From: an uncultured Bacilli bacterium
Lineage (GTDB): Bacteria > Bacillota_I > Bacilli_A > RF39 > UBA660
Reading direction: 5' to 3'
NCBI GenBank assembly: GCA_934096735.1
Contig: CAKOMS010000004.1
Span: 1 to 59,633 of the forward strand
DNA length: 59,633 nt
Shown: in pieces, positions 1 through 59,633 of the stretch
How positions within the stretch are numbered: position 1 is the stretch's first letter
Layout: the number at the start of each line of letters is the position of its first letter
Made by a program: the position numbers and the translations under genes
The notes under the pieces: model-generated
Told to the model about the DNA's origin: nothing
Database searches by the model: none
The model's input: the letters and a program-made list of their open reading frames with translations, nothing else

Positions 1-40
1 GAGTTTCACAACCCCCCCCCCGGAAGTCTATTTTTTTCAT
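1..40 (-). CDS. 5' end of unidentified CDS running off the window (MKKIDFRGGGCET...)
   Basis: ATG at 40..38 with GGAGG (rc of 50..54) 9 nt upstream; frame open to window edge; only 13 codons visible. Confidence 0.4.
   Translation of the reverse strand, partial: MKKIDFRGGGCET
12..21. repeat. C10 homopolymer (G10 on the coding strand) inside codons 7-10 of the partial CDS
   Basis: read directly: aaCCCCCCCCCCgg; the only long G/C run I saw in this AT-rich window. Confidence 0.95.
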
Positions 41-130
41 TCTTATCAACCTCCGAGTAAGTAAGTTTTTCCTCTTACTTATTTTCTATCTTTCTATAAA
101 TAGAATACTATAAATTTATAAATAATTCAA

Positions 131-161
131 TAAAAAAGAAACCTTTATTTCAAAGATTTCT
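131..161 (-). terminator. possible intrinsic terminator after dnaJ
   Basis: minus strand AGAAATC-11 nt loop-GGTTTCT (one G.U pair) followed by TTTTTAT; overlaps the dnaJ stop. Confidence 0.4.
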
Positions 162-1272
162 TATAGTCTTTAAATTCACTTTCATTTTCTAAATCAGTTG
201 AAGATAATTTAGTAAATAATTCTTTTTGTTCTTTAGTAAGTTTAGTAGGTATTATAATATTTACTACTACATACATATCTCCATAATTCTTACTATCAAC
301 ATTCTTTACACCCTTACCTTTTAATTTTAATTTAGTATAATTTTGAGTACCTGGTTTAATTTCAATATAACCATTACCAGTTAAAGTAGGAATTTCTTTC
401 TTACATCCTAGTACTGCATCAGTAACAGTAATTGGTACTTCAAGATAAATATCATCTCCATGTCTTTCAAAATATTTATGTTCTGCTACTACAAACTCTA
501 AATAAATATCTCCATTTTCTCCACCATTAGTACCAGCGCCACCTTTACCAGATAAACGAAGTCTATTACCATTATCAATACCTTCTGGAACATTTATAGT
601 AAGAGTTTTATTCTTAGTAACTTTACCAGTACCACTACAATATTTACATACTTCCTTAAATACTTTACCAGTGCCTTCACAAGTACTACAAACCTTTTGT
701 GTCTTAAACATACCAAACATAGTTCTTTGTGCTTCTTCTACTACTCCAGTTCCACCACAAGAAGAACATGTACTTTCTTGAAAACCACCTTTACCATTAC
801 AATGATCACAATTTTCAGTTACATCAATTTTTATATCCTTCTTACAACCCTTAACAGCTTCTTCAAAAGTAAGTTTAACTCTAAGAAGTAAATCATCTCC
901 TCTAGTTTTAGTACTTCTTCCTCTTCTTCCAAAACCAGATGTAAAAGATGAAGAAAAACCATGACCACCAAACATACTATCAAAGATATCTCCTAAATCT
1001 ATATCTCCAAAATCAAAACCTGAAGTCGAAGCATTTTGATAACCATTTGTAAAAGCATCATGCCCAAATTGATCATAATCTCTTCTTTTCTTCTCATCAG
1101 ATAAAACAGAATATGCTTCTCCTATTTCTTTAAATTTCTCACTAGCACCCTCTTCTTTATTTAAATCAGGATGATATTTTTTAGCAAGAACTCTAAAAGC
1201 TCTTTTTATCTCTTCTTGAGAAGCATCTTTTGATACTCCAAGTATTTCATAATAATCTCTTTTACTAGCCAT
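145..1272 (-). CDS. dnaJ: molecular chaperone DnaJ (Hsp40)
   Basis: J domain (DYYEILGV...HPD), G/F region, four CxxCxGxG zinc motifs ([32 protein letters not shown]). Confidence 0.97.
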
Positions 1273-1282
1273 ATTATTACTC

Positions 1283-3070
1283 CTAACTATTATATATTTT
1301 TATAAAACTATCTAATAAATTATCAAAACATTTAATAGCATTTAAATATACATCAGTACTTTCTATATCAATACCTAATATTTTAAATGCCTCTATTGGA
1401 TATACATTACTTCCTAAACTTAAGAATTTAATATAATTATCAATTACTTCTTTATTATTATTAAATATTTCATCAGATACTACTAAAGCAATACTTATAC
1501 ATATCGCATAACTATATAAATAAAAATTCATATAATAATGACTTCTACTTACATAACTAAGTCCAGAATATTTATTAAGCTTAACACTATCACCATAATA
1601 AGTCTTTAAAGAATCTTTAGTAAGTTTTTCTAAATACTCTTTAGTAAGAACATTACCATTTAAATTATATTCATAAAAATCTTGTTCCATCTTTCCTTCT
1701 CTAACAGCACCAAAAAGATTAGAAACAACAACATCAATTAAATTATTAATTCCCATTAATTTTTCTTCTTTTGTCTTACCATTTTTCTCTAAATATTTAC
1801 TTAAAAGACATTCATTAGTTAAACTAGCAACTTCACTAACTAAACTAGATACTCCCCTATAATGTAATAAATTATTATTACTTACATATTGATGATGTAT
1901 ATTATGACCACACTCATGAATAATAGTAGATACACTATCTAAACTACCATTAAAACTCATAAGTATTCTAGAATCATGATCCATTGTACTAAAAGAATAA
2001 CCACCACTACATTTTCCTTTATATCCACAATAATCTATATATCTATTATCTATTATTTTATCAAATCTTTTAATATAATCTTCTCCAAGTACTAATAAAC
2101 TCTTTCTAATAATTTGATTAGCCTCTTCAATACTATATTCTTTCTTTGAATTAACAAGTTCTAATTTAGTATCATAATCGTATAATACATCTTTCTTAAG
2201 AATATCTTTCTTTAAATTATAATATTTTTGTAATACTTTAGTACCACTCAACGTACCTTTAACTAAACTTTCATATACTTTATCAGTTAAATTCAAATGA
2301 AACAATTTTTCATCCCAACTACTTTTAAAATTTCTAATAATAGAAGTTTTATTATTAGCACTAACATAACTATTCAAAAGCATACTATTGGTTTTACTAT
2401 ACTCATTAATTTTTTTCCAAAACTTATTATAAACATTCTTTCTTACTAATTCATTTGTATTTTTCATAAGATGTCTATAATTATTTGTAGTTATTTGTAC
2501 ATTTTTACCATCTATTAAAACCTTACCATAATTATGTTCATTATTAAGTATATTAGATGACATATCATCAAAATGATCCATTGCAAGTGTTAACTCAGTA
2601 ATAATATTTTCTTCTCTTTCACTTAAAACATGTCCTTTATTTCTATAAACTCTCTCAAGCATTACTTTATAATCACTTAATAAATTACTTTCAAATAATT
2701 TATCATACTCACTTTTACTAAACTCTAATAACTCAGTATCAAAATAACTAGTATTTAAACTTAACACTCCTGCTAATTTTTCTACTTTATCTTTTCTTTC
2801 AATACTTTCTTTATTACCTAGTTCTTCATCATTTTTCAAGTGTGCAAAAACATACAAATTTTCAAGTAATCTTTCACTCTCAAAATATTTATTTAAAAAT
2901 TCCTTCATAACTACTGGATCTTTTAATTTGTTTTTGTACTTGGGTAGTTCACTAATAATCTTTTTAGCACTTAAGTAACTATCATTAAATTCTTCTTCAT
3001 TCTTAAAAAAATCACTTAAATCCCATTTATATTTTGTAGGAACTTCACTTCTATTTTTATATTCTTTCAT
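1283..3070 (-). CDS. pepF: oligoendopeptidase F, M3B family
   Basis: 595 aa; HExxH zinc site ([11 protein letters not shown]); length and overall pattern typical of PepF. Confidence 0.88.
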
Positions 3071-3093
3071 ATATACCCTTTCATAAACATTGT

Positions 3094-3120
3094 AAGAGTT
3101 CTAGTTATCCTAGAACTCTT
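3094..3120 (-). terminator. perfect 11-bp stem-loop between dnaK and pepF (partial terminator or mRNA stabiliser)
   Basis: AAGAGTTCTAG-5 nt loop-CTAGAACTCTT; only a weak U-tract on the minus strand. Confidence 0.45.
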
Positions 3121-3140
3121 ATAATTAAAATTTTATTAAA

Positions 3141-4973
<1,833 letters not shown>

Positions 4974-5001
4974 TCATCCTTTCTTATATATAAGAGTAAT
5001 A

Positions 5002-5532
5002 TTATTCACTTACTTTAACCATTGCTGGTCTTATTACTTTATCATTATATTTATATCCTTTTTGTAATACTGCACTAACCTTATTTGCAGGTAATCCTTC
5101 AACATGTTCCATAAGTACAGCATTCATTGAGTTAGGATCAAACTCTTCATGTAAACAAGATATTTCTTCAACACCAAGTTCACTTAAATTATTTTTTAAA
5201 TCATTGTATATTAAGATAAAACCATTTAAGAATCTTGATACTTCATCATCCTTATTATCATCATCCATACTAATTGCTCTTTCAAAATTATCTAATGTCA
5301 CAAGCAATTTTTTTATAAGGCCTTCTCCTTCATAACGATAAATTTTACTAATTTCATCATCATGTCTTTTTTTAATATTAGCCATCTCTGCACTAATTCT
5401 TAAAATCTTATCATTCAAAACTGCATTTTCATTTTTTAATTTTTCAATTTCAGTATTTGCATTATGTTTATGTTTTTTATTATTTTTATTATTCTTTTCA
5501 CTATTATTTTTATTAATATTTTCTTCTTCCAT
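5002..5532 (-). CDS. grpE: nucleotide exchange factor GrpE
   Basis: 176 aa, coiled-coil N-terminus plus GrpE C-terminal beta domain (GYKYNDKVIRPAMVKV); position between hrcA and dnaK. Confidence 0.93.
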   Translation of the reverse strand: MEEENINKNNSEKNNKNNKKHKHNANTEIEKLKNENAVLNDKILRISAEMANIKKRHDDEISKIYRYEGEGLIKKLLVTLDNFERAISMDDDNKDDEVSRFLNGFILIYNDLKNNLSELGVEEISCLHEEFDPNSMNAVLMEHVEGLPANKVSAVLQKGYKYNDKVIRPAMVKVSE

Positions 5533-6533
5533 TATTTTCCCTCTATTTCATTAACCATGTAATTTAAAAGCGATACAACTCTTTCATATTCCATTCTTTT
5601 TGGTCCAATTATAGCAATAGTACCTTCTTCACCATTACACTTATAATTTTTCTTAATAACTGTTACATTATCATCAAAATTAGAATCTTTTCCAATATAA
5701 ATTTTTATATCATCTCCGCCATCAATATCATCAATCATTTTTTTAAATGATTCATCTTCTAGTTTAGATGCTATTCTTTTAATATCTTCTGTATTATCAT
5801 ACTCTGGTTCTTTAAGCAAATTAACTCTTCCAGAAACATGAATATTAGTATTATTATTTATAAAATCACTAAATGCATTATAGAAGATATTATATACTGC
5901 TTCATAATTTTTAATTTTACTAGCAATAATAGGTTTAATTTCTAACTCTAATCTTTCTGATACTTTATTAATAGGTGTTCCATATAACATTTTATTGATT
6001 ACTTCAGCACTTTTTATAACTTCTTCAACATTAGTATTTAAAGGAAGCTCAAATTGCTTATTTTCAACAACACCTTTATCAGTAGTAACTATTGCAACAA
6101 CTCTATTATCATCTAAATCAATTATATTAACTTGTCTAAGTAAATTATCATAACTATTCTTTCCAAGCATTACACTAGTATAATTAGTTATATCACTAAT
6201 AATTTCCAAACACTTTTGTACTGCATCACTTATAACTAAATCTTTATTAGAAAATATAGTTTGAAGTTTAAGCATATCTTCACTAGTTAAATCTTTAGGT
6301 TCCATTAAATTTTCTACATAATATCTATACCCTTTTTCACTAGGTATTCTACCACTAGAAATATGATTTTTTTCAATATAGCCCATACTTTCTAATATAG
6401 CCATTTCATTTCTAATAGTAGCACTAGAACATTTTAATTTCTTACACAAAGATTTACTACCAACTGGTTTAACAGTCTTTACATAATTTTCAACTATTTC
6501 TTTAAGTAATGATTTTTTTCTCTCATCTAACAA
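5532..6533 (-). CDS. hrcA: heat-inducible transcription repressor HrcA (start re-called to TTG at 6533)
   Basis: (M)LDERKKSLLKEIVENYV...PVGSKSL...SSATIRNEMA..LE..GYIEK.H.SSGRIPSEKGYRYYV matches the HrcA N-terminus. AAGGTGA RBS lies 5 nt upstream of the TTG. The longer tracked ORF would read through both CIRCE operators. Confidence 0.9.
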   Translation of the reverse strand: MLDERKKSLLKEIVENYVKTVKPVGSKSLCKKLKCSSATIRNEMAILESMGYIEKNHISSGRIPSEKGYRYYVENLMEPKDLTSEDMLKLQTIFSNKDLVISDAVQKCLEIISDITNYTSVMLGKNSYDNLLRQVNIIDLDDNRVVAIVTTDKGVVENKQFELPLNTNVEEVIKSAEVINKMLYGTPINKVSERLELEIKPIIASKIKNYEAVYNIFYNAFSDFINNNTNIHVSGRVNLLKEPEYDNTEDIKRIASKLEDESFKKMIDDIDGGDDIKIYIGKDSNFDDNVTVIKKNYKCNGEEGTIAIIGPKRMEYERVVSLLNYMVNEIEGK

Positions 6534-6551
6534 TGATATCACCTTACTTCT

Positions 6552-6578
6552 ATAGCACTCAATTTTCTTGATTGCTAA
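6552..6578. promoter_or_regulatory. CIRCE operator copy 2 (aTAGCACTC-N9-GAtTGCTAA)
   Basis: 7/9 + 8/9 match to TTAGCACTC-N9-GAGTGCTAA with canonical 9-nt spacer, just upstream of the hrcA RBS. Confidence 0.75.
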
Positions 6579-6597
6579 TACCATTATAATATTATGT

Positions 6598-6625
6598 TTA
6601 GCACTTGTCAAGTTATGAGTGCTAA
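6598..6625. promoter_or_regulatory. CIRCE operator copy 1 (TTAGCACTt-N10-GAGTGCTAA)
   Basis: near-perfect CIRCE arms; spacer is one nt longer than canonical; a TAAAAT -10-like box lies about 11 nt upstream on the minus strand. Confidence 0.8.
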
Positions 6626-6674
6626 TTTCACAAATTTTACACAAAATAAAAAAATTAAAGATTTCTCTTCAATT

Positions 6675-7598
6675 TTACATTACTTCAGGCTTCTTAATTT
6701 TCTTATCAAGTTTTAATTTACGAACCAAATCTTTTGAAATTAAACTAGCGTTTTGTCTAGAAATATTATATTTTTTTCCAAGACTTTCATAAGTTTGAAC
6801 CTCTCCATCAGTAAAACCAAATCTATCATGTAAAAGTCCTATATTTAAATCTGTTTCAAGCACCTCATCTACACTACTCATAAAGTTTTCAAGCATTACT
6901 TTATCAATAACGACATCTTCCGGATCAATTGTAACTCTATCGATTGTTTCAGTAGTAATCTCTTCTTTTCCAAAAGCTAAAAGCTTTGCAAATACAGATA
7001 TCTTTCTTCTTAAATTATAAATATTAGTATCCCTATTAAAATTCATTCTTCTAGCCATTAATTCAAAAAATTGAATTAGTTCATCAAAAAATTCTTCAGG
7101 CATAACACACTTACCTTTAATATCAACAACCATTAAAAAGTCAGCATAAGTAAATGTTTCACCACATTTTAAATAATCTAAATAACTAATAAATAAATCA
7201 GCAAACAAAGTACTATTAATTCCATACTTTTCTCCCATTCTTACATCTTTTCCAGTAATTCTAAATATTACATCATTTATAAAAGTATCAGAAAATAATT
7301 CTCCATAATCAAGTGCTTTATAAAAAGTTCCTTCTTGTATTCTTTCAATCCAAACTTCCCAAAAAGAATTAATAACATCATCCATATCAAAAATTCCGTT
7401 TTCTTTAAATAAAAACCTATTTTTTCTAATATATCTAAATACTATATGAGAAGACCCAAATATAACATTATCCATAATTTCTTTTTTCTTCTTCTCATCA
7501 TTCTCTTGTGCCCATTCCCACAAAAGTTCTTGAGCCTCCATAATGGTTAATTTAGAATAAGTACTAAGTACTTTCTCCATTTGTTCAATTTTTTCCAT
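6675..7598 (-). CDS. divergent sigma-70-family-like protein (putative alternative sigma factor)
   Basis: C-terminal HTH resembling sigma region 4 (YESLGKKYNISRQNASLISKDLVRKLK). Start re-called to the ATG at 7598 with GGGGGA RBS. The N-terminal two-thirds are only vaguely region-2-like. Confidence 0.4.
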   Translation of the reverse strand: MEKIEQMEKVLSTYSKLTIMEAQELLWEWAQENDEKKKKEIMDNVIFGSSHIVFRYIRKNRFLFKENGIFDMDDVINSFWEVWIERIQEGTFYKALDYGELFSDTFINDVIFRITGKDVRMGEKYGINSTLFADLFISYLDYLKCGETFTYADFLMVVDIKGKCVMPEEFFDELIQFFELMARRMNFNRDTNIYNLRRKISVFAKLLAFGKEEITTETIDRVTIDPEDVVIDKVMLENFMSSVDEVLETDLNIGLLHDRFGFTDGEVQTYESLGKKYNISRQNASLISKDLVRKLKLDKKIKKPEVM

Positions 7599-7627
7599 AC
7601 TATCCCCCAACAATAAAATTTTACTAT

Positions 7628-7656
7628 ATTATACACTATTAACTTATCTATGTAAA
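7628..7656 (-). promoter_or_regulatory. sigma-A-type promoter TTTACA-17-TATAAT upstream of the sigma-like gene
   Basis: -35 rc of 7651..7656, -10 rc of 7628..7633, 17-nt spacer. Confidence 0.5.
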
Positions 7657-7662
7657 TATATG

Positions 7663-7688
7663 TAAAAAAGCACTATAAAAATGCTTTT
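7663..7688 (-). terminator. weak intrinsic terminator after mraY
   Basis: AAAAGCA-9 nt loop-TGCTTTT followed by extra Ts on the minus strand; AT-rich stem. Confidence 0.4.
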
Positions 7689-7695
7689 AAATTAA

Positions 7696-8688
<993 letters not shown>

Positions 8689-8776
8689 AAAATCACCTTC
8701 TCAATCTAAATTATACACTAAATACAATAACTTTTTTATTAACTAACATAATATTTGACAAATTTTTACATCATTA

Positions 8777-10690
8777 TTAATTTAACATAAGAGTAATTGT
8801 AGTCTCAACACTTTGAAAACTATTAGCTTTAGGACTCATATATATAACAGTATCTCCACTACCACTATATTTAACTTTAAAATCTTTTAAAGTCTTAGTA
8901 GCATCTTCTTTGCTCATGCCAATTACATTTGGTACTTCCATATATTTAACATCTAAATAACTATATTCTTTAATCATACCACCATCAGTCTCAGGTATTT
9001 TTAAAGTTTCAATTAAAGAAAGCATTATACTTCTAGCAATTGGAGCAGAAACAGTTCCACCATATTGTGTTACCCCTTTAGGATTATCTATAGCAACATA
9101 AACTACACCCTTAGGATTATCAGCAGGTAAAAATCCAATAAATGAAAGTATATAATTACCAACCATATATTTTCCATCACTTACCTTTTGGGCAGTACCA
9201 GTCTTACCACCAACTCTATAATTTTCTATATAAGCATTTCTTCCAGTACCATTAGATACAACACTTTCAAGAGCAAATCTAACAAGTTTACTAGTATTTT
9301 CACTTATAACTCTTCTTTTAGTAACAGTCTTTTTCTCAAGCAAAATAGATTCACTACTAGGATCAATTATTCTTTTAACTACATAAGGAGTATTTAAAAA
9401 TCCTCCATTAATTGCCGCAGAAACTGCTACTACTTGTTGAATTGGAGTAACACTTATACCTTGACCAAATGCTGTAGTAGCAGTTTCTACTGGACCCATA
9501 TTACTAGTTTTAAATAAAATACCATTACCTTCACCATTTAAATCAATTCCAGTTTTAGTTCCAAATCCAAAATCTCTTATATGTTTCATTAATTTTTCAG
9601 TTCCAAGTCTTTGACCTAACGTAACAAAACCAGGATTGCAAGAATTCTCAACGACTTCTAAATAAGTTTGAACACCATGACCACCATGTTTCCAACAATG
9701 AAGTGTTGAACCATCTACATTTATACTACCTCCATCAGTAAACTGATCTTTAAATATATCAACAACATTTTCTTCAATACTACTAGCAAGTGTAATAATT
9801 TTAAAAGTAGACCCAGGTTCATAAGTCATCCATATAGGTAAATTTCTATTAATAACTTCTTCGCTATAATCTTGATAATTATCCGGATCAAATGATGGTT
9901 TACTAGAAATACCTAAAATTTCTTCAGTAGATGGTTCCATTACAATAGCAAGAGCATGATCTGCATCATATTTTTTAGTAGCCTTATTAAGTTCATTATC
10001 AATAGATTTCATTACTTCAATATCTATTGTTAATTCTAAAGTAAGACCCTTAGTGGGAGCAACATAACTATCTGGTACTTCAAGTTTATTACCTTTTCCA
10101 TCACTATAATATTTTAATTCTCCATTATTTCCTTTTAAATAATCATCATAAGTAAGTTCTAATCCAGAAAGACCTTGATTATCACTTCCAACAAACCCAA
10201 TTATATGACTAAGCATATCTTTATAAGGATAATATCTTTTTGAATCAACTACCAAATATACTCCATCATAACCAAGTGCATCAATTTTATCTGCCACACT
10301 ACTATCTAAATCCATTCCTTTTCTTATTATTTCCATACTACTATTTTTAGATACATATTTATAAACATCATCATAATTACAATTAAGTATTTTGCTAATA
10401 TCTTCACTTACTTTTTCTTTATCTTTAATTTGATTAGGAACAACATAAACAGTAGTAGTAACTACACTTGTAGCAAGAACTACTCCATTTCTATCCACAA
10501 TATCTCCCCTTGGAGCATTAATAGTCATCTTTCTACTCCATAAATCCTCAGTTAATTTAGAAAGCTTATTATAAGAAAAAACTTGTATATAAAAAACCTT
10601 ACCAATAATTAATATTAAAGCTATAACTACTACTAAAAAAACTACTCTTATTCTAAAATGTTTATCATAAAAAAACATAGCATTCACCAA
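8777..10690 (-). CDS. spoVD: class B penicillin-binding protein with one C-terminal PASTA domain (SpoVD-like)
   Basis: N-terminal TM; SxxK (STFK), KTGT (GGKTGTAQ); single PASTA (VPNVIGMSKEDATKTL). Size and architecture match B. subtilis SpoVD; the symbol is inferred. Confidence 0.85.
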   Translation of the reverse strand: MVNAMFFYDKHFRIRVVFLVVVIALILIIGKVFYIQVFSYNKLSKLTEDLWSRKMTINAPRGDIVDRNGVVLATSVVTTTVYVVPNQIKDKEKVSEDISKILNCNYDDVYKYVSKNSSMEIIRKGMDLDSSVADKIDALGYDGVYLVVDSKRYYPYKDMLSHIIGFVGSDNQGLSGLELTYDDYLKGNNGELKYYSDGKGNKLEVPDSYVAPTKGLTLELTIDIEVMKSIDNELNKATKKYDADHALAIVMEPSTEEILGISSKPSFDPDNYQDYSEEVINRNLPIWMTYEPGSTFKIITLASSIEENVVDIFKDQFTDGGSINVDGSTLHCWKHGGHGVQTYLEVVENSCNPGFVTLGQRLGTEKLMKHIRDFGFGTKTGIDLNGEGNGILFKTSNMGPVETATTAFGQGISVTPIQQVVAVSAAINGGFLNTPYVVKRIIDPSSESILLEKKTVTKRRVISENTSKLVRFALESVVSNGTGRNAYIENYRVGGKTGTAQKVSDGKYMVGNYILSFIGFLPADNPKGVVYVAIDNPKGVTQYGGTVSAPIARSIMLSLIETLKIPETDGGMIKEYSYLDVKYMEVPNVIGMSKEDATKTLKDFKVKYSGSGDTVIYMSPKANSFQSVETTITLMLN

Positions 10691-10726
10691 TAAATACTAT
10701 GTTTTAAATCTTAAAAATATATTATC

Positions 10727-13567
10727 TTAATTTGTATAAACAAATACATTACCAACATCTGATGCAACTCTATTTGAATAATTACCAGAAATATTTATAT
10801 CTTTATTAAGTAAATTATATTCTCTTATAATATTTCCATTATCACTTGTAATATTTCCACCAAAAATACTTATAGTTATTGGTTTTTCTACATTAGTCTT
10901 ACTAGCATAATGTCCATAATATGCATCATTTACTTCAACATAAATTGCATCCCCTGTTGGATTTATCTTACCAACAGTTTTTTCTAAATTAGCATCTAAT
11001 ACTTTTTCACCAAATGCTTTAATTTCTCCACCTGCAATATTTAATACTCCTAGTTTCATACCAACAACATTAAGACCACTTACAGTTCCACCATTAATAT
11101 TTACTGTCATATAACTTGGCATATAAATAGCAGTATCTCCATCAGCAGTAACAGTAGCACCATCATAAATATTTACAGTAGGATTTTGTTTATATTGACT
11201 ATCATAATTTCCGCTTATAGCAAATCTATTTCTAGAAATTACTGTGCCATAAACATCAATATTAATATTAGAACCAAATACAGATACTCCAATACCCATT
11301 GCATCAATAGTAACATCATCACTAATTACAAGTCTAGCATTATTAAAATCTGTAAAATCATCTTCTCCATCTCTAGTAGCACCATACTGAATAAGTCCAT
11401 AAGGAGAATCATCATAATTAACAATCTTACCATTTTTAATAGTTAATGTTTTACCTTCAAAACTATAAGCAAATAACATATTACTATTCATACTAGCAGA
11501 AATAGTATGACCATTTAAATTAAGAGTAGTATCTTTTATATAGTCAAAATATATGAGTTTATTAATAGTAAAATCAGAAAGTATATTCATTTCATTTGTA
11601 CTATTATCTTTCTTTAATTCATCAACTGCATAATTAATACTATTTGCATCATACTTAATACCATTAACTTCTAAAGCAGCTCTAGAAGTATCTGAATAAA
11701 CAAAAGCATTATTTTCTCTAGCTTCTCTAGTTTCATATATTCCAGCCATTTTAATATACTCTTGAGTAGTATTATATTCTCTTATTTTATTTCCAGAAGT
11801 ACTACTAATTTCTCCACCATTAACAGTAATGTTTATTGGACTTCCATTAGTATTCTTTTTATAATGATTATAATATCCATCACTAACTTCAACATAAATA
11901 GCATCACCAGTAGGATTAATTCCACCAGATTTTTCTTTTAAATCAGCATCATTAACATATTCTCCAACACCATTTACATGTCCACTAATAATATTTAATT
12001 CACCAAGTTTCATACCAATACCAGTTTTACCACTAACAGTTCCACCATTTACATTTACTTTCATATAACTTGGCATATATATAGCAGTTTCATTTTCTGA
12101 AGTAACATTAGCACCAACTAAAATATTAATTTCAGGATTTTGCATATATTGATTATAATAATTTCCACTTATAGCAAATCCATTTTGAGATTTAATAGTA
12201 CCAAAAACATCTAAAATTAAATTAGTACCCATTACAATAACACCTTGACCAACAGCATCTACTGTTAAATTATTTGCTAAAACAAGTTTTGCATTGTTAA
12301 AATCAGTAACATCATTTTCATCACTTGTTCTAGTTGCACCAAATGCAATAATACCATAATCACTATCTGCAGTATTTTTAATAGTACCATTATATATAGA
12401 TAATGCATTACCTGTAAAACTATAAATAAACATTAAATTATTATTACTAATATTTCCAGATATAGTATGACCACCTAAATCAATAGTTATATCTCTATTA
12501 TAAGAAATATTAATTCTTTCAGTAACTTCAACATCTCTAACTAAAGTTATATAACTATTTTTAGAATTATCAATAGCATCTTGTAAACTCTTATAATAAT
12601 TTATTCCATCAGTTGCTATAACATCAGGACTCAAAACTACATCAGAATTTTGTCTTAAATCATAAGAAACCAAATCATCTACAGACCATCCAAAACTAAA
12701 AGATATATTAGTTCCTAAATATTTTGGAGTTACTTTTAGTTTTATATCTCCATCTGTTAATTTTATTTTAATAGCCTTATTTCCAATTTCATTTTCATTA
12801 AATTCAACCCATTCAGTTCCATTAAAGTAGCTATAATTCATTGCAGAAGTATCCATTAATGTAAGTTCTTTACCTTCATAACTATTTGCTTTAACACTTA
12901 TTGTAAATTCATTTTCTTCATTTAAATACATTTCTTTAGGTAAATTTAAAGTGAACTTTGGAGCAATCTTAACAATTGGTTCATCAAGTTCATATTCAAA
13001 ATTAGCATTTTGATCAACTTTTGATAAATCTACTGTTGCATTAACACCTTCACTTGTAAAATAAAATCCACCTATCCAAGTAGCAGGTACTATAATTTTT
13101 CCATTTTCATATTTTGCTTTACCACTTGCTTGATTATAGGGAGAAATGGATCCCTCATCAATAATACCATCAAATGGTATTTCTAATTCTTTTTCTTTAT
13201 TATTAACAAAGAAAATATTTAAATTCTTTTCAACTTCTAAAGCTTCACTTTCAGTAAGTGGAGTTAGTTTTCCAGAATTAAGTTCAACTCTACTCCAACT
13301 TTCAGTTAAATCACTATAATAAAGTGTATCTACTTTAGTTGTATCAATATCATGATTAAGAGCAAGTTGAATTTTAGCTTCGTTCATACCAGCAATACCT
13401 GCAGCAGCAAAAGTTATAATAGTATCATTATCAAACTTTGTTCCACCAAAAATATAAACATCACCAGTATAAGAAGAACTACTTTCTTTAATAACACTAG
13501 CATTTACGTTAATAGTCATAAAAACACTTAAAACTAATACTAATATTATTTTCTTAATACATTTCAT
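10727..13567 (-). CDS. secreted 946-aa protein with two ~280-aa internal repeats, probably beta-helix-like
   Basis: Sec signal peptide (…TINVNA/SV); no LPXTG. The repeat core LNGHTIS...YG.I..GATR...D.TDFNNA.L....TVDA.G.GV...G.N...DV.GT...N.FAISGNY..QY.QNP occurs twice. Confidence 0.85.
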   Translation of the reverse strand: MKCIKKIILVLVLSVFMTINVNASVIKESSSSYTGDVYIFGGTKFDNDTIITFAAAGIAGMNEAKIQLALNHDIDTTKVDTLYYSDLTESWSRVELNSGKLTPLTESEALEVEKNLNIFFVNNKEKELEIPFDGIIDEGSISPYNQASGKAKYENGKIIVPATWIGGFYFTSEGVNATVDLSKVDQNANFEYELDEPIVKIAPKFTLNLPKEMYLNEENEFTISVKANSYEGKELTLMDTSAMNYSYFNGTEWVEFNENEIGNKAIKIKLTDGDIKLKVTPKYLGTNISFSFGWSVDDLVSYDLRQNSDVVLSPDVIATDGINYYKSLQDAIDNSKNSYITLVRDVEVTERINISYNRDITIDLGGHTISGNISNNNLMFIYSFTGNALSIYNGTIKNTADSDYGIIAFGATRTSDENDVTDFNNAKLVLANNLTVDAVGQGVIVMGTNLILDVFGTIKSQNGFAISGNYYNQYMQNPEINILVGANVTSENETAIYMPSYMKVNVNGGTVSGKTGIGMKLGELNIISGHVNGVGEYVNDADLKEKSGGINPTGDAIYVEVSDGYYNHYKKNTNGSPINITVNGGEISSTSGNKIREYNTTQEYIKMAGIYETREARENNAFVYSDTSRAALEVNGIKYDANSINYAVDELKKDNSTNEMNILSDFTINKLIYFDYIKDTTLNLNGHTISASMNSNMLFAYSFEGKTLTIKNGKIVNYDDSPYGLIQYGATRDGEDDFTDFNNARLVISDDVTIDAMGIGVSVFGSNINIDVYGTVISRNRFAISGNYDSQYKQNPTVNIYDGATVTADGDTAIYMPSYMTVNINGGTVSGLNVVGMKLGVLNIAGGEIKAFGEKVLDANLEKTVGKINPTGDAIYVEVNDAYYGHYASKTNVEKPITISIFGGNITSDNGNIIREYNLLNKDINISGNYSNRVASDVGNVFVYTN
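10814..11662 (-). repeat. internal coding repeat B (aa 636-918) of the 946-aa protein
   Basis: aligns by eye along its whole length with aa 321-599; both copies end ...GN.IREYN. Confidence 0.85.
11771..12607 (-). repeat. internal coding repeat A (aa 321-599) of the 946-aa protein
   Basis: see repeat B. Confidence 0.85.
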
Positions 13568-13585
13568 TTTTTAACCCTTTCTATA

Positions 13586-14590
13586 TTATTTTTCTAACCT
13601 AGCATTTCCAATACTTTTAATTTGGTTTTTGTTTGTAACATAACCATCCTTAGAAATCTTCTTAGTAATTACTTGACCACTAGTAGTTGTAATATCTAAA
13701 TAACCATCAACCTTTTCACCGTTCTTAGTTACATATAAAGTAGTTTGACCAACAATAGATGTTGCAATATCTTCTTTTAAATAGCTTATTACATCATTAT
13801 TCTTTGGTTCCTCAGGTTTAGTTGGTTCATCTGGAGCAACTACTGGAGTTTCAACCTTTTCCCATTTAGCTACTAAAGTAATATTTTTTACAACTTTTGA
13901 ATTAAAATTATATACTTTACCATCTAAATACCAACCCACAAACTTATAACCATCTCTAGTTGGATCTTTTGGTTTACTAACAGTTTTACCAGAAGTAACA
14001 CTAACATTTGAAATTTTACTTCCACCTTGTGTATCAAATTTAACTGTATATTTTGTAACTGTATTACTATTATTAGTTGTATTCTTTTCCCATTTTGCAG
14101 TAACAGTTTCATCACTAGTTATAGCACTTCCAACAGTAACTTCTTCATTATTCTTATTAAACCAACCTACAAACTTATAACCATCCTTAACAGGTGTAGG
14201 TAATTCTTTAATAACACCATTTTCTACAAGAATATCATTAACTGTACTACCACCATTTGAATCAAACTTCATAGTATAACTCTTTACAACTGTATTTCCA
14301 TCTTCTTTACTACTCCATTTAGCAACTAAAGTAATATCTTCTAGAACTGCCAAATCAAAATCATATAAAGTATCATTTAAATACCAACCAGAAAATACGT
14401 AACCATCTCTTGTAGGTTCACTTGGCTTACTTACTTTATCACCTTTTTTAACTTGAACACTACTTACAACAGATCCACCATTTGAATCAAATGTTACAGT
14501 ATATTTTTGCCCTTTTACAAAAAACACAGCACCAAGTATAGCAATAACTACTAATATTCCAATAATTACAAACGCACTTGACTTTTTCAT
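13586..14590 (-). CDS. membrane-anchored protein with three Listeria-Bacteroides (InlB B-type / Flg_new) repeats
   Basis: N-terminal TM; 3 x [Y.V.FD..GGS.....V..G..VSKP..PTRDGY.F.GWY........F......ITLVAKW]. Confidence 0.85.
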   Translation of the reverse strand: MKKSSAFVIIGILVVIAILGAVFFVKGQKYTVTFDSNGGSVVSSVQVKKGDKVSKPSEPTRDGYVFSGWYLNDTLYDFDLAVLEDITLVAKWSSKEDGNTVVKSYTMKFDSNGGSTVNDILVENGVIKELPTPVKDGYKFVGWFNKNNEEVTVGSAITSDETVTAKWEKNTTNNSNTVTKYTVKFDTQGGSKISNVSVTSGKTVSKPKDPTRDGYKFVGWYLDGKVYNFNSKVVKNITLVAKWEKVETPVVAPDEPTKPEEPKNNDVISYLKEDIATSIVGQTTLYVTKNGEKVDGYLDITTTSGQVITKKISKDGYVTNKNQIKSIGNARLEK

Positions 14591-14699
14591 ATTTCATCCT
14601 TTCTACTAATTTTAACAAAACATTCCAAGCTCTCTGCTATCATATTTTATTAATTAAAATATAACATTAAATTAAAAAAAAGACAACAAAAATTGCCTT

Positions 14700-16826
14700 T
14701 TAAGAAGACGAAAAAGTAATAGTTATTTCATCATCTTTATTAATAGTTGTACCTGGAGATATACTTTGATTAGTTAAAACCCCATAACCTTCATAATAAG
14801 CCTTTAAACCAAGTAAATTCATATATGTTTTAACTTCACTAACACTCCAACCACTCATATCTTCTAATACATAATTAGCACTATTAGATACTAAAAAAAC
14901 TTTTCCTCCAACTTGAACTTTACCATTTTTATTTGGATACTGATTAATAATATAATTACCATCTCCAATAACAAAAACTTTTAAACCTTTATCTCTAAGT
15001 TCACTTGTCACACTATTTATATCTTTACTAATATAATTATCTAAAGTTACAACTTTTTTCACAATATTATCTTCTCTATTTTCATATCCTAAATAAGCTG
15101 CAATATCATCAACAGTTTTAGCAAGCACCTTAGCAATATTACTAGCACCAGTATTAATCTTTTGTGTAGCAATATAAACTATATATTCTGGATTTTCTTC
15201 AGGAAATATACCAGCAAAACTTCTAACATAATCATTTGCACCTTTCAAATAACCTCCAGTCGGAGAAGCTATTTGTGCAGTACCAGTCTTACCAATCATA
15301 GTAGTTCTACTTGGTCTCCAATATTGTCCACTACTAAGTCCTTCATAAACCATATTATGCATAAGTCCTCTCATATAATCTACAGTTTCTTTACTATATA
15401 CTTTATTAATTTCAGTTCTCTTACCCTTATAAATAATTTTACCATCATCATCAACAATTTTATCAACTATATAAGGCTTTAAAGTAACTCCCCCATTAGT
15501 TAAAGAAGAAAGTGCTTGTAACATTTGAATAGGAGTAACAGTAATACCTTGTCCAAAAGAAGCAGTAGCAAGTTCACTCTTATATTCAATATTTACTTTA
15601 CCATCAACCTCATTAGCAAGTTCAACTCCGGTTTTACTAGCAAACCCAAGTTTACGATAATAATCTCCCAATATACCAGTTCCTTTTTCTTTTTCAAGAT
15701 TAAGTGCTAAATTAACAGCAGCAACATTTGAAGAATAAGCAAAACCTGTATCATAAGAAATAAGTCCCCATCCAGTTTTATTCCAATCCTTAATTTTAGT
15801 TTCACTATCTATTTCAATACTACCAGATTTATAAGTACTGCTTCCATCATATAAACCTTCTTCAATACTAGTAGCAAAAGAAAATATTTTCATTGTACTA
15901 CCAGGTTCATATTCATAACTAACTAAAGGATTATTATAATTTTTTAAAGTATTTAAATCATTTGGGTTAAAATTAGGATAAGTACTACTAGCTACAATAG
16001 CACCAGTTTTAGCATCCATTACAGCAAATATCATCCAATCCATTTCATATTCACTAGATAACTCTCTCGTAAGAGACTCAGCAAATCTTTGTATATTACT
16101 ATCAATAGTTAAATATATATTATCTCCATTTTTTTCTTTCTCAATTAAAACATCACTTGAAGGAAGAGTATAACCATAAGCATCAGTTTCATATGTTTTA
16201 CTACCATTAGTACCACTAAGTTGCTTATTATAATAACTCTCTATTCCAAGTTCTCCAACAATTTCACTATTATCATCATTACCATTTTTCTTAGCATATC
16301 CAATAATATAAGAAGCAAAACTACCCATACTATAAGTTCTCTTTTGACTAGCAATAAAATCTATTCCAGGCATTTCTAAAGCAGCAATTTTATTTTTTAA
16401 ATTTTCATCAATCCCTTTACCCTTAGATCCAAATTCAACTTGATATTTATTTTTATTTAATTGTTTCATTGCATCTTCATAACTAATACCTAAATATTCA
16501 TTTAACATCTTAGCAGTACTTTCTTTATCTACAACATGCTGTGGTTTATTTTTATTAGTAGTTCTATTACTATCTAAATATGCAATTATTTTATATGAAT
16601 TTACTACACTAGCAAGTACATTATCATCTTTATCATATATATTACCTCTCTTAGCATATATAATTTCTTTCTTAGTATTTCTATTACTTGCAAATTCACT
16701 TAAATTAATTCCATCAACTTTTGGACTTAATGCTACATAACTAAGTTTAATTATAATCATAAGAAAAAGAAAAGCCACAATAAAAATAATTGGTTTTTGA
16801 ATTTTTATAGTTGCCTTTCTTTTCAT
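14700..16826 (-). CDS. pbpB: class B penicillin-binding protein with two PASTA domains (PBP2B/FtsI-like)
   Basis: N-terminal TM; STMK (SxxK), SSN, KTGTAQ; two C-terminal PASTA repeats; sits directly after ftsL. Confidence 0.9.
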   Translation of the reverse strand: MKRKATIKIQKPIIFIVAFLFLMIIIKLSYVALSPKVDGINLSEFASNRNTKKEIIYAKRGNIYDKDDNVLASVVNSYKIIAYLDSNRTTNKNKPQHVVDKESTAKMLNEYLGISYEDAMKQLNKNKYQVEFGSKGKGIDENLKNKIAALEMPGIDFIASQKRTYSMGSFASYIIGYAKKNGNDDNSEIVGELGIESYYNKQLSGTNGSKTYETDAYGYTLPSSDVLIEKEKNGDNIYLTIDSNIQRFAESLTRELSSEYEMDWMIFAVMDAKTGAIVASSTYPNFNPNDLNTLKNYNNPLVSYEYEPGSTMKIFSFATSIEEGLYDGSSTYKSGSIEIDSETKIKDWNKTGWGLISYDTGFAYSSNVAAVNLALNLEKEKGTGILGDYYRKLGFASKTGVELANEVDGKVNIEYKSELATASFGQGITVTPIQMLQALSSLTNGGVTLKPYIVDKIVDDDGKIIYKGKRTEINKVYSKETVDYMRGLMHNMVYEGLSSGQYWRPSRTTMIGKTGTAQIASPTGGYLKGANDYVRSFAGIFPEENPEYIVYIATQKINTGASNIAKVLAKTVDDIAAYLGYENREDNIVKKVVTLDNYISKDINSVTSELRDKGLKVFVIGDGNYIINQYPNKNGKVQVGGKVFLVSNSANYVLEDMSGWSVSEVKTYMNLLGLKAYYEGYGVLTNQSISPGTTINKDDEITITFSSS

Positions 16827-16840
16827 TACTTATCTCCTTA

Positions 16841-17137
16841 TTATTTAACATTTACTATATTATCACTTATGTATGATAAACCATATTGATCTGCTATTTT
16901 TTGAATATTTTCCATACTAACAAGTTCATTTATTTGCATCTCTAAACTATCATTAGTATTTTTTTGCTTTTCAATTTTACTTCTTAATTTTTCATTATTT
17001 ATATTAACTTCAGACAAAAGTGCTTTACTAAATACATTTATTACAGGAATAGATACTACTAAAAATAGCAATATAAAATACATAAGTTTCTCTCCTTTTA
17101 ATAACTTAACTTTCTTTTTTGTATTATTTTTCTTCAT
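16841..17137 (-). CDS. ftsL: cell division protein FtsL
   Basis: 98 aa, basic N-terminus, single TM, coiled-coil tail; conserved position between rsmH and pbpB. Confidence 0.75.
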   Translation of the reverse strand: MKKNNTKKKVKLLKGEKLMYFILLFLVVSIPVINVFSKALLSEVNINNEKLRSKIEKQKNTNDSLEMQINELVSMENIQKIADQYGLSYISDNIVNVK

Positions 17138-17138
17138 A

Positions 17139-18098
17139 CTATATCCTTTCTATTATTCTAAGTTTAGCACTATGACTTCTACTATTTTCTTTTAATTCTT
17201 CTTCACTAGCAGTAATAGGTTTCTTATTTATAATTCTTATCTTAGGTAAATACTCTAAAGGTATATTAGGAAGTCCTTTAACTATCTCATTAACCTCACT
17301 ATATTCTTTAAATATATTTTTAACAATCCTATCTTCTAATGAATGAAAACTAATAACTGACATTCTACCTCCACTTTTTAATAACTCAATTGCTTCCGGT
17401 AAAACTTTCTCAAGTACATTAATCTCATCATTAACAATAATTCTAATAGCTTGAAATATCTTTCTTTCAGGATGATTCTTATAAAAATAATTAGCTCCAG
17501 TAGCCTTTTTTATTATATTAACAAGTTCTAAAGTACTAATAATTTCTTTCTCTTTTCTTGCACTTACTATTTCTTTTGCTATTACTTTACTTAATTTTTC
17601 TTCTCCATATAAATAAAAATATTTAACTAAATCTTCTTCTTTCATTCCATTTACTACATCTTTAGCAGAAAATTTTGCATTCAAATTCATTCTCATATCT
17701 AAAGGAGCATCATTCATAAAAGAAAACCCTCTTTTTTCATCATCGATTTGTGGTGATGAAAACCCCAAATCAAATATTATTCCATCAACTTTATCTATTC
17801 CAATTTTTTCTAAAGCATCCTTCATATCCACAAAATTAATATCTAATATTTTAAAGTTATTACTAATTTTCGATAATTCATTAAATGAATACTTTCTTGC
17901 CTCTTCATCTTGATCAATACCTATAAGTAACCCATTTTTAAGCCTTTTTAATATTTCTTTGCTCATACCAGCATATCCCAAGGTAGCATCAACATATATT
18001 CCATCTTCTTTAATATTTAGTGAATCAATAATTTCTTTTTTCATAACACTATAATGTTTAAGTGGGAAACATTCATCTGTTACTTTATTCATCTGCAT
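17139..18098 (-). CDS. rsmH: 16S rRNA (cytosine1402-N4)-methyltransferase
   Basis: HYSVM..E......DG.Y.DAT.G.AG....IL; DLG.SS.Q.D...RGFSF; FHSLEDRIVK. Confidence 0.95.
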   Translation of the reverse strand: MQMNKVTDECFPLKHYSVMKKEIIDSLNIKEDGIYVDATLGYAGMSKEILKRLKNGLLIGIDQDEEARKYSFNELSKISNNFKILDINFVDMKDALEKIGIDKVDGIIFDLGFSSPQIDDEKRGFSFMNDAPLDMRMNLNAKFSAKDVVNGMKEEDLVKYFYLYGEEKLSKVIAKEIVSARKEKEIISTLELVNIIKKATGANYFYKNHPERKIFQAIRIIVNDEINVLEKVLPEAIELLKSGGRMSVISFHSLEDRIVKNIFKEYSEVNEIVKGLPNIPLEYLPKIRIINKKPITASEEELKENSRSHSAKLRIIERI

Positions 18099-18522
18099 TC
18101 ACCTCAAATAAATTCTCAGCAATCTCTTCAAGTTTAGAAGAATTCTCATTTAAAAATTCATTATATAAAGTCTCATTCCATATTTCGATACGGTCATTTA
18201 CGCCGATTATTACACACTCTTTAGTAAGACCGGCGTAACTAACCAATGGGGAGGTTATGTTAATTCGACCTGATTGGTCAAAATCACATACAGTGGCACC
18301 AGCAAAAAAGGATCTCATAAATGTTCTAGCATCTTTCTTAGTAAACGGCAATTTTTCGAGTTTAGAAACAACTTTTTGCCACTCTTCTATTGTATAAAGA
18401 TATAAGCATTTTTCAAGTCCACGTGTAACCACGATTTTATCTTTTGCATATTCTCTAAATTTACCTGGCAAAACGATTCTACCTTTGACATCAATATTAT
18501 GATGATATTCGCCCATGAACAT
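18085..18522 (-). CDS. mraZ: transcriptional regulator MraZ (start re-called to ATG at 18522)
   Basis: MFMGEYHHNIDVKGRI...; two SpoVT-AbrB halves; GGGTGA RBS. The tracked upstream extension overlaps the operator. Confidence 0.93.
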   Translation of the reverse strand: MFMGEYHHNIDVKGRIVLPGKFREYAKDKIVVTRGLEKCLYLYTIEEWQKVVSKLEKLPFTKKDARTFMRSFFAGATVCDFDQSGRINITSPLVSYAGLTKECVIIGVNDRIEIWNETLYNEFLNENSSKLEEIAENLFEVNADE

Positions 18523-18530
18523 TCGTATCA

Positions 18531-18566
18531 CCCACTTTCTGACACTTTCATCCACTGTCTACCACC
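18531..18566 (-). promoter_or_regulatory. MraZ operator: four GTG[GT] boxes at exact 10-bp phasing
   Basis: minus strand GTGG (18565..18562), GTGG (18555..18552), GTGT (18545..18542), GTGG(G) (18535..18531), each in an A-rich context (ACAGTGG/AAAGTGT/AAAGTGG), between the -10 and the mraZ RBS. Confidence 0.65.
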
Positions 18567-18595
18567 ATTCTACTATATATCAAAAAAAAAGTAAA
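18567..18595 (-). promoter_or_regulatory. dcw promoter TTTACT-17-TAGAAT
   Basis: -35 rc of 18590..18595; -10 rc of 18567..18572; 17-nt spacer. Confidence 0.55.
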
Positions 18596-18646
18596 TAACA
18601 CCAACTGCTATTTTACTTAATATTTTTTAAATATACACTTTTTTAC

Positions 18647-18669
18647 AAAAAAAGACTTATTACAAGTCC
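18647..18669 (-). terminator. intrinsic terminator after rpmF
   Basis: GACTT-GTAAT-AAGTC followed by T7 on the minus strand. Confidence 0.6.
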
Positions 18670-18679
18670 CAAAGTTAAA

Positions 18680-18862
18680 CTATTTTTCTTCGATATTTAA
18701 AACATTTTCGTTTTTATAGTTTCCACATTTTGTACAAGCTCTATGAGGTCTTAATGAAGTACCACATTTAGGACATGTAGTAACTGCTCCAACTTCTTTT
18801 TTTAAATGAGTTCTTCTCATTCTCTTTTTTGTTTTACTTGTTCTTCTAAAAGGAACTGCCAT
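18680..18862 (-). CDS. rpmF: 50S ribosomal protein L32
   Basis: MAVPFRRTSKTKKRMRR...C.KCG....H..C..CG; 60 aa. Confidence 0.95.
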   Translation of the reverse strand: MAVPFRRTSKTKKRMRRTHLKKEVGAVTTCPKCGTSLRPHRACTKCGNYKNENVLNIEEK

Positions 18863-18864
18863 AA

Positions 18865-19356
18865 CTAATCATCACCTTTCAATAAATCTTTTAGTTTTTC
18901 TAAACGAGGATCAATTTCACTCGTCTTTTTTTCATTTATTAATTCCCAACCATTTCCTTTTATCTGTGCATCTTTAGATTCCGTATAACTAATGGGAACT
19001 TCCAATACAATATTTTGCCATAAAATTTGTTTTAAATCAAGTATATTTTTATTTTTTTGAAAGAAGTCTATATAATTTTTCTTCATTTCATCCAAATCTT
19101 CTGATATATCTATAGAAAATTTATATGGAACAGAAAGAAGAGTAATACTATCTTCTATATACATTTCTCCAAAAAAAGTACATTCCAAAATTATTTCTTC
19201 AGTCAAATTAACATACACTCTACCAGATACTCTAGCATTTAAATCGAGTATTCTTTTATCAAGTTCATCATCTTTCAAAACAACTTCATCAAAAGTAATT
19301 TCTTTTTTTAAATAAACTTCATCCAAATTTATTAGTAAACCATGCATATTCACCAC
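18865..19356 (-). CDS. yceD: YceD/DUF177 family protein
   Basis: 163 aa acidic protein immediately upstream of rpmF, the conserved yceD-rpmF pair. Confidence 0.8.
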   Translation of the reverse strand: MVNMHGLLINLDEVYLKKEITFDEVVLKDDELDKRILDLNARVSGRVYVNLTEEIILECTFFGEMYIEDSITLLSVPYKFSIDISEDLDEMKKNYIDFFQKNKNILDLKQILWQNIVLEVPISYTESKDAQIKGNGWELINEKKTSEIDPRLEKLKDLLKGDD

Positions 19357-19451
19357 TCAAATCTATATTGTGAGTATAACAAAACTAATAAGTATTGTAA
19401 ATAGAAATATATCTATGTTAAAATTACTTAAACAAACACTGGAGGTAAACT

Positions 19452-19739
19452 ATGGCAAAATTAAAGTTTGATTCATTAACAAAAGAAGAAAAAATTAATA
19501 CAAAAATTTCTTTTTATAAAACAGAAAATGGCAAAAATATAAAATTTAGATTAACTAGACTATTTGTAATTGGAGTATTTCTGATATGTTTTGGAGTAAT
19601 TCTAATACTTACTCCACTAAGTAAGTGGGATATAATTTATGCTATTTTAATTTTTATAGTAGCACTAATTTTTATATTATCAAGTATTTTTCTAAGAAGA
19701 AAAAAAATAAATGAATATCTAATAAAAAACAAAAAATAA
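19452..19739 (+). CDS. small membrane protein (2 TM)
   Basis: GGAGG RBS; two hydrophobic helices; no recognisable family. Confidence 0.5.
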   Translation: MAKLKFDSLTKEEKINTKISFYKTENGKNIKFRLTRLFVIGVFLICFGVILILTPLSKWDIIYAILIFIVALIFILSSIFLRRKKINEYLIKNKK

Positions 19740-19766
19740 TTTTCATATAAAAACATAATATTTATT

Positions 19767-20144
19767 ATGGAAAGCACTCTTAGAAATCTAAAATTACTCA
19801 AATATGAGGATATTATATGGCTCATATATTTTTTCATTGTAATTTTTGCTTTAGTCGCAAATAGTTTAGAACGTTATGACTTATTAAATAAATCAAAGTT
19901 TTATGAACAAACTGCTAAAAAAATAAATACTACTCTTTTATTAATAGCATTTTTTATCTATTTATATTTTGTAATAGTTTCAATAAATAACTTAGAAATA
20001 TTAAAAAAAGAAGCCTACAGTAAAAAAACAAGAGTGGCATTTGAAAGACTAATCGCCACAATAATATTTCTTGTCGGTGGTACATACACACTATATGCAG
20101 ATTTTGATGCTAATACTACTGATGTTGATCTTGCAATATTTTAA
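19767..20144 (+). CDS. small membrane protein (3 TM)
   Basis: three hydrophobic segments; no recognisable family. Confidence 0.5.
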   Translation: MESTLRNLKLLKYEDIIWLIYFFIVIFALVANSLERYDLLNKSKFYEQTAKKINTTLLLIAFFIYLYFVIVSINNLEILKKEAYSKKTRVAFERLIATIIFLVGGTYTLYADFDANTTDVDLAIF

Positions 20145-20147
20145 TTA

Positions 20148-21290
20148 TTAAACTATCTTTCTATATAATTGAAATTCCTCTAAAGTAACATTTTTAATAT
20201 TTGCAAGTTCACTAACACTCATAATTTGATAACCTTTACTATATAAAATTGGTAATAATTCAGAAATAGCTAAAACAGTACTATCATAAGAATCATGAAA
20301 TAACACGATATCACCATCTTTAATATTATTAATAACATAATTTACAATATAATCTTTATTTCTATGTTTCCAATCTTTTGTATCTAAACTCCAAAGTATA
20401 TAACTAACAGGTACTAATCCCATTTGAGTAGTTTTAATTACTCCATAAGGAGGTCTATAATACTTTAATGGTTCATTAAATATATGCTTATATATATCAC
20501 TAACCATATTAAAATCTTTTATAAACCCTTGATCACTTACTTTAGACATATTATCATGTTTATAAGAATGACTTCCTACTTCACTTTTACTAGACTTTAT
20601 ACTATACAAAATATCTTTATTATTTAAAACCTTTTCTCCAACAACAAAAAATGTTGCAGAAAAATGATTATCATTAAGTAAAGATAATATTTTTTCAGTT
20701 TTTCCTTTATTTGGACTATCATCAAAAGTAAATGCTACAGATTTTTTTAAATTACTATAGTTATACCCATCTTCGTTTTCATACTTGCTATCTAAAATAA
20801 CAGTAAAATTAATATAGTCTTTTATCTCATTATAATTTACTCTTAAAAATAAAGTATCATTTAAACTAGGATTTATTTTATAATTGCTAAAATATATAAC
20901 AAGTTCATTATCTTTAAATAAATAAGACATTTTTACATCTTCTTTAATTAAAGCTTCATACACAAACCTTGGGTACTTAAGTAACAAGAGTTCTTTTATT
21001 TTATTATTATAATCATTTATGTACTCTATTTTTATCAAATCTTCTATAGACATCTCTTCATTAGTATTATAATCATATATTTTACTCATAAAATTATTTT
21101 CTTCATCTTTATATAAATAACTAGTAAAGCTTTTAGACACTTCACTTTTTTCTACTAAAGTATATTTTGTATCTTTATAATAACAAATTGATTCATCAAA
21201 CCTTTTTTTAGATACACTTGTATATGTAACTGCATTTAATACTACAAAAACAATAATTAATAATTTAATCAACAAAAATTTTTCTTTCAT
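20148..21290 (-). CDS. polysaccharide deacetylase (NodB domain) with N-terminal anchor and extra domain
   Basis: VAFTFDDSP...ATFFVVG, GSHSYKH, RPPYG, LFHD motifs in the C-terminal half. Confidence 0.85.
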   Translation of the reverse strand: MKEKFLLIKLLIIVFVVLNAVTYTSVSKKRFDESICYYKDTKYTLVEKSEVSKSFTSYLYKDEENNFMSKIYDYNTNEEMSIEDLIKIEYINDYNNKIKELLLLKYPRFVYEALIKEDVKMSYLFKDNELVIYFSNYKINPSLNDTLFLRVNYNEIKDYINFTVILDSKYENEDGYNYSNLKKSVAFTFDDSPNKGKTEKILSLLNDNHFSATFFVVGEKVLNNKDILYSIKSSKSEVGSHSYKHDNMSKVSDQGFIKDFNMVSDIYKHIFNEPLKYYRPPYGVIKTTQMGLVPVSYILWSLDTKDWKHRNKDYIVNYVINNIKDGDIVLFHDSYDSTVLAISELLPILYSKGYQIMSVSELANIKNVTLEEFQLYRKIV

Positions 21291-21380
21291 AATTCATCTT
21301 TATTAGTATGTTCCGTATTTAAAAATACATTTACAAAATTATTTTTTTTAATTATAATTTAAATAAATGAGAGGGAGAAT

Positions 21381-21866
21381 ATGAGAAGAGACAAAACAAA
21401 TTACTACTTAGATATTGCTGAAACAGTAATTGAAAGAGGAACGTGTATAAGAAGAAACTTCGGAGCAGTTATTGTAAAAAATGACGAAATTATTTCAACT
21501 GGTTACGTCGGAGCTCCAAGAGGAAGAAAAAATTGTTGCGATATGAATATGTGTATTCGTGAAAAGTTAGAAATTCCAAGAGGTGAAAGATATGAGCTTT
21601 GTAGAAGTGTCCATGCAGAACAAAATGCAATTATATCAGCTTCAAGAGAAAAAATGATTGGAGCATCTTTATATTTAGTTGGAAAAGATTATAAAACAAA
21701 AGAATATGTACAAAATGCAAGACCATGTGCATTATGCAAAAGAATGATTATTAATGCTGGTATAAAAGAAATCATAGTAAGAAATGATACAGATAATTAT
21801 GAAATTATACCTGTTAATGATTTTATTATAAATGATGAATCTTTAGAAGGAATTAAAGGTTATTAA
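21381..21866 (+). CDS. comEB: dCMP deaminase (ComEB-type)
   Basis: HAEQNAI and PCALCKRMIINAGI zinc motifs; 161 aa. Confidence 0.9.
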   Translation: MRRDKTNYYLDIAETVIERGTCIRRNFGAVIVKNDEIISTGYVGAPRGRKNCCDMNMCIREKLEIPRGERYELCRSVHAEQNAIISASREKMIGASLYLVGKDYKTKEYVQNARPCALCKRMIINAGIKEIIVRNDTDNYEIIPVNDFIINDESLEGIKGY

Positions 21867-21910
21867 TTTATTTTTTACTTTCTAATATTTTTTTCGTATT
21901 TTTTGAAAAA

Positions 21911-21939
21911 TTTACTTGAATTTTAAATATTATTATAGT
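21911..21939 (+). promoter_or_regulatory. promoter TTTACT-17-TATAGT upstream of the tRNA pair
   Basis: hexamers at 21911..21916 and 21934..21939. Confidence 0.5.
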
Positions 21940-21955
21940 ACAATTAGGAAGTAAT

Positions 21956-22032
21956 GGACCTCTAGCTCAGTTGGTTAGAGCATCCGGCTCATAACCGGGC
22001 GGTCGTAGGTTCGAGTCCTACGAGGTCCACCA
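21956..22032 (+). tRNA. tRNA with CAT anticodon (elongator Met or lysidine-modified Ile2)
   Basis: cloverleaf folded by hand: acceptor GGACCTC/GAGGTCC, D arm GCTC/GAGC, anticodon loop CT-CAT-AA, T arm GTAGG-TTCGAGT-CCTAC, encoded CCA. The GGACC... start resembles Firmicute Ile2 from memory; the isotype is not resolved. Confidence 0.92.
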
Positions 22033-22044
22033 TTTTTTATTTGT

Positions 22045-22128
22045 GCGTGTATGGCGGAATTGGTAGACGCGTTAGACTTAGGATCTAGTGGTTAATCCGT
22101 GGGGGTTCGAGTCCCTTTACACGCACCA
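22045..22128 (+). tRNA. tRNA-Leu (TAG anticodon), class II long variable arm
   Basis: acceptor GCGTGTA/TACACGC, anticodon stem TTAGA/TCTAG, loop CT-TAG-GA, long variable arm, T loop GGTTCGAGTCC, encoded CCA. Confidence 0.92.
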
Positions 22129-22143
22129 CTTAATGAATATTAT

Positions 22144-22166
22144 AGACTTTCAAAAGTCTTTTTTTA
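22144..22166 (+). terminator. intrinsic terminator after the tRNA pair
   Basis: AGACTTT-CA-AAAGTCT followed by T7. Confidence 0.6.
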
Positions 22167-22189
22167 TTTATATTTATAAATTTTTGTAT

Positions 22190-22214
22190 AAAAAAACTAG
22201 AAAATCATTTCTAG
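22190..22214 (-). terminator. intrinsic terminator after the 139-aa gene
   Basis: CTAGAAA-TGAT-TTTCTAG followed by T7 on the minus strand. Confidence 0.6.
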
Positions 22215-22216
22215 TA

Positions 22217-22636
22217 TTATTTATTTTGTAACATATTTAATAAATCAATTTTAAACATATCTTTTTGAGCATTAGCTTTTGAAATCATTATACCCTTATA
22301 AGTTGTAAGTTCTGACATATGACCTTCTAAAAGTATTTTTGAAGGAGTAATTGTCTCAAGCATAACTATTTCTTCATTATAATGAACAGTATAAACAAGC
22401 TTTACTTCTCCATGTATTTGAGTAAACATTTTATCACTTGGAAGTCTTAATTCATAAGTTTCAGTATTATCTTTTTTATTTGAACTAACTTTTTCACCAA
22501 CAAAATTTCCATTTCTTAAAGCTGGATAAAAATCAAAATTTAGTTTCTTAAAAGCAAGCATATTATACTTCTTTAAAGCTCTTTCTAACTTTCTAAATTC
22601 ATTCTCATTAACGTAATCTAAAACGTAACCTTTCAT
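22217..22636 (-). CDS. hypothetical 139-aa protein (orphan transcription unit)
   Basis: GGGGG RBS, own consensus promoter and terminator. The segment YELRLPSD....IHGEVKLVYTVHYNEEIVMLETI is faintly RelE/ParE-like; no family assigned. Confidence 0.6.
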   Translation of the reverse strand: MKGYVLDYVNENEFRKLERALKKYNMLAFKKLNFDFYPALRNGNFVGEKVSSNKKDNTETYELRLPSDKMFTQIHGEVKLVYTVHYNEEIVMLETITPSKILLEGHMSELTTYKGIMISKANAQKDMFKIDLLNMLQNK

Positions 22637-22662
22637 TTGTCATACCCCCTAATTACACTTAA

Positions 22663-22691
22663 AGTATAACACAAGTTAAATAAAATGTCAA
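22663..22691 (-). promoter_or_regulatory. promoter TTGACA-17-TATACT with TGn extension
   Basis: -35 rc of 22686..22691; -10 rc of 22663..22668, preceded by TGT. Confidence 0.6.
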
Positions 22692-22763
22692 CATTTGTAT
22701 AATCATTTACTTTTTTAAGACATTTTGAAAAATAATTGATACAATTAAATGTAAAACATTTTA

Positions 22764-22795
22764 CAAAAAAACAATCATTTCAAATAAACGATTGT
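22764..22795 (-). terminator. intrinsic terminator overlapping the Smr gene stop
   Basis: ACAATC-13 nt loop-GATTGT followed by T6-7 on the minus strand. Confidence 0.5.
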
Positions 22796-23020
22796 CTCTC
22801 CTAAATTCCAATTATTTAAGTTAAAACTCTTAACATGTTCTAACTCTCTGAGTACGTTATGACATTCATTAGTAAGTATATTAGTACTCTTACCATGAAT
22901 AATAATTATTTCTTTATTACCCATTTTATAATTATCATTAACAAATTCTTTTACTAAAGTATATACCATCGATGCCTCTTCTCCGTGTAAATCAAGTCTT
23001 GGAGTCTTACTAGTTAACAT
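22775..23020 (-). CDS. stand-alone Smr domain protein
   Basis: LDLHG...IIIHGKS...; 81 aa; overlaps the upstream kinase gene by 11 nt. Confidence 0.8.
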   Translation of the reverse strand: MLTSKTPRLDLHGEEASMVYTLVKEFVNDNYKMGNKEIIIIHGKSTNILTNECHNVLRELEHVKSFNLNNWNLGETIVYLK

Positions 23021-24041
23021 TTGTATTTGTTACTTCACTTTCTGTTGTACTTGTATTATTTACAGTATTACTTGTACTACTAACTGTAGTATTCATATTA
23101 ACTGTTTTATCATTCATAGTATTATTAGGATTATTCTCTTTTCCAAATTTTCCATCATAATAAGTAGAAACCTCTGTAAGTGTAGGTATAGATAATCTTC
23201 CAGTATATTTAGTTGTACTAAAAGATGCTGCTATAGTTGCATAACAAATACTCTTCTCAAGTCCAAAATTTCTTCCTATACTATATGCAAAAGCTCCTAA
23301 AAAGATATCCCCAGCATCTGTTGTATCTTGTACTTCTACTCTAACTGGTGGCATTATTTTAACTTGTCCATTAATAGAATAAACACATCCTTTTTCTCCT
23401 AAACAAATAAGCACCTCTGATGTACCAAATCTTTGTTTAATAGTATTAAATGCATTTACAATAGTGCTAGCATTATTAAAATCAATAGAAATCTTAGTAA
23501 ACTCTTCTGCAACTTTTTTATTAAATATAATATACTTAGACAATTTCCCAACTTCAATTAAATCACTAGTTACACCACTAGCATACAAAAAAGTAATTGC
23601 ATTAGGATTTCTATCATAACTAACAAGTGTAGCATTTCTATCAGTTAAGTCTGAAATAATTATATCACTTTCTACATTACCATTAAATTTCTTTAAATAC
23701 ACATTATTAGTAAGATCAAAAACAGTTTTTTCTCTTGTAGTTTTATTAACGGTAATAAATTTCATCCCCGTTGGTTTATCAAAAACAGTTTCAAGATAAT
23801 CTATTTTTACTCCAATATTTTCAAATTCCTTTTTTATTTTATTAGCGGTATCATCTGCTCCCATAACTGCTGCTATATAACTTTCTACTCCCCATTTACC
23901 AAGTAAATAAGCAACATTACCAGCTTTTCCACCACCACACTCATATTTTTCTTGAACTACAATAGTACTACCCTCTACTATATTTTCATTAATAGGACTA
24001 GTAATCTCTAAACAACTTCTTCCTATAGATAATGCCTTCAT
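23010..24041 (-). CDS. PfkB-family carbohydrate/nucleoside kinase with N/T-rich C-terminal tail
   Basis: GGKAGNVA (GG motif) and DTTDAGDIFLGAF (DTxGAGD); last ~45 aa are low complexity. Confidence 0.85.
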   Translation of the reverse strand: MKALSIGRSCLEITSPINENIVEGSTIVVQEKYECGGGKAGNVAYLLGKWGVESYIAAVMGADDTANKIKKEFENIGVKIDYLETVFDKPTGMKFITVNKTTREKTVFDLTNNVYLKKFNGNVESDIIISDLTDRNATLVSYDRNPNAITFLYASGVTSDLIEVGKLSKYIIFNKKVAEEFTKISIDFNNASTIVNAFNTIKQRFGTSEVLICLGEKGCVYSINGQVKIMPPVRVEVQDTTDAGDIFLGAFAYSIGRNFGLEKSICYATIAASFSTTKYTGRLSIPTLTEVSTYYDGKFGKENNPNNTMNDKTVNMNTTVSSTSNTVNNTSTTESEVTNTNVN

Positions 24042-24087
24042 ATCACACCATACCTTCTTTTATAATTATACAATAATATATATTTTT

Positions 24088-24423
24088 TTAAAAGAGTGAT
24101 TTAATAACTTGAACAAATATTTTCATACCCTTTGTAGCCAAATTCTCAATGCCCTTAGTTACGCTATCCCCAAACTTAGAAAACTTATTAGAATAATCTT
24201 TTCTATCATCATCTAAAAAACTAGTAATAGATACTTCTTCCCCATTATTAATCTTTTCTTCAAACTTTTTTATTCCTTCCTCAGTTATTGTAGTCTTCTC
24301 TCTTATTTTAGTTTCATAATATCCACTAATATTTGCTATAAAAAGTGCAATATATATTATAAATAAAGCAACTAAAATCTTAAGTATAGGATGCAATTTC
24401 TTTTTTTTACCCATCATTATCAT
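24088..24423 (-). CDS. small membrane protein (1 TM)
   Basis: 111 aa, N-terminal TM; overlaps the spoIIP stop, suggesting co-transcription. Confidence 0.5.
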   Translation of the reverse strand: MIMMGKKKKLHPILKILVALFIIYIALFIANISGYYETKIREKTTITEEGIKKFEEKINNGEEVSITSFLDDDRKDYSNKFSKFGDSVTKGIENLATKGMKIFVQVIKSLF

Positions 24424-25363
24424 CCTTTATATATTTATATAAAATATCTGCAAAAACTTTAAGAGTATTATTAACTTCCGAAATATTATTATACTGTCCC
24501 CCAACTTCAACAAGTATCGTATTAGGATTAAAATCTTGATTATAAACTCCATTAACTTTTTTACCACTTTTCTTCATAATTCCTCTAAATAAATTAGGAT
24601 TATATTCTTTTATCAAATCAGCAAGTTTATTAGCCATTTCTAAATTACTTTCATAATTTTTATTATCAAGTCCAATAACAAATAATAATCTTGCATAATC
24701 TTCCCCATCAATATTAATAACTGTTTCTTTATAAACAGAAGAATCTCTATGAAAATCTATAAAATATTTTAAATTATTATTATTCTTATAAGCTTCTTCC
24801 ATAAACATTCTAGATACTTTATAACTATATCCATATTTTTTCTTTTTCTTTCTAACTTCATCTGCAATACTTTTTTCTTCTAAAGTAACTTTAATACCCA
24901 AATTTTCTAAATACTCCTTTAGTATTTTAGAAGCACTTTTAACAGTAGGTTTAATATTATATGGTTTTAACATACCACTACTATAAGCTTCTTCATCATG
25001 GGTACTATAAATATACACAATCGGATTGTCTAGATTATTTTCTTTATTAAGAACATTTTCTTTTATAACTGGTGAGTCATCATTATCACCATCATTATTT
25101 ATAACTACCTCATCTTTATTATTTAAAGAAAGATGATTACCAGTACTATATTTAAACAAAGTCTTTATATTAACAAAATTAGTATCAAAACTAAATAAAT
25201 TATTACTTAATAACGCTTGTATTATACCCTCTTCACCCATACGACTATTTTTATACAAATATTTCACTGAAAAAATAATACTTACAAAAAATAACATCAC
25301 AATTAAAATGAGTCTAGTATTTTTTTTTGCTTTAAATTTTCTCATAACATTCACCACATACAT
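24407..25363 (-). CDS. spoIIP: stage II sporulation protein P (SpoIIP family amidase/endopeptidase)
   Basis: N-terminal TM; IYSTHDEEAY, FIDFHRDS, ILVEVGGQYN motifs typical of SpoIIP. Confidence 0.8.
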   Translation of the reverse strand: MYVVNVMRKFKAKKNTRLILIVMLFFVSIIFSVKYLYKNSRMGEEGIIQALLSNNLFSFDTNFVNIKTLFKYSTGNHLSLNNKDEVVINNDGDNDDSPVIKENVLNKENNLDNPIVYIYSTHDEEAYSSGMLKPYNIKPTVKSASKILKEYLENLGIKVTLEEKSIADEVRKKKKKYGYSYKVSRMFMEEAYKNNNNLKYFIDFHRDSSVYKETVINIDGEDYARLLFVIGLDNKNYESNLEMANKLADLIKEYNPNLFRGIMKKSGKKVNGVYNQDFNPNTILVEVGGQYNNISEVNNTLKVFADILYKYIKDDNDG

Positions 25364-25430
25364 TATATAAAATTAGTATTAAAAAAAATGTCAATTAATG
25401 TTATAATTCAATTAGAAAGGCTATAATAAT

Positions 25431-26411
25431 ATGATTTATCCAAACTTTTTAAAAAATAAAGATATAATAGGCATAACTGCTCCTTCAAATAGTATCTCTG
25501 ATAACATTGAATTATATTCTTTAGCTAAAAATAATTTAAAAAAACATTTTAAAATAGTTGAAACAAAATCAATTTATAGTAATAAAAATCCTAGTAACAC
25601 AAAAGAAGAACGTGCAAAAGAATTTAATAGTCTTCTAAAAAATAATGACATAAATATGATTTTATCATTACGTGGTGGAGACTACTTAATAGATATGCTA
25701 CCACTAATAAACTATCGGCTTCTTTTAAAAAATCCCAAATGGATTGTAGGTTACAGTGATCCCACTTCAATTTTATACACAATTACAGCTAAATATGACA
25801 TTGCAACAATTTATGGAGTAAATGCAACTTCATTTAGTCAACAAAGATTACACAAAAGTTTAAAAGATGCCATATTATTATTTAAAGGTAATTTAATAAA
25901 TCAAGAAAGTTTTGAAAAATATGAGGGAATTAAAAATGATTTACCTAAATATATACTAACAGATAAAGTAAATATGAATTTTTATAATATCAAAAATGAT
26001 ACTTACACTGGAAGATGTTTAGGAGGTTGTATCGATGTAATAAAAGACATAATAAAAACTCCATATGATGGAACAGATAAATTTATAAAAAAATATAAAG
26101 ATGACAAAATAATATGGTATTTTGATGTATTTTCATTAAGCAGTGAAGAATTATTTAGAACACTATGGCAAATGAAAGAATTAAATTATTTTAAATACAC
26201 ATCACTTATAATCTTTGGAAGAATTTGTATTGAATCTTCTTTTACGAGTACACCATACGATACACTAATAAAAGAAATTCTTGAAGATATACCATTTATT
26301 ACTGATGCAGACATTGGACATATAAAACCATCATTCACCTTAATTAATGGTAGTTTAATGACAGTAAATATAAATAAAGATAAAATAAATATAAGTTTCT
26401 CCCTAAAATAA
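25431..26411 (+). CDS. LD-carboxypeptidase (peptidase S66, LdcA/MccF-like)
   Basis: GYSDPTS nucleophile motif, C-terminal DIGH; 326 aa. Confidence 0.85.
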   Translation: MIYPNFLKNKDIIGITAPSNSISDNIELYSLAKNNLKKHFKIVETKSIYSNKNPSNTKEERAKEFNSLLKNNDINMILSLRGGDYLIDMLPLINYRLLLKNPKWIVGYSDPTSILYTITAKYDIATIYGVNATSFSQQRLHKSLKDAILLFKGNLINQESFEKYEGIKNDLPKYILTDKVNMNFYNIKNDTYTGRCLGGCIDVIKDIIKTPYDGTDKFIKKYKDDKIIWYFDVFSLSSEELFRTLWQMKELNYFKYTSLIIFGRICIESSFTSTPYDTLIKEILEDIPFITDADIGHIKPSFTLINGSLMTVNINKDKINISFSLK

Positions 26412-26420
26412 ATAATTTTG

Positions 26421-26449
26421 TTGCACAATCATATATTTTTTGATAAAAT
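26421..26449 (+). promoter_or_regulatory. promoter TTGCAC-17-TAAAAT with TGn extension, upstream of rpsT
   Basis: hexamers at 26421..26426 and 26444..26449, TGA immediately before the -10. Confidence 0.55.
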
Positions 26450-26477
26450 TAATATGAATTTTTAAGGAGGGATTAAA

Positions 26478-26741
26478 TTGCCAAATATCAAAAGTTCTAA
26501 AAAAGCTGTTAAAGTTATCGCTAAAAAAACAGATGAAAATCATGAACTTAAAGCTAGAGTTAAAAATTTAATTAAGGCTTGTGAAAAAGAAATAGCAAGC
26601 GGATCTCAAGAATCTGCAACTAAAGTATTTAAAGATTTACAAAAAAATATTGACAAAGCTTTCCAAAAAGGCTTAATTAAAGAAAATAAAGTAAATCGTG
26701 AAAAGAAAAGATTAAATAGCAAAATCAAAGATATGAAGTAG
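26478..26741 (+). CDS. rpsT: 30S ribosomal protein S20 (TTG start)
   Basis: (M)PNIKSSKKAVKV...; AGGAGGG RBS; 87 aa basic protein. Confidence 0.93.
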   Translation: MPNIKSSKKAVKVIAKKTDENHELKARVKNLIKACEKEIASGSQESATKVFKDLQKNIDKAFQKGLIKENKVNREKKRLNSKIKDMK

Positions 26742-26762
26742 TTTACTACTTTCTTTTTTTTT
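26736..26762 (+). terminator. intrinsic terminator after rpsT
   Basis: AAGTAG-TTTA-CTACTT followed by a T-rich run (TCTTTTTTTTT). Confidence 0.6.
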
Positions 26763-26796
26763 GCTAAAATGTATCTATAACAAGGAAAGTGATTAA

Positions 26797-27750
26797 ATGA
26801 AAAAATATATATTACCTCTTTTCTGCTACTTATTTATACTACTAGCATTATTTAATATAAATAAAATAACAGATTATTTAGCAAAAAGTTTATCTGGTAG
26901 TCATAAATTAACAATCGAAAAAGGAAATGATTACACAAAAGATTATGATTTTTTATTTTTACAAAATAGTAAAGATTATATACCTTATTCATATAGTGAT
27001 TTACTTAACATAGTTTATAGTGTCATAAATCAAGGATGGAATGAATTTACCTTTTATTGTCCTAGTGAATATGCAGATTGTGTTAAGGATATAACAAAAC
27101 TTACTAAAGATGAACTAACACTTACTCACGTAAACAACTTTGTACATCCATTCAATAGTTTTAATACTCTAAGTACAAGTATTACAGAGTCTGGTGAAAT
27201 AACTTTAAATATTAAATATTTATATACAAAAAAAGAAATAGATTATATAAATAATTATATAAATACTACTATTATTGATTTAATAAAAGATACGAATGAC
27301 GACTACGAAAAATTAAAAAAAATACATGATTATATAATAAATAATACTAAATATGATATAAAAAGAAATGATTCAGGAGAAAGTGATTATGAATCTTATA
27401 ATGCTTATGGTACTATTAAAAACGGTTATGCAACATGTAATGGATATGCAGATTTAATGGCCATTATATTATCTAAATTAAATTATGAAAATTATAAAAT
27501 AGCCACTACTAAAGAAGAAATAAGCTATGAATCTAATGGACATATTTGGAATGCTGTAAAAATTGATAATAAATGGAAACATTTAGATCTTACTTGGGAT
27601 GATCCCGTAGGAAAAGATGGAAAAGACTATTTATATCATAAATATTTCTTAGTATCAACTGAAGAATTAATTGCATCAGATGCTGGTAATGTAAACATTG
27701 AAGAACACAATTTTAACAAAGCAATTTATATGGAATTTAAAAACAGTTAA
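26797..27750 (+). CDS. membrane-anchored transglutaminase-like (cysteine protease fold) protein
   Basis: catalytic-triad-like GYATCNGYADL ... GHIWNAV ... DLTWDD; N-terminal TM. Confidence 0.8.
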   Translation: MKKYILPLFCYLFILLALFNINKITDYLAKSLSGSHKLTIEKGNDYTKDYDFLFLQNSKDYIPYSYSDLLNIVYSVINQGWNEFTFYCPSEYADCVKDITKLTKDELTLTHVNNFVHPFNSFNTLSTSITESGEITLNIKYLYTKKEIDYINNYINTTIIDLIKDTNDDYEKLKKIHDYIINNTKYDIKRNDSGESDYESYNAYGTIKNGYATCNGYADLMAIILSKLNYENYKIATTKEEISYESNGHIWNAVKIDNKWKHLDLTWDDPVGKDGKDYLYHKYFLVSTEELIASDAGNVNIEEHNFNKAIYMEFKNS

Positions 27751-27772
27751 TTATTCGTTAACTGTTTTATTT
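27738..27772. terminator. bidirectional terminator between convergent genes
   Basis: AACAGTTAA-7 nt loop-TTAACTGTT with T-runs on both strands; overlaps both stop codons. Confidence 0.7.
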
Positions 27773-30163
27773 ATTTTCTTTATAAAATTTAATTGTAGCA
27801 AAACCATTTGTATTATTAGCACCAGATACCTCATTAATTAACTCTGCACTACTATCTACATAATTACTTCCACCATTACCAGAATTATAAGCCGTTACTG
27901 CAGTATCACAGCCATATTTACAAGTATTACTTCCTGTATAACAATTACTACAATTCTTATCTACGTAGCCACCCCTACATGTATTACTTCCAGATTTACA
28001 ACTATCATATACTGAATCACACCCATATTTACAAGTATTACTTCCAGTATAGCAATTACTGCAATTCTTATCTTCATATCCACCTTTACATGTATTTCTT
28101 CCAGTCTTACAACTATCCCATACTTTCTTATATTCTTTACAATACTTAATTTGATGATCTACTATACAAGAACCATTTGTAGTACCTCTCCATTTACAAC
28201 CTTCCCTATTATTACAAGCACTTTTAGTAGAAAGTCCACAACTAGGATTTTTCTTACCCCAAGTCTTACATTCTGAAGTGGTTTTATATCCACCCTTACA
28301 TGTATTACTTCCAGTTTTACAACTATTCCATACCGAATCACATCCATATTTACAAGTATTACTTCCAGTATAGCAATTGCTACAATTCTTATCTACATAA
28401 CCACCGGTACAAGTATTGCTTCCAGTTTTACAGCTATCCCAAACTGAATCACATCCATATTTACAAGTATTACTTCCAGTATAACAGTCACTACAATTAG
28501 TTTTATAAGTATAATTATAGCCAGACCCTCCACCAGAGCCATTTAATCCATCAACACCAGACCCTCCATTAGTTCCAGTTCCACCACTACTAGCGCCACC
28601 TTTTCCAGTACCAGATCCACCTGGAGTACCATTTTGGCCACCGCCACCACCAGCAGCAATTAAAATATTTTTACTATTAAGTCTTATAGTAGTAGCACCT
28701 CCACCATTATAAAGACCAGACCCTCCACCATTATAACCATTAACACCACCAGTATTAATAATGACAGTTTCACCTTTTTTCAAATATACATAAGCAGAAA
28801 CTCTACCACCATTTCCACCATTACCATTACCCTTAGCACCATTAGCACTAATAATATAATAACCAGTATAAGGAACTTCATAAGTTTGCGTGCTTTCTAA
28901 ATAATTAAACGTATTATCTTCTCCTACATAAACAACTTTACAAACAGTATTTGCATTTATATTATCAATACTAAACACATTATTACCTTTATAAGATACT
29001 ACTTGATTATTAGTACAACTAACAGATTTAAATACTGAATTATTTAATGGATTAACACTAAATTCTTTACTTTCACCTTCAAAAACATCAAAACTACTAT
29101 CTCCTACTAGAGTTCCACCACTAACCTCTAAAGAAACATTATATTTTCTATAACTTAAAGTAATTTTACAATCCATATTACTATTAACGTCTTTTACTAT
29201 AAAATTATTACCAGATACAACACCATTACAACTATTCTCGCTTAAACTCATTCCATAACCTTCATAAGGTACAATAGTAAATGTAGCATTTCCTCCTTTA
29301 TTAACATTTTGAGGATTTGTACTAGTAGTATTTCCATTTAAAACATTTAAACGAACACTATAAATAATTGGATTACCTGATGAAGTAAATGTTATATTAT
29401 CTGTAGGACTATAACTATCACCACTTAAATAAGTTTTACCATTACCTTGCCAAGTAGTACTTATTGTATAACCAGATAAAGGTATTGGAGTAGGTAAAAT
29501 AAATGAATTTCCTTCCATAGTAAGAACTCTTTGTACACTAACACTTCCATTAGTAACTTTAAAAATACTTTCATAAAAATTCTTTTTTATTGTAGTAACT
29601 TCATCATAACTATCTTTTACTGAAAAATAATACTCACCTGGAATAGTTATTTCACTTTCCATATTATATTCAAACATCTCTTCATCTAATTTTATATATT
29701 CAACATCTTCTTCTAAAGGATTACTCATTCCAAAATAATAATAATTAACATTTTCTTTATCACTTGCACTTAAAGAAGCCGTTTGTTTTTCAAAAACATT
29801 ATTAGTACTAGCAAATGCAAGCAAAGAATCATTATTTTTATCAAAATACAAATAGCAGTATAAAGTGATATCAGTATCTACTATAACATTACCATTTACA
29901 TATTTCATTTGAACTTCTACCTTTTTATTATCATCATCAATACAACCAGATAATTCTCTATTAAATATATATCCTTTCTTAGGTATACTATCACTATTTA
30001 TATAATTATTATCTCCATCATTTATCATAATAGCATACATATTATTTGAGCTATCTTTATAATTCATTTCTAAAATATTATTATTAATACTTTTAAAACT
30101 TAAAAATACAAATATAATTTCAAAAATAACTAAAACTAAAATTAAAACTTTACTTTTTTTCAT
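27767..30163 (-). CDS. signal-anchored 798-aa surface protein: paralog-shared N-terminal region, glycine-rich domain, nested Cys-rich repeats
   Basis: N-terminal TM; aa ~30-415 homologous to the upstream 501-aa gene; aa 418-798 glycine-rich domain (YEVPYTGYY.ISA.GAKG...GGGATTIRL....LIAAGGGGG...NGFATIKF) with a 199-aa Cys-rich insert. Confidence 0.85.
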   Translation of the reverse strand: MKKSKVLILVLVIFEIIFVFLSFKSINNNILEMNYKDSSNNMYAIMINDGDNNYINSDSIPKKGYIFNRELSGCIDDDNKKVEVQMKYVNGNVIVDTDITLYCYLYFDKNNDSLLAFASTNNVFEKQTASLSASDKENVNYYYFGMSNPLEEDVEYIKLDEEMFEYNMESEITIPGEYYFSVKDSYDEVTTIKKNFYESIFKVTNGSVSVQRVLTMEGNSFILPTPIPLSGYTISTTWQGNGKTYLSGDSYSPTDNITFTSSGNPIIYSVRLNVLNGNTTSTNPQNVNKGGNATFTIVPYEGYGMSLSENSCNGVVSGNNFIVKDVNSNMDCKITLSYRKYNVSLEVSGGTLVGDSSFDVFEGESKEFSVNPLNNSVFKSVSCTNNQVVSYKGNNVFSIDNINANTVCKVVYVGEDNTFNYLESTQTYEVPYTGYYIISANGAKGNGNGGNGGRVSAYVYLKKGETVIINTGGVNGYNGGGSGLYNGGGATTIRLNSKNILIAAGGGGGQNGTPGGSGTGKGGASSGGTGTNGGSGVDGLNGSGGGSGYNYTYKTNCSDCYTGSNTCKYGCDSVWDSCKTGSNTCTGGYVDKNCSNCYTGSNTCKYGCDSVWNSCKTGSNTCKGGYKTTSECKTWGKKNPSCGLSTKSACNNREGCKWRGTTNGSCIVDHQIKYCKEYKKVWDSCKTGRNTCKGGYEDKNCSNCYTGSNTCKYGCDSVYDSCKSGSNTCRGGYVDKNCSNCYTGSNTCKYGCDTAVTAYNSGNGGSNYVDSSAELINEVSGANNTNGFATIKFYKENK
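27902..28498 (-). repeat. coding Cys-rich repeat cassette (aa 556-754; 30 Cys)
   Basis: four copies of NCS[DN]CYTGSNTCKYGCD and four of (V[WY][DN])SCK[TS]G[SR]NTC.GGY, plus a unique 8-Cys middle piece. Near-identical DNA stretches recur (catatttacaagtattacttcc...caatt) at ~27912, ~28024, ~28344, ~28455. Confidence 0.9.
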
Positions 30164-30176
30164 ATTACACCACTAT

Positions 30177-31682
30177 TTAACCATTATAAGTAATTTCTAT
30201 TTCACATTCCATATCTTTAGTAACATTACTTAATGTATATGTCATTTTGCCATTTGCTCTAGTAAATGTTCCTCCACAAGAATTTACATTCAAGTATGAA
30301 TTATACAAATTATAATTATCATCTGTATACACACTAAATACTGCATTTTCTCCATAATTAACATTCATACTTTCAAAAGCATTTACAACTCCTCCTCCAG
30401 TATAACGTCTTCCAGCAATAAGTGTTACTTTAAAAGTCTTCTTCTTTAATATTAAAGTACAGGAAGTATCAGCTATAATATTAGAAATTACATAATTTTT
30501 ACCATTAAATGTTCCTCCACAAGTATCGTTTGATGCTACATAATCATAACCTTCTTTTGGATTTATTACATATGTTGCACTTCTTCCATGTTCTATTGTT
30601 TGTGGATTTGTACTACTTGTTGTAGCATTACCTAAACTTATTCTAAATGTATAAGTTTTCTTTTTAAGTGTTATTGTACAATTTTTTTCCGATGTAACAT
30701 TACTTACTGTATAAGTTGATCCTGATAATGTTCCACTACATGTATCGCTTGCCAAAATTAAATCATATCCAGTATTTGGTATTATTGCAAACGTTGCAGA
30801 TTTACCGTGTAATACAGATTGTGGATTTATACTTGTTGTAGTTCCATTTACTACTGTTAAAGTTACATTATAACTGCTTACATTTGTATTTGCAGATAAA
30901 GTAGAATTAGTTGCTGGCATATATGTACTTCCACTTGCATAACTTTTTCCATTACCCCTCCAAGTTGTATCTATAGTATATCCAGCATTCGCTTTAGGCG
31001 TAGGTAAAATAAATGAATTTCCTTTTAAAGTTATAACACTTGTTGTTGTTACTGTTCCATTTTCCACACTAAATTTTGTTTCAAAAAATTCTTTATTTAT
31101 AGTAGTAACATCACCATAATTATCTTTTACTGAAAAATAATATATACCAGATGCACTAACTTGTACGTTCTTATTTAAACTATTAGAAGAAACACTTACA
31201 TAAGTAACACTACTACTAGAAGGATTTTCAGTACCAAAATAATAACCAACTAATCCATCATCATCACTAGCATTTAAAGTAACAGTTTGACTTTGAGATA
31301 CATTATTTGTAGATGTAATTGATAAACTTGATTGATTATTCATATCAAAATATAAAAAACACTCCATATTTTTAGTAGTAAGAGCACTAACTTTTCCATT
31401 TAAATATTCTATATCAATATCTAATTTATTATTATTACTATCAACACATACTGATTTATTTTTATTAAATGTATAACCAGAAGTAGGAAAAGTACTAGAT
31501 TCATTATAATTACCATTATTATCTTGAATCATAACAGCATAATAACTTCCATCAACAAGAGTTTTTTCTACTATCTCTAATTCTTTATTATTATCTTTAT
31601 TATCTAATTTTTTTTCATCCAAAAAAATGATATTTAAAAAAGCTAAAGTAACAACTATTATATTTACTACATACCTCTTCAT
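30177..31682 (-). CDS. signal-anchored 501-aa surface protein, paralog of the downstream gene, with three ~72-aa Cys-pair Ig/B-repeat-like modules
   Basis: N-terminal TM; shared blocks (YYFSVKDNYGDVTTINKEFFE, GNSFILPTP, GYTIDTTWRGNGKSY). Modules follow Y.VTL.V.NGTTTS.NPQ....G.SAT..I.P..GYD.....D.C.GT..G..Y..SN.....C.I.LKKKT. Confidence 0.85.
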   Translation of the reverse strand: MKRYVVNIIVVTLAFLNIIFLDEKKLDNKDNNKELEIVEKTLVDGSYYAVMIQDNNGNYNESSTFPTSGYTFNKNKSVCVDSNNNKLDIDIEYLNGKVSALTTKNMECFLYFDMNNQSSLSITSTNNVSQSQTVTLNASDDDGLVGYYFGTENPSSSSVTYVSVSSNSLNKNVQVSASGIYYFSVKDNYGDVTTINKEFFETKFSVENGTVTTTSVITLKGNSFILPTPKANAGYTIDTTWRGNGKSYASGSTYMPATNSTLSANTNVSSYNVTLTVVNGTTTSINPQSVLHGKSATFAIIPNTGYDLILASDTCSGTLSGSTYTVSNVTSEKNCTITLKKKTYTFRISLGNATTSSTNPQTIEHGRSATYVINPKEGYDYVASNDTCGGTFNGKNYVISNIIADTSCTLILKKKTFKVTLIAGRRYTGGGVVNAFESMNVNYGENAVFSVYTDDNYNLYNSYLNVNSCGGTFTRANGKMTYTLSNVTKDMECEIEITYNG

Positions 31683-31711
31683 AATATCACCATCCGTATA
31701 TTAAAATAATA

Positions 31712-32581
31712 CTATATTTTCTTATTTTCTTCAACATATTCTATAACTTCATCTACTGTTTTAGAAAAATTATTAAAATCTGTTTTAAACCAAGTAACAT
31801 TCATTTTATTATTAAACCAAGTATATTGTCTTTTAGCATAATGTCTTGAATTTTTTTTAATAAGTTCTACTGAATCATTCAAACTATTTTCTCCATTTAA
31901 ATAAGAAATTAATTCTTTATATCCAATCGCTCTTTTCAATATTTCAGCATCTGGATATTTTTTATAAAGACTTTTTACTTCTTCTAAAAGTCCTTCGTTC
32001 ATCATTTCATCAACTCTATTATTAATTCTTTCATATAATATATTTCTATCAGTAGTAAGCCCAATAAATAAAACATCATATAATATACTACTATTATTTT
32101 CTTTAAATCCTCCTCTATTTAAAAAGTTCTCAAGTCTTATTCTATTATTTTTATGAATTTCCAAATTATTATCTATTTTTTTACACATTTCATATAGTTC
32201 TTCATTATTAAAACTCGAATAATCTTTTTTATCAAAATCTAAAAATTTATAATCATATAATCCTGCAGTTATATAAAGACCAGTACCTCCAACTATAATA
32301 ATATTTCTATCTTTATATTTATCTAATACTTTTCTTAAATCCTTTTGATAAAAAGATACACTATAATCTTGATTAGGATCTTTAATATCAAATAAAATAT
32401 GCTCTACTCCACATTTTTCTTCTTCTTTTACTTTAGCAGTGCCTATATCAAGTTCTTTATATATTTGACAAGCATCAGCATTAACAATAACTCCATTATA
32501 CTTTTTAGCAAGCAGAATACTTAATTTAGTTTTACCAACCCCAGTCGGTCCCACAACACATAAAATCATTTTCATCACCAA
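31712..32581 (-). CDS. miaA: tRNA dimethylallyltransferase
   Basis: P-loop VVGPTGVGKT; ADA.QIYKELDIGTAK; 289 aa. The start may be one of the downstream Met codons (M3/M5). Confidence 0.93.
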   Translation of the reverse strand: MVMKMILCVVGPTGVGKTKLSILLAKKYNGVIVNADACQIYKELDIGTAKVKEEEKCGVEHILFDIKDPNQDYSVSFYQKDLRKVLDKYKDRNIIIVGGTGLYITAGLYDYKFLDFDKKDYSSFNNEELYEMCKKIDNNLEIHKNNRIRLENFLNRGGFKENNSSILYDVLFIGLTTDRNILYERINNRVDEMMNEGLLEEVKSLYKKYPDAEILKRAIGYKELISYLNGENSLNDSVELIKKNSRHYAKRQYTWFNNKMNVTWFKTDFNNFSKTVDEVIEYVEENKKI

Positions 32582-32666
32582 TGTAATTGTATTATAAAAG
32601 ATTTCTAAAAAAAGATAAAGAAAAAAAATTAATAATATGTTATATTTATTAAAAAGGAGTCAAATT

Positions 32667-33779
32667 ATGAAAATTATAGGAATAATTGCAGAATATAATC
32701 CATTCCATAATGGACATATATATCACATAAATAAAATAAAAGAACTATACAAAGATTCAATAATAATATTAGTACTAAATGGATATTTTTTAGAACGTGG
32801 CGAAGTATCAATTATATCTAAACGCGATAAAGTAAACATTGCTCTTTTAAATAATATTGATATAGTCTTAGAATTACCCTTTGTATATGGAACACAAAGT
32901 GCTGATATTTTTGCAAACGCGAGTATTACTTATTTAGAAGACTTAGGATGTGATTATGTTGTATTTGGAAGTGAATCAAATAATTTAGAAAAATTAACAG
33001 AAATAGCACAATATAGCGTTTCAGAAAATGAATTATATAAAGAAAAAATAAAAGAATTATTAAATACTGGCTTAAACTATCCAACTGCTTTAGCAAAAGC
33101 ACTAAATATTGATTTTGATTTTCTACCAAATGATCTATTAGGTATATCTTATATAAAAAGCATTTTAAGTAACAACTATAATATTAAGCCAATAACAATA
33201 AAAAGAACTAATGACTATCATGATACTACTAGCAAAAATGAAATTGTAAGTGCATCAAATATAAGATATAAATTAAAAAATAATGAAAACATAGAAAATT
33301 ATATACCAAAAATAGTATCAAAATACATTCATAATATAGATTTAAATGATTTTTTTAAAAATATTAAATATAAAATAATTACTGAACACGATTTAAGCAT
33401 ATATTTAGATGTAGATGAAGGAATAGAAAATAGACTTAAAAAAGTAATAAATGAATGCTCTACAACTGATGAATTAATAGAAAAAGTAAAATCAAAAAGA
33501 TACACTTACAATAAAATTAGAAGAATGCTTGTACATATTCTAGTAGGTTTTACAAAAGAAGATAATAAAAATTTAAAACACGAATACATAAAAATACTTG
33601 GATTTAATGAAATAGGTAAAAAATATTTAAATAAAAGAAAAAAAGAAACTAATACTTCATTTATAGTAAATAAAGACTCACTAGTTTATAAATATGAACT
33701 TACTGCTGGAGCATTATATGACCTTGTGACAAATAGTAATTCACTAGAATATGAAACAAAAAATAAACCAATTAAATAA
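32667..33779 (+). CDS. tmcAL: tRNA(Met) cytidine acetate ligase (YlbM/UPF0348 nucleotidyltransferase); start re-called to ATG 32667
   Basis: MKIIGIIAEYNPFHNGHIYHI (HxGH-type NTase motif); AAGGAG RBS. Confidence 0.8.
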   Translation: MKIIGIIAEYNPFHNGHIYHINKIKELYKDSIIILVLNGYFLERGEVSIISKRDKVNIALLNNIDIVLELPFVYGTQSADIFANASITYLEDLGCDYVVFGSESNNLEKLTEIAQYSVSENELYKEKIKELLNTGLNYPTALAKALNIDFDFLPNDLLGISYIKSILSNNYNIKPITIKRTNDYHDTTSKNEIVSASNIRYKLKNNENIENYIPKIVSKYIHNIDLNDFFKNIKYKIITEHDLSIYLDVDEGIENRLKKVINECSTTDELIEKVKSKRYTYNKIRRMLVHILVGFTKEDNKNLKHEYIKILGFNEIGKKYLNKRKKETNTSFIVNKDSLVYKYELTAGALYDLVTNSNSLEYETKNKPIK

Positions 33780-33826
33780 ATACATTTTTTACCAATTAAA
33801 TACTTTAGTAACAATATACATTTTTA

Positions 33827-33855
33827 TTGACATATAGTGTCTTTTATGTTAGAAT
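33827..33855 (+). promoter_or_regulatory. near-consensus promoter TTGACA-17-TAGAAT
   Basis: hexamers at 33827..33832 and 33850..33855; GGGGGA RBS follows. Confidence 0.65.
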
Positions 33856-33885
33856 AAAGCGCGTATTCATGAAGGGGGAAGAAAA

Positions 33886-35529
33886 ATGAATAAAGAACTT
33901 ACTGATAAATTATTAAACAAAATAGCAGAATTTGAAGATGCTAATAAAGAGTTAGAAAGTGAAGCAAAAATCTTAAGAAGAATGAGTAAAAGCGGTGCTT
34001 ATTCTGAAAGAGATAAGAAAAGATTCATAAAAAGTTTAGAAGAACTTGAAAATGAACTTGCTTATAATAAAGGTCAAATTGAAGTTTTAAATGATTTCTT
34101 AACTAATGATAAACGATTAAAAGAAATTGAAGAATTAGTTGACGAACTAAAACTTACTGACCCATCTGATACTGAAGTACGTGAAGAGTTAAAAGGAAAA
34201 TTATTAAAACTTGCAGGTGCTACAAAAAAAGATGTTTCTGAAAATATAATTGATTCTTTAGGGTTATCTGAAGAAGATACTGAAGCATTAAAAAAAGACT
34301 TTGAAGAATTTTACAAAGAAACACAAGAAGAATTAAAAGAATTAAAAATAGTATCTAAATATACAAGTAATAAAAAAATTGAAGCAAGAAAAGATGAATT
34401 AACAGAATTAATTACTACTTTAGATGATATTAGAGGTACAAATGACTTTAGTGGTAAGCTTAAAGAAGCTATTGAAAAAAATGCTAGCGATGATGAATTA
34501 GAAGCATTAGTTATAGAAGCAATTAAAAATAACAATGAAGAAGCTACTATTGGTCTTGCTATTGCTGATGGAAAAATAGAAAATCAAGAAGAAGAACTTG
34601 GCGAAGAAGAAGAAAAAGTAAAAACTAAAAAGTCTTCTAAAGGTAAAAAAGGAAAAGAAAAAAGCGAACTTGCTAAAAAGATTGCAAAAATATTTGGAGT
34701 TTCTGCTCTAGCTGTTGCTTTATTAATAGTAGGTTCAAAAGTTATAAAAAGTATAAAAGATTCTAAACCACAAGATTTAGAAGATGAAGATAAAGTAATT
34801 GAAAGTATTGAAGAAGAAAAAAGCATTGAAGATACTATAAATGATGCATACATGAATGAATATGCTGAAATAGCTGCTCTTAAAAATATTACTATGGAAA
34901 AAGCAGTTAATTATGTAAACAGAGCTCATTTATTAATGGAATCTGGATTATTTACTAATTATTCATATGATGACATTGTAGAAATACTAATGGCTATTCA
35001 AGATAATACAATACTTAAAAATGATTCTGAAGGTTTAAATGCTGCTCTACTTACAAAAGCACTAACTGAATTTAATGGAATTCATAACGAATACCAAAAT
35101 GGTAACGGATTAAATGAAGAAGGGCTTAAAAAAGTTGCTGGACTTAAATATTTAGCAAAAGAAGGAACTGATTTAAGAACTTTCTTAAATGATTATGTAG
35201 TATTATCAGGTAATGTTTTAAAAACAAAAGATAATAAGAGTGAAAAAGCTCAAATGTATAACTATTTAGATACTTTTGCAAAAACTTCACTAGGTAATAC
35301 TGATGGCATTACAATAAATGATAGTAATAAATCAGCTGTAATCAAAAACGATTTTGAATGGAATATAGCATATCAATTATTTGCTTATCCATTAATTCCT
35401 GATTATTGCGACTTCTCTACTGAAGAATTAGCAGCTGATTGGGAATGCTTACAAATTAACTTATTAAGTAATTATGAACACTGGGTTGAACTTGAATGTG
35501 ATGAAGAAATAACTTTAGGAGGTAGATAA
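33886..35529 (+). CDS. bitopic membrane protein: ~260-aa acidic coiled-coil N-terminus, Lys-rich juxtamembrane, one TM, ~260-aa alpha-rich C-terminal domain
   Basis: E/K-rich heptad-like text; KTKKSSKGKKGKEKSELAKKIAKIF then GVSALAVALLIVGSKVI; no family recognised. Confidence 0.8.
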   Translation: MNKELTDKLLNKIAEFEDANKELESEAKILRRMSKSGAYSERDKKRFIKSLEELENELAYNKGQIEVLNDFLTNDKRLKEIEELVDELKLTDPSDTEVREELKGKLLKLAGATKKDVSENIIDSLGLSEEDTEALKKDFEEFYKETQEELKELKIVSKYTSNKKIEARKDELTELITTLDDIRGTNDFSGKLKEAIEKNASDDELEALVIEAIKNNNEEATIGLAIADGKIENQEEELGEEEEKVKTKKSSKGKKGKEKSELAKKIAKIFGVSALAVALLIVGSKVIKSIKDSKPQDLEDEDKVIESIEEEKSIEDTINDAYMNEYAEIAALKNITMEKAVNYVNRAHLLMESGLFTNYSYDDIVEILMAIQDNTILKNDSEGLNAALLTKALTEFNGIHNEYQNGNGLNEEGLKKVAGLKYLAKEGTDLRTFLNDYVVLSGNVLKTKDNKSEKAQMYNYLDTFAKTSLGNTDGITINDSNKSAVIKNDFEWNIAYQLFAYPLIPDYCDFSTEELAADWECLQINLLSNYEHWVELECDEEITLGGR

Positions 35530-35530
35530 T

Positions 35531-37339
35531 ATGTATACTGAAGAACCAAGAAGAGAAATTAACTGGGGAAACTTTATAAAAAAAGGTTTAGTAGCATTAT
35601 TTATCTTAATATTAATATTCTTATTAATATGGTCATTTACTAGAAAAGAAAGTCATGGGGTTGATGTTGATTATAACAACAATAATAATCAAAATATAAA
35701 TAGTAATTTAGATGATGCCAAAACATATTCCGAAATATTCATCTCTAACTATAGATACTTACATGATACTGCAAAAGAATATTTCTTAATTAGTGAATTA
35801 CCAAGTAATGGTAAAACAATTAAATATACATTACAAGAATTAATTAATAAAGGATTAATAATTCCATTTAGTTATACTAATGGTAAATCTTGTGATACTG
35901 AAGCAAGTTATGTAACTGTTAAAAATGTTGATGGAAAATATACTTATACCGTTACATTAGTATGTGGTACTGAAGTTGCTACTACTACTGAAGAATTAGG
36001 ATGTAATCAATTATGTAATGGTAAGTCTTGCGATAACAATAATACTCCATCTAAAGATGATACAAAAAAACCAAAAGAAACTGTAAAAGAATATGAATAT
36101 CAATATAAACAAGCTTATAAAGCAAATGAAGCTACTTATACTTGTCCATCTGGATATACTAAAGTAGGAAGTGGTTCAAGTACTAAATGTGTTAAATCAT
36201 CAAGTGATGTTAAAAAGGCAGATGTAACAGTTAAATATTACTGTCCTGAAGGATATACTCATACTAGTGGATCTGATGCTAATATGGTTTGTTCAAAAGG
36301 TAAAAATGAAACAACAAAACCTACTGAAAAAGTAACATATACATGTAAAACAGGATATACACTTAAAGGTAATGAATGCTATAAAACTACTAATGCAACA
36401 ACAAATGTAACTTATAGTTGTCCTACTGGATACAAGAAAAATGGTAACATTTGTACAAAAGAATCTGTAGATACAATTATAGCCAATGTAGATTACACTT
36501 ATACTTGTCCATCTGGATACACTAAAAATGGTACTAAATGTACTAAATACGTTTCTGGTACTACAGTATCTCCAATAAAGAGCACAACAAGTTACTGTTC
36601 AAATGGTACTAAAGAAGGAAATTCATGTGTTTACTACTACTATAGTAAAACATATACATCAAAAAATAGTTGTACTTATATAGGTACAGTTACAAATTAC
36701 TGTGAAAACGGTTCATGTAATAAATTAAGATACAAATATAAATGTACAACTGGTATTTCTAGTAAAGACACTTATACTTGTCCATCTGGTTCTACTCACG
36801 TAAGTGGATCTGGTGCTAACATGGTTTGTAAAACAAGCGGTGGAAACAAAACAATAAATGCTACTGAAAATCCAAACTACAGTTGTCCAAGTGATTATGA
36901 ATTAAATGGAACAAATTGTACTAAGACAGAAACACTAGAAGAAAATGTAAGTAAATCATGTCCTACTGGATATATAATGAATGGAGACAAATGTGTAAAA
37001 ACAACTAATGATAAAATATCAGCAACTAAGACAGTTAATTACACTTGTCCATCTGGTTCTACTCACGTAAGTGGATCTGGTGCTAATATGGTTTGTAAAG
37101 TTAGCGAAGCATCAAATAAAGGACCAATTAAAAATACAACTTACACTTGTCCATCTGGTTATGAAAAAGTTGGAAGCGGATCAGATTCACAATGTGTAAA
37201 GAAATCTAGTGAATCAATTAGTGCAACTAAAACAACTAAATCAGTAACTAAATATAGATATAAATGGAGTAAAGAAACTTCACTTAAAGGTTGGACAAAA
37301 ACTGGAAAATCAAGATTAGTTACAGCAAGCGCTAAATAA
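35531..37339 (+). CDS. signal-anchored 602-aa protein with about 11 Cys-pair repeats (Y.CP.GY...G..C.K)
   Basis: ATG starts 1 nt after the upstream stop, with the GGAGG RBS inside the upstream gene's 3' end; N-terminal TM. Repeats include YTCPSGYTKVGSGSSTKCVK, YSCPTGYKKNGNICTK and YTCPSGSTHVSGSGANMVCK (x2). Confidence 0.8.
   Translation: MYTEEPRREINWGNFIKKGLVALFILILIFLLIWSFTRKESHGVDVDYNNNNNQNINSNLDDAKTYSEIFISNYRYLHDTAKEYFLISELPSNGKTIKYTLQELINKGLIIPFSYTNGKSCDTEASYVTVKNVDGKYTYTVTLVCGTEVATTTEELGCNQLCNGKSCDNNNTPSKDDTKKPKETVKEYEYQYKQAYKANEATYTCPSGYTKVGSGSSTKCVKSSSDVKKADVTVKYYCPEGYTHTSGSDANMVCSKGKNETTKPTEKVTYTCKTGYTLKGNECYKTTNATTNVTYSCPTGYKKNGNICTKESVDTIIANVDYTYTCPSGYTKNGTKCTKYVSGTTVSPIKSTTSYCSNGTKEGNSCVYYYYSKTYTSKNSCTYIGTVTNYCENGSCNKLRYKYKCTTGISSKDTYTCPSGSTHVSGSGANMVCKTSGGNKTINATENPNYSCPSDYELNGTNCTKTETLEENVSKSCPTGYIMNGDKCVKTTNDKISATKTVNYTCPSGSTHVSGSGANMVCKVSEASNKGPIKNTTYTCPSGYEKVGSGSDSQCVKKSSESISATKTTKSVTKYRYKWSKETSLKGWTKTGKSRLVTASAK
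36776..36832 (+). repeat. 57-nt coding direct repeat, copy 1
   Basis: identical to 37043..37099 except one C/T difference. Confidence 0.9.
37043..37099 (+). repeat. 57-nt coding direct repeat, copy 2
   Basis: see copy 1. Confidence 0.9.
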
Positions 37340-37355
37340 GTGCTTGCTTTTTTTT
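37324..37355 (+). terminator. intrinsic terminator after the two-gene operon
   Basis: AGCAAGC(GCT)-loop-(AGT)GCTTGCT followed by T8. Confidence 0.75.
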
Positions 37356-37425
37356 GTAAACATATATTTATTTTGTAAAAAGAATTTCAAAAAGTGGTAT
37401 AATGTTATTAGAAAGAGTTGGTAGA

Positions 37426-38529
37426 ATGAGAAGGAAAAAGAAAAAAATTATTAAATTATTTTTACTATTAATAATATTAATAGTAATAGGTGCTATAATT
37501 TATCTAATATTCTTTAAAACTAAAGAAGATATAGGTTCTAAAAAAGAATATAGTGATAAATCAATATCTGTAATAAATCAAAATAAATTAGAAAATATTT
37601 ATAAAAATAAATATTCTAAAACACTAGATGAAATATTAAAAAATGATTTATTTAGAAATGAATATTTAGACGAATATCAAAATATTGATTATATTGATGA
37701 ATCATTTTTAAAAAATATTAATAAATATCTTGAAAAAGGATATAAAGCAGATGAAGTTAATAATATTACAAAATTAAGCAAAAAGAATCAAGAAAAACTT
37801 TTAGATTTAGAAAAAACTAATTTTGAAAAATTTATAGATATTAAAAATTATGATGCTAATAAAACAGATAGATATAATTCATACATGGAAAAAACAAATA
37901 AAGATATTAATACTGCAGTAACACATGTAAATATAGGCCTTGATAAAGATTTCTATGAAGACACTACTAAAGTAGAAAATCCAGATGATGTAACTGCACT
38001 TATAAATAAGTATCATTATGTAGATAAAGATTTTGTACCAAAAGATTTAGTAGTATTATTTGATAGTAGACAAAATGCAAAAATGACTAGAGTTGCAGCT
38101 GAAGCTTATAAAGAATTTATTGAAGGCTCAAAAAAAGACGGACTTACACTTGAAAGTACAACAGCATATCGTTCATATAATTTTCAAAATGCATTATACA
38201 CAAATTATGTAAGACAAGATGGTGTAAAAAAAGCAGACACCTACTCTGCTAGACCTGGAACAAGTGAACACCAATTAGGACTTGCAGTAGACTTAAATGA
38301 CCCTAATGTATCTGGAGCAAGACTTAATGAAAAAGACGGTAAATGGGTAAGAGAAAATGCTCATAAGTATGGTTTTATTCTAAGATATCTAGAAGAATTT
38401 GTACCAGTTACTGGTTACATGTATGAACCATGGCATATTAGATATTTGGGAAAAGATCTTGCCACAAAGGTTTACGAATCTGGTTTAACATATGATGAAT
38501 ATTACGACTTATATTTAACTGAATATTAA
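37426..38529 (+). CDS. membrane-anchored D-alanyl-D-alanine carboxypeptidase, peptidase M15B (VanY-like)
   Basis: SARPGTSEHQLGLAVDL and EPWHIRYLG zinc-site motifs; start taken at MRRKKKK (the tracked ORF begins at 37402). Confidence 0.85.
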   Translation: MRRKKKKIIKLFLLLIILIVIGAIIYLIFFKTKEDIGSKKEYSDKSISVINQNKLENIYKNKYSKTLDEILKNDLFRNEYLDEYQNIDYIDESFLKNINKYLEKGYKADEVNNITKLSKKNQEKLLDLEKTNFEKFIDIKNYDANKTDRYNSYMEKTNKDINTAVTHVNIGLDKDFYEDTTKVENPDDVTALINKYHYVDKDFVPKDLVVLFDSRQNAKMTRVAAEAYKEFIEGSKKDGLTLESTTAYRSYNFQNALYTNYVRQDGVKKADTYSARPGTSEHQLGLAVDLNDPNVSGARLNEKDGKWVRENAHKYGFILRYLEEFVPVTGYMYEPWHIRYLGKDLATKVYESGLTYDEYYDLYLTEY

Positions 38530-38534
38530 AATAC

Positions 38535-39185
38535 CTAGAGATTTATTTCTCTAGGTATTTTTGTTTCTAATTTTATATTCTCTTTAGTTATAGGATGAAT
38601 AAACTCTAAATAATAAGCATGTAAACATAGTCTTTTTCTATTATCTTTTATATTAGAATATATTTTATCTCCTACTATAGGATGATTAATGCTTTTTAAA
38701 TGTACTCTTATTTGATGATGTCTACCAGTTTTTATTAATACTTCAAGTAAACTAAAATTATCATTATAAGAAATAACTTTATAAATGGTTTTAGCATACT
38801 TTCCATTCTTACTATCTTTAGTAGAATATACCAAATGTGTTTTAGTTTCTTTTAAATATGACTCAATAACTCCATCATTTAAAACTTTTCCATACACTTT
38901 ACATATATATTTTCTTATAACACTATTCCAATTATTTTGTAAATCATATTTTACTTTTTCATTTTTAGCAAATATAACAAGTCCACTCGTATCTTTATCA
39001 AGTCTATGTACTATAAATACTTTATTATTTTTATTTTTCTTTTTTAAATAATCATAAACCTTAGAATATAACGTATTATATTTTTCTTTATCAGTTGAGA
39101 TAGTTAACAAATTATTAGGTTTATTAACTACCAATATATATTTATCTTCATATAAAATATCTAATTTATCTTTTTTCATAATCAT
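38535..39185 (-). CDS. RluA-family pseudouridine synthase
   Basis: HRLDKDTSGLVIFAK catalytic Asp motif; KTGRHHQIRVH. Confidence 0.88.
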   Translation of the reverse strand: MIMKKDKLDILYEDKYILVVNKPNNLLTISTDKEKYNTLYSKVYDYLKKKNKNNKVFIVHRLDKDTSGLVIFAKNEKVKYDLQNNWNSVIRKYICKVYGKVLNDGVIESYLKETKTHLVYSTKDSKNGKYAKTIYKVISYNDNFSLLEVLIKTGRHHQIRVHLKSINHPIVGDKIYSNIKDNRKRLCLHAYYLEFIHPITKENIKLETKIPREINL

Positions 39186-39207
39186 TTACTACAAAAAAAG
39201 TAGTTTC

Positions 39208-39954
39208 CTACTTTTCTTTTTTCTTTGCTAAAGCATCTAATACTTCAATTGGTAAACAAAATACTACAGTATTACCTTTATCTGATGAAATATCACTTAA
39301 AGTTGATAGTGTTCTTAAATGTAATGCTCCTGGAGTTTTACCCATAACCTCGGCAGCTTTAGATAAGTTATTTGAAGCTTCAAGTTCTCCTACAGATTTT
39401 GTAATGACAGCAGTTTTCTCTCTTTCTGCTTCAGCAGCAATAGCAAGAACTCTTTTCATATCTTCTGGTAAAGAAACATCTTTAAGTTCAACATTTTCTA
39501 CTTTAATTCCCCAAGGATCAGTAGCAGCATCAATAATCTTACAAATCTCAGTACTAATTTTTTCTCTTTCAGCTAGTAATTCGTCCAAAGAAACACTTCC
39601 TACAACGTTTCTCATAGTAGTTTGAGCAAGTTGACCAACAGCATAGTAAAAATCCTCTACAGTTAAAATTGCTTTAGAAGCATCAAAAATATTATAATAA
39701 ATTACAGCATTAATTTGTACTGAAACATTATCTTTTGTAATAGCTTCTTGCGCTGGTACATCAACCGCTTTCGTTCTTATATCAATTTTACGAAAAGATT
39801 CAAAAATAGGTAGTACGATTCTCCAACCTGGTTGCATTATTCTAGCAAACTTTCCAAATCTAAATTTAATTCCTCTTTCATATTCATTAATTTGTTTAAT
39901 TGACACTATTATTAAAAGTGCAATAACTATTAAAACAATATATCCAATTTCCAT
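39208..39954 (-). CDS. SPFH/band-7 (stomatin/prohibitin-like) membrane protein
   Basis: N-terminal TM followed by an SPFH core (YERGI.FRFGK...TKDNV.V...AV.Y). Confidence 0.88.
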   Translation of the reverse strand: MEIGYIVLIVIALLIIVSIKQINEYERGIKFRFGKFARIMQPGWRIVLPIFESFRKIDIRTKAVDVPAQEAITKDNVSVQINAVIYYNIFDASKAILTVEDFYYAVGQLAQTTMRNVVGSVSLDELLAEREKISTEICKIIDAATDPWGIKVENVELKDVSLPEDMKRVLAIAAEAEREKTAVITKSVGELEASNNLSKAAEVMGKTPGALHLRTLSTLSDISSDKGNTVVFCLPIEVLDALAKKKEK

Positions 39955-39979
39955 AAATATTCCTCCTATTTAATATATA

Positions 39980-42196
39980 TTATTTTTTCCAAAATCTAGT
40001 CTTTTTTGGCTTTTCTTCTTTACTTTCAGTTGTACTTTCTTCTTTTACTTCTTTAACTTCTTTTTTTGGAAGAGCATCCTTTCTAGATAAATTTAATCTA
40101 CCTCTATTATCATATCCTAAAGATTTAACAATAATTTCATCCCCAACTTTAAATAAATCACTTGGTTTATTAACTCTTTCATAATCAAGTTGTGATACAT
40201 GAACCATACCTTCACATCCAGGCCATAATTCTACAAAACATCCAAAATCTTCTACTTTAGTAACCTTACCAGTATAAATACTACCAGTTTCAACTTCTCT
40301 AACAACAGCTTCAATCATTTCTCTAGTTTTCTTAATAATATTTTCATCAGTATGATAAATAAGTACTCTACCGTCATCTTCTAAATCAACTTTTACAGCA
40401 TCTTTATCATTTACACTACTTACATTACTAGCCTCTAAAATAATCTTAGTAATCATTTCTCCACCACGACCAATAACGTCTTTAATTTTTTCAGGATCAA
40501 TATTAAATGATTCAATCTTTGGAGCATAAGGACTTAATTCTTTTCTAGGTTCAGTTATAACTGTTTCAAATAAATCCAATATTTGCATTCTAGCCTTTTT
40601 AGCTTGCTCTAAAGCTTCTTTCAAAATATCTCTATTAACACCATCTATTTTAATATCCATTTGTAGTGCACATATACCTTTTCTAGTACCAGCCACTTTA
40701 AAATCCATATCTCCTAGATGATCTTCCATACCTTGTATATCTGTAAGTATTGTATATTTATCTTCATTAGTAATAAGTCCCATAGCTATACCTGCTACTG
40801 GAGCTTTAATTGGAACACCTGCAGCCATTAAACTTAAACATCCAGCACAAATACTTGCTTGACTTGATGAACCATTACTTTCAAGTATTTCAGATACAAC
40901 TCTAATTGTATAAGGGAATTCTTCTTCTGAAGGAATAACTTGTAATAATGCTCTTTCTCCTAATGCACCATGACCAATCTCTCTTCTTCCAGGACTTCCA
41001 TATTTGCCAGTTTCACCAACACTAAATTGAGGAAAATTATAATGTAACATAAATCTCTTTTCATCTTCTATAGAAAGACCATCTAATATTTGATGTTCAC
41101 CTAAAGCACCAAGAGTTGTAATTGATAAACTTTGTGTTTGTCCTCTTGTAAATAAAGCTGAACCATGAGTTCTAGGCAAAATATCTATTCCACAAGAAAG
41201 AGGTCTTATTTCATCCATCTTTCTTCCATCAATTCTTATTTTTTCATTAACTACAATTTTTCTAAAAGTACTATATTGTACACTCTCAAATATTAAACAT
41301 AATTTAGTAATAAGTTCCTTAAATTCCTCTGCTTTTAACTTATCCTCAAATTCATTAGTATATTTTTCAATAATACCCTCTTTTATTTTATCAATTGCTT
41401 CATACATAGTAGCTTTATCTTTAATTCTAAGTGCTTCATCTAATTCTTTTTCACATAAAGAAGTAACATCATTTCTAAGTTCATCAGTAATTTCAAGTCT
41501 TGGATAATCCATCTTTTCTTCACCAATTTCCTTAATAATTTCTTCTTCAAATGCTACTAATTTTTTAATTGCTTCATGTCCAAATAATAAAGCATCAAGC
41601 ATATCTTCTTCTAAAACTTCTTTACTACCAGCTTCAACCATATTAATTGCATCTTTTGTACCAGCAACAGTTAAATCAATATCACTTAATTCCATTTCTT
41701 CAACAGTAGGATCAATAATAAATTTACCATTTACTCTTCCAACCTTTACAGCAGCAACTGGACCATTAAATGGAATCTTACTAATTGATGTTGCTAAACT
41801 AGAACCAAATAATGCAGTTAACTCTGGAGAATTATCTTGATCAACAGATAAAACTGTATTTACAATTTGAACTTCATTCCTAAAATCTTCTGGAAAAAGT
41901 GGTCTCATTGGTCTATCAATCATTCTTGCAGCAAGTGTTGCATTATCAGTTGGTCTTCCCTCTCTTTTAATAAATCCACCTGGAATTTTTCCAACAGAAT
42001 ATAATTTTTCATTATATAAAACCATTAATGGAAAAAAATCAGACAATAAATTTGCATTTTTAGATACTACTGCAGTACTAAGTATTACAGTATCTCCAAA
42101 TCTTACTAAAACACTACCATGTGCTTGTTTAGCTAGTTCTCCATGTTCTACTACCAACTTTCTTCCATAGAAATCTAACTCAAATACTTTCTTCAT
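39980..42196 (-). CDS. pnp: polyribonucleotide nucleotidyltransferase (PNPase)
   Basis: two RNase PH domains, KH, S1 ([15 protein letters not shown]); 738 aa with basic tail. Confidence 0.97.
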
Positions 42197-42215
42197 TTCT
42201 TACCTCTTTCTAAAT

Positions 42216-42241
42216 AAAAAGACACTAAAAATTTTAGTGCC
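42216..42241 (-). terminator. rpsO terminator / pnp leader hairpin
   Basis: GCACTAAA-loop-TTTAGTGTC followed by T5 on the minus strand, between rpsO and pnp. Confidence 0.55.
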
Positions 42242-42242
42242 C

Positions 42243-42512
42243 TTACTTTCTTAAATTTAATTTTTTAATTACTTCTCTATAACTTGCAATATCATTTTCT
42301 TTTAAATAACTAAGTAATTTTTTTCTTCTACCAACTTTGATTAACAATCCTCTTTTTGAATGGTAGTCATGCTTATGTTCTTGCATGTGTTTAGTTAAAT
42401 CATTAATTTCTTTTGTAAGAATAGCAATTTGTACTTCAGCTGAACCACAATCTTTTTCAGTCTTAGCAAATTCTTTAATAATACTTGCTTTTTCTTCTTT
42501 CTTTAAAGCCAT
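42243..42512 (-). CDS. rpsO: 30S ribosomal protein S15
   Basis: GSAEVQIA.LT..I..LT.H...HKHD.HS.RGL...V..R..LL.YL; 89 aa. Confidence 0.96.
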   Translation of the reverse strand: MALKKEEKASIIKEFAKTEKDCGSAEVQIAILTKEINDLTKHMQEHKHDYHSKRGLLIKVGRRKKLLSYLKENDIASYREVIKKLNLRK

Positions 42513-42596
42513 AATACATTCCTTTCTATTTATTTTAAACGGTTAAAACTGAGACTAAAAACGGAAATCCTTTAATCTAAGTAAAAACTTAATATT

Positions 42597-42625
42597 ATTA
42601 TATTATAAAGTACCAAAAATGTAAA
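42597..42625 (-). promoter_or_regulatory. promoter TTTACA-17-TATAAT upstream of rpsO (about 80-nt leader)
   Basis: -35 rc of 42620..42625; -10 rc of 42597..42602. Confidence 0.5.
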
Positions 42626-42642
42626 CATAAATTTATAGTAAG

Positions 42643-43488
42643 TTAACTACAAAGCATTATTTTTAACTTACCAATATTACGAGAAAACTCATAAAGTGCA
42701 ATTTCTTTATTATCTCTTACAAAAAGTACATATCCATTATATTGAATTTCTAATTTATTGCCATTAATAACCTTTTTAAATAATGCATCATTTAATTCTA
42801 CTACACTAACATCAAGTACATCTTTAATACTTAAACTTTTATAATTATCCTTTTCTATATCTTCTAAACTATAAGAATCTTCAATTTTAAAATTCCCTTG
42901 TTTAGTTCTAACTAAACTACTCATAGTACCACATGTATTTAATTTATCACATACACTTTGAATTAAACTTCTTACATAAGTCCCCTTACTTACTACTACT
43001 CTAAAAGTAATAATATCATCTTTATAATCTATTAATTCTATCTCTTTAATATATACATTTCTTATAGGTACATCTACTTCAATATTATTTCTTGCATATT
43101 CATAAAGTCTTTTTCCTTTAACTCTTACTGCACTATAAAGTGGTACTTCACTAGAATATTCTCCAACAAAACTATTTAAAATTTTCTTAATATAATCTTT
43201 GTCATAATATTCTACTTTGGATGTCTTAATAACTTCACCCGTAATATCAAGTGTATCAGTACTAATACCTAACTTTATACTAGCAATATATTCTTTTTCT
43301 AAACCAGTAATTATTTCAACTAATTTAGTATATTTATTTGTTACACATACAAGTACACCAGTAGCAAGTGGATCTAGTGTACCAGTATGGCCAATTTTCC
43401 TAGTACCTTTCATATATATTAATTTATTTACCACATCTCTACTAGTATAATCAGTTGGTTTATAAACAACTATAATTTCATTATTCAT
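42643..43488 (-). CDS. truB: tRNA pseudouridine55 synthase
   Basis: KIGHTGTLDPLATGVL catalytic motif; 281 aa. Confidence 0.93.
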   Translation of the reverse strand: MNNEIIVVYKPTDYTSRDVVNKLIYMKGTRKIGHTGTLDPLATGVLVCVTNKYTKLVEIITGLEKEYIASIKLGISTDTLDITGEVIKTSKVEYYDKDYIKKILNSFVGEYSSEVPLYSAVRVKGKRLYEYARNNIEVDVPIRNVYIKEIELIDYKDDIITFRVVVSKGTYVRSLIQSVCDKLNTCGTMSSLVRTKQGNFKIEDSYSLEDIEKDNYKSLSIKDVLDVSVVELNDALFKKVINGNKLEIQYNGYVLFVRDNKEIALYEFSRNIGKLKIMLCS

Positions 43489-43825
43489 TTTCGTGAATCT
43501 TATTGATAACTCTTTCTATATTAGTAGCATACTCTATTGTTTCATCATATATAAAATGTAATTCAGGTATATTTCTAATTTCAATAACTTTAGCTAGACA
43601 ACCTCTTAAAAAAGGAGCAGCTTCATTCATTTCTTTTTCAGCATCTTTATGTTCCATTTCTTTAATAGTTGTAAAATATACTTTTGCATAACTTAAATCT
43701 TTAGATACTTTTACTTCTGTTAATGTCACAGTTTTTAAAAATTCATCTCTAGTTTCTGTAAGTAATATATTACTTAAATATTTTAATATATCACTAGATA
43801 TTCTATCAATCTTATAATTAGCCAT
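43481..43825 (-). CDS. rbfA: ribosome-binding factor A (start re-called to ATG 43825)
   Basis: [12 protein letters not shown]...L..IL; ATG overlaps the infB stop (ATGGCTAA) with GAGGT RBS. Confidence 0.9.
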   Translation of the reverse strand: MANYKIDRISSDILKYLSNILLTETRDEFLKTVTLTEVKVSKDLSYAKVYFTTIKEMEHKDAEKEMNEAAPFLRGCLAKVIEIRNIPELHFIYDETIEYATNIERVINKIHENE

Positions 43826-45923
43826 TACGTACCTCTTGCATTTCATAAACTTCTAAAATATCGCCTTCTTTAATATCATTAAAACTCTCTAAAGTAAGAC
43901 CACATTCATAGCCTTTTTTCATTTCTTTTACATTATCTTTACCCTTTTGTAAACTGGATATTTTATCTTCACAAAGTACTACACCATCACGTATAACTCT
44001 TACATTAGCATTATTTTTAACAATACCATCAGTTACATAACATCCTGCTATATTACCAATTTTAGAAAACTTAAATATTTTTCTAATTTCTACAGTACCT
44101 AAATTCTTTTCAACAAATTCAGGATCTAACATACCTGTTATAGCTTGTTCCATTTCTTCAACTAATTTATATATAATAGTATAAAGTCTAATATCTACAT
44201 TATATTCTTTAGCAATTTCTTTAGTAGTATTATTGGGTACTACATTAAATCCAATAATTAAAGCATCACTTGCATTAGCAAGAACAACATCACTTTCAGT
44301 AATTGCTCCAATACCACTTCTAATTACTTTAATAGATACATCTTTAATATTAATTTTAGTTAAAGCATTTTTAACTGCTTCTTCACTACCTCTAACATCA
44401 GCCTTTAAAATAACATTAACTTCTTTTTGACCACCAGATATTTTATTAAATAAATCATCTAGAGAAACAACGTCTTGTTTATATTTAGATAAATTAATAT
44501 TTTTTCTTTTTTCTGCTATTTCTTTAGCTTTACTTTCAGTTTCAAAAGCCATAAATTTATCACCAGCAGATGGATTATCAGAAATACCAGTAACTTCAAC
44601 TGGAGTAGATGGTCCAGCTTCAACAATTGGTTCTCCTAAATCATTTTTCATAGTTCTAACTTTACCAAAATATTCACCAACAACTATAGGATCTCCTATT
44701 CTTAAAGTACCATTTTGAATAATAAATGATGCAATACCACCAATATTTTTATCCATTTTTGATTCTATAACTGTACCAGATGCATATCTTTGAGGGTTAG
44801 CTTTATATTCGTTAACCTCAGCAATAGTTTCAATAGTTTCAAGTAAAAGTGGAATACCTTCACCAGTATGAGCAGATATATTAATAAATGGAATATCTCC
44901 ACCCCAAGCCTCAGGTGTAATACCACATTCAGCCATTTCTGTAAGTATTTTTTCTGGATTAGCATCAGGTTTATCTATTTTATTTACTGCTACTATAATA
45001 GGTACATTTGCACTTTTTGCATGATCTATTGCTTCTTTAGTTTGTGGCATAACTCCATCATCAGCAGCAACAATAATAATAACTATATCAGTAACACTAG
45101 CACCTCTTGCTCTCATTTCAGTAAAAGCAGCATGTCCAGGAGTATCAATAAATGTAATTTTATTTCCATTATGATTAATTTGATAAGCACCAATATGTTG
45201 TGTTATTCCTCCAAACTCTCCATCAACAACATGACTATGTCTAATGTAATCTAAAAGAGTTGTCTTACCATGATCAACATGTCCCATAATAGTTACAATT
45301 GGAGGTCTTTTTTGTAAAGCTTTTTCATCATCAACAATTTCATACTCTTCAAAATTAGCTAAATCTTGTGTTTCTTCTTTTTTCAAAGTTTTCTTATAAT
45401 CTAAACATAATATTTCAGCATTTTCAAAATCTATTACATCATTAAGACCAAGCATCAATCCAAGACTCATGAGTTTCTTAATAGCATCAGTACCACTAAT
45501 ACCTAAGGCTTCAGCAAGTTTACTAACAGTCATTCCCTTTTTATATAGTATTATTGAATCATCTTCTTTATTACCCATTAATTTTTCTTTATGTTTATAC
45601 ATTTCCTTCTTTAATAGTTTATAATCATCCTTATTTTCTTTAATACTTTCTTTCTTCTTTAACTTTTGTTTCTTTGAAGTATTACTTTCAGTAATATTTT
45701 TACTTTCCATAATATCCATAGCAATATTCTCTACAAGTTCATCTTCATCATAAGTAATTTCTTGATCAGTTGAAATTAAATTAAGAGTATTATCAAGCAT
45801 AATAATATCATCATCACTTAAAATATCATCACCATTATTTGCTTTAATTCCCAATTCCTTACATTTTTTTAATACTTCTGCTACTGATAAATTCAAATCT
45901 ACTGCATAATCTTTTACGTTCAT
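43818..45923 (-). CDS. infB: translation initiation factor IF-2
   Basis: [21 protein letters not shown] GTPase motifs; 701 aa. Confidence 0.97.
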
Positions 45924-45941
45924 ATATAGTCTCCTTTCTTA

Positions 45942-46199
45942 TTACAATAATTTTTTTAATTCTTCATAAACATCATCATTAATTTTTATTTCTAAAACTC
46001 TTTCTAATATTTTACTTTTTTTTGCTTTTTCAAATACTTCTAAATCTTTCTTTAAATAAGCTCCTCTACCATTTTTCTTACCATTTAAATCAATTTCTAC
46101 AGTACCTTCTGGAGTTCTTACAATTCTAACAAGAGCTTTCTTATCTAACTTTTCTCTTGTTACAACACAAGTCCTCATTGGTATTTTTTTTAATTTCAT
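45942..46199 (-). CDS. ylxR: YlxR/RnpM (DUF448) RNA-binding protein
   Basis: PMRTCVVTREK..K..L.R.V....G....D..GK..GRGAYL; between nusA and infB. Confidence 0.85.
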   Translation of the reverse strand: MKLKKIPMRTCVVTREKLDKKALVRIVRTPEGTVEIDLNGKKNGRGAYLKKDLEVFEKAKKSKILERVLEIKINDDVYEELKKLL

Positions 46200-46202
46200 A
46201 TA

Positions 46203-47315
46203 TTATTTATTTCCTTCTTCATTTATTTGAGAAAGAGTTTTAATTTCTAATTTATATTTAGTTAGTTTACTAGCAAGTCTAATATTACTTCCTTTTTTAC
46301 CTATAGCTAAACTTAAATTATCATCAGTTACTATAGCAAGCGCTTCTTTTTTAACTTCATCAGTAATATTAACAATAACATTCTTAGCAGGTGCAAGTGC
46401 ATTTGCAATAAATATTTTAGGATCTTCATCATATAAAATTAAATCCACTCTCTCACCATTTAATTCTTTTAATATACTAGCAATTCTACTTCCTTTTTCT
46501 CCAATACAAGAACCTATCGCATCAATTCTTTCATTAGTACTATACACTGCAACTTTACTTCTAACACCAGCTTCTCTAGCCACTCCATATAAAACAATAT
46601 CCCCATTTTGTAACTCAGGTATTTCATTTTCAAACAATCTTTTTACAAAACCATAATGTTTTCTAGAAGCAAGTATAACTGGACCCTTATTACCATTTTC
46701 TACTTTAGTAATATATACTCTAATATTTGAACCCATCTTAATAGTTTCACCAGGTATACATTCATCTTTTGGAAGTATTGCCCTAGTTCTACCTAAATCA
46801 ATATAATAATTCTTTTGATCTTCCATTGCTACAAGTCCTAGCATATTTTCATATTCTTTTGAAGCAAATTCAGAAATGATACTTTCTTTTTCAGCCTCTC
46901 TTATTTTTTGAGTAACAACTTGTTTAGCAGTACCAGCAGCAACTCTACCAAAATCTTTTGGAGTAACTTCTTTAGTTATAGTATCTCCAACTTCAACATT
47001 TGGATTAATTTTTCTAGCATCTTCAAGTAATATTTGTGCATCAATATTTACTTCTGGTGGTATTATTATAGTATTTCCTTCTTCATCAACACTTTCAGTA
47101 CCTTCATCAATCTTATCTACTACAACTAAATATGAAAATACTTTTATTTCTCCAGTTTTTCTATTAATATCAACTTTAACATTAGTCTTTGAATCAAAAT
47201 TCTTTTTATAAGCAGTTTGTAATGCTAAACTCATCGCTTCAAAAACTACATCCTCAGAAATATTTTTTTCTTTTACAATATTATTTAATGCTTTAATAAA
47301 TGCCTTACTATCCAT
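46203..47315 (-). CDS. nusA: transcription termination/antitermination factor NusA (start re-called to ATG 47315)
   Basis: N-terminal domain, S1, two KH domains; GAGGT RBS; ATG lies 1 nt after the rimP stop. Confidence 0.95.
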   Translation of the reverse strand: MDSKAFIKALNNIVKEKNISEDVVFEAMSLALQTAYKKNFDSKTNVKVDINRKTGEIKVFSYLVVVDKIDEGTESVDEEGNTIIIPPEVNIDAQILLEDARKINPNVEVGDTITKEVTPKDFGRVAAGTAKQVVTQKIREAEKESIISEFASKEYENMLGLVAMEDQKNYYIDLGRTRAILPKDECIPGETIKMGSNIRVYITKVENGNKGPVILASRKHYGFVKRLFENEIPELQNGDIVLYGVAREAGVRSKVAVYSTNERIDAIGSCIGEKGSRIASILKELNGERVDLILYDEDPKIFIANALAPAKNVIVNITDEVKKEALAIVTDDNLSLAIGKKGSNIRLASKLTKYKLEIKTLSQINEEGNK

Positions 47316-47316
47316 C

Positions 47317-47571
47317 TTAATTACCTCTTTCCTTACTAACAACATCTAATACAAATGATTTATCAAACAAATTTTCATACTTATCTACTATTGGATTAAT
47401 TATATGAGTAGCATCTACTATAGTATCTAAATCAATTCCTAAAGTTTTATCTAACTCAACAGTTAAAAAAGTATATTTTCCTTTTTTCTCAGTATATAAA
47501 TCACTTAAAATAATATCTTCTTTTTTCAAAACCTCTTCTAATTCTTTTCTTAAATCTTCTAAACCTTTCAT
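47317..47571 (-). CDS. rimP: ribosome maturation factor RimP, N-terminal domain only (84 aa)
   Basis: position upstream of nusA. The N-domain pattern ends at LDVVSKERGN, where full-length RimP has LEVSSPG..RPL followed by a C-terminal beta domain. Confidence 0.7.
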   Translation of the reverse strand: MKGLEDLRKELEEVLKKEDIILSDLYTEKKGKYTFLTVELDKTLGIDLDTIVDATHIINPIVDKYENLFDKSFVLDVVSKERGN

Positions 47572-47587
47572 ACATCACCTCGAACTA

Positions 47588-47617
47588 TAAATAAAAGCAG
47601 GAGTAAATCGCCTGCTT
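47588..47617 (-). terminator. terminator-like hairpin inside the rimP-nusA leader (candidate attenuator)
   Basis: AGCAGG-9 nt loop-CCTGCT followed by TTTTATTTAT, only ~15 nt before the rimP RBS and downstream of the promoter at 47661..47689. Confidence 0.55.
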
Positions 47618-47660
47618 GTAAGATAAGTAAACTTATCTAATAAATCACACTGATGAAAAT

Positions 47661-47689
47661 ATTATAGCAAAAAAAAGCAAATATAACAA
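47661..47689 (-). promoter_or_regulatory. promoter TTGTTA-17-TATAAT with TGn extension for rimP-nusA-infB
   Basis: -35 rc of 47684..47689; -10 rc of 47661..47666, preceded by TGC. Confidence 0.55.
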
Positions 47690-47724
47690 GTTTTTTCAGT
47701 TTTATTCAATAAATTCAACCAATT

Positions 47725-47748
47725 CAAAAAGATGATAAAAAATCATCC
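47725..47748 (-). terminator. intrinsic terminator after the UPF0316 gene
   Basis: GATGAT-TTTTT-ATCATC followed by T5 on the minus strand. Confidence 0.55.
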
Positions 47749-47786
47749 TATAAGTCAATTAAATATTATATAGAAAATTTATCAAA

Positions 47787-48296
47787 TTATTTTATTAAAC
47801 CGTTTTGAACAATCTTTGTGTCGTTTACCACTATAAATGCTTTATCATCATATTTTTTTATAATTTGATACAAATCATTTATATTACATTTATTAATTTG
47901 AATATAAAGCATATCTTTATTTTTTCCTTCATAATCATTTTTTAATTCTACTACACTTACTGCATAACCATTATTTCTAATTTCATCAATAAGACGATCA
48001 CTATTATCTTTAACAATAACTTGAACTCCTACTACACCTTTAATAAGTTTATTAGATAATACTGAGCCAATAAGAGTACCAGTTGCATATCCCAAAGAAT
48101 AAGAGACTGCTATTAAACATAAATTACCATCTATATTTAAAGCTTCTCTTGCAACTATAAACCATATAAGTACTTCAAAAAATGCAATTATAAAAGGTTC
48201 AATAGTTTTACCCTTTACAAAAAATACAGTTCTAAGTGTGCCTAAACTAACATCAATAATTCTTGCTGCAAAAATCTTTAAACAAGTAATAAACAT
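47787..48296 (-). CDS. UPF0316 (DUF2179) membrane protein
   Basis: FAARIIDVSLGTLRTVFFVKG N-terminal signature, 3 TM plus a C-terminal soluble domain. Confidence 0.8.
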   Translation of the reverse strand: MFITCLKIFAARIIDVSLGTLRTVFFVKGKTIEPFIIAFFEVLIWFIVAREALNIDGNLCLIAVSYSLGYATGTLIGSVLSNKLIKGVVGVQVIVKDNSDRLIDEIRNNGYAVSVVELKNDYEGKNKDMLYIQINKCNINDLYQIIKKYDDKAFIVVNDTKIVQNGLIK

Positions 48297-48297
48297 A

Positions 48298-48480
48298 TTA
48301 TCTAGTTAGAACTATAATTACAATTAAAAGCACAAAGAAAAGTATAAATCCAAGAACAAATCCCCACATAATCGCATCACTATGGTTATCTTCTCTTTTT
48401 TCAATCTTTTCATTATCATGGTTATACATTTCACTTTTTAATTTAACTTCTTGTAATTCTTCATTTTTTTTATTTGCCAT
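48298..48480 (-). CDS. small tail-anchored membrane protein (60 aa)
   Basis: charged N-terminus, C-terminal TM; 1-nt gap to the downstream gene. Confidence 0.45.
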   Translation of the reverse strand: MANKKNEELQEVKLKSEMYNHDNEKIEKREDNHSDAIMWGFVLGFILFFVLLIVIIVLTR

Positions 48481-48555
48481 TTTTATTCTCCTAACTTAAC
48501 CTAATTATAACACATGAACAAAAAAAAGAAACCTATAAAATAAGTTTCAAACTAT

Positions 48556-49113
48556 TTAATAACCTTTCTTTTTATAATAATGAAACAATTCCTCAAATCT
48601 ATTATAATGAATTATTTCCCTTTGCCTTAAAAATAAAAGTGGCCCTAAAACATCAGCATCAGTTGTTAAATCTATTAAATTTTCATAAGTAGCTCTCGCT
48701 TTTTGCTCTGCAGCCATATCCTCAGCAATATCAGCAAGTGGATCTGCAGTTACAGCAAAATATTGTGAAGTAAAAGGAACACCACTAGCATCTATTGGAT
48801 AAATACCTTTATTATGATCAGCATAATAACTTCCAAGTCCAGCCTCTTCTAATTCTTCTACAGTAGCATCTTTAATAAGTTGTCTTACCATAGTAGATAT
48901 CATTTCACAATGACCAAGTTCTTCAGTAGCAATATCGTTTAATAAACTCTTACCAAAATCATCTGGCATACTAAATTTTTGACTAAAATATCTCATCGCT
49001 GCTCCAAGTTCACCATTCGCACCACCGAATTGTGTAATTAAATATTTGGCCATTTTTAAATCTTTCTTACTAATATTTATAGGATAATTAGTATGCTTAA
49101 CATATTTAAACAT
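48556..49113 (-). CDS. cotJC: spore coat protein CotJC (manganese-catalase/ferritin-like); start re-called to ATG 49113
   Basis: MFKYVKHTNYPI...AKYLITQFGGANGELGAAMRYFSQ...TEELGHCEMI matches CotJC; ATG overlaps the cotJB stop (ATGTTTAA). Confidence 0.88.
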   Translation of the reverse strand: MFKYVKHTNYPINISKKDLKMAKYLITQFGGANGELGAAMRYFSQKFSMPDDFGKSLLNDIATEELGHCEMISTMVRQLIKDATVEELEEAGLGSYYADHNKGIYPIDASGVPFTSQYFAVTADPLADIAEDMAAEQKARATYENLIDLTTDADVLGPLLFLRQREIIHYNRFEELFHYYKKKGY

Positions 49114-49540
49114 AGATATTACCCCTTTCATTATCCCATGGCCAAGGACTATCTATCCATTTAAACTTATCCCCCTTAGTATCACATACATCTAGTGGAC
49201 CATATAAAGAAATATATTTTTCTTTAGCACTCTTTTCTTCCATAATAAGTTTTTCTAATAATTTTAAAACTTTTTTATCTTGTGGATGTAAATCAAGATA
49301 TAAATTCAAATCATTTATTGCAAATGAATAAGACATTACATTTAAAAGTTTAGCTTCTCTATCACTTTTAGGAGTAATATCTAAAAAAGTTAAGTTTTTA
49401 TATGGCTCATATTCATCTTTAAACATATTACCTCTTAAAAATCCTTCTTTTACAGATAATATATCCACATCTTTATCACTTATAATATTAGATAAACTCA
49501 AAAAATTTAAATCAATTACATCATCATTATCAAATAACAT
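49106..49540 (-). CDS. cotJB: spore coat protein CotJB with N-terminal CotJA-like extension
   Basis: CotJB core FAINDLNLYLDLHPQDKK...YGPL. It is 144 aa against ~87 aa for B. subtilis CotJB; N-terminal L..G.MF...YEPYK resembles the CotJA motif. Confidence 0.75.
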   Translation of the reverse strand: MLFDNDDVIDLNFLSLSNIISDKDVDILSVKEGFLRGNMFKDEYEPYKNLTFLDITPKSDREAKLLNVMSYSFAINDLNLYLDLHPQDKKVLKLLEKLIMEEKSAKEKYISLYGPLDVCDTKGDKFKWIDSPWPWDNERGNIYV

Positions 49541-49602
49541 TAAATTAACCTCCCTACAATAAAATATGTATACATTTTATCTAGGTAGATGTATTCGCCT
49601 AA

Positions 49603-51144
49603 TTATTTAATATTTCTAGATTTTAACACTTCACTACAAATACTATCCATATAATTAAATTCAGTACTAAGTATTCTTTTTCTAACATAATTAAACTCGG
49701 ATGAACTATCAGTAAATAAACTTTCTACTACAGGTAGTATATTAGAAGGTAATACACTTTCCAAATCACTTTCACTTACTTCTGTATCTCTTAATATATG
49801 TACATCATTCTTTCTTCTAGTAGTATAAAAGAACAATATATTTCTAACAAATAATCTTATCATTGTATCCTCAAATCCTGAAAAATCCTTAATTTTTTTA
49901 GAAATAAATCTAATCTTTTTTAATATTTCTTGCTTTTTTTCTAAAAATCCATCTTGATAATAATATTGTAAAATTAAATTTGATAAATCACATAAATCAT
50001 TTAACAAACGAACAGAAAATTTTGGAAAACATGAAGTATCAACCATTCCCTCATAAGACTTATTCAATAATTTTTCTAAACTACTTTCACCATTAGTAAT
50101 AACAAAATCACTACATCTATAAATAACGCCAGGTAAAACACTTATATCAAAATACATATCTTGCATAATACCCCTATTTAAATAAAGCATATCAATAATT
50201 TGTATAGTTACCATTTTTTTATAAAAATTCAAATTAAATCCTTTTAAATCTTTAAACTTATCAAATACTAAATCAACAACATCTTTAAGCCTTTGATAAT
50301 TTCCTTTTTTACTTATGCTTTCATCATAATAAAGTTGTGCATCTAAATCAGATATTTTAGATATAAACCCATGTTTTTTATAAATAGAAAAAGAACCATT
50401 AAAAAATACATATGGATTACCACTTAATATCTCTAAAATTCTTGAATAAACTAAATCAAGCAATAATAAATCTTCAGAAATATTTTTGTCATCTCTAATA
50501 GTTTCTAAAACATGTTTTAGCTTATTACTATCCATTAAAAATTCATTACTAGGTCTTTTATTAACTGATGTATATCCAATTAATTTTGGTTCATATCCAG
50601 TATGTTCACCCGTAACATTTACACTACTGTTATATTGAGCACTACTATCATGCTCATGACCATAATAATTAATTGAATCGCTTTTCTTAAACTCTCTTTC
50701 AAATAAATAATAAATAGCACTTTGAGTCTCATCTTTTTTCTCACCTAACAATGGATAATGTGACAAATAAGTATCTAAAAATTTAACAGGATAAGCAAAA
50801 ACATCTTCAATTCCCATTTCATCATATCTTTTTTTATAAATTTTACCATCATGATTTCCAAGTAGTAAAAATTTATGACCTTTAAGTCTTTTTAAAATAT
50901 CACTAATTGCACTATTCTTAAAACAAAAATCACCCAAAAATATAACAATATCATCATCCCTAACAACCTCATTATGTTTTAAAATAATATGTTCATTCAT
51001 ATCCTCTACTGAAGAAAATTCTGGTCTAATATAATTAATTATATTACCATGATAAAAATGGTGATCACTTATAACATAAACTTTTTTACCAGGATATTTA
51101 TTACTTAAATAATTATATATATCTTTAAAATAACTAATTGCCAT
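49603..51144 (-). CDS. calcineurin-like metallophosphoesterase fused to a ~300-aa C-terminal domain with a Pol-beta-type nucleotidyltransferase-like motif
   Basis: ISDHHF.HGN, FLGDF, LLGNHD, YGHEHD in aa 1-190. NGSFSIYKKHGFISKISDLDAQLYY (G[GS]-x9-13-D.D pattern) lies around aa 250-275. Confidence 0.8.
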   Translation of the reverse strand: MAISYFKDIYNYLSNKYPGKKVYVISDHHFYHGNIINYIRPEFSSVEDMNEHIILKHNEVVRDDDIVIFLGDFCFKNSAISDILKRLKGHKFLLLGNHDGKIYKKRYDEMGIEDVFAYPVKFLDTYLSHYPLLGEKKDETQSAIYYLFEREFKKSDSINYYGHEHDSSAQYNSSVNVTGEHTGYEPKLIGYTSVNKRPSNEFLMDSNKLKHVLETIRDDKNISEDLLLLDLVYSRILEILSGNPYVFFNGSFSIYKKHGFISKISDLDAQLYYDESISKKGNYQRLKDVVDLVFDKFKDLKGFNLNFYKKMVTIQIIDMLYLNRGIMQDMYFDISVLPGVIYRCSDFVITNGESSLEKLLNKSYEGMVDTSCFPKFSVRLLNDLCDLSNLILQYYYQDGFLEKKQEILKKIRFISKKIKDFSGFEDTMIRLFVRNILFFYTTRRKNDVHILRDTEVSESDLESVLPSNILPVVESLFTDSSSEFNYVRKRILSTEFNYMDSICSEVLKSRNIK

Positions 51145-51168
51145 ACTACCCCTTCTTTTATTTGAATT

Positions 51169-51197
51169 ATTCTATACTATTTTAATGTTTTTGTAAA
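51169..51197 (-). promoter_or_regulatory. promoter TTTACA-17-TAGAAT for the phosphoesterase fusion gene
   Basis: -35 rc of 51192..51197; -10 rc of 51169..51174. Confidence 0.55.
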
Positions 51198-51220
51198 GAA
51201 AAAAAGTAGCAAACGCTACT
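51198..51220 (-). terminator. intrinsic terminator after the 199-aa gene
   Basis: AGTAGC-GTTT-GCTACT followed by T7 on the minus strand. Confidence 0.65.
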
Positions 51221-51226
51221 CTAAAA

Positions 51227-51826
51227 TTATTTAATTTTTTCAAATTCATAAACTTCTAAAAGACTTTCTAAATCATCAGCCTTTAAATCAGTATCTCTTA
51301 CTCCATTAAGTATATTTCTATCAAGTATTTGTCCATCTTTTACAAATATTATCGCAGGCACTCTACTTAATTTTACTCCAAGTTTTTCATTAACATAATC
51401 TAAATATTCAGAATTATTCTCTTTTAAATCAGTAATATCAACATAATAAAATATATCATTAATTTTATATTTATCTATAACTCTTTTTAAATCTTTTTCT
51501 AAATTATATATTTTTTCATCTTTTCTATAACTTACATATATAAAATAAGAACTTGGAGCATCTTGTACAACTTGTTTAAAAGAACCATCAAGTTCTAAAC
51601 TAGATGTAACAGTATTTGATTCAATAAGATAACTATTAAGTATTTTTTCCTGTTTTCTTACATTAATCCAAGCAAATATATAGAATGTCAAAAGTATACT
51701 ACCAACAAGTATTAAGAAAGCATATATATAATTAACTTTTGGAACTTTCTTTAACTCTTCACTTTTTTTAATAATTTTCTTCGTAGTTTTTGTAGCCTTT
51801 TTCATATTCACCATATCCTCATTCAT
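51227..51826 (-). CDS. membrane-anchored protein with thioredoxin-fold-like C-terminus lacking CxxC
   Basis: basic N-terminus, one TM; C-terminal ...RVPAIIFVKDGQILD... is Trx-like; no cysteine present. Confidence 0.45.
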   Translation of the reverse strand: MNEDMVNMKKATKTTKKIIKKSEELKKVPKVNYIYAFLILVGSILLTFYIFAWINVRKQEKILNSYLIESNTVTSSLELDGSFKQVVQDAPSSYFIYVSYRKDEKIYNLEKDLKRVIDKYKINDIFYYVDITDLKENNSEYLDYVNEKLGVKLSRVPAIIFVKDGQILDRNILNGVRDTDLKADDLESLLEVYEFEKIK

Positions 51827-51901
51827 ATTTTATCATAACTATATAATTATTTTAATTTATAATTACCAATATTTGTAAACAAAAAGTAAAGAAGAATCAA
51901 A

Positions 51902-54169
51902 CTACTCTTCTTCATCACTTTTTAACTTCTTTAAAACTTCTCTAGGTTTAGATCCATTTTGAGGTCCTACTATTCCTCTTGCTTCTAATAAATCTATCAT
52001 TCTAGCAGCTCTATTAAATCCAAATCTAAACTTTCTTTGAATTAAAGATGCACTAATCTTACCAGTTGAAATAGCAAACTCAACTACTTCATTATACATA
52101 GGATCATCATATCCATCACTACCATTACCACTTCCAGAAGAACTATTTGAAGTAGCAGTTTGTAAACTTATATCTTCATCATATTTAGCAGTACCTTGCT
52201 TACATACATAATTAATAAGTCTATTAATTTCATCATCAGATATAAAACATCCTTGAATTCTCTCAGGAGTATTTTCTCCCATCGGTAAAAATAACATATC
52301 TCCTTTACCTAAAAGCTTTTCAGCTCCAGCCATATCAAGTGCAGTTCTAGAATCAATTTGACTTGCTACAGCAAAACATATTCTAGATGGAATATTTGCT
52401 TTTACTACACCAGTAATAACATCTGTTGATGGTCTTTGAGTCGCTACTATTAAATGAATTCCTGCAGCTCTAGCCATTTGAGTAATTCTCATAATTGAAT
52501 CTTCTACTTCTTTTGATGCAACTAACATTAAATCTGCAAGTTCATCGATAATTACAACAATATAAGGCATCTTACTTATAGGACTATCTGGATTTTTTCT
52601 ATTTTCTTTTTCAATATGTTCATTATATTCACTAATTTTTTTAACTCCTGCTTCACTAAAAGTATCATATCTTTTTTCCATTTCAGCCACAATTCTTTGT
52701 AATGTAATTGAAGCTTTTTTAGGGTCAGTTACAACTGGGCAAAGCAAATGAGGTATTCCATTATAATTTGATAACTCTACTTTTTTAGGATCCACTAATA
52801 CAAGTTTAACATCTTTAGGATTATAATTCATAAGTATAGAACAAATAATTGAATTAGTACAAACAGATTTACCACTACCAGTAGAACCTGCAACAAGTAA
52901 ATGTGGCATTTTAGTTAAATCTGCAACAATTGGCTTACCCATTAAATTCTTTCCTAAAGTAACCATTATTCCATATTTATCTTTATCTGCATTGTTAGAA
53001 GCAAGTATTTCTCTAAAAGCAACTGCACTAATATTTTCATTAGGTATTTCTATACCAATAGTACTCTTTCCTGGTATAGGAGCCTGTATTCTTACATCTT
53101 TTGCAGCAAGTGCTAAAGCAATTTCTTTATTTATTGAAAGAATTCTACTAACCTTTGTTCCAGCAGGTACAACTATTTCATATTGTGTAACAGCAGGACC
53201 TATATGAATCTCAACGACTTTTGCAGATATTTGAAAATCTTTTAATACTTTTTCAAGTATTGTTTTATTATTAAGAGTATAACTATCATTAACATTCTTT
53301 TTATTATTTTTTATTTCATTTAATAGTGATAATGGTGGAAGTTTATAAGAACTTAAATTATTATCACTACTAGTATCCGGAATAACAATTGGTTCTTTAA
53401 CTTCAACTTCACTCATTACATTTTTATTTCTAACTTCTTCTAAACTTGTAATAATAACTGGTTCATTTTTTTCAACAGTTTCATATTTTTCTGGAATTTT
53501 TTTAACTTCTTCTTCAACTTCAACATTTTCATCTTCTGAAGAAATTTGTGCTTCTCTAATTCTTTCTCTTTTAACAAATGATTTAATTTTACTAAATACA
53601 TCATCAAGAGTAATATTAAGCAACATTATAAGTCCAAAAATAAATACCACAGATAACACTACAATCGTACCAGTCTTAGCAAAAAGAAAATATAAACCTG
53701 ATAAAAAAACTGCTCCAACAAGTCCACCACCTATAGCAATTGAAGTGTCGCCTGAATTAAGTATTGAATTAGATACATCAATTGTATTTATTCTATCCAT
53801 AAACATATCAAATGTCATTTTAAGTATTTCAGAAGGACTTCCAATTTTATCTAAAAAAGTAAAATGACTAGCAACTAAAATAACAATCACTATTAAATAA
53901 AAACCAATAAGTTTTGATGAAAAAAATCTTGGCATCTTTCTTTTTAAAAGCATATATAAACCAATAAATAAAATATATATTACAAATACTATCCACCAAG
54001 AACCAAATAAAAACATAGCAAATTCTTTAATAATAGTACCAACATAACCAAATCCAAAACCGATAATTCCAATTAAAACAAGAATCAAACCAGTTAATTC
54101 TACACTCATACCAACACTATTACTATCTTTTGATTTCTTTCTCTTTGCCATATTTACCACCATATTCAT
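51902..54169 (-). CDS. ftsK: DNA translocase FtsK/SpoIIIE
   Basis: 4-5 N-terminal TM, linker, motor domain with Walker A GSTGSGKS, C-terminal gamma wHTH; the start may be the internal MAKRKK. Confidence 0.95.
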   Translation of the reverse strand: MNMVVNMAKRKKSKDSNSVGMSVELTGLILVLIGIIGFGFGYVGTIIKEFAMFLFGSWWIVFVIYILFIGLYMLLKRKMPRFFSSKLIGFYLIVIVILVASHFTFLDKIGSPSEILKMTFDMFMDRINTIDVSNSILNSGDTSIAIGGGLVGAVFLSGLYFLFAKTGTIVVLSVVFIFGLIMLLNITLDDVFSKIKSFVKRERIREAQISSEDENVEVEEEVKKIPEKYETVEKNEPVIITSLEEVRNKNVMSEVEVKEPIVIPDTSSDNNLSSYKLPPLSLLNEIKNNKKNVNDSYTLNNKTILEKVLKDFQISAKVVEIHIGPAVTQYEIVVPAGTKVSRILSINKEIALALAAKDVRIQAPIPGKSTIGIEIPNENISAVAFREILASNNADKDKYGIMVTLGKNLMGKPIVADLTKMPHLLVAGSTGSGKSVCTNSIICSILMNYNPKDVKLVLVDPKKVELSNYNGIPHLLCPVVTDPKKASITLQRIVAEMEKRYDTFSEAGVKKISEYNEHIEKENRKNPDSPISKMPYIVVIIDELADLMLVASKEVEDSIMRITQMARAAGIHLIVATQRPSTDVITGVVKANIPSRICFAVASQIDSRTALDMAGAEKLLGKGDMLFLPMGENTPERIQGCFISDDEINRLINYVCKQGTAKYDEDISLQTATSNSSSGSGNGSDGYDDPMYNEVVEFAISTGKISASLIQRKFRFGFNRAARMIDLLEARGIVGPQNGSKPREVLKKLKSDEEE

Positions 54170-54239
54170 TATAAACTATTATTGTTTTTTTGACAATTAA
54201 TTCTAAAAATTATATAATTATTTTTACGGATGTGATGTT

Positions 54240-54749
54240 ATGATAAATGTTGTATTATTTGAACCAGAAATACCTACAAATACTGGTAATATCATGAGAA
54301 CTTGTATTGCTACCAATACAAAATTACACTTAATTAAACCACTTGGATTCTCATTAGATAGTAAGTATGTAAAAAGAAGCGGAGTTAACTATATAGATAA
54401 ATGTAATTATGAAGTCTATGAAAATATTGATGACTTCTTCAGTAAAAATAAGGGTGAATATTATTTTTTAACAAGATATGGACATAAACCTCACACTACC
54501 TTTGATTACAGTGATAAAGAAAAAAATATTTATTTCTTCTTTGGAAAAGAATCAACTGGAATACCACCAAAAATATTAAAACCATATATAGATAGATGTG
54601 CAAGAATTCCAATGACTAGTAATGTTCGTGCCCTTAATCTATCAAATACTGTTGCAATAGTAGTTTATGAAGCATTAAGACAACAAAATTATCCAAATCT
54701 TTTATTTGATGAACCACACAAATCAAAAACTTTTATAGAAGAAAATTAA
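54240..54749 (+). CDS. trmL: tRNA (cytidine/uridine34-2'-O)-methyltransferase, SpoU/TrmL family
   Basis: EPEIP.NTGNI.RTC, FGKES.G.P, R.PM....R.LNLSN.VAI..YEA. Confidence 0.88.
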   Translation: MINVVLFEPEIPTNTGNIMRTCIATNTKLHLIKPLGFSLDSKYVKRSGVNYIDKCNYEVYENIDDFFSKNKGEYYFLTRYGHKPHTTFDYSDKEKNIYFFFGKESTGIPPKILKPYIDRCARIPMTSNVRALNLSNTVAIVVYEALRQQNYPNLLFDEPHKSKTFIEEN

Positions 54750-54771
54750 AACGGCATAAGCCGCTTTTTTT
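54750..54771. terminator. short GC-clamped hairpin between convergent trmL and the dacA fragment
   Basis: CGGC-ATAA-GCCG followed by CT7 on the plus strand. Confidence 0.45.
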
Positions 54772-54772
54772 A

Positions 54773-55324
54773 TTAATCATTTATTAATTCTTTACCAGAT
54801 AAAAGTATTTTTAAGTTTCTTTTAAAATAATCCCATAAATTTGCTTTTTTAATACTTTCTTCAACTGTAATTCCAACCTCTTTTATTTTTTTCCCTTCAT
54901 TATCAATAACTTCTGCTACTCCAACCTTTTCTCCTTTTTTTACTGGAGCCTTAACTTTTTTAACTTTTAAATTAATAGTATATTCTTTTTTACTATCATT
55001 AACATTTAATAATTCTTCTGCATCTTCCATAAGTATTAAATTAACTTTTTCTACTTTTCCTCTTTCAACTCTAACTGTATCTATAACTTTTCCTTTTTTA
55101 TAAATAACATCTAACTTATAAGAATTAAAACCATAATTTAACATCTTTACTGTATCAATTGTTCTATTATCGGGTGTATCAACACCCATAACTACACTTA
55201 TAAGACGCATATCATTCTTTTTAGCGGTAGCAGTAAGACAATATCCAGCACTACCTGTAAAACCAGTTTTAAGTCCATCTACATCTTCGTAAAACCTTAC
55301 AAGTTTATTAGTATGTGAATAAAG
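54773..55324 (-). pseudogene. 5'-truncated D-alanyl-D-alanine carboxypeptidase (DacA/PBP5-type) gene
   Basis: frame open to a TAG at 55325..55327. It translates ...HTNKLVRFYEDVDGLKTGFTGSAGYCLTATAKKNDMRLISVVMG plus the PBP5 C-terminal beta domain. The KTG box is present, but the SxxK and SxN boxes and the signal peptide are absent. Confidence 0.8.
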
Positions 55325-55330
55325 CTATAA

Positions 55331-55349
55331 TAATAGATATCATCTATTA
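55331..55349. repeat. perfect palindrome TAATAGAT-ATC-ATCTATTA at the dacA truncation junction
   Basis: read directly; starts 4 nt beyond the stop that ends the dacA open frame. Confidence 0.9.
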
Positions 55350-55432
55350 AAATGAGTTATTCTTTTTTTACTCATATTTTTTTAAAGTAGACTCAAAGTA
55401 ATCATAAATAATAAACTTTCAAATTATTACTT

Positions 55433-56446
55433 TTACTTAAATATTTCTAAATAATTACCAATATCATAATTATCTAAATTAATTGCTTTTATTCTACATT
55501 TCAACATTTTTTCGCCAATATCTTTAACTTCTATTTTATATTTAATACCTTTATCTATTTTAAAAGCATAATAACAAGCATAATCACTAGAAATATATCC
55601 TATATGATTATTATCTTTATCTAATACTTTTATAGCATTATTATCAAAAGTATTATCTAACTCTCTAACAACATATAATTCATCATCAATATTTAATCTA
55701 TCCACATATTTTTTTCTATCTTTAATATTTATCCCAACTACATTAATATAACCTACTAAAGTATTTGAAGAATTTTCCCAACTTGGAATCAAATAACTAT
55801 ATTTTTTTTCTAATAAATAATAAATATCATTATCAATAACTACTATCTTTTCATTAGGATATAATTCTTTAAAACGTTTCATATTTTGTAAACTTCTATA
55901 ATCTAAATTACCTTTAACTTCAATTAAAGTTCCATCACTTAAAACAAAATCCGGAACATAAGAAAAAGACATATACTTATAATCACATTCATTTTTATCC
56001 AAAATAAATTTTTTACTCTCATATTTATAATCTATTTTTAAATAATTAAATATACGAATAACATTAGCTTCCCACGAAGACATAACATCTTTTTTAATAT
56101 CTACTCTATTACCTTTTTTAAAATTAGTTTCAGTTTTATTATTAACTATATCTTTTCTATTAATAACTTCATAATAATCACATTTCGGATAATTAGCACA
56201 AACAATAATGTCTCCAAACTTTATATTATTTATTAATAATTTTTTTCCACACTTTGGACAATTCTTATTTTCATAAACTACAGGTTTATTTTTACTAGTA
56301 TACTTACAATTTAAACATTGATATAATTTAAAACCCAATTTATTTCTAATAACTTTCATATTTCCATTACATCTTGGACAAAAAACATCATTTGTTTTTT
56401 TATCTTCATCATCTACATGCACTACTTGAATATCATTATATCTCAT
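55433..56446 (-). CDS. fusion protein: two Zn-ribbons (topoisomerase-type C4) + PD-(D/E)xK nuclease-like core + C-terminal HIRAN domain
   Basis: CPRCNG...CLNCKY and CPKCGKKL...CANYPKCDY; SWEANV...YVPDFVLSDGTLIEVKG; HIRAN-like VVGINIKDRKKYVDRLNIDDELYVVRELDNTFDNNAIKVLDKDNNHIGYISSDYA. Confidence 0.8.
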   Translation of the reverse strand: MRYNDIQVVHVDDEDKKTNDVFCPRCNGNMKVIRNKLGFKLYQCLNCKYTSKNKPVVYENKNCPKCGKKLLINNIKFGDIIVCANYPKCDYYEVINRKDIVNNKTETNFKKGNRVDIKKDVMSSWEANVIRIFNYLKIDYKYESKKFILDKNECDYKYMSFSYVPDFVLSDGTLIEVKGNLDYRSLQNMKRFKELYPNEKIVVIDNDIYYLLEKKYSYLIPSWENSSNTLVGYINVVGINIKDRKKYVDRLNIDDELYVVRELDNTFDNNAIKVLDKDNNHIGYISSDYACYYAFKIDKGIKYKIEVKDIGEKMLKCRIKAINLDNYDIGNYLEIFK

Positions 56447-56468
56447 TAAATTACCTCAACATCTCTTA

Positions 56469-57056
56469 CTATTTATAAAATCTTAATACTTGATATTGAT
56501 AAGTATCATTATTATCTAAATATCCTACAGAAATACCTTTACCATTATTAGAAGTTTTACCAGATGTAGATTTTTCTTTAGCTTCTTTTATTAATTCATC
56601 AATTTCTTCATCAGTAATACTACTATTATTAGCTTTAATTAAATACTTAGTATAGTCAATTACATTTTTTTCATACTCACTATTTTTTTGAACAAAAATA
56701 AGCATATAATCCACTATTTCAGTTTCTTTATTACCAGTAAATTTTTTAGGAACAACTACTAAAGAAACACCTTCATATAAACCATACCAATATTGATTAT
56801 TACTTACAGTTAAATAATCTAATGAAGCTTTATTTAACGAAGTATTATTCAATACTTCAGTATTAAACTTAGCAACTAAAACATCAACAGTTTCTTCCTG
56901 AACAAAACCATATTTATTTTGTGATTCTTCCAAATCATTTTTAGTATCATTTAAATTAGACTTACCACATCCAGTTATTCCAAATACCATAACTCCACAC
57001 ATTAAAATAATAAATATTAATTTTTTCACAATCATCTTCTCCATTCTTAAAAACAA
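56469..57056 (-). CDS. lipoprotein of unknown function
   Basis: lipobox FGITG/C after a hydrophobic h-region; the start is probably an internal Met (MIVKK...). Confidence 0.7.
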   Translation of the reverse strand: MFLRMEKMIVKKLIFIILMCGVMVFGITGCGKSNLNDTKNDLEESQNKYGFVQEETVDVLVAKFNTEVLNNTSLNKASLDYLTVSNNQYWYGLYEGVSLVVVPKKFTGNKETEIVDYMLIFVQKNSEYEKNVIDYTKYLIKANNSSITDEEIDELIKEAKEKSTSGKTSNNGKGISVGYLDNNDTYQYQVLRFYK

Positions 57057-57126
57057 ATTATTTTAATAAATTATATCATAAAAATTTTCAAATAATAATT
57101 ATACTATATATCACAGTGACATATTT

Positions 57127-58059
57127 TTAAAATAAAGTTATTTGTTCTTCCGTAACCTTATAACTTTTTTGAACTGCTTCCACTATTTTATCATCACTTT
57201 CTACTTCTCCAATAAGTAAAGGAGATGCTGAATTATGCCTTTTTATATTTTCTAAAACATTCTTTTTATTTGTATTAGCATAACAATATCTACATAAATG
57301 TCCACAAGAATCATATGCACCAATATCATTTCCCAATAAACAACTACACCCTTCTCTTGAACCTTTAATTTTTGGATAATTTAACTTATATCCAATACTT
57401 TTTTCTACAAGACTTTTACTTCTACATCCTGAAATATTTACACCATATTCTTTTAAATAATCTTTTTCACAACAAGAATAAATTTGAATACCATATTCTT
57501 TTCCAATATTAACAAATTCTTTAACTATTATTATTTGTTCTTCTTTATTAGGAGGTCTTAAATCTGGAGCATTTATCTTAACTTTCTCATACAAATCTAA
57601 AAAACTAATTACAACATAATTTGTATAACCTTTTAATTTACTTGCAATATATTTAAAAGCATTAATATGTTCATATATACCAAAATCTTTATTAAAAAAT
57701 ATTGGATCATATCTCCATCCAACACAGTTAATTCCAAGTTTTAAAGATAACTTTTGAAAACTTTTTATAACTTCATCTTTATCTGGAACATTTAGCTCAA
57801 TGTCTTTTCCATATGGAGTAATTGTTACAAACCAAAATTGTTTATAAATATTAATTTCATCTAAATATTTAAGCATTGGTTCTGGATTTTTAGTGCAAAA
57901 CTCTAGTGAATCAACAACACTAGGATCAAGAATATATTTCATTATTAACTTTGGATAATATGGATTTCTAACATAAACGTAACCTTCTTTTATTCTAGTT
58001 ATTAACCATTTTGAATAAAAAGCTGGTATATCTGTTCTACACCCAGTATTAATTATCAT
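57127..58059 (-). CDS. DUF1848 family protein (start re-called to ATG 58059)
   Basis: MIINTGCRTDIPAFYSKW...VRNPYYP N-terminus and C-terminal Cys cluster GCSCLLGNDIGAYDSCGHLCRYCYAN, typical of DUF1848. Confidence 0.8.
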   Translation of the reverse strand: MIINTGCRTDIPAFYSKWLITRIKEGYVYVRNPYYPKLIMKYILDPSVVDSLEFCTKNPEPMLKYLDEINIYKQFWFVTITPYGKDIELNVPDKDEVIKSFQKLSLKLGINCVGWRYDPIFFNKDFGIYEHINAFKYIASKLKGYTNYVVISFLDLYEKVKINAPDLRPPNKEEQIIIVKEFVNIGKEYGIQIYSCCEKDYLKEYGVNISGCRSKSLVEKSIGYKLNYPKIKGSREGCSCLLGNDIGAYDSCGHLCRYCYANTNKKNVLENIKRHNSASPLLIGEVESDDKIVEAVQKSYKVTEEQITLF

Positions 58060-58600
58060 AACTATCCTTATACATAAAACATTCTTTATCATGAGAATAT
58101 ATAAAACCAATAGCTTGTAAATAAGAGTAGATTATAGTATCTCCTACAAACTTCATACCTCTTTTCATTAAATCTTTAGATATAAGAGAAGAAATTTCAT
58201 TAGTAGTTTTATTAACTTCATAAATAATTTTATCTTTAGTAAATAATTTTAAATAATTATAAAAACTTCCATATTCCATTTGAATACTTTTAAATATTCT
58301 TGCATTATTAATACTTGCTACTATTTTTAATCTATTTCTTATTATCTTATCATTTAAAAGTAATTCATTTATTTTTTTATCATCATAATTAATAACTTTA
58401 TCTATATCAAAATTATCATAAGCCTCTTTAAAATATTTTCTTTTATTTAAAACACATTCCCAAGATAATCCAGCTTGAAATGATTCTAATATTAACATTT
58501 CAAACAAATAATCATCTTGATAATTCAAAACACACCATTCATTATCATGGTAATCTACATATAAAGGATTATTTAAATTACACCATGCACATCTTTTCAT
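58049..58600 (-). CDS. tag: DNA-3-methyladenine glycosylase I (start re-called to ATG 58600)
   Basis: RCAWC......Y..YHDNEW.V...DD..LFE.L.LE.FQAGLSW...L.KR..F; IIRNRLKI. Confidence 0.88.
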   Translation of the reverse strand: MKRCAWCNLNNPLYVDYHDNEWCVLNYQDDYLFEMLILESFQAGLSWECVLNKRKYFKEAYDNFDIDKVINYDDKKINELLLNDKIIRNRLKIVASINNARIFKSIQMEYGSFYNYLKLFTKDKIIYEVNKTTNEISSLISKDLMKRGMKFVGDTIIYSYLQAIGFIYSHDKECFMYKDSYDN

Positions 58601-58601
58601 A

Positions 58602-58787
58602 CTAACCATCCATTCTTGACATAAAAAATTCATTCATATTATTTTTTTCAAGTTTTAAAAGTTCTATTTTATTATTTATTCCTCCACCATAACCAGTTAA
58701 ATTTCCATTTGAACCAACAACTCTATGACAAGGAATAATAATACATATTGGATTAAAGCCAACTGCACCACCAACAGTTTGACTCAT
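58602..58787 (-). pseudogene. C-terminal remnant of methylated-DNA-protein-cysteine methyltransferase (Ogt/Ada-type)
   Basis: VGGAVGFNPICIIIPCHRVVGSNGNLTGYGGGINNKIELLKLE contains the PCHRV active site. The preceding HTH/recognition helix and N-domain are missing, and an in-frame TGA lies 13 codons upstream. Confidence 0.7.
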
Positions 58788-58901
58788 CCAATTATATTCA
58801 AATAATTTAATGAACCAATTACATCATGTAATAAATAAAATATAACACTTAAAACACCACTTAAACATAACTAATTTCTTATTTTTTTCATATTAACCAT
58901 T

Positions 58902-59069
58902 TTATTTTCTTAAATATACAAAATCTAATATAGCATAAAATATAGTATATAATATTGATGCAACTATAACCATTTTTAAATCAATATTTTTAGTAAATAA
59001 ATAATCAACTACAGTATAAATTACACCAAAAATAATCATATTTATTAAATATTTTATCCAAATTTTCAT
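58902..59069 (-). CDS. possible 55-aa two-helix membrane peptide (below the ORF-track cutoff)
   Basis: hand translation MKIWIKYLINMIIFGVIYTVVDYLFTKNIDLKMVIVASILYTIFYAILDFVYLRK; GAGGTG RBS 5 nt upstream. Confidence 0.35.
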   Translation of the reverse strand: MKIWIKYLINMIIFGVIYTVVDYLFTKNIDLKMVIVASILYTIFYAILDFVYLRK

Positions 59070-59097
59070 ATTTCACCTCATAAAATTCACAAGCATA

Positions 59098-59430
59098 TTA
59101 TAACATAATTTTATTAAATATTTCTTTATTATTATTATTTATCTTATTATTATATTCCTTCATATAAGTAATCCCTTCTTCCTTATTTACTACTTCATTA
59201 TTACTTATCCCTCCCCAAACATTACTCATTAGAGTAGTACTTCTTTGCTTAACTAGATTTTCATTTCTAATGTGTTTAACATTTATTAACCCCCAATCTT
59301 TTAGTTTTCTCATCGTAACAAATATTGCCCTTGACTTAACTCCAAATAAATTAGCAAAATAAGCAATACTAGTAAAACATATATATCTATATGAATTTCT
59401 TCTTTCTAATTTATTTTTATTATATATCAT
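59098..59430 (-). CDS. small putative winged-helix/HTH DNA-binding protein
   Basis: IAYFANLFGVKSRAIFVTMRKLKDWGLINV reads as helix-turn-helix plus wing; N-rich tail; no family assigned. Confidence 0.45.
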   Translation of the reverse strand: MIYNKNKLERRNSYRYICFTSIAYFANLFGVKSRAIFVTMRKLKDWGLINVKHIRNENLVKQRSTTLMSNVWGGISNNEVVNKEEGITYMKEYNNKINNNNKEIFNKIML

Positions 59431-59492
59431 CTTATTTTTTTAATTTAGTTTCACATTTTTCATATAACAAAAAAACAATATAAATTATTACA

Positions 59493-59633
59493 CTATTTAA
59501 TATAATTATTTTTTAAATTTGAATCTAATAGTAAAGCAACTATTTCTGATGCCCTAGATTTTTTTACATTAAATATTTCAGCAACATCTTCCCATTTAAA
59601 ATCATATTGATAACCAAACTTATCAAACAATTT
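59493..59633 (-). CDS. 3' end of a CDS entering from beyond the window; HTH-like C-terminus
   Basis: hand translation ...KLFDKFGYQYDFKWEDVAEIFNVKKSRASEIVALLLDSNLKNNYIK*; stop at 59493..59495. Confidence 0.4.
   Translation of the reverse strand, partial: KLFDKFGYQYDFKWEDVAEIFNVKKSRASEIVALLLDSNLKNNYIK

Follow-up and report, generated by a model that had tools for sequence, protein, structure and literature searches.

A cysteine-rich cassette with mirror-ordered arms nested in an ALK/LTK-type glycine-rich domain of a predicted surface protein from an uncultured Bacilli bacterium

Analysis of a 59,633-nt stretch of contig CAKOMS010000004.1 (hereafter the window) from an uncultured Bacilli bacterium confirmed an ORF on the reverse strand (27767..30163) encoding a predicted modular surface protein of 798 aa plus stop, the length given in the initial annotation. 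A Shine-Dalgarno-like GTGGTG lies 6 nt 5′ of the ATG, and only 13 nt separate this start codon from the stop codon of an upstream paralogue (30177..31682, reverse strand), with which the gene is probably co-transcribed. The ORF, Pfam scan and alignment showed that this paralogue, a protein of 501 aa, carries the same scaffold and B-repeats as the query protein without the glycine-rich domain (GRD) or the cassette described below; the two proteins share 41% identity over 379 aa. Directly 3′ of the stop codon of the query gene, the sequence contains an AT-rich hairpin, AACAGTTAA-CGAATAA-TTAACTGTT, with a run of T after it (27739..27766, reverse strand), a possible bidirectional terminator common to the query gene and a convergent transglutaminase-like gene. 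This hairpin was missed by a consensus terminator scan, its G-C pairs being too few. A syntenic orthologue (P0001/L032) is 94% identical and retains the upstream paralogue. Relative to this orthologue (dS 0.12), dN/dS was 0.21 for the whole gene and 0.13 for the cassette, indicating that the gene is functional and under purifying selection. The ~32 window ORFs scanned are housekeeping genes, and no pilus machinery (T2SSE/T2SSF/A24), phage gene or Dsb-like thiol-disulfide oxidoreductase was found among them. A SpoIIP gene lies near the query gene, and an Rfam scan of the window returned two tRNAs only.

The N-terminal half of the protein appears to consist of an anchor and a β-rich scaffold. 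The sequence of aa 1-25 (30089..30163), MKKSKVLILVLVIFEIIF, reads as a signal-anchor in which MKKSK precedes an 18-residue hydrophobic stretch. No signal-peptidase I site was obvious at this N-terminus, nor was a class III (prepilin) motif, G-F-T-L-x-E, present or PF07963 matched at E≤1, suggesting an uncleaved anchor. Alignment with the paralogue and homologues delimited a scaffold region (aa 26-260, 29384..30088), which is also found in P0002, P0006 and P0064, all of which lack the GRD and bear other C-terminal heads. The scaffold is followed by two InlB B-repeat-like (Flg_new_2-like) β modules (aa 261-410, 28934..29383), assigned from the periodic pattern 'Y.V.L.V.NG...S..P..V..G..A.F...P..GY' together with matches to PF18998 (Flg_new_2, InlB B-repeat) that fall below its threshold of 23.6 bits in the query (11.4 bits, E=0.33), in the paralogue (17.8 bits) and in the homologue P0012 (23.0 bits). 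We take these modules to be spacers.

The C-terminal region is a GRD of the ALK/LTK type, with the cassette nested inside it. AF2, phmmer and Foldseek defined a GRD N-terminal part of β strands and poly-Gly segments (aa 411-555, 28499..28933), and AF2 and phmmer defined a C-terminal part (aa 755-798, 27770..27901) made up of the final three β strands that close the TNF-like sandwich (model residues 341-347, 363-373 and 378-385). The AF2 pLDDT was 90-98 for the former and 83-98 for the latter. phmmer matched the N-terminal part to homologue GRDs with E-values of 1e-13 to 1e-43 and the C-terminal part to the C-termini of homologues. When the model was compared to the PDB with Foldseek, the best 21 matches were all ALK/LTK GRDs (probability 1.0, E 2.6e-5 to 1e-3), the next match having an E-value of 0.43; TM-scores to ALK were 0.18-0.24, which are low because half of the AF2 model is a low-confidence insert.

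Whole-protein scans of Pfam and NCBIfam returned nothing, because the insert and compositional bias mask the GRD. PF12810 (ALK_LTK_GRD) was not matched at E≤1 by the whole protein or at all by the GRD N-terminal part alone. Excision of the insert revealed a PF12810 match of 18.6 bits (E=0.0021), below the gathering cut-off of 24.5 bits. Three of seven homologue GRDs matched PF12810 (best 6.5e-6). The homologue P0058 passes the cut-off with 32.6 bits (profile positions 7-241 of 243), and the query N-terminal part matched it with E=9.4e-28 (E=1.5e-30 for P0060). Precomputed PF12810 matches cover P0058-P0060 (not P0061), P0062, P0063 and P0070. At the level of PDB sequences, the excised GRD matched nothing and a GRD profile built from alignment A2 matched C. 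elegans ALK only (E=0.31). Thus the Gly-rich flanks and motifs from which the initial annotation had proposed an ALK/LTK-type domain are present, and the proposal is supported by the sub-threshold PF12810 match after excision, the AF2 model, Foldseek and the above-threshold homologue. The further proposal that the domain is split held as well, in that the AF2 model shows a closed fold around the insert, with both flanks joined (pLDDT >90). In this model the cassette is predicted to sit in a hairpin loop between two adjacent sandwich strands, the strands bordering it being model residues 141-148 and 341-347.

The cassette (aa 556-754, 27902..28498) contains 30 Cys in 199 aa, as had been counted, in a pattern far beyond chance. 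The four NCS[DN]CYTGSNTCKYGCD units (A, 4 Cys each) and four SCK[TS]G[SR]NTCxGGY units (B, 2 Cys each) described previously were recovered, as was the spacing C-x2-C-x6-C-x3-C-x6-C-x6-C. Unit parsing revealed the order A-B-A-B, head, B-A-B-A, such that the C-terminal arm (aa 681-754, 27902..28123) is the mirror image of the N-terminal arm (aa 556-629, 28277..28498). The unique middle piece (aa 630-680, 28124..28276), identified as a mini-domain from the AF2 model and from a head type shared with homologues, has six cysteines (C-x9-C-x7-C-x5-C-x9-C-x8-C) rather than the eight originally reported, giving a tally of 16+8+6. The arms had an AF2 pLDDT of ~30-40 in both designs. Cassette residues 70-129 had a pLDDT of 84-92 and formed a helix and β hairpin flanked by two long strands; this part, comprising the head and the arm strands next to it (aa 625-684), is the sole confidently modelled portion of the cassette. 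Foldseek found no PDB fold matching the head model.

Far from being restricted to this gene, the cassette proved to be both a trait of the GRD loop in a wider family and an autonomous module on type IV pilins. Approximately 20 credible clusters of relatives were found among 1.84 billion representatives, in which the cassette occupies the same GRD loop or else forms the C-terminal end of a modular type IV pilin; it lies at the extreme C-terminus of the PF07963-positive pilins P0081, P0082, P0085 and P0095 and is also present in the fragments P0076, P0079, P0080 and P0096. The head type of the query recurs in the pilin P0082/P0074 and in P0096. Throughout the family, the insertion loop (GGGGSGYNY to YNSGNGG) is hypervariable, spanning 63-268 aa with differing head types, and tandem paralogues carry differing heads. 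In GTDB, no relative was recovered with the single protein as query; alignment A1 had too many gaps for patterns to be derived from it, and alignment A2 recovered MAG relatives only. The named genomes with GRD relatives are gut MAGs, and the family is limited to uncultured gut lineages (Bacilli/RF39-like MAGs and Clostridium sp. CAG:1000). Two further matches, P0090 and P0093, were discarded as spurious, being Ala-rich repeat proteins whose repeat has no cysteines, and a scan of IMG/VR gave one weak locus. Searches of the literature on PF12810 in bacteria, on polyglycine with pilins and on Cys-rich pilin modules turned up no description of this family. In sum, the cassette is a rare, unannotated, autonomous bacterial module.

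Comparison of the relatives revealed a general layout of k units, a variable Cys-rich head and k units, with arms matched at 1/1, 2/2, 3/3, 4/4 or 5/5; P0081, at 6 versus 8 units, has unequal arms. Units were counted with a core-only parser and by inspection of P0082, P0092 and P0096, as a stricter parser undercounts by failing on degenerate units adjoining heads. The mirror-complement order fits every mixed-type cassette (the query, P0013/16, P0084, P0085, P0088, P0082, P0079/80/89, P0076/94 and P0096), whereas a parallel order fits none, and later batches of cassettes were out-of-sample for this rule. By our own calculation, the chance of the observed unit orders is ~1/31,000, taking the composition of each arm as given. 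In addition, the Cys count was even in 49 of 49 parsable homologue inserts, representing 22 length classes, and the cassette-only AF2 model placed two long strands beside the head. Together these patterns suggest that the arms run antiparallel and form a disulfide-laddered stalk.

We therefore consider it somewhat more probable than its opposite that the protein is an anchored, adhesin-like surface protein in which a GRD platform carries an antiparallel disulfide stalk and a ligand-binding head. The protein would be Sec-exported, membrane-anchored and modular, at the surface of an AT-rich gut-type Firmicute, with the signal-anchor and β-rich B-repeat-like scaffold carrying a C-terminal GRD that combines a TNF-like β sandwich with a polyglycine-II lattice. 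The hairpin loop between adjacent sandwich strands would host the autonomous Cys-rich module, with its two arms, each of four ~16-21-aa units with a CxTGxNTC core, around the ~50-aa 6-Cys head. The antiparallel arms could be joined at each rung, with a bond from the additional upstream Cys of an 'NCSxC' unit to the additional downstream Cys of the 'xYGC' unit opposite. A stiff stalk would result, longer or shorter according to how many unit pairs it contains, and would hold the head clear of the GRD platform. Both the head and, more generally, the GRD loop would then form the specificity-determining ligand-binding tip of an adhesin or receptor-binding protein; in relatives, type IV pili would present this module. 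The surface or adhesive role is suggested by the N-terminal anchor of the query, the Sec signals or prepilin leaders of homologues, the position of the P0012 gene beside pilus genes, the hypervariable insertion loop, the differing heads of tandem paralogues and the use of modular pilins as adhesin carriers (PMC8179133).

The same architecture could instead be held together by metal, with the cysteines binding Zn or Fe and the two core Cys of each of two facing units forming a Cys4 site per rung, an alternative that we judge unlikely. Cysteines bind metal in Giardia VSPs and in zinc ribbons, and the CxxC and Cx3C spacings of the cassette are typical of metal-binding motifs; moreover, two plain units facing each other contribute exactly four Cys, as in P0083, in which all units are of the '00' type. 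An anaerobic lifestyle is likely for this organism, strict anaerobes do not usually rely on many extracellular disulfides, and the absence of a Dsb-like gene among the ~32 window ORFs points in the same direction. However, the even Cys counts of the inserts are often not multiples of four (10, 14, 18, 22, 26, 30 and 38), the extra cysteines are complementary singles on facing units, as expected for pairwise rather than four-ligand interactions, and no His/Asp co-conservation was seen. These features argue for the disulfide chemistry presumed in the stalk model.

The DNA copies of the units, previously described as near-identical and hence able to expand or contract, turned out to be more diverged: copies at the 111-nt period are 87% identical, A-type units 87-89% and B-type units 73-83%, with a longest exact repeat of 38 nt. 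It is quite improbable that the cassette is a device for contingency or antigenic variation, in which frequent recombination between DNA repeats alters stalk length or switches the gene on or off within populations. The direct repeats with their 111-nt period, the family-wide range from one to five units per arm (6 versus 8 in P0081) and the differing heads on tandem paralogues are compatible with such a device. Nevertheless, units of 73-89% identity with so short an exact match, an orthologue at dS 0.12 that is likewise 4+4, and the low cassette dN/dS of that pair all speak against it, and a viable change seems to require a matched change in both arms, for which simple slippage is insufficient. 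The idea of expansion and contraction thus survives as copy variation in matched pairs across the family but not as rapid change within the gene, in which even the 94%-identical orthologue has the same number of units.

The occurrence of the cassette on pilins raises the question of whether the query, instead of being an adhesin anchored in the membrane, is itself a subunit or tip of a type IV filament or the receptor-binding protein of a prophage; we regard this as very improbable. Homologues with both GRD and cassette include bona fide prepilins adjoining pilus genes. A PF07963/prepilin feature is present in P0012, P0058, P0081, P0082, P0085 and P0095, and the P0012 gene directly follows T2SSF and prepilin-peptidase genes. 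The GRD fold is also common in phage proteins, and viral GRD proteins have the same fold (phrog_7388 match, 1.6e-11). In contrast, the query lacks both the PF07963 match and the G-F-T-L-x-E motif, the scanned window ORFs include no pilus or phage genes, and a tblastn search of a phage collection gave no match. A spore-coat role, raised by the Cys-rich nature of coat proteins and the nearby SpoIIP, was rejected given the Sec-type anchor and homologues that are pilins or Sec-signalled.

Finally, it is scarcely credible that the cassette is a eukaryote-like repeat of the furin/EGF/VSP type, unique to this protein and perhaps gained by horizontal transfer. Such a likeness had been suggested from the Cys spacing, and there is a superficial resemblance in CxxC spacing and Cys density, as well as the EGF-like Cys domain that ALK and LTK carry beside their GRD (PMC10605310), but no relationship was detectable: Pfam, furin-like, EGF and VSP families included, gave no match at E≤10, PDB sequences and NCBIfam gave none, and the best Foldseek match of the cassette had an E-value of 6.9. 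The ~20 credible relatives, furthermore, all look bacterial in architecture, with Sec signals, prepilin leaders and Flg_new repeats, and the named genomes with GRD relatives are gut MAGs.

Extending the stalk model beyond this protein, we tentatively suggest that the cassette may be an undescribed self-complementary two-armed cysteine zipper, whose length would change as complementary units are gained or lost in pairs, one on each arm, and which uncultured gut Bacillota might place at the outer end of type IV pili and of anchored surface proteins, holding a small variable head towards host or microbial ligands. As members of a family restricted to uncultured gut lineages, these proteins are candidate adhesins for host or mucus in little-studied parts of the microbiota. 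The results define a rare, unannotated Cys-rich family with a clear rule, mirror-complementary arms and even Cys counts, which, if true, would describe a natural length-adjustable rigid spacer of interest to protein designers. They also mark one GRD loop as a hot-spot for inserted binding modules, tie a fold famous from animal ALK/LTK to bacterial surface and pilus biology, and pose the problem of how ~15 extracellular disulfides would be formed by oxidation in strict or near-strict anaerobes.

Comparison with known systems places the query GRD in the same fold class as the ALK/LTK GRD (PF12810; PDB 7NX1, 7LIR, 7LS0, 7N00), a TNF-like sandwich with poly-Gly (PGII), with which it shares the motifs Y.VP.TG.Y..A.GA.G, GGGA(T/S) and AAGGGGG. 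The query GRD is part of a bacterial surface protein, whereas that of ALK/LTK belongs to a receptor kinase. Each has a Cys-rich module linked to the C-terminal end of its GRD; no ALKAL-type ligand is known from bacteria. The Cys-rich part of ALK is an EGF-like domain that follows the GRD (PMC10605310), while the repeat module of the query is non-homologous and nested before the final three GRD strands. A more remote extension of our proposal is that the animal arrangement, GRD then Cys-rich region, may trace back to bacterial or phage GRD proteins of this kind.

The pilin relatives (P0012, P0058, P0081, P0082, P0085 and P0095) resemble the modular type IV pilins, such as PilB and PilC of Streptococcus sanguinis, in having a module grafted at the C-terminus (PMC8179133), which in these relatives is the GRD, the cassette or both. 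As presented in the main text of that paper, in which neither 'glycine' nor 'cysteine' occurs, the modular pilin design of PilB mediates adhesion and modular pilins are established adhesin carriers. The query differs in lacking a class III signal peptide and pilus genes among the scanned window ORFs. A second parallel is Gp38 of T-even phages and S16, in which, according to the summary in PMC12032242 (citing Dunne 2018), Gly-rich motifs build a rigid PGII core that carries hypervariable receptor-recognising segments. The hypervariable GGGGSGYNY-YNSGNGG loop of the query GRD suggests a Gp38-like mode; the likeness is functional only, as homology was not detectable and no Gp38 structure was among the PDB Foldseek matches. 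The loops of Gp38 are 4-residue turns, whereas that of the query is a 200-aa domain that is probably disulfide-rich.

Short Cys repeats build stiff disulfide rods in the furin-like/EGFR CR regions, the TNFR CRDs and the insect antifreeze β-helices. The cassette resembles such Cys-laddered rods in its short repeats of two to four Cys, from which a stiff extended rod would be expected, although it has no sequence or fold match to them. The eukaryotic rods are tandem stacks of a single chain, whereas the cassette is apparently a hairpin of two arms that complement each other.

Comparison of the 798-aa gene (27767..30163, minus strand) with a syntenic orthologue from another metagenome (P0001 on contig L032) revealed 94% identity, an identical 4+4 cassette layout and dN/dS values of 0.21 for the whole gene and 0.13 for the cassette, indicating that this is a coding gene that has been maintained, not a repeat in decay. 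A GTGGTG ribosome-binding-like motif is present at this gene, whose start lies 13 nt beyond the stop codon of an upstream 501-aa paralogue (30177..31682). An AT-rich inverted repeat with a T run (27739..27766) follows its stop codon, between this gene and the convergent transglutaminase-like gene (26797..27750); the hairpin was missed by a consensus terminator scan because its stem has few G-C pairs.

The Cys-rich cassette (aa 556-754, nt 27902..28498) holds 30 Cys, as the initial annotation had counted, out of 36 in the whole protein, and its four plus four repeat units were likewise recovered: 'A', NCS[DN]CYTGSNTCKYGCD, with four Cys, and 'B', SCK[TS]G[SR]NTCxGGY, with two, in the order A-B-A-B, unique piece, B-A-B-A. 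Two details had to be corrected, in that the middle piece, described as having eight Cys, has six, and the DNA copies, described as near-identical, are 87-89% identical among A units and 73-83% among B units. Tandem Repeats Finder gave a 111-nt period with 87% matches, and the longest exact DNA repeat in the cassette is 38 nt.

The intact protein showed no match in Pfam or NCBIfam, and with aa 556-754 excised it matched PF12810 (ALK_LTK_GRD) at 18.6 bits (E=0.0021), below the family cut-off of 24.5 bits. The proposed assignment of the flanks to the ALK/LTK-type glycine-rich domain (GRD) is solid on the combined evidence of homologues, AlphaFold2 and Foldseek. The Gly-rich N-terminal part matched homologues at E 1e-13 to 1e-43, several of which carry PF12810; three of seven close GRD segments matched the family, and the homologue P0058 scored 32.6 bits with nearly the full model covered. 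In the AlphaFold2 model of aa 411-798, residues 10-145 have pLDDT 90-98 and residues 345-388 have pLDDT 83-98. Strands on either side of the insert build a single sandwich, indicating that the GRD fold closes around the insert, the point on which the initial annotation had looked to structure prediction. All of the best 21 Foldseek matches in the PDB were glycine-rich domains of ALK and LTK (prob 1.0, E 2.6e-5 to 1e-3), followed by a match at E 0.43; TM-scores to ALK/LTK were low (0.18-0.24) because the unresolved insert makes up half of the query model. The GRD fold is also common among uncharacterised proteins of phages and giant viruses (phrog_7388, E=1.6e-11; BFVD matches). The 798-aa protein itself belongs to a bacterial branch of PF12810 that was already known but whose function is unstudied.

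The cassette is not unique to this gene, a question that the initial annotation had raised. About 50 of 72 homologues carry a Cys-rich segment, 63 to 268 aa long with 10 to 38 Cys, at exactly the same insertion site, bounded by GGGGSGYNY.Y and Y.SG.GG.N. An exhaustive HMMER search of 1.84 billion cluster representatives with the cassette alone gave only 22 matches at E<=1e-3, indicating that the module is rare. Two of the 22 were spurious, namely P0090 and P0093, Ala-rich repeat proteins with many copies of 'AIADAVWDEARSGHTTAGTFG'. Their matches to the cassette, at E 1e-6 to 1e-4, run through a Cys-free VWD..(S/T)G..T.G-like motif and probably arose by chance between repeats, though the motif could conceivably be a Cys-free relative of the cassette unit.

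A second setting of the cassette is the extreme C-terminus of large prepilin-motif proteins with several Ig-like domains, ending ...GGFNLN. The cassette-bearing proteins P0081, P0082, P0085 and P0095 pass the prokaryotic N-methylation motif (PF07963), and P0076, P0079, P0080 and P0096 are fragments that exemplify the same setting. The six-Cys head of the 798-aa protein (C-x9-C-x7-C-x5-C-x9-C-x8-C) is of the same type as that of the pilin P0082 (C-x9-C-x7-C-x5-C-x9-C-x9-C), and arms and head have evidently moved between contexts as one unit. At L033 7441..12307, the gene of P0012, a pilin-type GRD+cassette protein, lies immediately 3' of the genes for T2SSF and the A24 prepilin peptidase and upstream of hrcA-grpE-dnaK-dnaJ. 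P0012 is one of the modular type IV pilins as PMC8179133 defines them. A likeness to furin/EGF/VSP-type repeats, suggested from Cys spacing, found no support, as the cassette had no match in Pfam (E<=10), NCBIfam or PDB sequences, and Foldseek against the PDB recognised no fold, the confidently modelled head included.

Every cassette consists of k units, a Cys-rich, variable head of 11-200 aa and another k units, with observed arms of 1/1, 2/2, 3/3, 4/4 or 5/5 units. Around the unit core, C-x2-G-x3-C (CxTGxNTC), an additional Cys may stand three residues before it (NCSxC) or four residues after it (xYGC); each unit is coded here by two digits, upstream then downstream, with 1 for presence and 0 for absence of that Cys. 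All mixed-type cassettes follow a mirror-complement rule, whereby N-arm unit 'ab' at position i stands opposite C-arm unit 'ba' at position k+1-i. The 798-aa protein reads 11 00 11 00 in the N-arm and 00 11 00 11 in the C-arm; P0013 and P0016, 10 11 and 11 01; P0084, 10 10 11 and 11 01 01; P0085, 01 01 00 and 00 10 10; P0088, 10 11 00 and 00 11 01; P0082, 01 00 10 10 and 01 01 00 10; P0079, P0080 and P0089, 00 10 and 01 00; P0076 and P0094, 01 00 and 00 10; and P0096, 01 00 10 and 01 00 10. Parallel pairing fits none of these. The rule, derived from an initial batch of homologues, was obeyed by later independent matches; we calculate the chance of these unit orders, each arm's composition taken as given, at about 1 in 31,000. 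The only clear exception is P0081 (6 versus 8 units), the remaining parser failures being degenerate units beside the head or truncated proteins. In P0088 (639 aa), the head consists of about six 'SSCGCASYKSC' repeats in tandem, another Cys-repeat type nested within the arms. The insert has an even Cys count in 49 of 49 parsable homologues, often no multiple of four.

In the AlphaFold2 models, the insert exits and re-enters the GRD between two neighbouring strands, and the cassette modelled alone shows a confident head region (aa 625-684, pLDDT 84-92), consisting of a helix and hairpin bracketed by two long strands, with outer arms at pLDDT about 30.

The window has ~26% GC, and the ~32 ORFs scanned are chromosomal housekeeping genes (dnaK/dnaJ/hrcA, PBPs, mraY, SpoIIP, rpsT, miaA, PNPase, infB/nusA, FtsK/SpoIIIE, CotJC-like Mn catalase), with no pilus, phage or Dsb-like genes among them. 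The CotJC-like Mn catalase (48556..49131), SpoIIP (24407..25363) and FtsK/SpoIIIE-family (51902..54169) genes, all on the minus strand, make a sporulating source organism plausible; in contrast, the closest cassette-bearing relatives sit in small-genome 'Bacilli/Mollicutes' MAGs. All named genomes with GRD+cassette relatives are uncultured gut MAGs, namely 'uncultured Bacilli bacterium' (Hadza and Nepali samples), Clostridium sp. CAG:1000 and a 'Mollicutes bacterium', and remoter relatives with the GRD alone come from MAGs of Lachnospiraceae, Acetatifactor and Muribaculaceae. CAG:1000-like genomes carry GRD+cassette genes in tandem, the paralogues differing in their heads (P0004, followed by a 643-aa ORF; L004 7310..11718, L001 8001..10300). 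After these paralogues comes a conserved lipoprotein of ~127 aa, with an LSGC lipobox and two Cys; it has no counterpart in the window.

A second, unrelated Cys-rich surface protein of the window, TM-anchored and 602 aa long (35531..37339, plus strand), has about a dozen 'TYTCPSGYTK.G..C.K' repeats, for which Pfam gives only a sub-domain Sushi-like match; it is preceded by an acidic coiled-coil protein of 547 aa with one TM segment (33886..35529, plus strand), and the pair is kept in L032. Between two PBP genes near mraY lie a 946-aa Sec-signal protein (10727..13567, minus strand), which contains a ~300-aa duplication and matches no Pfam family, and the adjoining 334-aa protein with three Flg_new repeats (13586..14590, minus strand).

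We propose that the cassette most likely forms a stalk of two antiparallel arms, in which disulfides would cross-link facing units, the number of unit pairs would set the length, and a small variable head would be held away from the rigid GRD platform. Metal binding by the Cys is a possible alternative to disulfides. Cassette carriers are predicted to be extracellular in every case: the 798-aa protein has a signal-anchor and B-repeat-like spacers, the CAG:1000-like group has cleavable Sec signals, and other carriers have prepilin leaders. The hypervariable loop and the tandem paralogues with differing heads match the logic of adhesins or receptor-binding proteins, suggesting a putative function of this kind.

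In sum, the nested cassette is a rare, unannotated domain family with a distinctive, testable architecture and a link to type IV pilins, and the searchable literature yielded no account of such a family. Its attraction lies in the structural pairing rule and the connection to the ALK fold, its weight being tempered by the small size of the family and a function that we infer. The cassette is best classed among modular surface or pilus adhesin modules. The closest functional analogy to a GRD bearing a hypervariable loop is phage Gp38, in which hypervariable loops on a polyglycine-II core determine receptor choice (PMC12032242). Modular pilins, in which the tip of the pilus displays a binding module grafted onto the pilin, offer a further analogy (PMC8179133).

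Follow-up and report, generated by a model that had tools for sequence, protein, structure and literature searches.

We describe a two-gene operon that is a real conserved unit, its members travelling together among genomes. It lies at positions 33827 to 37356 of the window, the whole stretch of 59,633 nucleotides that was analysed. Our preferred reading, which we hold tentatively, is that gene 1 and gene 2 encode two co-made single-pass proteins (both N-in/C-out) that cooperate as a trans-envelope surface structure, with gene 2 as the stalk and gene 1 as the base. Save for a partial Sushi-motif match, neither protein belongs to a curated family, and both families are undescribed. The features of the operon are as follows.

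33827–33855, + strand: sigma-A-type promoter, TTGACA-17-TAGAAT with a TG extension, matching at 11/12 positions
33872–33879, + strand: ribosome-binding site (RBS) of gene 1, AAGGGGGA, 6 nt 5' of the ATG
33886–35529, + strand: gene 1, an open reading frame (ORF) of 547 aa
33886–34671, + strand: cytoplasmic part of gene 1 (aa 1–262), with an N-terminal helical hairpin region, acidic heptad-like helices and a Lys-rich juxtamembrane patch
34681–34737, + strand: transmembrane (TM) segment of gene 1 (about aa 266–284, N-in/C-out), placed by hydropathy, a Lys-rich N-side flank and a helix in the model
34738–35529, + strand: extracellular all-helical domain of gene 1 (folded core about aa 316–531), C-terminal tail and stop
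35518–35522, + strand: RBS of gene 2, GGAGG, inside the L-G-G-R codons of gene 1
35531–37339, + strand: gene 2, an ORF of 602 aa
35531–35644, + strand: cytoplasmic N-terminus of gene 2 (MY-x-EE...INW; M1, Y2, I10 and W12 invariant or nearly so) and signal-anchor TM segment
35723–36040, + strand: membrane-proximal alpha/beta (base) domain of gene 2 (aa 65–170), with conserved Cys 121, 145, 158, 162 and 167
36086–36565, + strand: stalk part 1 of gene 2, a long strand followed by five Cys-pair hairpin units, all-beta in the model
36566–36760, + strand: degenerate unit and central conserved 4-Cys module of gene 2 (Cys 381, 391, 396 and 405)
36761–37210, + strand: stalk part 2 of gene 2, six Cys-pair units, including a 57-nt near-identical pair
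37211–37339, + strand: distal tip of gene 2, with the conserved motif Y-x-Y-K-W-S-x4-L-x-G-W-x-x-T-G-K-(S/T), and stop
37324–37356, + strand: intrinsic terminator, a 10-bp stem (37324–37348, 5 GC pairs) followed by eight T

The sequence-only reading had proposed a self-contained transcription unit, in which a near-consensus promoter and a strong terminator bracket exactly these two genes, with a 1-nt junction and the second RBS embedded in the first gene; all of this was borne out. A scan of 6 kb gave 30 promoter-like sites; this promoter ranked first, and just one of the rest attained 10/12. Terminator-like sites of this kind numbered two in the region, against 0.9 expected. The genes meet at TAA-t-ATG, and a TLGG or LGLGG ending is common among those family members whose gap is 1–2 nt; the GGGGG ahead of the start codon of gene 1 is also kept in Coprovivens-clade loci. 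Of 57 related loci, 46 have a promoter matching at 10/12 positions or more within 200 nt 5' of the gene-1-like gene. In a crude scan, a hairpin plus T-run lay 3' of the pair in most loci, reaching -7 kcal/mol or better in 16/57. Chance is excluded for the operon arrangement, since the whole of it is kept in dozens of other genomes. A role at the spore surface is disfavoured because the promoter is of the sigma-A type.

Relatives of gene 2 were found at 77 loci in uncultured, low-GC gut Bacilli (RF39-type MAGs). At 61 of these, a same-strand bitopic gene lies directly upstream, mostly 1–32 nt away (64/77 if three unclassified bitopic ORFs are included), and the reverse look-up from gene 1 relatives again found gene 2 adjoining. 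The flanks vary by clade, with tmcAL/vanY/rluA in one and tmRNA/pheST in another. At nine intact loci, a gene-2 relative is present but the partner is not. Independent occurrence of the two genes had been named beforehand as evidence against a dedicated envelope-spanning complex, and the outcome is divided: the pair has its own transcription unit and stays together at 61/77 loci, but the nine partnerless loci, and two dissimilar forms of the partner ectodomain, speak against a strictly dedicated complex.

Comparison of strains whose flanks are 100% identical placed all 104 differences within 33960–37348, essentially the operon, with the divergence block stopping inside the terminator at 37348. 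This coincidence suggests that the operon was probably exchanged as a unit. The island need not mean selection on the operon, because further islands between the same strains also cover housekeeping genes (42500–44000). The dN/dS values for the pair were 0.10 and 0.19, indicating purifying selection. Within the species, the varying positions of gene 1 amount to 1.9% in the ectodomain and 11% in the inner coiled coil, its most variable part; in gene 2, they amount to 0% in the cytoplasmic N-terminus (aa 1–11), 2.8% in the base domain, 3% in the degenerate unit and 4-Cys module, and 9% in the outer stalk and tip. Kimura distances were 1.45 for the gene 1 ectodomain, 0.55 for the gene 2 base and 0.14 for PNPase, and such fast evolution of both proteins looks typical of exposed proteins. 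A partial Mantel test of the gene 1 ectodomain versus the gene 2 base domain, with PNPase controlled, gave a weak correlation (r 0.35, p 0.02).

The layout previously read from gene 1, an acidic heptad-like stretch of about 260 aa, a Lys-rich patch, one TM segment and a predicted all-helical outside domain, stands. Residues 1–262 contain 18.7% E, 15.6% K and 12.2% L, with a net charge of -19 and one Pro; as the enrichment at heptad a/d positions was z = 3.0 versus shuffles, we call this region heptad-like but interrupted. The AlphaFold2 model (mean pLDDT 82.6, core >90) has 11 helices and found no significant neighbour among PDB folds (best E 1.2), nor did the outer domain match any PDB sequence. 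A search across 1.84 billion clusters yielded just 69 representatives for the outer domain. The ectodomain contains no CxxC or other redox motif, and its tail carries a conserved Cys538 and T-L-G-G-R. Neither a DnaJ (PF00226) HMM match nor an HPD tripeptide is present in gene 1 of the window.

The partner proteins are connected by chains of homology, cluster 1 to cluster 14 through the N-terminus and cluster 14 to cluster 6 through the ectodomain. The N-terminal ~86 aa of gene 1 are homologous to the corresponding region of the partners in cluster 14 (hhalign Prob 96.7, E 4e-10), which in turn match cluster-6 partners through the ectodomain (Prob 98). Across the partners, the ectodomain occurs in two forms whose similarity is undetectable (hhalign Prob 1–2%). 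The partner is thus modular, its cytoplasmic part being a coiled coil in the window, whereas the Coprovivens clade has a J domain there, usually lacking HPD. DnaJ scored above the Pfam gathering threshold (27.8 bits) in 8/10 cluster-6 (Coprovivens-clade) partners, at 32–50 bits and with HPD in one; the J domain is confined to this cluster, and HPD occurs in one of the 31 family-B partners (L028). A single conserved Cys near the C-terminal end of the partner ectodomain occurs in 79% of cluster 1, where it lies some 10 residues before the C-terminus, and in all of cluster 6 (100%); cluster-14 partners have no conserved lone Cys. Both coiled-coil length and stalk length vary among species.

For gene 2, the predicted order of a short inside N-terminus, one TM segment, a globular piece and about 11 repeat units was upheld; the globular piece measures about 100 aa and has 5 Cys. 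A 19-aa N-terminal region precedes the TM segment, and the model (pLDDT 80.6) places a helix at aa 12–38. The base domain is modelled at pLDDT 85–95 as a helix (68–87) followed by four strands (96–100, 127–133, 136–145 and 148–156). In nearly all homologues, this domain has its five Cys and the total number of Cys is odd. Overall, gene 2 has 31 Cys and contains 11 canonical Y-x-C-P-x-G-Y...C-x-K units, in addition to the degenerate unit and the 4-Cys module. The units, with two Cys each, are 25–34 aa apart, and their number differs among species. The near-perfect DNA duplicate reported earlier was read directly: 36776–36832 and 37043–37099, 57 nt each, differ by one mismatch. At the tip, Y575, Y577, W579, S580, G587, W588, T591 and G592 show little or no variation in any subfamily, and the region is modelled as a long beta-hairpin (strands 566–580 and 589–598). 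A whole-model Foldseek search of PDB folds found no significant neighbour.

That neither protein had been recognised from its sequence agrees with our searches, which gave no meaningful above-threshold match to a curated family or known adhesin repeat. Sushi (PF00084) scored 24.5 bits on gene 2 against a cutoff of 20.7, a sum over three partial stretches, each with E >0.5 and the best covering only profile positions 16–39 of 56; a profile search also matched complement receptor 1 (summed E 2e-23). The motif Y-x-C-(P)-x-G-Y-x-(L/K)-x-G-x-x-C is similar to a hairpin motif that eukaryotic CCP/Sushi has in common with the C-terminal half of EGF (cEGF). However, CCP modules have about 60 aa, four Cys and a conserved Trp, whereas gene 2 units have 25–34 aa, two Cys and no conserved Trp. 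The resemblance is read as likeness of motif, not of domain. cEGF (PF12662) was not among the gene 2 matches at E up to 1 and is precomputed in some homologues only. Both proteins lack PHROGs and PADLOC matches and have no relative in IMG/VR, so a phage or defence protein was rejected.

Several known systems invite comparison. SasG/Aap G5-E proteins are Gram-positive rods in which, as proposed for gene 2, tandem, elongated all-beta repeats of variable number present a functional end across the wall and away from the membrane; they have a C-terminal LPXTG sortase anchor and are not known to contain cysteines or to need a dedicated bitopic partner. Gene 2, by contrast, is anchored through an N-terminal TM segment and uses Cys pairs; its C-terminus (...GKSRLVTASAK) has neither LPXTG nor a hydrophobic segment, and a sortase-anchored protein was rejected. 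ARC6/ZipN(Ftn2) with PDV2, and Mycoplasma TopJ with adhesins, combine a J or J-like domain, one TM segment and an extracytoplasmic domain with a membrane or surface co-worker. No sequence or fold similarity to them was detected, and gene 1 of the window has a coiled coil in place of the J domain. Myxococcus TraA/TraB, an outer-membrane exchange receptor pair, is encoded by an overlapping two-gene operon at an allelically diverse locus; TraA is a surface receptor with Cys-rich repeats, and TraB is a partner that is required yet does not set recognition (PMC6372800). Both are Gram-negative outer-membrane proteins, TraA having a polymorphic PA14-like distal domain and MYXO-CTERM (PMC6372800). The operon described here shares the pairing of a Cys-rich-repeat, probable surface protein with a partner, but both of its proteins have an N-terminal anchor in the cytoplasmic membrane, the tip is conserved and not polymorphic, and there is no sequence similarity. 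Membership of TraA/TraB was rejected, as neither protein has PA14-like, MYXO-CTERM or OmpA matches in Pfam or NCBIfam.

In the structure that we tentatively propose, the signal-anchor of gene 2 would fasten its small alpha/beta base domain to the membrane, and from this domain would rise a rod of species-dependent length, in which one Cys pair staples every beta-hairpin. The near-invariant aromatic beta-hairpin tip (YxYKWS...GW..TGKT) would be the likely binding end. The helical outer domain of gene 1 would lie alongside the base domain of gene 2, and a disulfide might join the two through the lone conserved Cys near the gene 1 C-terminus and the odd fifth base-domain Cys; the unpaired conserved Cys on both proteins suggest such a link. 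The variable cytoplasmic part of gene 1, coiled coil or J domain, would connect the structure to partners in the cytoplasm. That the two proteins touch is hinted at only by the weak Mantel correlation, by similar conservation of the membrane-proximal parts and by the odd Cys counts; physical contact, disulfides, surface exposure and an attachment or recognition role are inferred. Counted against the stalk-base model are the nine partnerless loci, the weak co-evolution, the cluster-14 partners without a lone Cys and the purifying dN/dS. The two ectodomain forms are also awkward, as both would dock on the same conserved gene 2 base domain, and the stability of disulfides on the exterior of a strict anaerobe cannot be taken for granted.

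Rather than a stable partner, gene 1 could be a dedicated assembly factor, membrane-anchored and co-chaperone-like, whose cytoplasmic J, J-like or coiled-coil part would act with the outer helical domain to aid export, folding or oxidation of the long Cys-rich gene 2 stalk. The DnaJ matches in 8/10 Coprovivens-clade partners, one with HPD, and the tightly coupled translation of the two genes are consistent with this role, and partner domains that swap between clades while gene 2 stays recognisable suit an accessory better than a structural subunit. However, HPD, which is required for Hsp70 stimulation, is gone from all but one J domain examined, the window's gene 1 has neither a J domain nor a redox motif in its ectodomain, and 1:1 coupling with a strong promoter exceeds the needs of a catalytic helper; we regard an assembly role as unlikely. 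The pair might also act as an envelope-architecture or division scaffold, with gene 2 as a wall-spanning spacer or ruler and not an adhesin; ARC6/ZipN with PDV2, or MapZ, are presumably its analogues under this reading. A bitopic partner joining a J-like or coiled-coil cytoplasmic part to an extracytoplasmic domain would fit, as would an LdcB/VanY-type carboxypeptidase gene adjoining the pair in the window's clade, dcw genes and SpoIIP elsewhere in the window, and the species-variable stalk and coiled-coil lengths. Yet this neighbourhood is not kept in the other clade, where the pair is flanked by pheST and tmRNA, searches found no likeness to a known division protein, and the gene 1 ectodomain changes at about 10 times the rate of PNPase, whereas division scaffolds usually evolve slowly. 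We consider a scaffold quite improbable.

A pilin origin was also weighed, with gene 2 a former type IV pilin-like (modular pilin) protein that has lost its prepilin leader and still serves a pilus or pseudopilus, gene 1 being incidental. Gene 2 shares with such pilins a hydrophobic N-terminal helix, a small beta-sheet carrying a helix, and large C-terminal modules, and the base domain follows the pilin-like order of a long helix and then four strands. Prepilin-type genes lie 3' of gene-2 relatives in L042, L051 and L067, and the GFTLVE protein adjoining the relative in L067 gave a pairwise BLASTP E of 7e-5 from the TM segment through the helix. Against this, these neighbours are limited to 3/77 loci, the hhalign probability was just 9.7%, and neither the PDB-sequence profile search nor the whole-model fold search returned a pilin. 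The class III signal peptide (G/A-F-T-L-x-E) is absent from gene 2 (MYTEEPRREINW... at the N-terminus) and all its relatives, being carried by only three neighbouring genes in other loci, and gene 2 has instead a conserved cytoplasmic N-terminus of 10–20 aa. Homology to pilins is not established, and the reading as a whole seems very unlikely. Finally, two functionally unrelated membrane proteins might merely share an operon, as a partner ectodomain not kept across clades and a partner missing at nine loci could suggest. This is highly improbable: adjacency, order, strand and short spacing persist in 61/77 loci despite changed flanks and very fast divergence, the promoter before the pair is kept, a crude scan shows a hairpin and T-run after it in most loci, and the pair was replaced jointly between strains.

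RF39-type Bacilli are widespread, uncultured inhabitants of human and animal guts with small genomes and an almost undescribed cell surface. The operon adds two undescribed families, one with a confidently predicted helical fold without a PDB neighbour and the other a bacterial rod of EGF/CCP-like half-hairpins, and the stalk-base model predicts an intermolecular disulfide between gene 1 and the gene 2 base domain. In a bolder version, which we think doubtful as a whole, the pair would be an unrecognised trans-envelope apparatus specific to RF39-type gut Bacilli. Its stalk, derived from a pilin, stapled by disulfides and ending in the conserved aromatic tip, would be covalently joined by that disulfide to a bitopic partner of new helical fold, whose J-like or coiled-coil arm would couple surface events to the cytoplasm, for example to DnaK; lineages that lost their sortases would rely chiefly on this apparatus for surface display or attachment. 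If the J-like cytoplasmic link is functional, it would be an unusual coupling of a surface organelle with the chaperone system. The pair is a prime candidate for presenting a binding structure outward, and for what phages or hosts see of these bacteria.

The operon region was found to contain exactly two long open reading frames (ORFs), both on the + strand:

33886..35529, + strand: gene 1, 547 aa, the bitopic protein
35531..37339, + strand: gene 2, 602 aa, the Cys-rich stalk protein

The sequence-only reading had placed a promoter and a terminator around these two genes, and both signals were located: a TTGACA-17-TAGAAT promoter at 33827-33855, which matches 11 of 12 positions, carries a TG extension and is the top site in the 6 kb scanned (only two sites of at least 10/12 occur there, both strands together), and a terminator at 37324-37356 with a 10-bp stem, five GC pairs and eight subsequent T. 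The 1-nt junction with an embedded ribosome-binding site (RBS) was also recovered as TAA-t-ATG, with GGAGG at 35518-35522 within the final codons of gene 1. Because the promoter is of the sigma-A type, sporulation-specific expression is not favored.

Residues 1-262 of gene 1 are abundant in E, K and L, have a net charge of -19 and show a heptad-like, interrupted pattern (a/d enrichment z = 3.0 vs shuffles); a Lys-rich patch, one transmembrane (TM) segment and a helical C-terminal half follow, which is the layout originally proposed. Gene 2 holds 31 Cys, five of them in a base domain of ~100 aa. The others are spread over 11 canonical Y-x-C-P-x-G-Y...C-x-K units (in agreement with the earlier estimate of about 11), a single degenerate unit and, in the middle, a 4-Cys module. 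The near-perfect internal duplicate that had been described spans 36776-36832 and 37043-37099 (57 nt, one mismatch). The anatomy read from the sequence alone was correct on every point.

Searches of both proteins against Pfam, NCBIfam, PHROGs and PADLOC returned no fitting family beyond a partial Sushi motif, consistent with the initial failure to recognize either protein. The Sushi score of gene 2 (24.5 bits) was the sum of partial matches to profile positions 16-39, and Pfam hits for the base domain alone, with E allowed up to 10, were no more than noise. Using a PDB sequence profile, the stalk units were found to resemble the Y-x-C-x-x-G-Y-x-L-x-G...C hairpin of CCP modules; however, with just two Cys per unit and Trp absent, they are not CCP domains. 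A zinc-ribbon reading of the Cys pairs was rejected because CxxC knuckles are absent. PDB sequence profiles found nothing for the gene 1 ectodomain (its outer helical domain) or the gene 2 base domain.

The AlphaFold2 model of the gene 1 ectodomain was all-helical, with a mean pLDDT of 82.6 and a core above 90, and Foldseek detected no neighbor in the PDB (best E 1.2, TM ~0.2). Gene 2 was modeled with a pLDDT of 80.6 and a pTM of 0.32, as expected of an elongated rod. Its model runs from a TM helix through a linker of low confidence and a base domain of one helix and four strands into a stalk built entirely of beta structure, and it ends in a long hairpin; the full model matched nothing significant in the PDB (best E 0.11). 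A fold search against BFVD gave one unnamed, uninformative match (E 9e-6, TM 0.06), and matches to spore appendages, 9n0b (E 1.2) and 9ihh (E 0.59), were dropped as insignificant.

Gene 2 has at least 848 relatives, which are unnamed or "hypothetical" apart from one JGI "TraN" label and come from gut metagenomes and metagenome-assembled genomes labeled uncultured Bacilli, Tenericutes, Mollicutes or Candidatus Coprovivens; Coprovivens belongs to GTDB order RF39, family CAG-1000 (PMC8035907). Homologs range from 389 to 924 aa through a variable number of hairpin units. The parts of gene 2 conserved across the family are:

cytoplasmic N-terminus MY-x-EE...INW
TM segment
base domain with five Cys
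Cys pairs
central 4-Cys module
C-terminal motif Y-x-Y-K-W-S-x4-L-x-G-W-x-x-T-G-K-T

The gene 1 ectodomain family is small, with 69 representatives in an exhaustive search of 1.84 billion clusters; a word-index search for gene 1 homologs, profile included, had found just 4-5 proteins.

The window has 26% GC and encodes dcw genes, penicillin-binding proteins (PBPs), an LdcB/VanY-type peptidase and SpoIIP. SpoIIP homologs lie at 24407-25363 (- strand; Pfam 178 bits) and at 121-1026 of the related contig L079, which suggests that the lineage keeps part or more of the sporulation engulfment machinery. Between both PBP genes of the dcw region, at 10727-14590 (- strand), are two surface-protein genes, the first encoding 946 aa without a Pfam match and the second 334 aa with three Listeria-Bacteroides repeats (172 bits).

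To describe the pairing, we compared related loci carrying gene-2 relatives. A + strand ORF lies directly upstream of gene 2 at 68 of 77 loci, mostly ending at most ~30 nt away. Among these ORFs, 27 are recognizable gene 1 relatives (cluster 1), 34 form a second group (clusters 6 and 14) and three more are unclassified bitopic ORFs. Profile comparison connected cluster 1 to cluster 14 via the N-terminal ~86 aa (Prob 96.7, E 4e-10) and cluster 14 to cluster 6 via the ectodomain (Prob 98), while hhalign detected no similarity between ectodomain types A (cluster 1) and B (the second group). The flanks vary by clade, with tmcAL, vanY, rluA, band-7 and pnp in one and tmRNA and pheST in another. In the reverse look-up from gene 1 relatives, gene 2 was again immediately downstream. 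At 46 of 57 loci, the 200 nt before the pair contain a sigma-A promoter of at least 10/12, in almost all cases TTGACA-17 with TG; the terminator scan of these loci was crude and missed the window-type terminator in the same-species contig L001, so its counts are lower bounds. The two genes are a real, conserved and undescribed pair.

Several features were observed around the pair. Many gene 1 relatives end in T-L-G-G (window 35514-35529), which overlaps the GGAGG Shine-Dalgarno sequence of gene 2, so this "protein motif" may be due in part to constraint on the RBS. An explanation as an RBS imprint only holds in part: members with gaps of 13-32 nt still end (S/T)-L-x-K-like. At eleven Coprovivens-clade loci (L029, L030, L031, L034, L035, L037, L039, L045, L060, L065 and L076), two conserved promoter-like elements precede the partner gene, a perfect TTGACA-17/18-TATAAT ~140 nt upstream and an invariant TATA..GATAAAGTTGAC-N17-TAG(A/T)(T/G)T ~70 nt upstream, the -10 region of which (ATGTTAG) resembles the window's promoter. 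A riboswitch in the long 5' leaders of this clade was considered, and no Rfam family matches there. In a subset of the window's clade (L009, L010, L011, L014, L015, L021 and L081), a protein of 143-151 aa with two XRE-type HTH domains is encoded immediately before the gene 1 relative, in tmcAL's place and on the same strand, and is possibly a local regulator. In L081, positions 1-1045, ~4 kb before the pair, also encode a reverse transcriptase (RVT_1) together with a bAvd-like gene, a combination characteristic of diversity-generating retroelements.

Partners of the Coprovivens clade (cluster 6) begin with a J domain, which exceeds the Pfam threshold in 8 of 10 and keeps HPD in only one. In the window's gene 1, a helical hairpin region plus a coiled coil takes the place of the J domain. 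As hhalign gave no signal between the cluster 1/14 N-terminus and the J-like domain, the idea of a decayed J domain at the N-terminus of the window's gene 1 was rejected as lacking evidence.

The window was set against three contigs that represent other strains of its species (L001-L003). In L001 and L003, both flanks (31750-33959 and 37349-42250) are identical to the window's, and all 104 differences of the 33-38 kb region sit within 33960-37348, a block that starts 74 nt inside gene 1 and ends in the terminator stem; in L002, its left boundary lies ~0.8 kb further left. With a dS of 0.08-0.10 and a dN/dS of 0.10 (gene 1) and 0.19 (gene 2), the island appears to have been imported as an allele that is under purifying selection, rather than to have arisen through a burst of point mutations. 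In this species, the share of variable residues is highest in the coiled coil of gene 1 (11%) and in the stalk and tip of gene 2 (9%), and it is low in the ectodomain of gene 1 (1.9%) and in the base domain (2.8%) and cytoplasmic N-terminus (0%) of gene 2. A comparison of 18 species gave a Kimura distance of 0.14 for PNPase, against 0.55 for the base domain of gene 2 and 1.45 for the ectodomain of gene 1; once PNPase is controlled for, these two domains correlate weakly (partial r 0.35, permutation p 0.02).

Divergent blocks with sharp boundaries interrupt otherwise identical DNA at 27750-31750, 33960-37348 and 42500-44000 (L001-L003), two spanning surface-protein operons and the last truB, rbfA and the start of infB. 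The first contains a second, unrelated two-gene Cys-rich surface-protein pair (27767-31682, - strand; 501 aa, then 798 aa) with similar N-terminal halves, for which Pfam gave no family; the 798-aa protein has an additional Gly-rich stretch and CSNCYTGSNTCKYGCDSVWDSCKTGSNTCKGGY-type repeats, with 36 Cys. This pair is itself a divergence island (95.7% identity, dS 0.12, identical neighbors). Mosaicism is therefore not unique to the gene 1/gene 2 operon.

The Cys count is odd in nearly every gene 2 homolog, owing to the five Cys invariably present in the base domain. A single well-conserved Cys lies near the C-terminal end of the partner ectodomain (79% of cluster 1, 100% of cluster 6), and model confidence is low in the gene 1 tail and the gene 2 C-x3-C-x4-C stretch. 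Together, these data make an intermolecular disulfide between gene 1 and gene 2 a concrete prediction, which cluster 14 fits uncleanly.

The best-supported interpretation of the pair is a trans-envelope surface structure. Gene 2 would form a membrane-rooted, Cys-stapled rod holding its conserved aromatic tip outward, with gene 1 placed at the base and extending into the cytoplasm. The most likely role is attachment or recognition, judged solely by how the proteins are built, how fast they evolve and the replacement of their alleles. A dedicated complex of the two proteins is plausible; a competing explanation is that they merely share an operon. The bitopic neighbor is kept despite differing flanks, as expected of genes that co-occur, but nine intact loci have gene 2 without a bitopic partner. 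At three of these nine, prepilin-type genes follow, and gene 2 could alternatively be a pilin-derived module. Gene 1 might instead be a dedicated assembly factor, or the pair an envelope or division scaffold.

The prepilin-type genes (MKK.GFTLVELL...) adjoining partner-less gene-2 relatives were found at L067 3635-5512, L042 12716-13666 and L051 4697-5110. The L067 protein (625 aa) has tandem sequence repeats and a Cys-rich C-terminus, and therefore looks like a modular pilin. A prepilin peptidase beside gene 2 in L051 was dropped as a candidate, since the N-terminus of this 5-TM protein presumably resembles SpoIIGA.

For the trans-envelope structure, the nearest published functional analog is the myxobacterial traAB operon, which shares its logic but none of its defining domains with the pair (PMC6372800). 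What is new about the pair is the protein family and the variant of membrane-anchored surface stalk that it represents, not yet a mechanism. Loss of sortases has been reported for the related orders RFN20 and ML615J-28 (PMC10868615); as context rather than evidence about the window's genome, a TM-anchored stalk is one possible route for displaying surface ligands in sortase-less lineages.

What the first reader, a model, noticed from the sequence alone, without database searches (positions are those of the whole stretch)
55433..56446. Unusual Zn-ribbon x2 / PD-(D/E)xK / HIRAN fusion protein
The 337-aa protein has three parts. First, two C4 zinc ribbons, the second with the topoisomerase-type C.NYPKC signature. 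Second, a core with the restriction-endonuclease-fold signature (S.E...// Y.PDF......G..IEVKG, also seen in DUF1064/TnsA-N-like nucleases). Third, a textbook HIRAN domain (VVG......Y.....L...DEL.VVRE.DN.FD.NAI.V......HIGY.....A). In eukaryotic HLTF the HIRAN domain binds 3'-OH DNA ends at stalled forks. A nuclease-HIRAN fusion in an accessory segment next to alkylation-repair genes could be a damage- or end-sensing nuclease, or a standalone anti-phage effector. I do not know of a characterised protein with this architecture.
Basis: partly seen in the sequence, partly recalled or inferred. Interest (0 to 1): 0.65.

Follow-up and report, generated by a model that had tools for sequence, protein, structure and literature searches.

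The report
Mobile-element nuclease fused to HIRAN
This gene encodes an uncharacterised enzyme that joins a phage-type branched-DNA cutter to a module known to grip free 3' DNA ends; it rides on mobile DNA inserted into a cell-wall gene and is a good but untested candidate for a weapon against competing phages or plasmids.

Summary
ORF 55433-56446 (minus strand, 337 aa) has two C4 zinc ribbons of the topoisomerase I type, a PD-(D/E)xK nuclease core and a C-terminal HIRAN domain.

The nuclease belongs to the T7 endonuclease I family. A family profile matches T7 endo I at E = 1e-14, and the tetrad E126/D166/E176/K178 is kept in at least 113 of 116 relatives. It is not best described as DUF1064/TnsA-like.

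In HIRAN, the aspartate that binds the 3'-OH in human HLTF (D94, here D268) is kept in 111 of 116 relatives.

The nuclease-HIRAN core defines an unnamed family of more than 130 clusters, joined to at least 27 unrelated N-terminal regions. The zinc-ribbon form is a minority.

The gene is strictly accessory: absent from 36 other species of the genus and from 398 other sampled genomes of the class. It is the last gene of a serine-recombinase element inserted in a D-Ala-D-Ala carboxypeptidase (dac) gene. Elsewhere, homologues sit on integrative elements or beside GmrSD, type IIG restriction, OLD-like ATPase, retron and SIR2 genes.

Best reading: a mobile-element-borne endonuclease guided to branched DNA by free 3' ends, probably used in conflict with phages or plasmids (about 0.5). 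Function is untested. It is a new variant of a known kind.

The parts
55433..56446 (-). Complete CDS, 337 aa: two zinc ribbons, a T7-endonuclease-I-like nuclease and HIRAN
   Evidence: ORF listing. Domain hits. AlphaFold2 model with pLDDT 87.3 and pTM 0.80.
56297..56386 (-). Zinc ribbon 1 (residues 21-50; C23, C26, C44, C47)
   Evidence: Sequence. Sub-threshold Pfam hits to Lar_restr_allev (24.6 bits against a cut-off of 28.6) and Zn_ribbon_IS1595, and a hit to Zn_ribbon_TFIIB just at its cut-off (22.2 against 22). All-beta ribbon in the model.
56156..56266 (-). Zinc ribbon 2, topoisomerase I type (residues 61-97; C63, C66, C83, C89; ANYPKC motif)
   Evidence: Pfam Zn_ribbon_Top1, 37.7 bits, above its cut-off. 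Foldseek hit to full-length E. coli topoisomerase I with ssDNA (4rul), E = 5e-3. The family profile cross-hits the TopA genes of all relatives.
55751..56113 (-). T7 endonuclease I-like PD-(D/E)xK nuclease domain (residues 112-232; catalytic E126, D166, E176, K178)
   Evidence: Family profile against PDB 1m0d, E = 1e-14. Phage_endo_I matched in 91 of 106 relatives. The tetrad is conserved in 113-115 of 116 members. BFVD 'Endonuclease I' at E = 1.7e-8. PHROG Holliday-junction resolvase at 8e-9.
55484..55750 (-). HIRAN domain (residues 233-321; D268 equivalent to HLTF D94, F267 equivalent to Y93, N265)
   Evidence: Pfam HIRAN above its cut-off. Foldseek 3k2y TM 0.82; HLTF HIRAN E = 2e-6. Profile against HLTF, E = 1.6e-12. 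Residue conservation. Roles of the HLTF residues from PMC5773155.
55304..55322 (-). attR junction of the integrative element. The core ATACTAATAAA is repeated at attL (contig C20:13340-13350). The element-side half-site is TTATTCACATAC.
   Evidence: Junction comparison with the intact dac of a congener and with the G005 and L013 elements.
54773..55318 (-). Third piece (C-terminal about 180 aa, PBP5_C) of the interrupted dac (Peptidase_S11) gene, followed by the only terminator-like hairpin in the region at 54748-54767
   Evidence: Pfam PBP5_C. tblastn mapping of the dac pieces. dac is intact at 385-400 aa in congeners. Terminator scan.
56469..59633 (-). Rest of the element on this contig: lipoprotein (56469-57056), DUF1848 (57127-58110), tag (58049-58633), ogt remnant (58602-58787), a 55-aa membrane peptide, a 110-aa HTH ORF weakly like replication initiators (59098-59430), and an ORF that runs off the contig end
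   Evidence: The element continues, across an unassembled gap, to a large serine recombinase at C20:13642 to the contig end.

Best explanation
The gene encodes a single-chain, structure-specific DNA endonuclease carried as cargo by mobile DNA.

Shown:
- The catalytic domain is a T7 endonuclease I homologue with an intact E-D-E-K metal-binding site.
- The C-terminal domain is a HIRAN fold that keeps the aspartate and aromatic residue which, in human HLTF, hold the free 3'-OH and the terminal bases.
- The N-terminus is a pair of topoisomerase-I-type zinc ribbons.
- In this genome the gene is the last gene of an integrative element with a large serine recombinase, inserted site-specifically into the dac gene.

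Inferred mechanism:
- The zinc ribbons bind single-stranded DNA.
- HIRAN captures a free 3' end.
- Together they place the endonuclease I domain, probably acting as a dimer as in T7, on a nearby branch point: a fork, a D-loop, a 3' flap, or a rolling-circle or recombination-dependent replication intermediate. The domain then cleaves there.

Inferred role: such intermediates are abundant when phages or plasmids replicate. The gene also travels with mobile elements and defence genes. The most likely biological role is therefore inter-element conflict, meaning anti-phage or anti-plasmid interference by the host island or satellite.
For: Domains and residues; HLTF residue roles from PMC5773155.

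Accessory distribution:
- 0 of 36 other species of the genus and 0 of 60 relatives carry the gene.
- Only G000 among 399 sampled genomes of the class has the full core.

Mobile-element location:
- dac is split into three pieces.
- A serine recombinase follows piece 2 and the gene lies just before piece 3.
- The att core is repeated at both junctions.
- Congeners have an empty site.

Swappable cargo: a related element in G005 carries a Schlafen-AlbA_2/HATPase_c_4/HTH protein in the same position.

Homologue contexts:
- Serine-recombinase, tyrosine-integrase or Mob_Pre elements.
- smpB-integrase-GmrSD-nuclease-HIRAN.
- Type IIG/ISP restriction-modification enzyme plus a RecD-like helicase.
- OLD/AriA/GajA-like ATPase.
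- Retron RT_VI in the same element.
- SIR2 directly downstream.
- The end of a prophage, next to its integrase.

Family design: a conserved effector core joined to at least 27 unrelated N-terminal regions. That pattern is typical of conflict proteins (my own knowledge).
Against: - There is no functional test of any family member.
- No PADLOC model covers the protein beyond its HIRAN domain.
- In the L013-type elements the gene is a constant backbone gene beside the repressor, while the slot between the recombinases varies. That fits an element-maintenance role equally well.
- In this genome it lies 22 nt downstream of a lipoprotein gene, in a run with DUF1848 and tag, which hints at repair.
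- Neighbourhood evidence rests on about a dozen distinct contexts and was not tested against a null.
- It is unclear how a free-standing junction nuclease would spare host forks.
- Within the species, the 7 differences from a 98% relative are 6 non-synonymous and 1 synonymous. This is too few to interpret, but it is not a sign of strong constraint.
- One relative (L027) is broken.
Confidence: 0.5

Rival explanations
1. Element-maintenance enzyme. The nuclease resolves or trims the mobile element's own branched replication or recombination intermediates after induction, much as T7 endonuclease I clears branches before packaging. It helps the element replicate, excise or be packaged, rather than attacking competitors.
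For: - The nuclease domain is of a phage type, annotated as Holliday-junction resolvase or endonuclease I in phages.
- In L013, L014, L015, L024 and L125 the gene is a constant backbone gene next to an HTH_3 repressor. In L016 and L007 it sits with an AAA_25 primase/helicase-like ATPase.
- Free-standing HIRAN proteins occur in phages, for example phage G gp253.
Against: - The gene also occurs alone, with no replication or recombination genes, between repeats of the dac 3' end (L022/L023).
- It occurs in islands with only restriction or defence neighbours.
- No complete fusion was found in 50,697 phage records or 72,556 plasmid records.
- The N-terminal region is hypervariable, which is not expected for a housekeeping resolvase.
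Confidence: 0.25
2. Host DNA-repair factor. A stalled-fork or damage-processing nuclease works together with the adjacent alkylation-repair genes (tag, DUF1848, ogt), with HIRAN finding the nascent 3' end at a blocked fork as in HLTF.
For: - The gene has the same orientation as lipoprotein-DUF1848-tag with short gaps, and the only terminator-like site lies beyond dac piece 3.
- The same arrangement is kept in two other samples of this species.
- The eukaryotic HIRAN precedent (PMC5773155).
Against: - The gene is absent from all 36 other species of the genus and from the class sample.
- No other homologue is linked to tag, ogt or DUF1848.
- The whole block lies inside an insertion in dac, and ogt there is a 61-aa remnant.
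Confidence: 0.12
3. Selfish or addictive nuclease. The protein acts as a toxin that stabilises the element, or as a homing-type endonuclease that spreads its own gene into dac.
For: - The single-gene insertion is flanked by a 236-nt repeat of the dac 3' end in L023.
- Small, non-conserved ORFs follow the gene in several loci.
Against: - The same scar pattern at the same site carries an unrelated Schlafen-AlbA_2 gene in G001 and G006. The mobility therefore does not come from the nuclease.
- The small downstream ORFs show no obvious similarity between loci (by eye; no formal comparison was run), and none is present in this window.
- T7 endo I-type enzymes are structure-specific, not sequence-specific (established knowledge).
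Confidence: 0.08

Closest known systems
Bacteriophage T7 endonuclease I (gp3; Pfam PF05367 Phage_endo_I; PDB 1m0d, 2pfj)
   Same: The catalytic domain is homologous: family profile E = 1e-14, with FRSSWEAN/FRSGLEDK, YxPDF/YTPDF and EVKG/ETKG in register. The E-D-E-K tetrad is the same. It is expected to cleave branched DNA in a metal-dependent way.
   Different: T7 endo I is a free-standing protein of 149 aa. This protein adds two N-terminal zinc ribbons and a C-terminal HIRAN domain. It also has family-specific invariant residues (D205, D207, W223, E224) that T7 lacks. Whether it forms the domain-swapped dimer is unknown. Its own Pfam score is below the cut-off.
HIRAN domain of human HLTF (PDB 4s0n, 4xzf)
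   Same: Same fold (Foldseek E = 2e-6; profile E = 1.6e-12). The residues equivalent to HLTF D94 (binds the 3'-OH) and Y93 are conserved: D268 and F267.
   Different: HLTF couples HIRAN to a SNF2 translocase and a RING ligase to reverse forks. Here HIRAN is coupled to a nuclease. The loop holding HLTF R71/Y72/Y73 is four residues longer here, so the Y72 equivalent is uncertain. Prokaryotic HIRAN domains are described as uncharacterised (PMC11090510).
PADLOC candidate system PDC-M03 (HipA-like kinase plus HIRAN protein)
   Same: The HIRAN part matches component PDC-M03B (E = 3e-11; 101 of 106 relatives). Both are predicted, untested, island-borne HIRAN proteins (PMC11706625).
   Different: The match covers only residues about 234-314. 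PDC-M03B proteins have no endonuclease I domain. No HipA partner is present among the window's neighbours.
Satellite- or island-encoded anti-phage nucleases that act on replication intermediates or DNA ends (for example PLE NixI and Shedu SduA; named from my own knowledge, not tested here)
   Same: The concept is the same: a nuclease carried by an integrative element or defence island that recognises a feature of replicating foreign DNA rather than a sequence.
   Different: There is no sequence or fold relationship. The proposed trigger here, a free 3'-OH next to a branch read by HIRAN, has not been described for those systems.
E. coli topoisomerase I C-terminal zinc ribbons (PDB 4rul)
   Same: Zinc ribbon 2 matches Zn_ribbon_Top1 above its cut-off. 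The model aligns to the ssDNA-bound TopA C-terminal region at E = 5e-3.
   Different: There are only two ribbons and no topoisomerase core. Ribbon 1 lacks the NYPxC signature in this protein.

Membership tests
T7 endonuclease I family (PF05367) | Significant profile match to the family | tested here: met
   The single sequence scores below Pfam's cut-off (19 bits against 29.1). However, 91 of 106 relatives match (best 4.8e-15), and the family profile hits T7 endo I at E = 1e-14.
T7 endonuclease I family (PF05367) | Catalytic Glu, Asp, Glu, Lys (T7 E20, D55, E65, K67) | tested here: met
   E126, D166, E176 and K178 align with the T7 residues. They are present in 115, 115, 113 and 114 of 116 members.
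T7 endonuclease I family (PF05367) | Domain-swapped homodimer with composite active sites | not testable with these tools
   Only a monomer could be modelled. The weak Foldseek match to the PDB chains (E = 0.2-0.5) fits a swapped-versus-unswapped comparison but proves nothing.
T7 endonuclease I family (PF05367) | Metal-dependent cleavage of four-way junctions and branched DNA | not testable with these tools
   This needs a biochemical assay.
HIRAN domain (PF08797) | Profile match above the curated cut-off, and the HIRAN beta-barrel fold | tested here: met
   37.4 bits against a cut-off of 24.7. Foldseek 3k2y TM 0.82, rmsd 1.4 A; HLTF E = 2e-6.
HIRAN domain (PF08797) | 3'-OH pocket residues (HLTF D94, Y93, Y72) | tested here: inconclusive
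   D268 (equivalent to D94) and F267 (equivalent to Y93) are conserved in 111 and 108 of 116 members. The Y72 equivalent lies in a longer loop and varies (position 247: T, V, Y, F). Actual 3'-end binding was not testable.
Topoisomerase-type zinc ribbon (PF01396) | Profile match above the cut-off with four Cys ligands | tested here: met
   37.7 bits against a cut-off of 32, covering residues 62-97. C63, C66, C83 and C89 are present.
PADLOC PDC-M03 (HipA + HIRAN) | HIRAN component encoded next to a HipA-family kinase | tested here: not met
   Only the HIRAN part matches PDC-M03B. None of the ten neighbouring ORFs is a HipA kinase.
Validated anti-phage defence system | Protection against phage on expression | not testable with these tools
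   Only context evidence is available.
Large-serine-recombinase integrative element | Recombinase gene, repeated att core at both junctions, and an empty site in relatives | tested here: met
   - A serine recombinase at C20:13642 to the contig end is 58% identical to the L013 recombinase and 69% to the G005 one.
- The core ATACTAATAAA is at both junctions.
- dac is intact in nearly all of the 36 congeners; G005 is split at the same site as G000 and two other open frames are short.
- Caveat: the middle of the element falls in an assembly gap.

The most novel reading that the evidence does not exclude
The nuclease-HIRAN core is the effector of a widespread, unrecognised family of single-gene immune proteins. 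HIRAN reads the free 3'-OH of a nascent or invading strand at a branched phage or plasmid replication intermediate. It licenses the endonuclease I domain to cut there. The hypervariable N-terminal regions (here, ssDNA-binding zinc ribbons) tune which intermediates are attacked. This would give prokaryotic HIRAN domains their first function and would define a new way of telling foreign from self DNA, by 3'-end-plus-branch geometry.
Probability: 0.35. Interest if true: 0.72.

Novelty: new variant of a known kind. Interest (0 to 1): 0.55.

Why it matters
Prokaryotic HIRAN domains have no assigned function (PMC11090510). Here HIRAN is hard-wired to a well-understood junction-cleaving nuclease, which gives a directly testable hypothesis for what it recognises.

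If the protein cuts branched DNA only next to a free 3' end, three things follow:
- It would be a new type of structure-specific nuclease, potentially useful as a reagent.
- It would be a likely new single-gene defence or interference family carried by small integrative elements of gut Bacilli and other bacteria.
- It would be a bacterial counterpart to the fork-recognition logic of HLTF and PriA.

The dac insertion hot spot, with its exchangeable cargo, is also a compact natural system for finding further accessory or defence genes in reduced-genome gut bacteria.

Tried and rejected
It is not supported as the closest family. All profile and structure evidence points to Phage_endo_I, with Bax1/DUF790 as a distant second.
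- Whole-model Foldseek against the PDB for the nuclease domain. T7 endo I appeared only at E = 0.2-0.5, probably because the crystal chains are domain-swapped. This was resolved through the profile search and through BFVD monomer models.
- The search for related loci with the 106-member alignment failed, because no stretch was conserved enough. The close-family alignment gave only 7 genome loci.
- The search for homologous proteins with the family profile was saturated by its candidate cap and added only P0084, P0134 and P0171.
- Pfam scan of 116 members exceeded the residue limit and was repeated with 106.
- Joining contigs C20 and C4: they share no overlap, and the missing recombinase C-terminus is not elsewhere in the assembly. 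Continuity of the element is therefore inferred from the dac pieces and from the G005 and L013 analogues.
- Homing-endonuclease idea. I rejected it because an unrelated gene occupies the same scar in G001 and G006.
- Conserved partner or antitoxin. None was found. The small downstream ORFs show no obvious similarity between loci (by eye only; no formal comparison was run).
- Promoter scan. It gave fewer hits than the shuffled controls and was uninformative.
Expression and habitat could not be checked from reads.
- Within-species dN/dS. There were only 7 differences, too few to interpret.
Full report
**1. The observation**

Every quoted motif is present:
- Two C4 zinc ribbons: C23/C26/C44/C47 and C63/C66/C83/C89, the second with ANYPKC.
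- The nuclease motifs SSWEAN and YVPDFVLSDGTLIEVKG.
- The HIRAN signature VVG...RELDNTFDNNAIKV...HIGY.

Pfam places Zn_ribbon_Top1 (37.7 bits, cut-off 32) and HIRAN (37.4 bits, cut-off 24.7) above their curated thresholds. An AlphaFold2 model built on 23 relatives is confident: pLDDT 87.3, pTM 0.80, with only the linker 101-111 disordered. Foldseek finds the HIRAN proteins lp_0118 (TM 0.82, rmsd 1.4 A) and HLTF (E = 2e-6), and the zinc-ribbon region of E. coli topoisomerase I bound to ssDNA (E = 5e-3).

**2. What the nuclease is**

With the single sequence, the middle domain gives only weak hits:

| Search | Result |
|---|---|
| Pfam Phage_endo_I | E = 1e-3 |
| PDB 3cae | E = 0.0085 |
| PHROG Holliday-junction resolvase | E = 8e-9 |

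An exhaustive HMMER search of 1.84 billion cluster representatives found 68 proteins at E <= 1e-30. It found more than 130 that cover both the nuclease and HIRAN parts.

A profile of 116 of them hits T7 endonuclease I (1m0d) at E = 1e-14. FRSSWEAN aligns to FRSGLEDK, YxPDF to YTPDF and EVKG to ETKG, which are the T7 residues E20, D55, E65 and K67. The same profile hits HLTF HIRAN at E = 1.6e-12.

Phage_endo_I is matched by 91 of 106 members and HIRAN by 105 of 106. E126, D166, E176 and K178 are kept in 115, 115, 113 and 114 of 116 members.

Predicted viral structures agree. An uncultured siphovirus 'Endonuclease I' matches at E = 1.7e-8, rmsd 2.8 A and 37% identity. Bacillus phage G encodes the two modules as separate proteins, gp28 (nuclease) and gp253 (HIRAN).

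So the nuclease is a T7 endonuclease I-type junction-resolving domain, not primarily DUF1064/TnsA-like.

**3. The HIRAN pocket**

In HLTF, D94 recognises the 3'-OH of the primer strand, and Y72 and Y93 pinch the last two bases (PMC5773155). In the pairwise alignment, D268 aligns with D94 and F267 with Y93.

Across the family, D268 is kept in 111 of 116 members, position 267 is Y or F in 108 of 116, and N265 is kept in 114 of 116. The loop that carries HLTF R71/Y72/Y73 is four residues longer here, so the Y72 equivalent is uncertain.

The family also has invariant residues with no counterpart in T7 endo I: D205, D207, W223 and E224. They lie between the nuclease core and HIRAN, and their role is unexplained.

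**4. A family with a constant core and variable heads**

Only 3 of 106 cluster representatives carry Zn_ribbon_Top1. Most have a Cys-poor N-terminal region of 200-260 aa with no Pfam match. By all-against-all BLAST, the N-terminal regions of 132 members fall into at least 27 unlinked groups.

No NCBIfam model names the family. PADLOC sees it only through HIRAN similarity to component B of the candidate HipA-HIRAN system PDC-M03 (PMC11706625).

I found no paper describing an endonuclease I-HIRAN fusion. A 2024 eLife paper calls prokaryotic HIRAN domains uncharacterised (PMC11090510). From memory only, the 2006 paper that defined HIRAN mentions fusions to restriction-fold nucleases in eukaryotes; I could not read it here.

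**5. Where the gene sits in this genome**

The window is a whole contig (C4) of a 0.91-Mb, about 87% complete, roughly 25% GC assembly.

Directly downstream of the gene lies only the C-terminal about 180 aa of a Peptidase_S11/PBP5 (dac) gene. The rest of dac is on contig C20, and it too is split:
- Piece 1 is C20:7363 to about 7728.
- A 5.3-kb insert follows. It carries a nucleoside 2-deoxyribosyltransferase, a membrane protein, an AAA_28/dNK-like protein, a PHP phosphoesterase and a 563-aa serine recombinase (domain calls).
- Piece 2 is C20:13087-13362.
- A second serine recombinase then runs off the contig end.

The second insert therefore starts on C20 and, across an unassembled gap, ends on C4. 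In order it holds: a replication-initiator-like HTH ORF (weak), an ogt remnant, tag, DUF1848, a lipoprotein and finally the nuclease-HIRAN gene.

The junctions share the core ATACTAATAAA (C20:13340-13350 and window 55304-55314). The element-side half-site TTATTCACATAC is conserved in related elements of G005 and L013.

dac is an intact frame of 385-400 aa in nearly all of the 36 other species of the genus. G005 is split at the same site as G000, and two other open frames are short.

The same arrangement (DUF1848, lipoprotein, nuclease-HIRAN, dac C-piece, trmL) is seen in two other public samples with a 98% identical protein.

**6. Distribution**

The gene is absent from all 36 other species of the genus and from 60 relatives in all. 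Their only hits are the zinc ribbons of their topoisomerase I genes. In an even sample of 399 genomes of the class, only this genome has the full nuclease-HIRAN core.

Close relatives (44-68% identity) occur in seven uncultured gut Bacilli MAGs from humans, goats and sheep.

No full-length match exists in 50,697 phage records or 72,556 plasmid records; only the nuclease domain alone matches there. In IMG/VR, two contigs carry both domains. One is at the integrase-proximal end of a prophage, beyond the lysis genes. The other has a DDE-transposase fragment just downstream of the gene and a tyrosine-recombinase-like ORF about 5 kb further on.

**7. Contexts of homologues**

| Locus | Context |
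|---|---|
| L013, L014, L015, L024, L125 | About 9-kb element with two serine recombinases, inserted at the same dac site. The gene sits beside an HTH_3 repressor. The slot between the recombinases varies: a 231-aa protein, a retron RT_VI, or an 800-aa SMC-like protein. |
| L016 | HTH_3, the gene, a 315-aa protein, an AAA_25 primase/helicase-like ATPase, a serine recombinase |
| L007 | Tyrosine integrase, excisionase-like HTH_17, AAA_25, the gene |
| L010-L012 | Mob_Pre relaxase, serine recombinase |
| L104 | smpB, integrase, GmrSD-type enzyme (PADLOC HEC-06/Orf5, E = 4e-46), the gene |
| L018 | The gene, a 94-aa ORF, a 1596-aa type IIG/ISP restriction-modification enzyme, a RecD-like helicase |
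| L026 | KilA-N protein, the gene, a 76-aa ORF, an OLD/AriA/GajA-like ATPase |
| L003-L006 | A 408-aa unknown protein, the gene, SIR2 |
| L022, L023, L027 | Intact dac, then the gene alone. In L023 and L027 a decayed dac 3' fragment follows: a 236-nt repeat at 89% identity flanking a 1.35-kb insert, aligned at the DNA level in L023. No second fragment was detected in L022. |

In G005 the same kind of element carries a Schlafen-AlbA_2/HATPase_c_4/HTH protein in place of the nuclease-HIRAN block. In G001 and G006 that protein sits in the same 'intact dac, cargo, dac fragment' scar.

**8. Interpretation**

The biochemical class is well supported: a metal-dependent, structure-specific endonuclease of the T7 endo I type, fused to a 3'-end-binding module and to ssDNA-binding zinc ribbons.

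The mechanism is inferred. HIRAN and the ribbons dock the enzyme on a branch that has a free 3' end and single-stranded DNA, and the nuclease cuts there.

The biological role is inferred from context. The gene is strictly accessory. It moves between unrelated mobile elements. It occupies a slot that other accessory genes can fill. It repeatedly neighbours restriction or defence genes. Its family couples a constant effector to many different heads. Together these favour a role in conflict with phages or plasmids, at about 0.5.

The main rival is a role in the element's own replication or packaging, at about 0.25. It is kept alive by the gene's constant position next to the repressor in the L013-type elements. 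A host repair role is unlikely, at about 0.12, because the link to tag and DUF1848 is unique to this species' element. A homing or addiction role is unlikely, at about 0.08, because an unrelated gene uses the same insertion scar.

**9. Novelty and verdict**

All three domains are known, and so is the functional class (a nuclease carried on mobile or defence islands). The endonuclease I-HIRAN combination, its breadth, its variable heads and its mobile-element lifestyle are, as far as I could establish, undescribed and untested. I rate it a new variant of a known kind, with interest 0.55.

Limits:
- No experiment was possible.
- Neighbourhood evidence comes from about a dozen contexts without a formal null.
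- The element's middle lies in an assembly gap.

Noticed in passing
G000 contig C20 (locus L021) 7363-14840, and window 54773-55318: The dac (Peptidase_S11) gene of this genome is interrupted twice, each time by an element with a large serine recombinase. This recalls the excisable 'intervening elements' in sporulation genes of other Firmicutes. Whether these two inserts excise is unknown.
   Followed up: partly
L021 7865-13094: The first dac insert (5.3 kb) carries a nucleoside 2-deoxyribosyltransferase, a 416-aa membrane protein, an AAA_28/dNK-like kinase, a PHP phosphoesterase and a 563-aa serine recombinase. This nucleotide-handling cargo set has an unknown purpose.
   Followed up: partly
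L119 (G006) 4077-7336; L120 (G001) 3948-6924; L023 7476-9283: A recurrent scar: an intact dac, then one cargo gene, then a duplicated and decaying dac 3' fragment. The cargo is Schlafen-AlbA_2 in G001 and G006, and nuclease-HIRAN in L023. I could not work out how this configuration arises from the recombinase-bearing form.
   Followed up: partly
L121 (G005) 151-3728: A minimal element at the same dac site: a serine recombinase (69% identical to the G000 one) plus a single 460-aa SLFN_AlbA_2/HATPase_c_4/HTH protein.
   Followed up: partly
L014 7200-8468; L125 5147-7549: The slot between the two serine recombinases of the L013-type element holds a retron-type reverse transcriptase (PADLOC RT_VI, E = 1e-53) in one sample and an 800-aa SMC_N-like protein in another.
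   Followed up: partly
L027 8001-9025: In one Hadza-gut Bacilli MAG, the nuclease-HIRAN gene is split into 204-aa and 127-aa frames. It is either a pseudogene or an assembly error.
   Followed up: no
window 58602-58787 and 58049-58633: Only the C-terminal 61 aa of an O6-methylguanine methyltransferase (with the PCHRV motif) remain, directly upstream of an intact tag gene. The listed tag frame and the listed DUF1848 frame overlap.
   Followed up: no
L003 6772-11267: In another lineage, the gene sits in a tight same-strand run: a 408-aa protein with no Pfam match, nuclease-HIRAN, a 243-aa SIR2 protein and a 487-aa protein. This may be a multi-gene system. SIR2 had no PADLOC hit.
   Followed up: partly
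residues 205-224 of the protein (window 55775-55834): D205, D207, W223 and E224 are nearly invariant across 116 family members but have no counterpart in T7 endonuclease I. They could form an interdomain interface or a second functional site.
   Followed up: no
window 55433-56446 against L123 and L124: The 98% identical allele from two other samples differs at 7 nucleotides, 6 of them non-synonymous. This is too few to test.
   Followed up: partly
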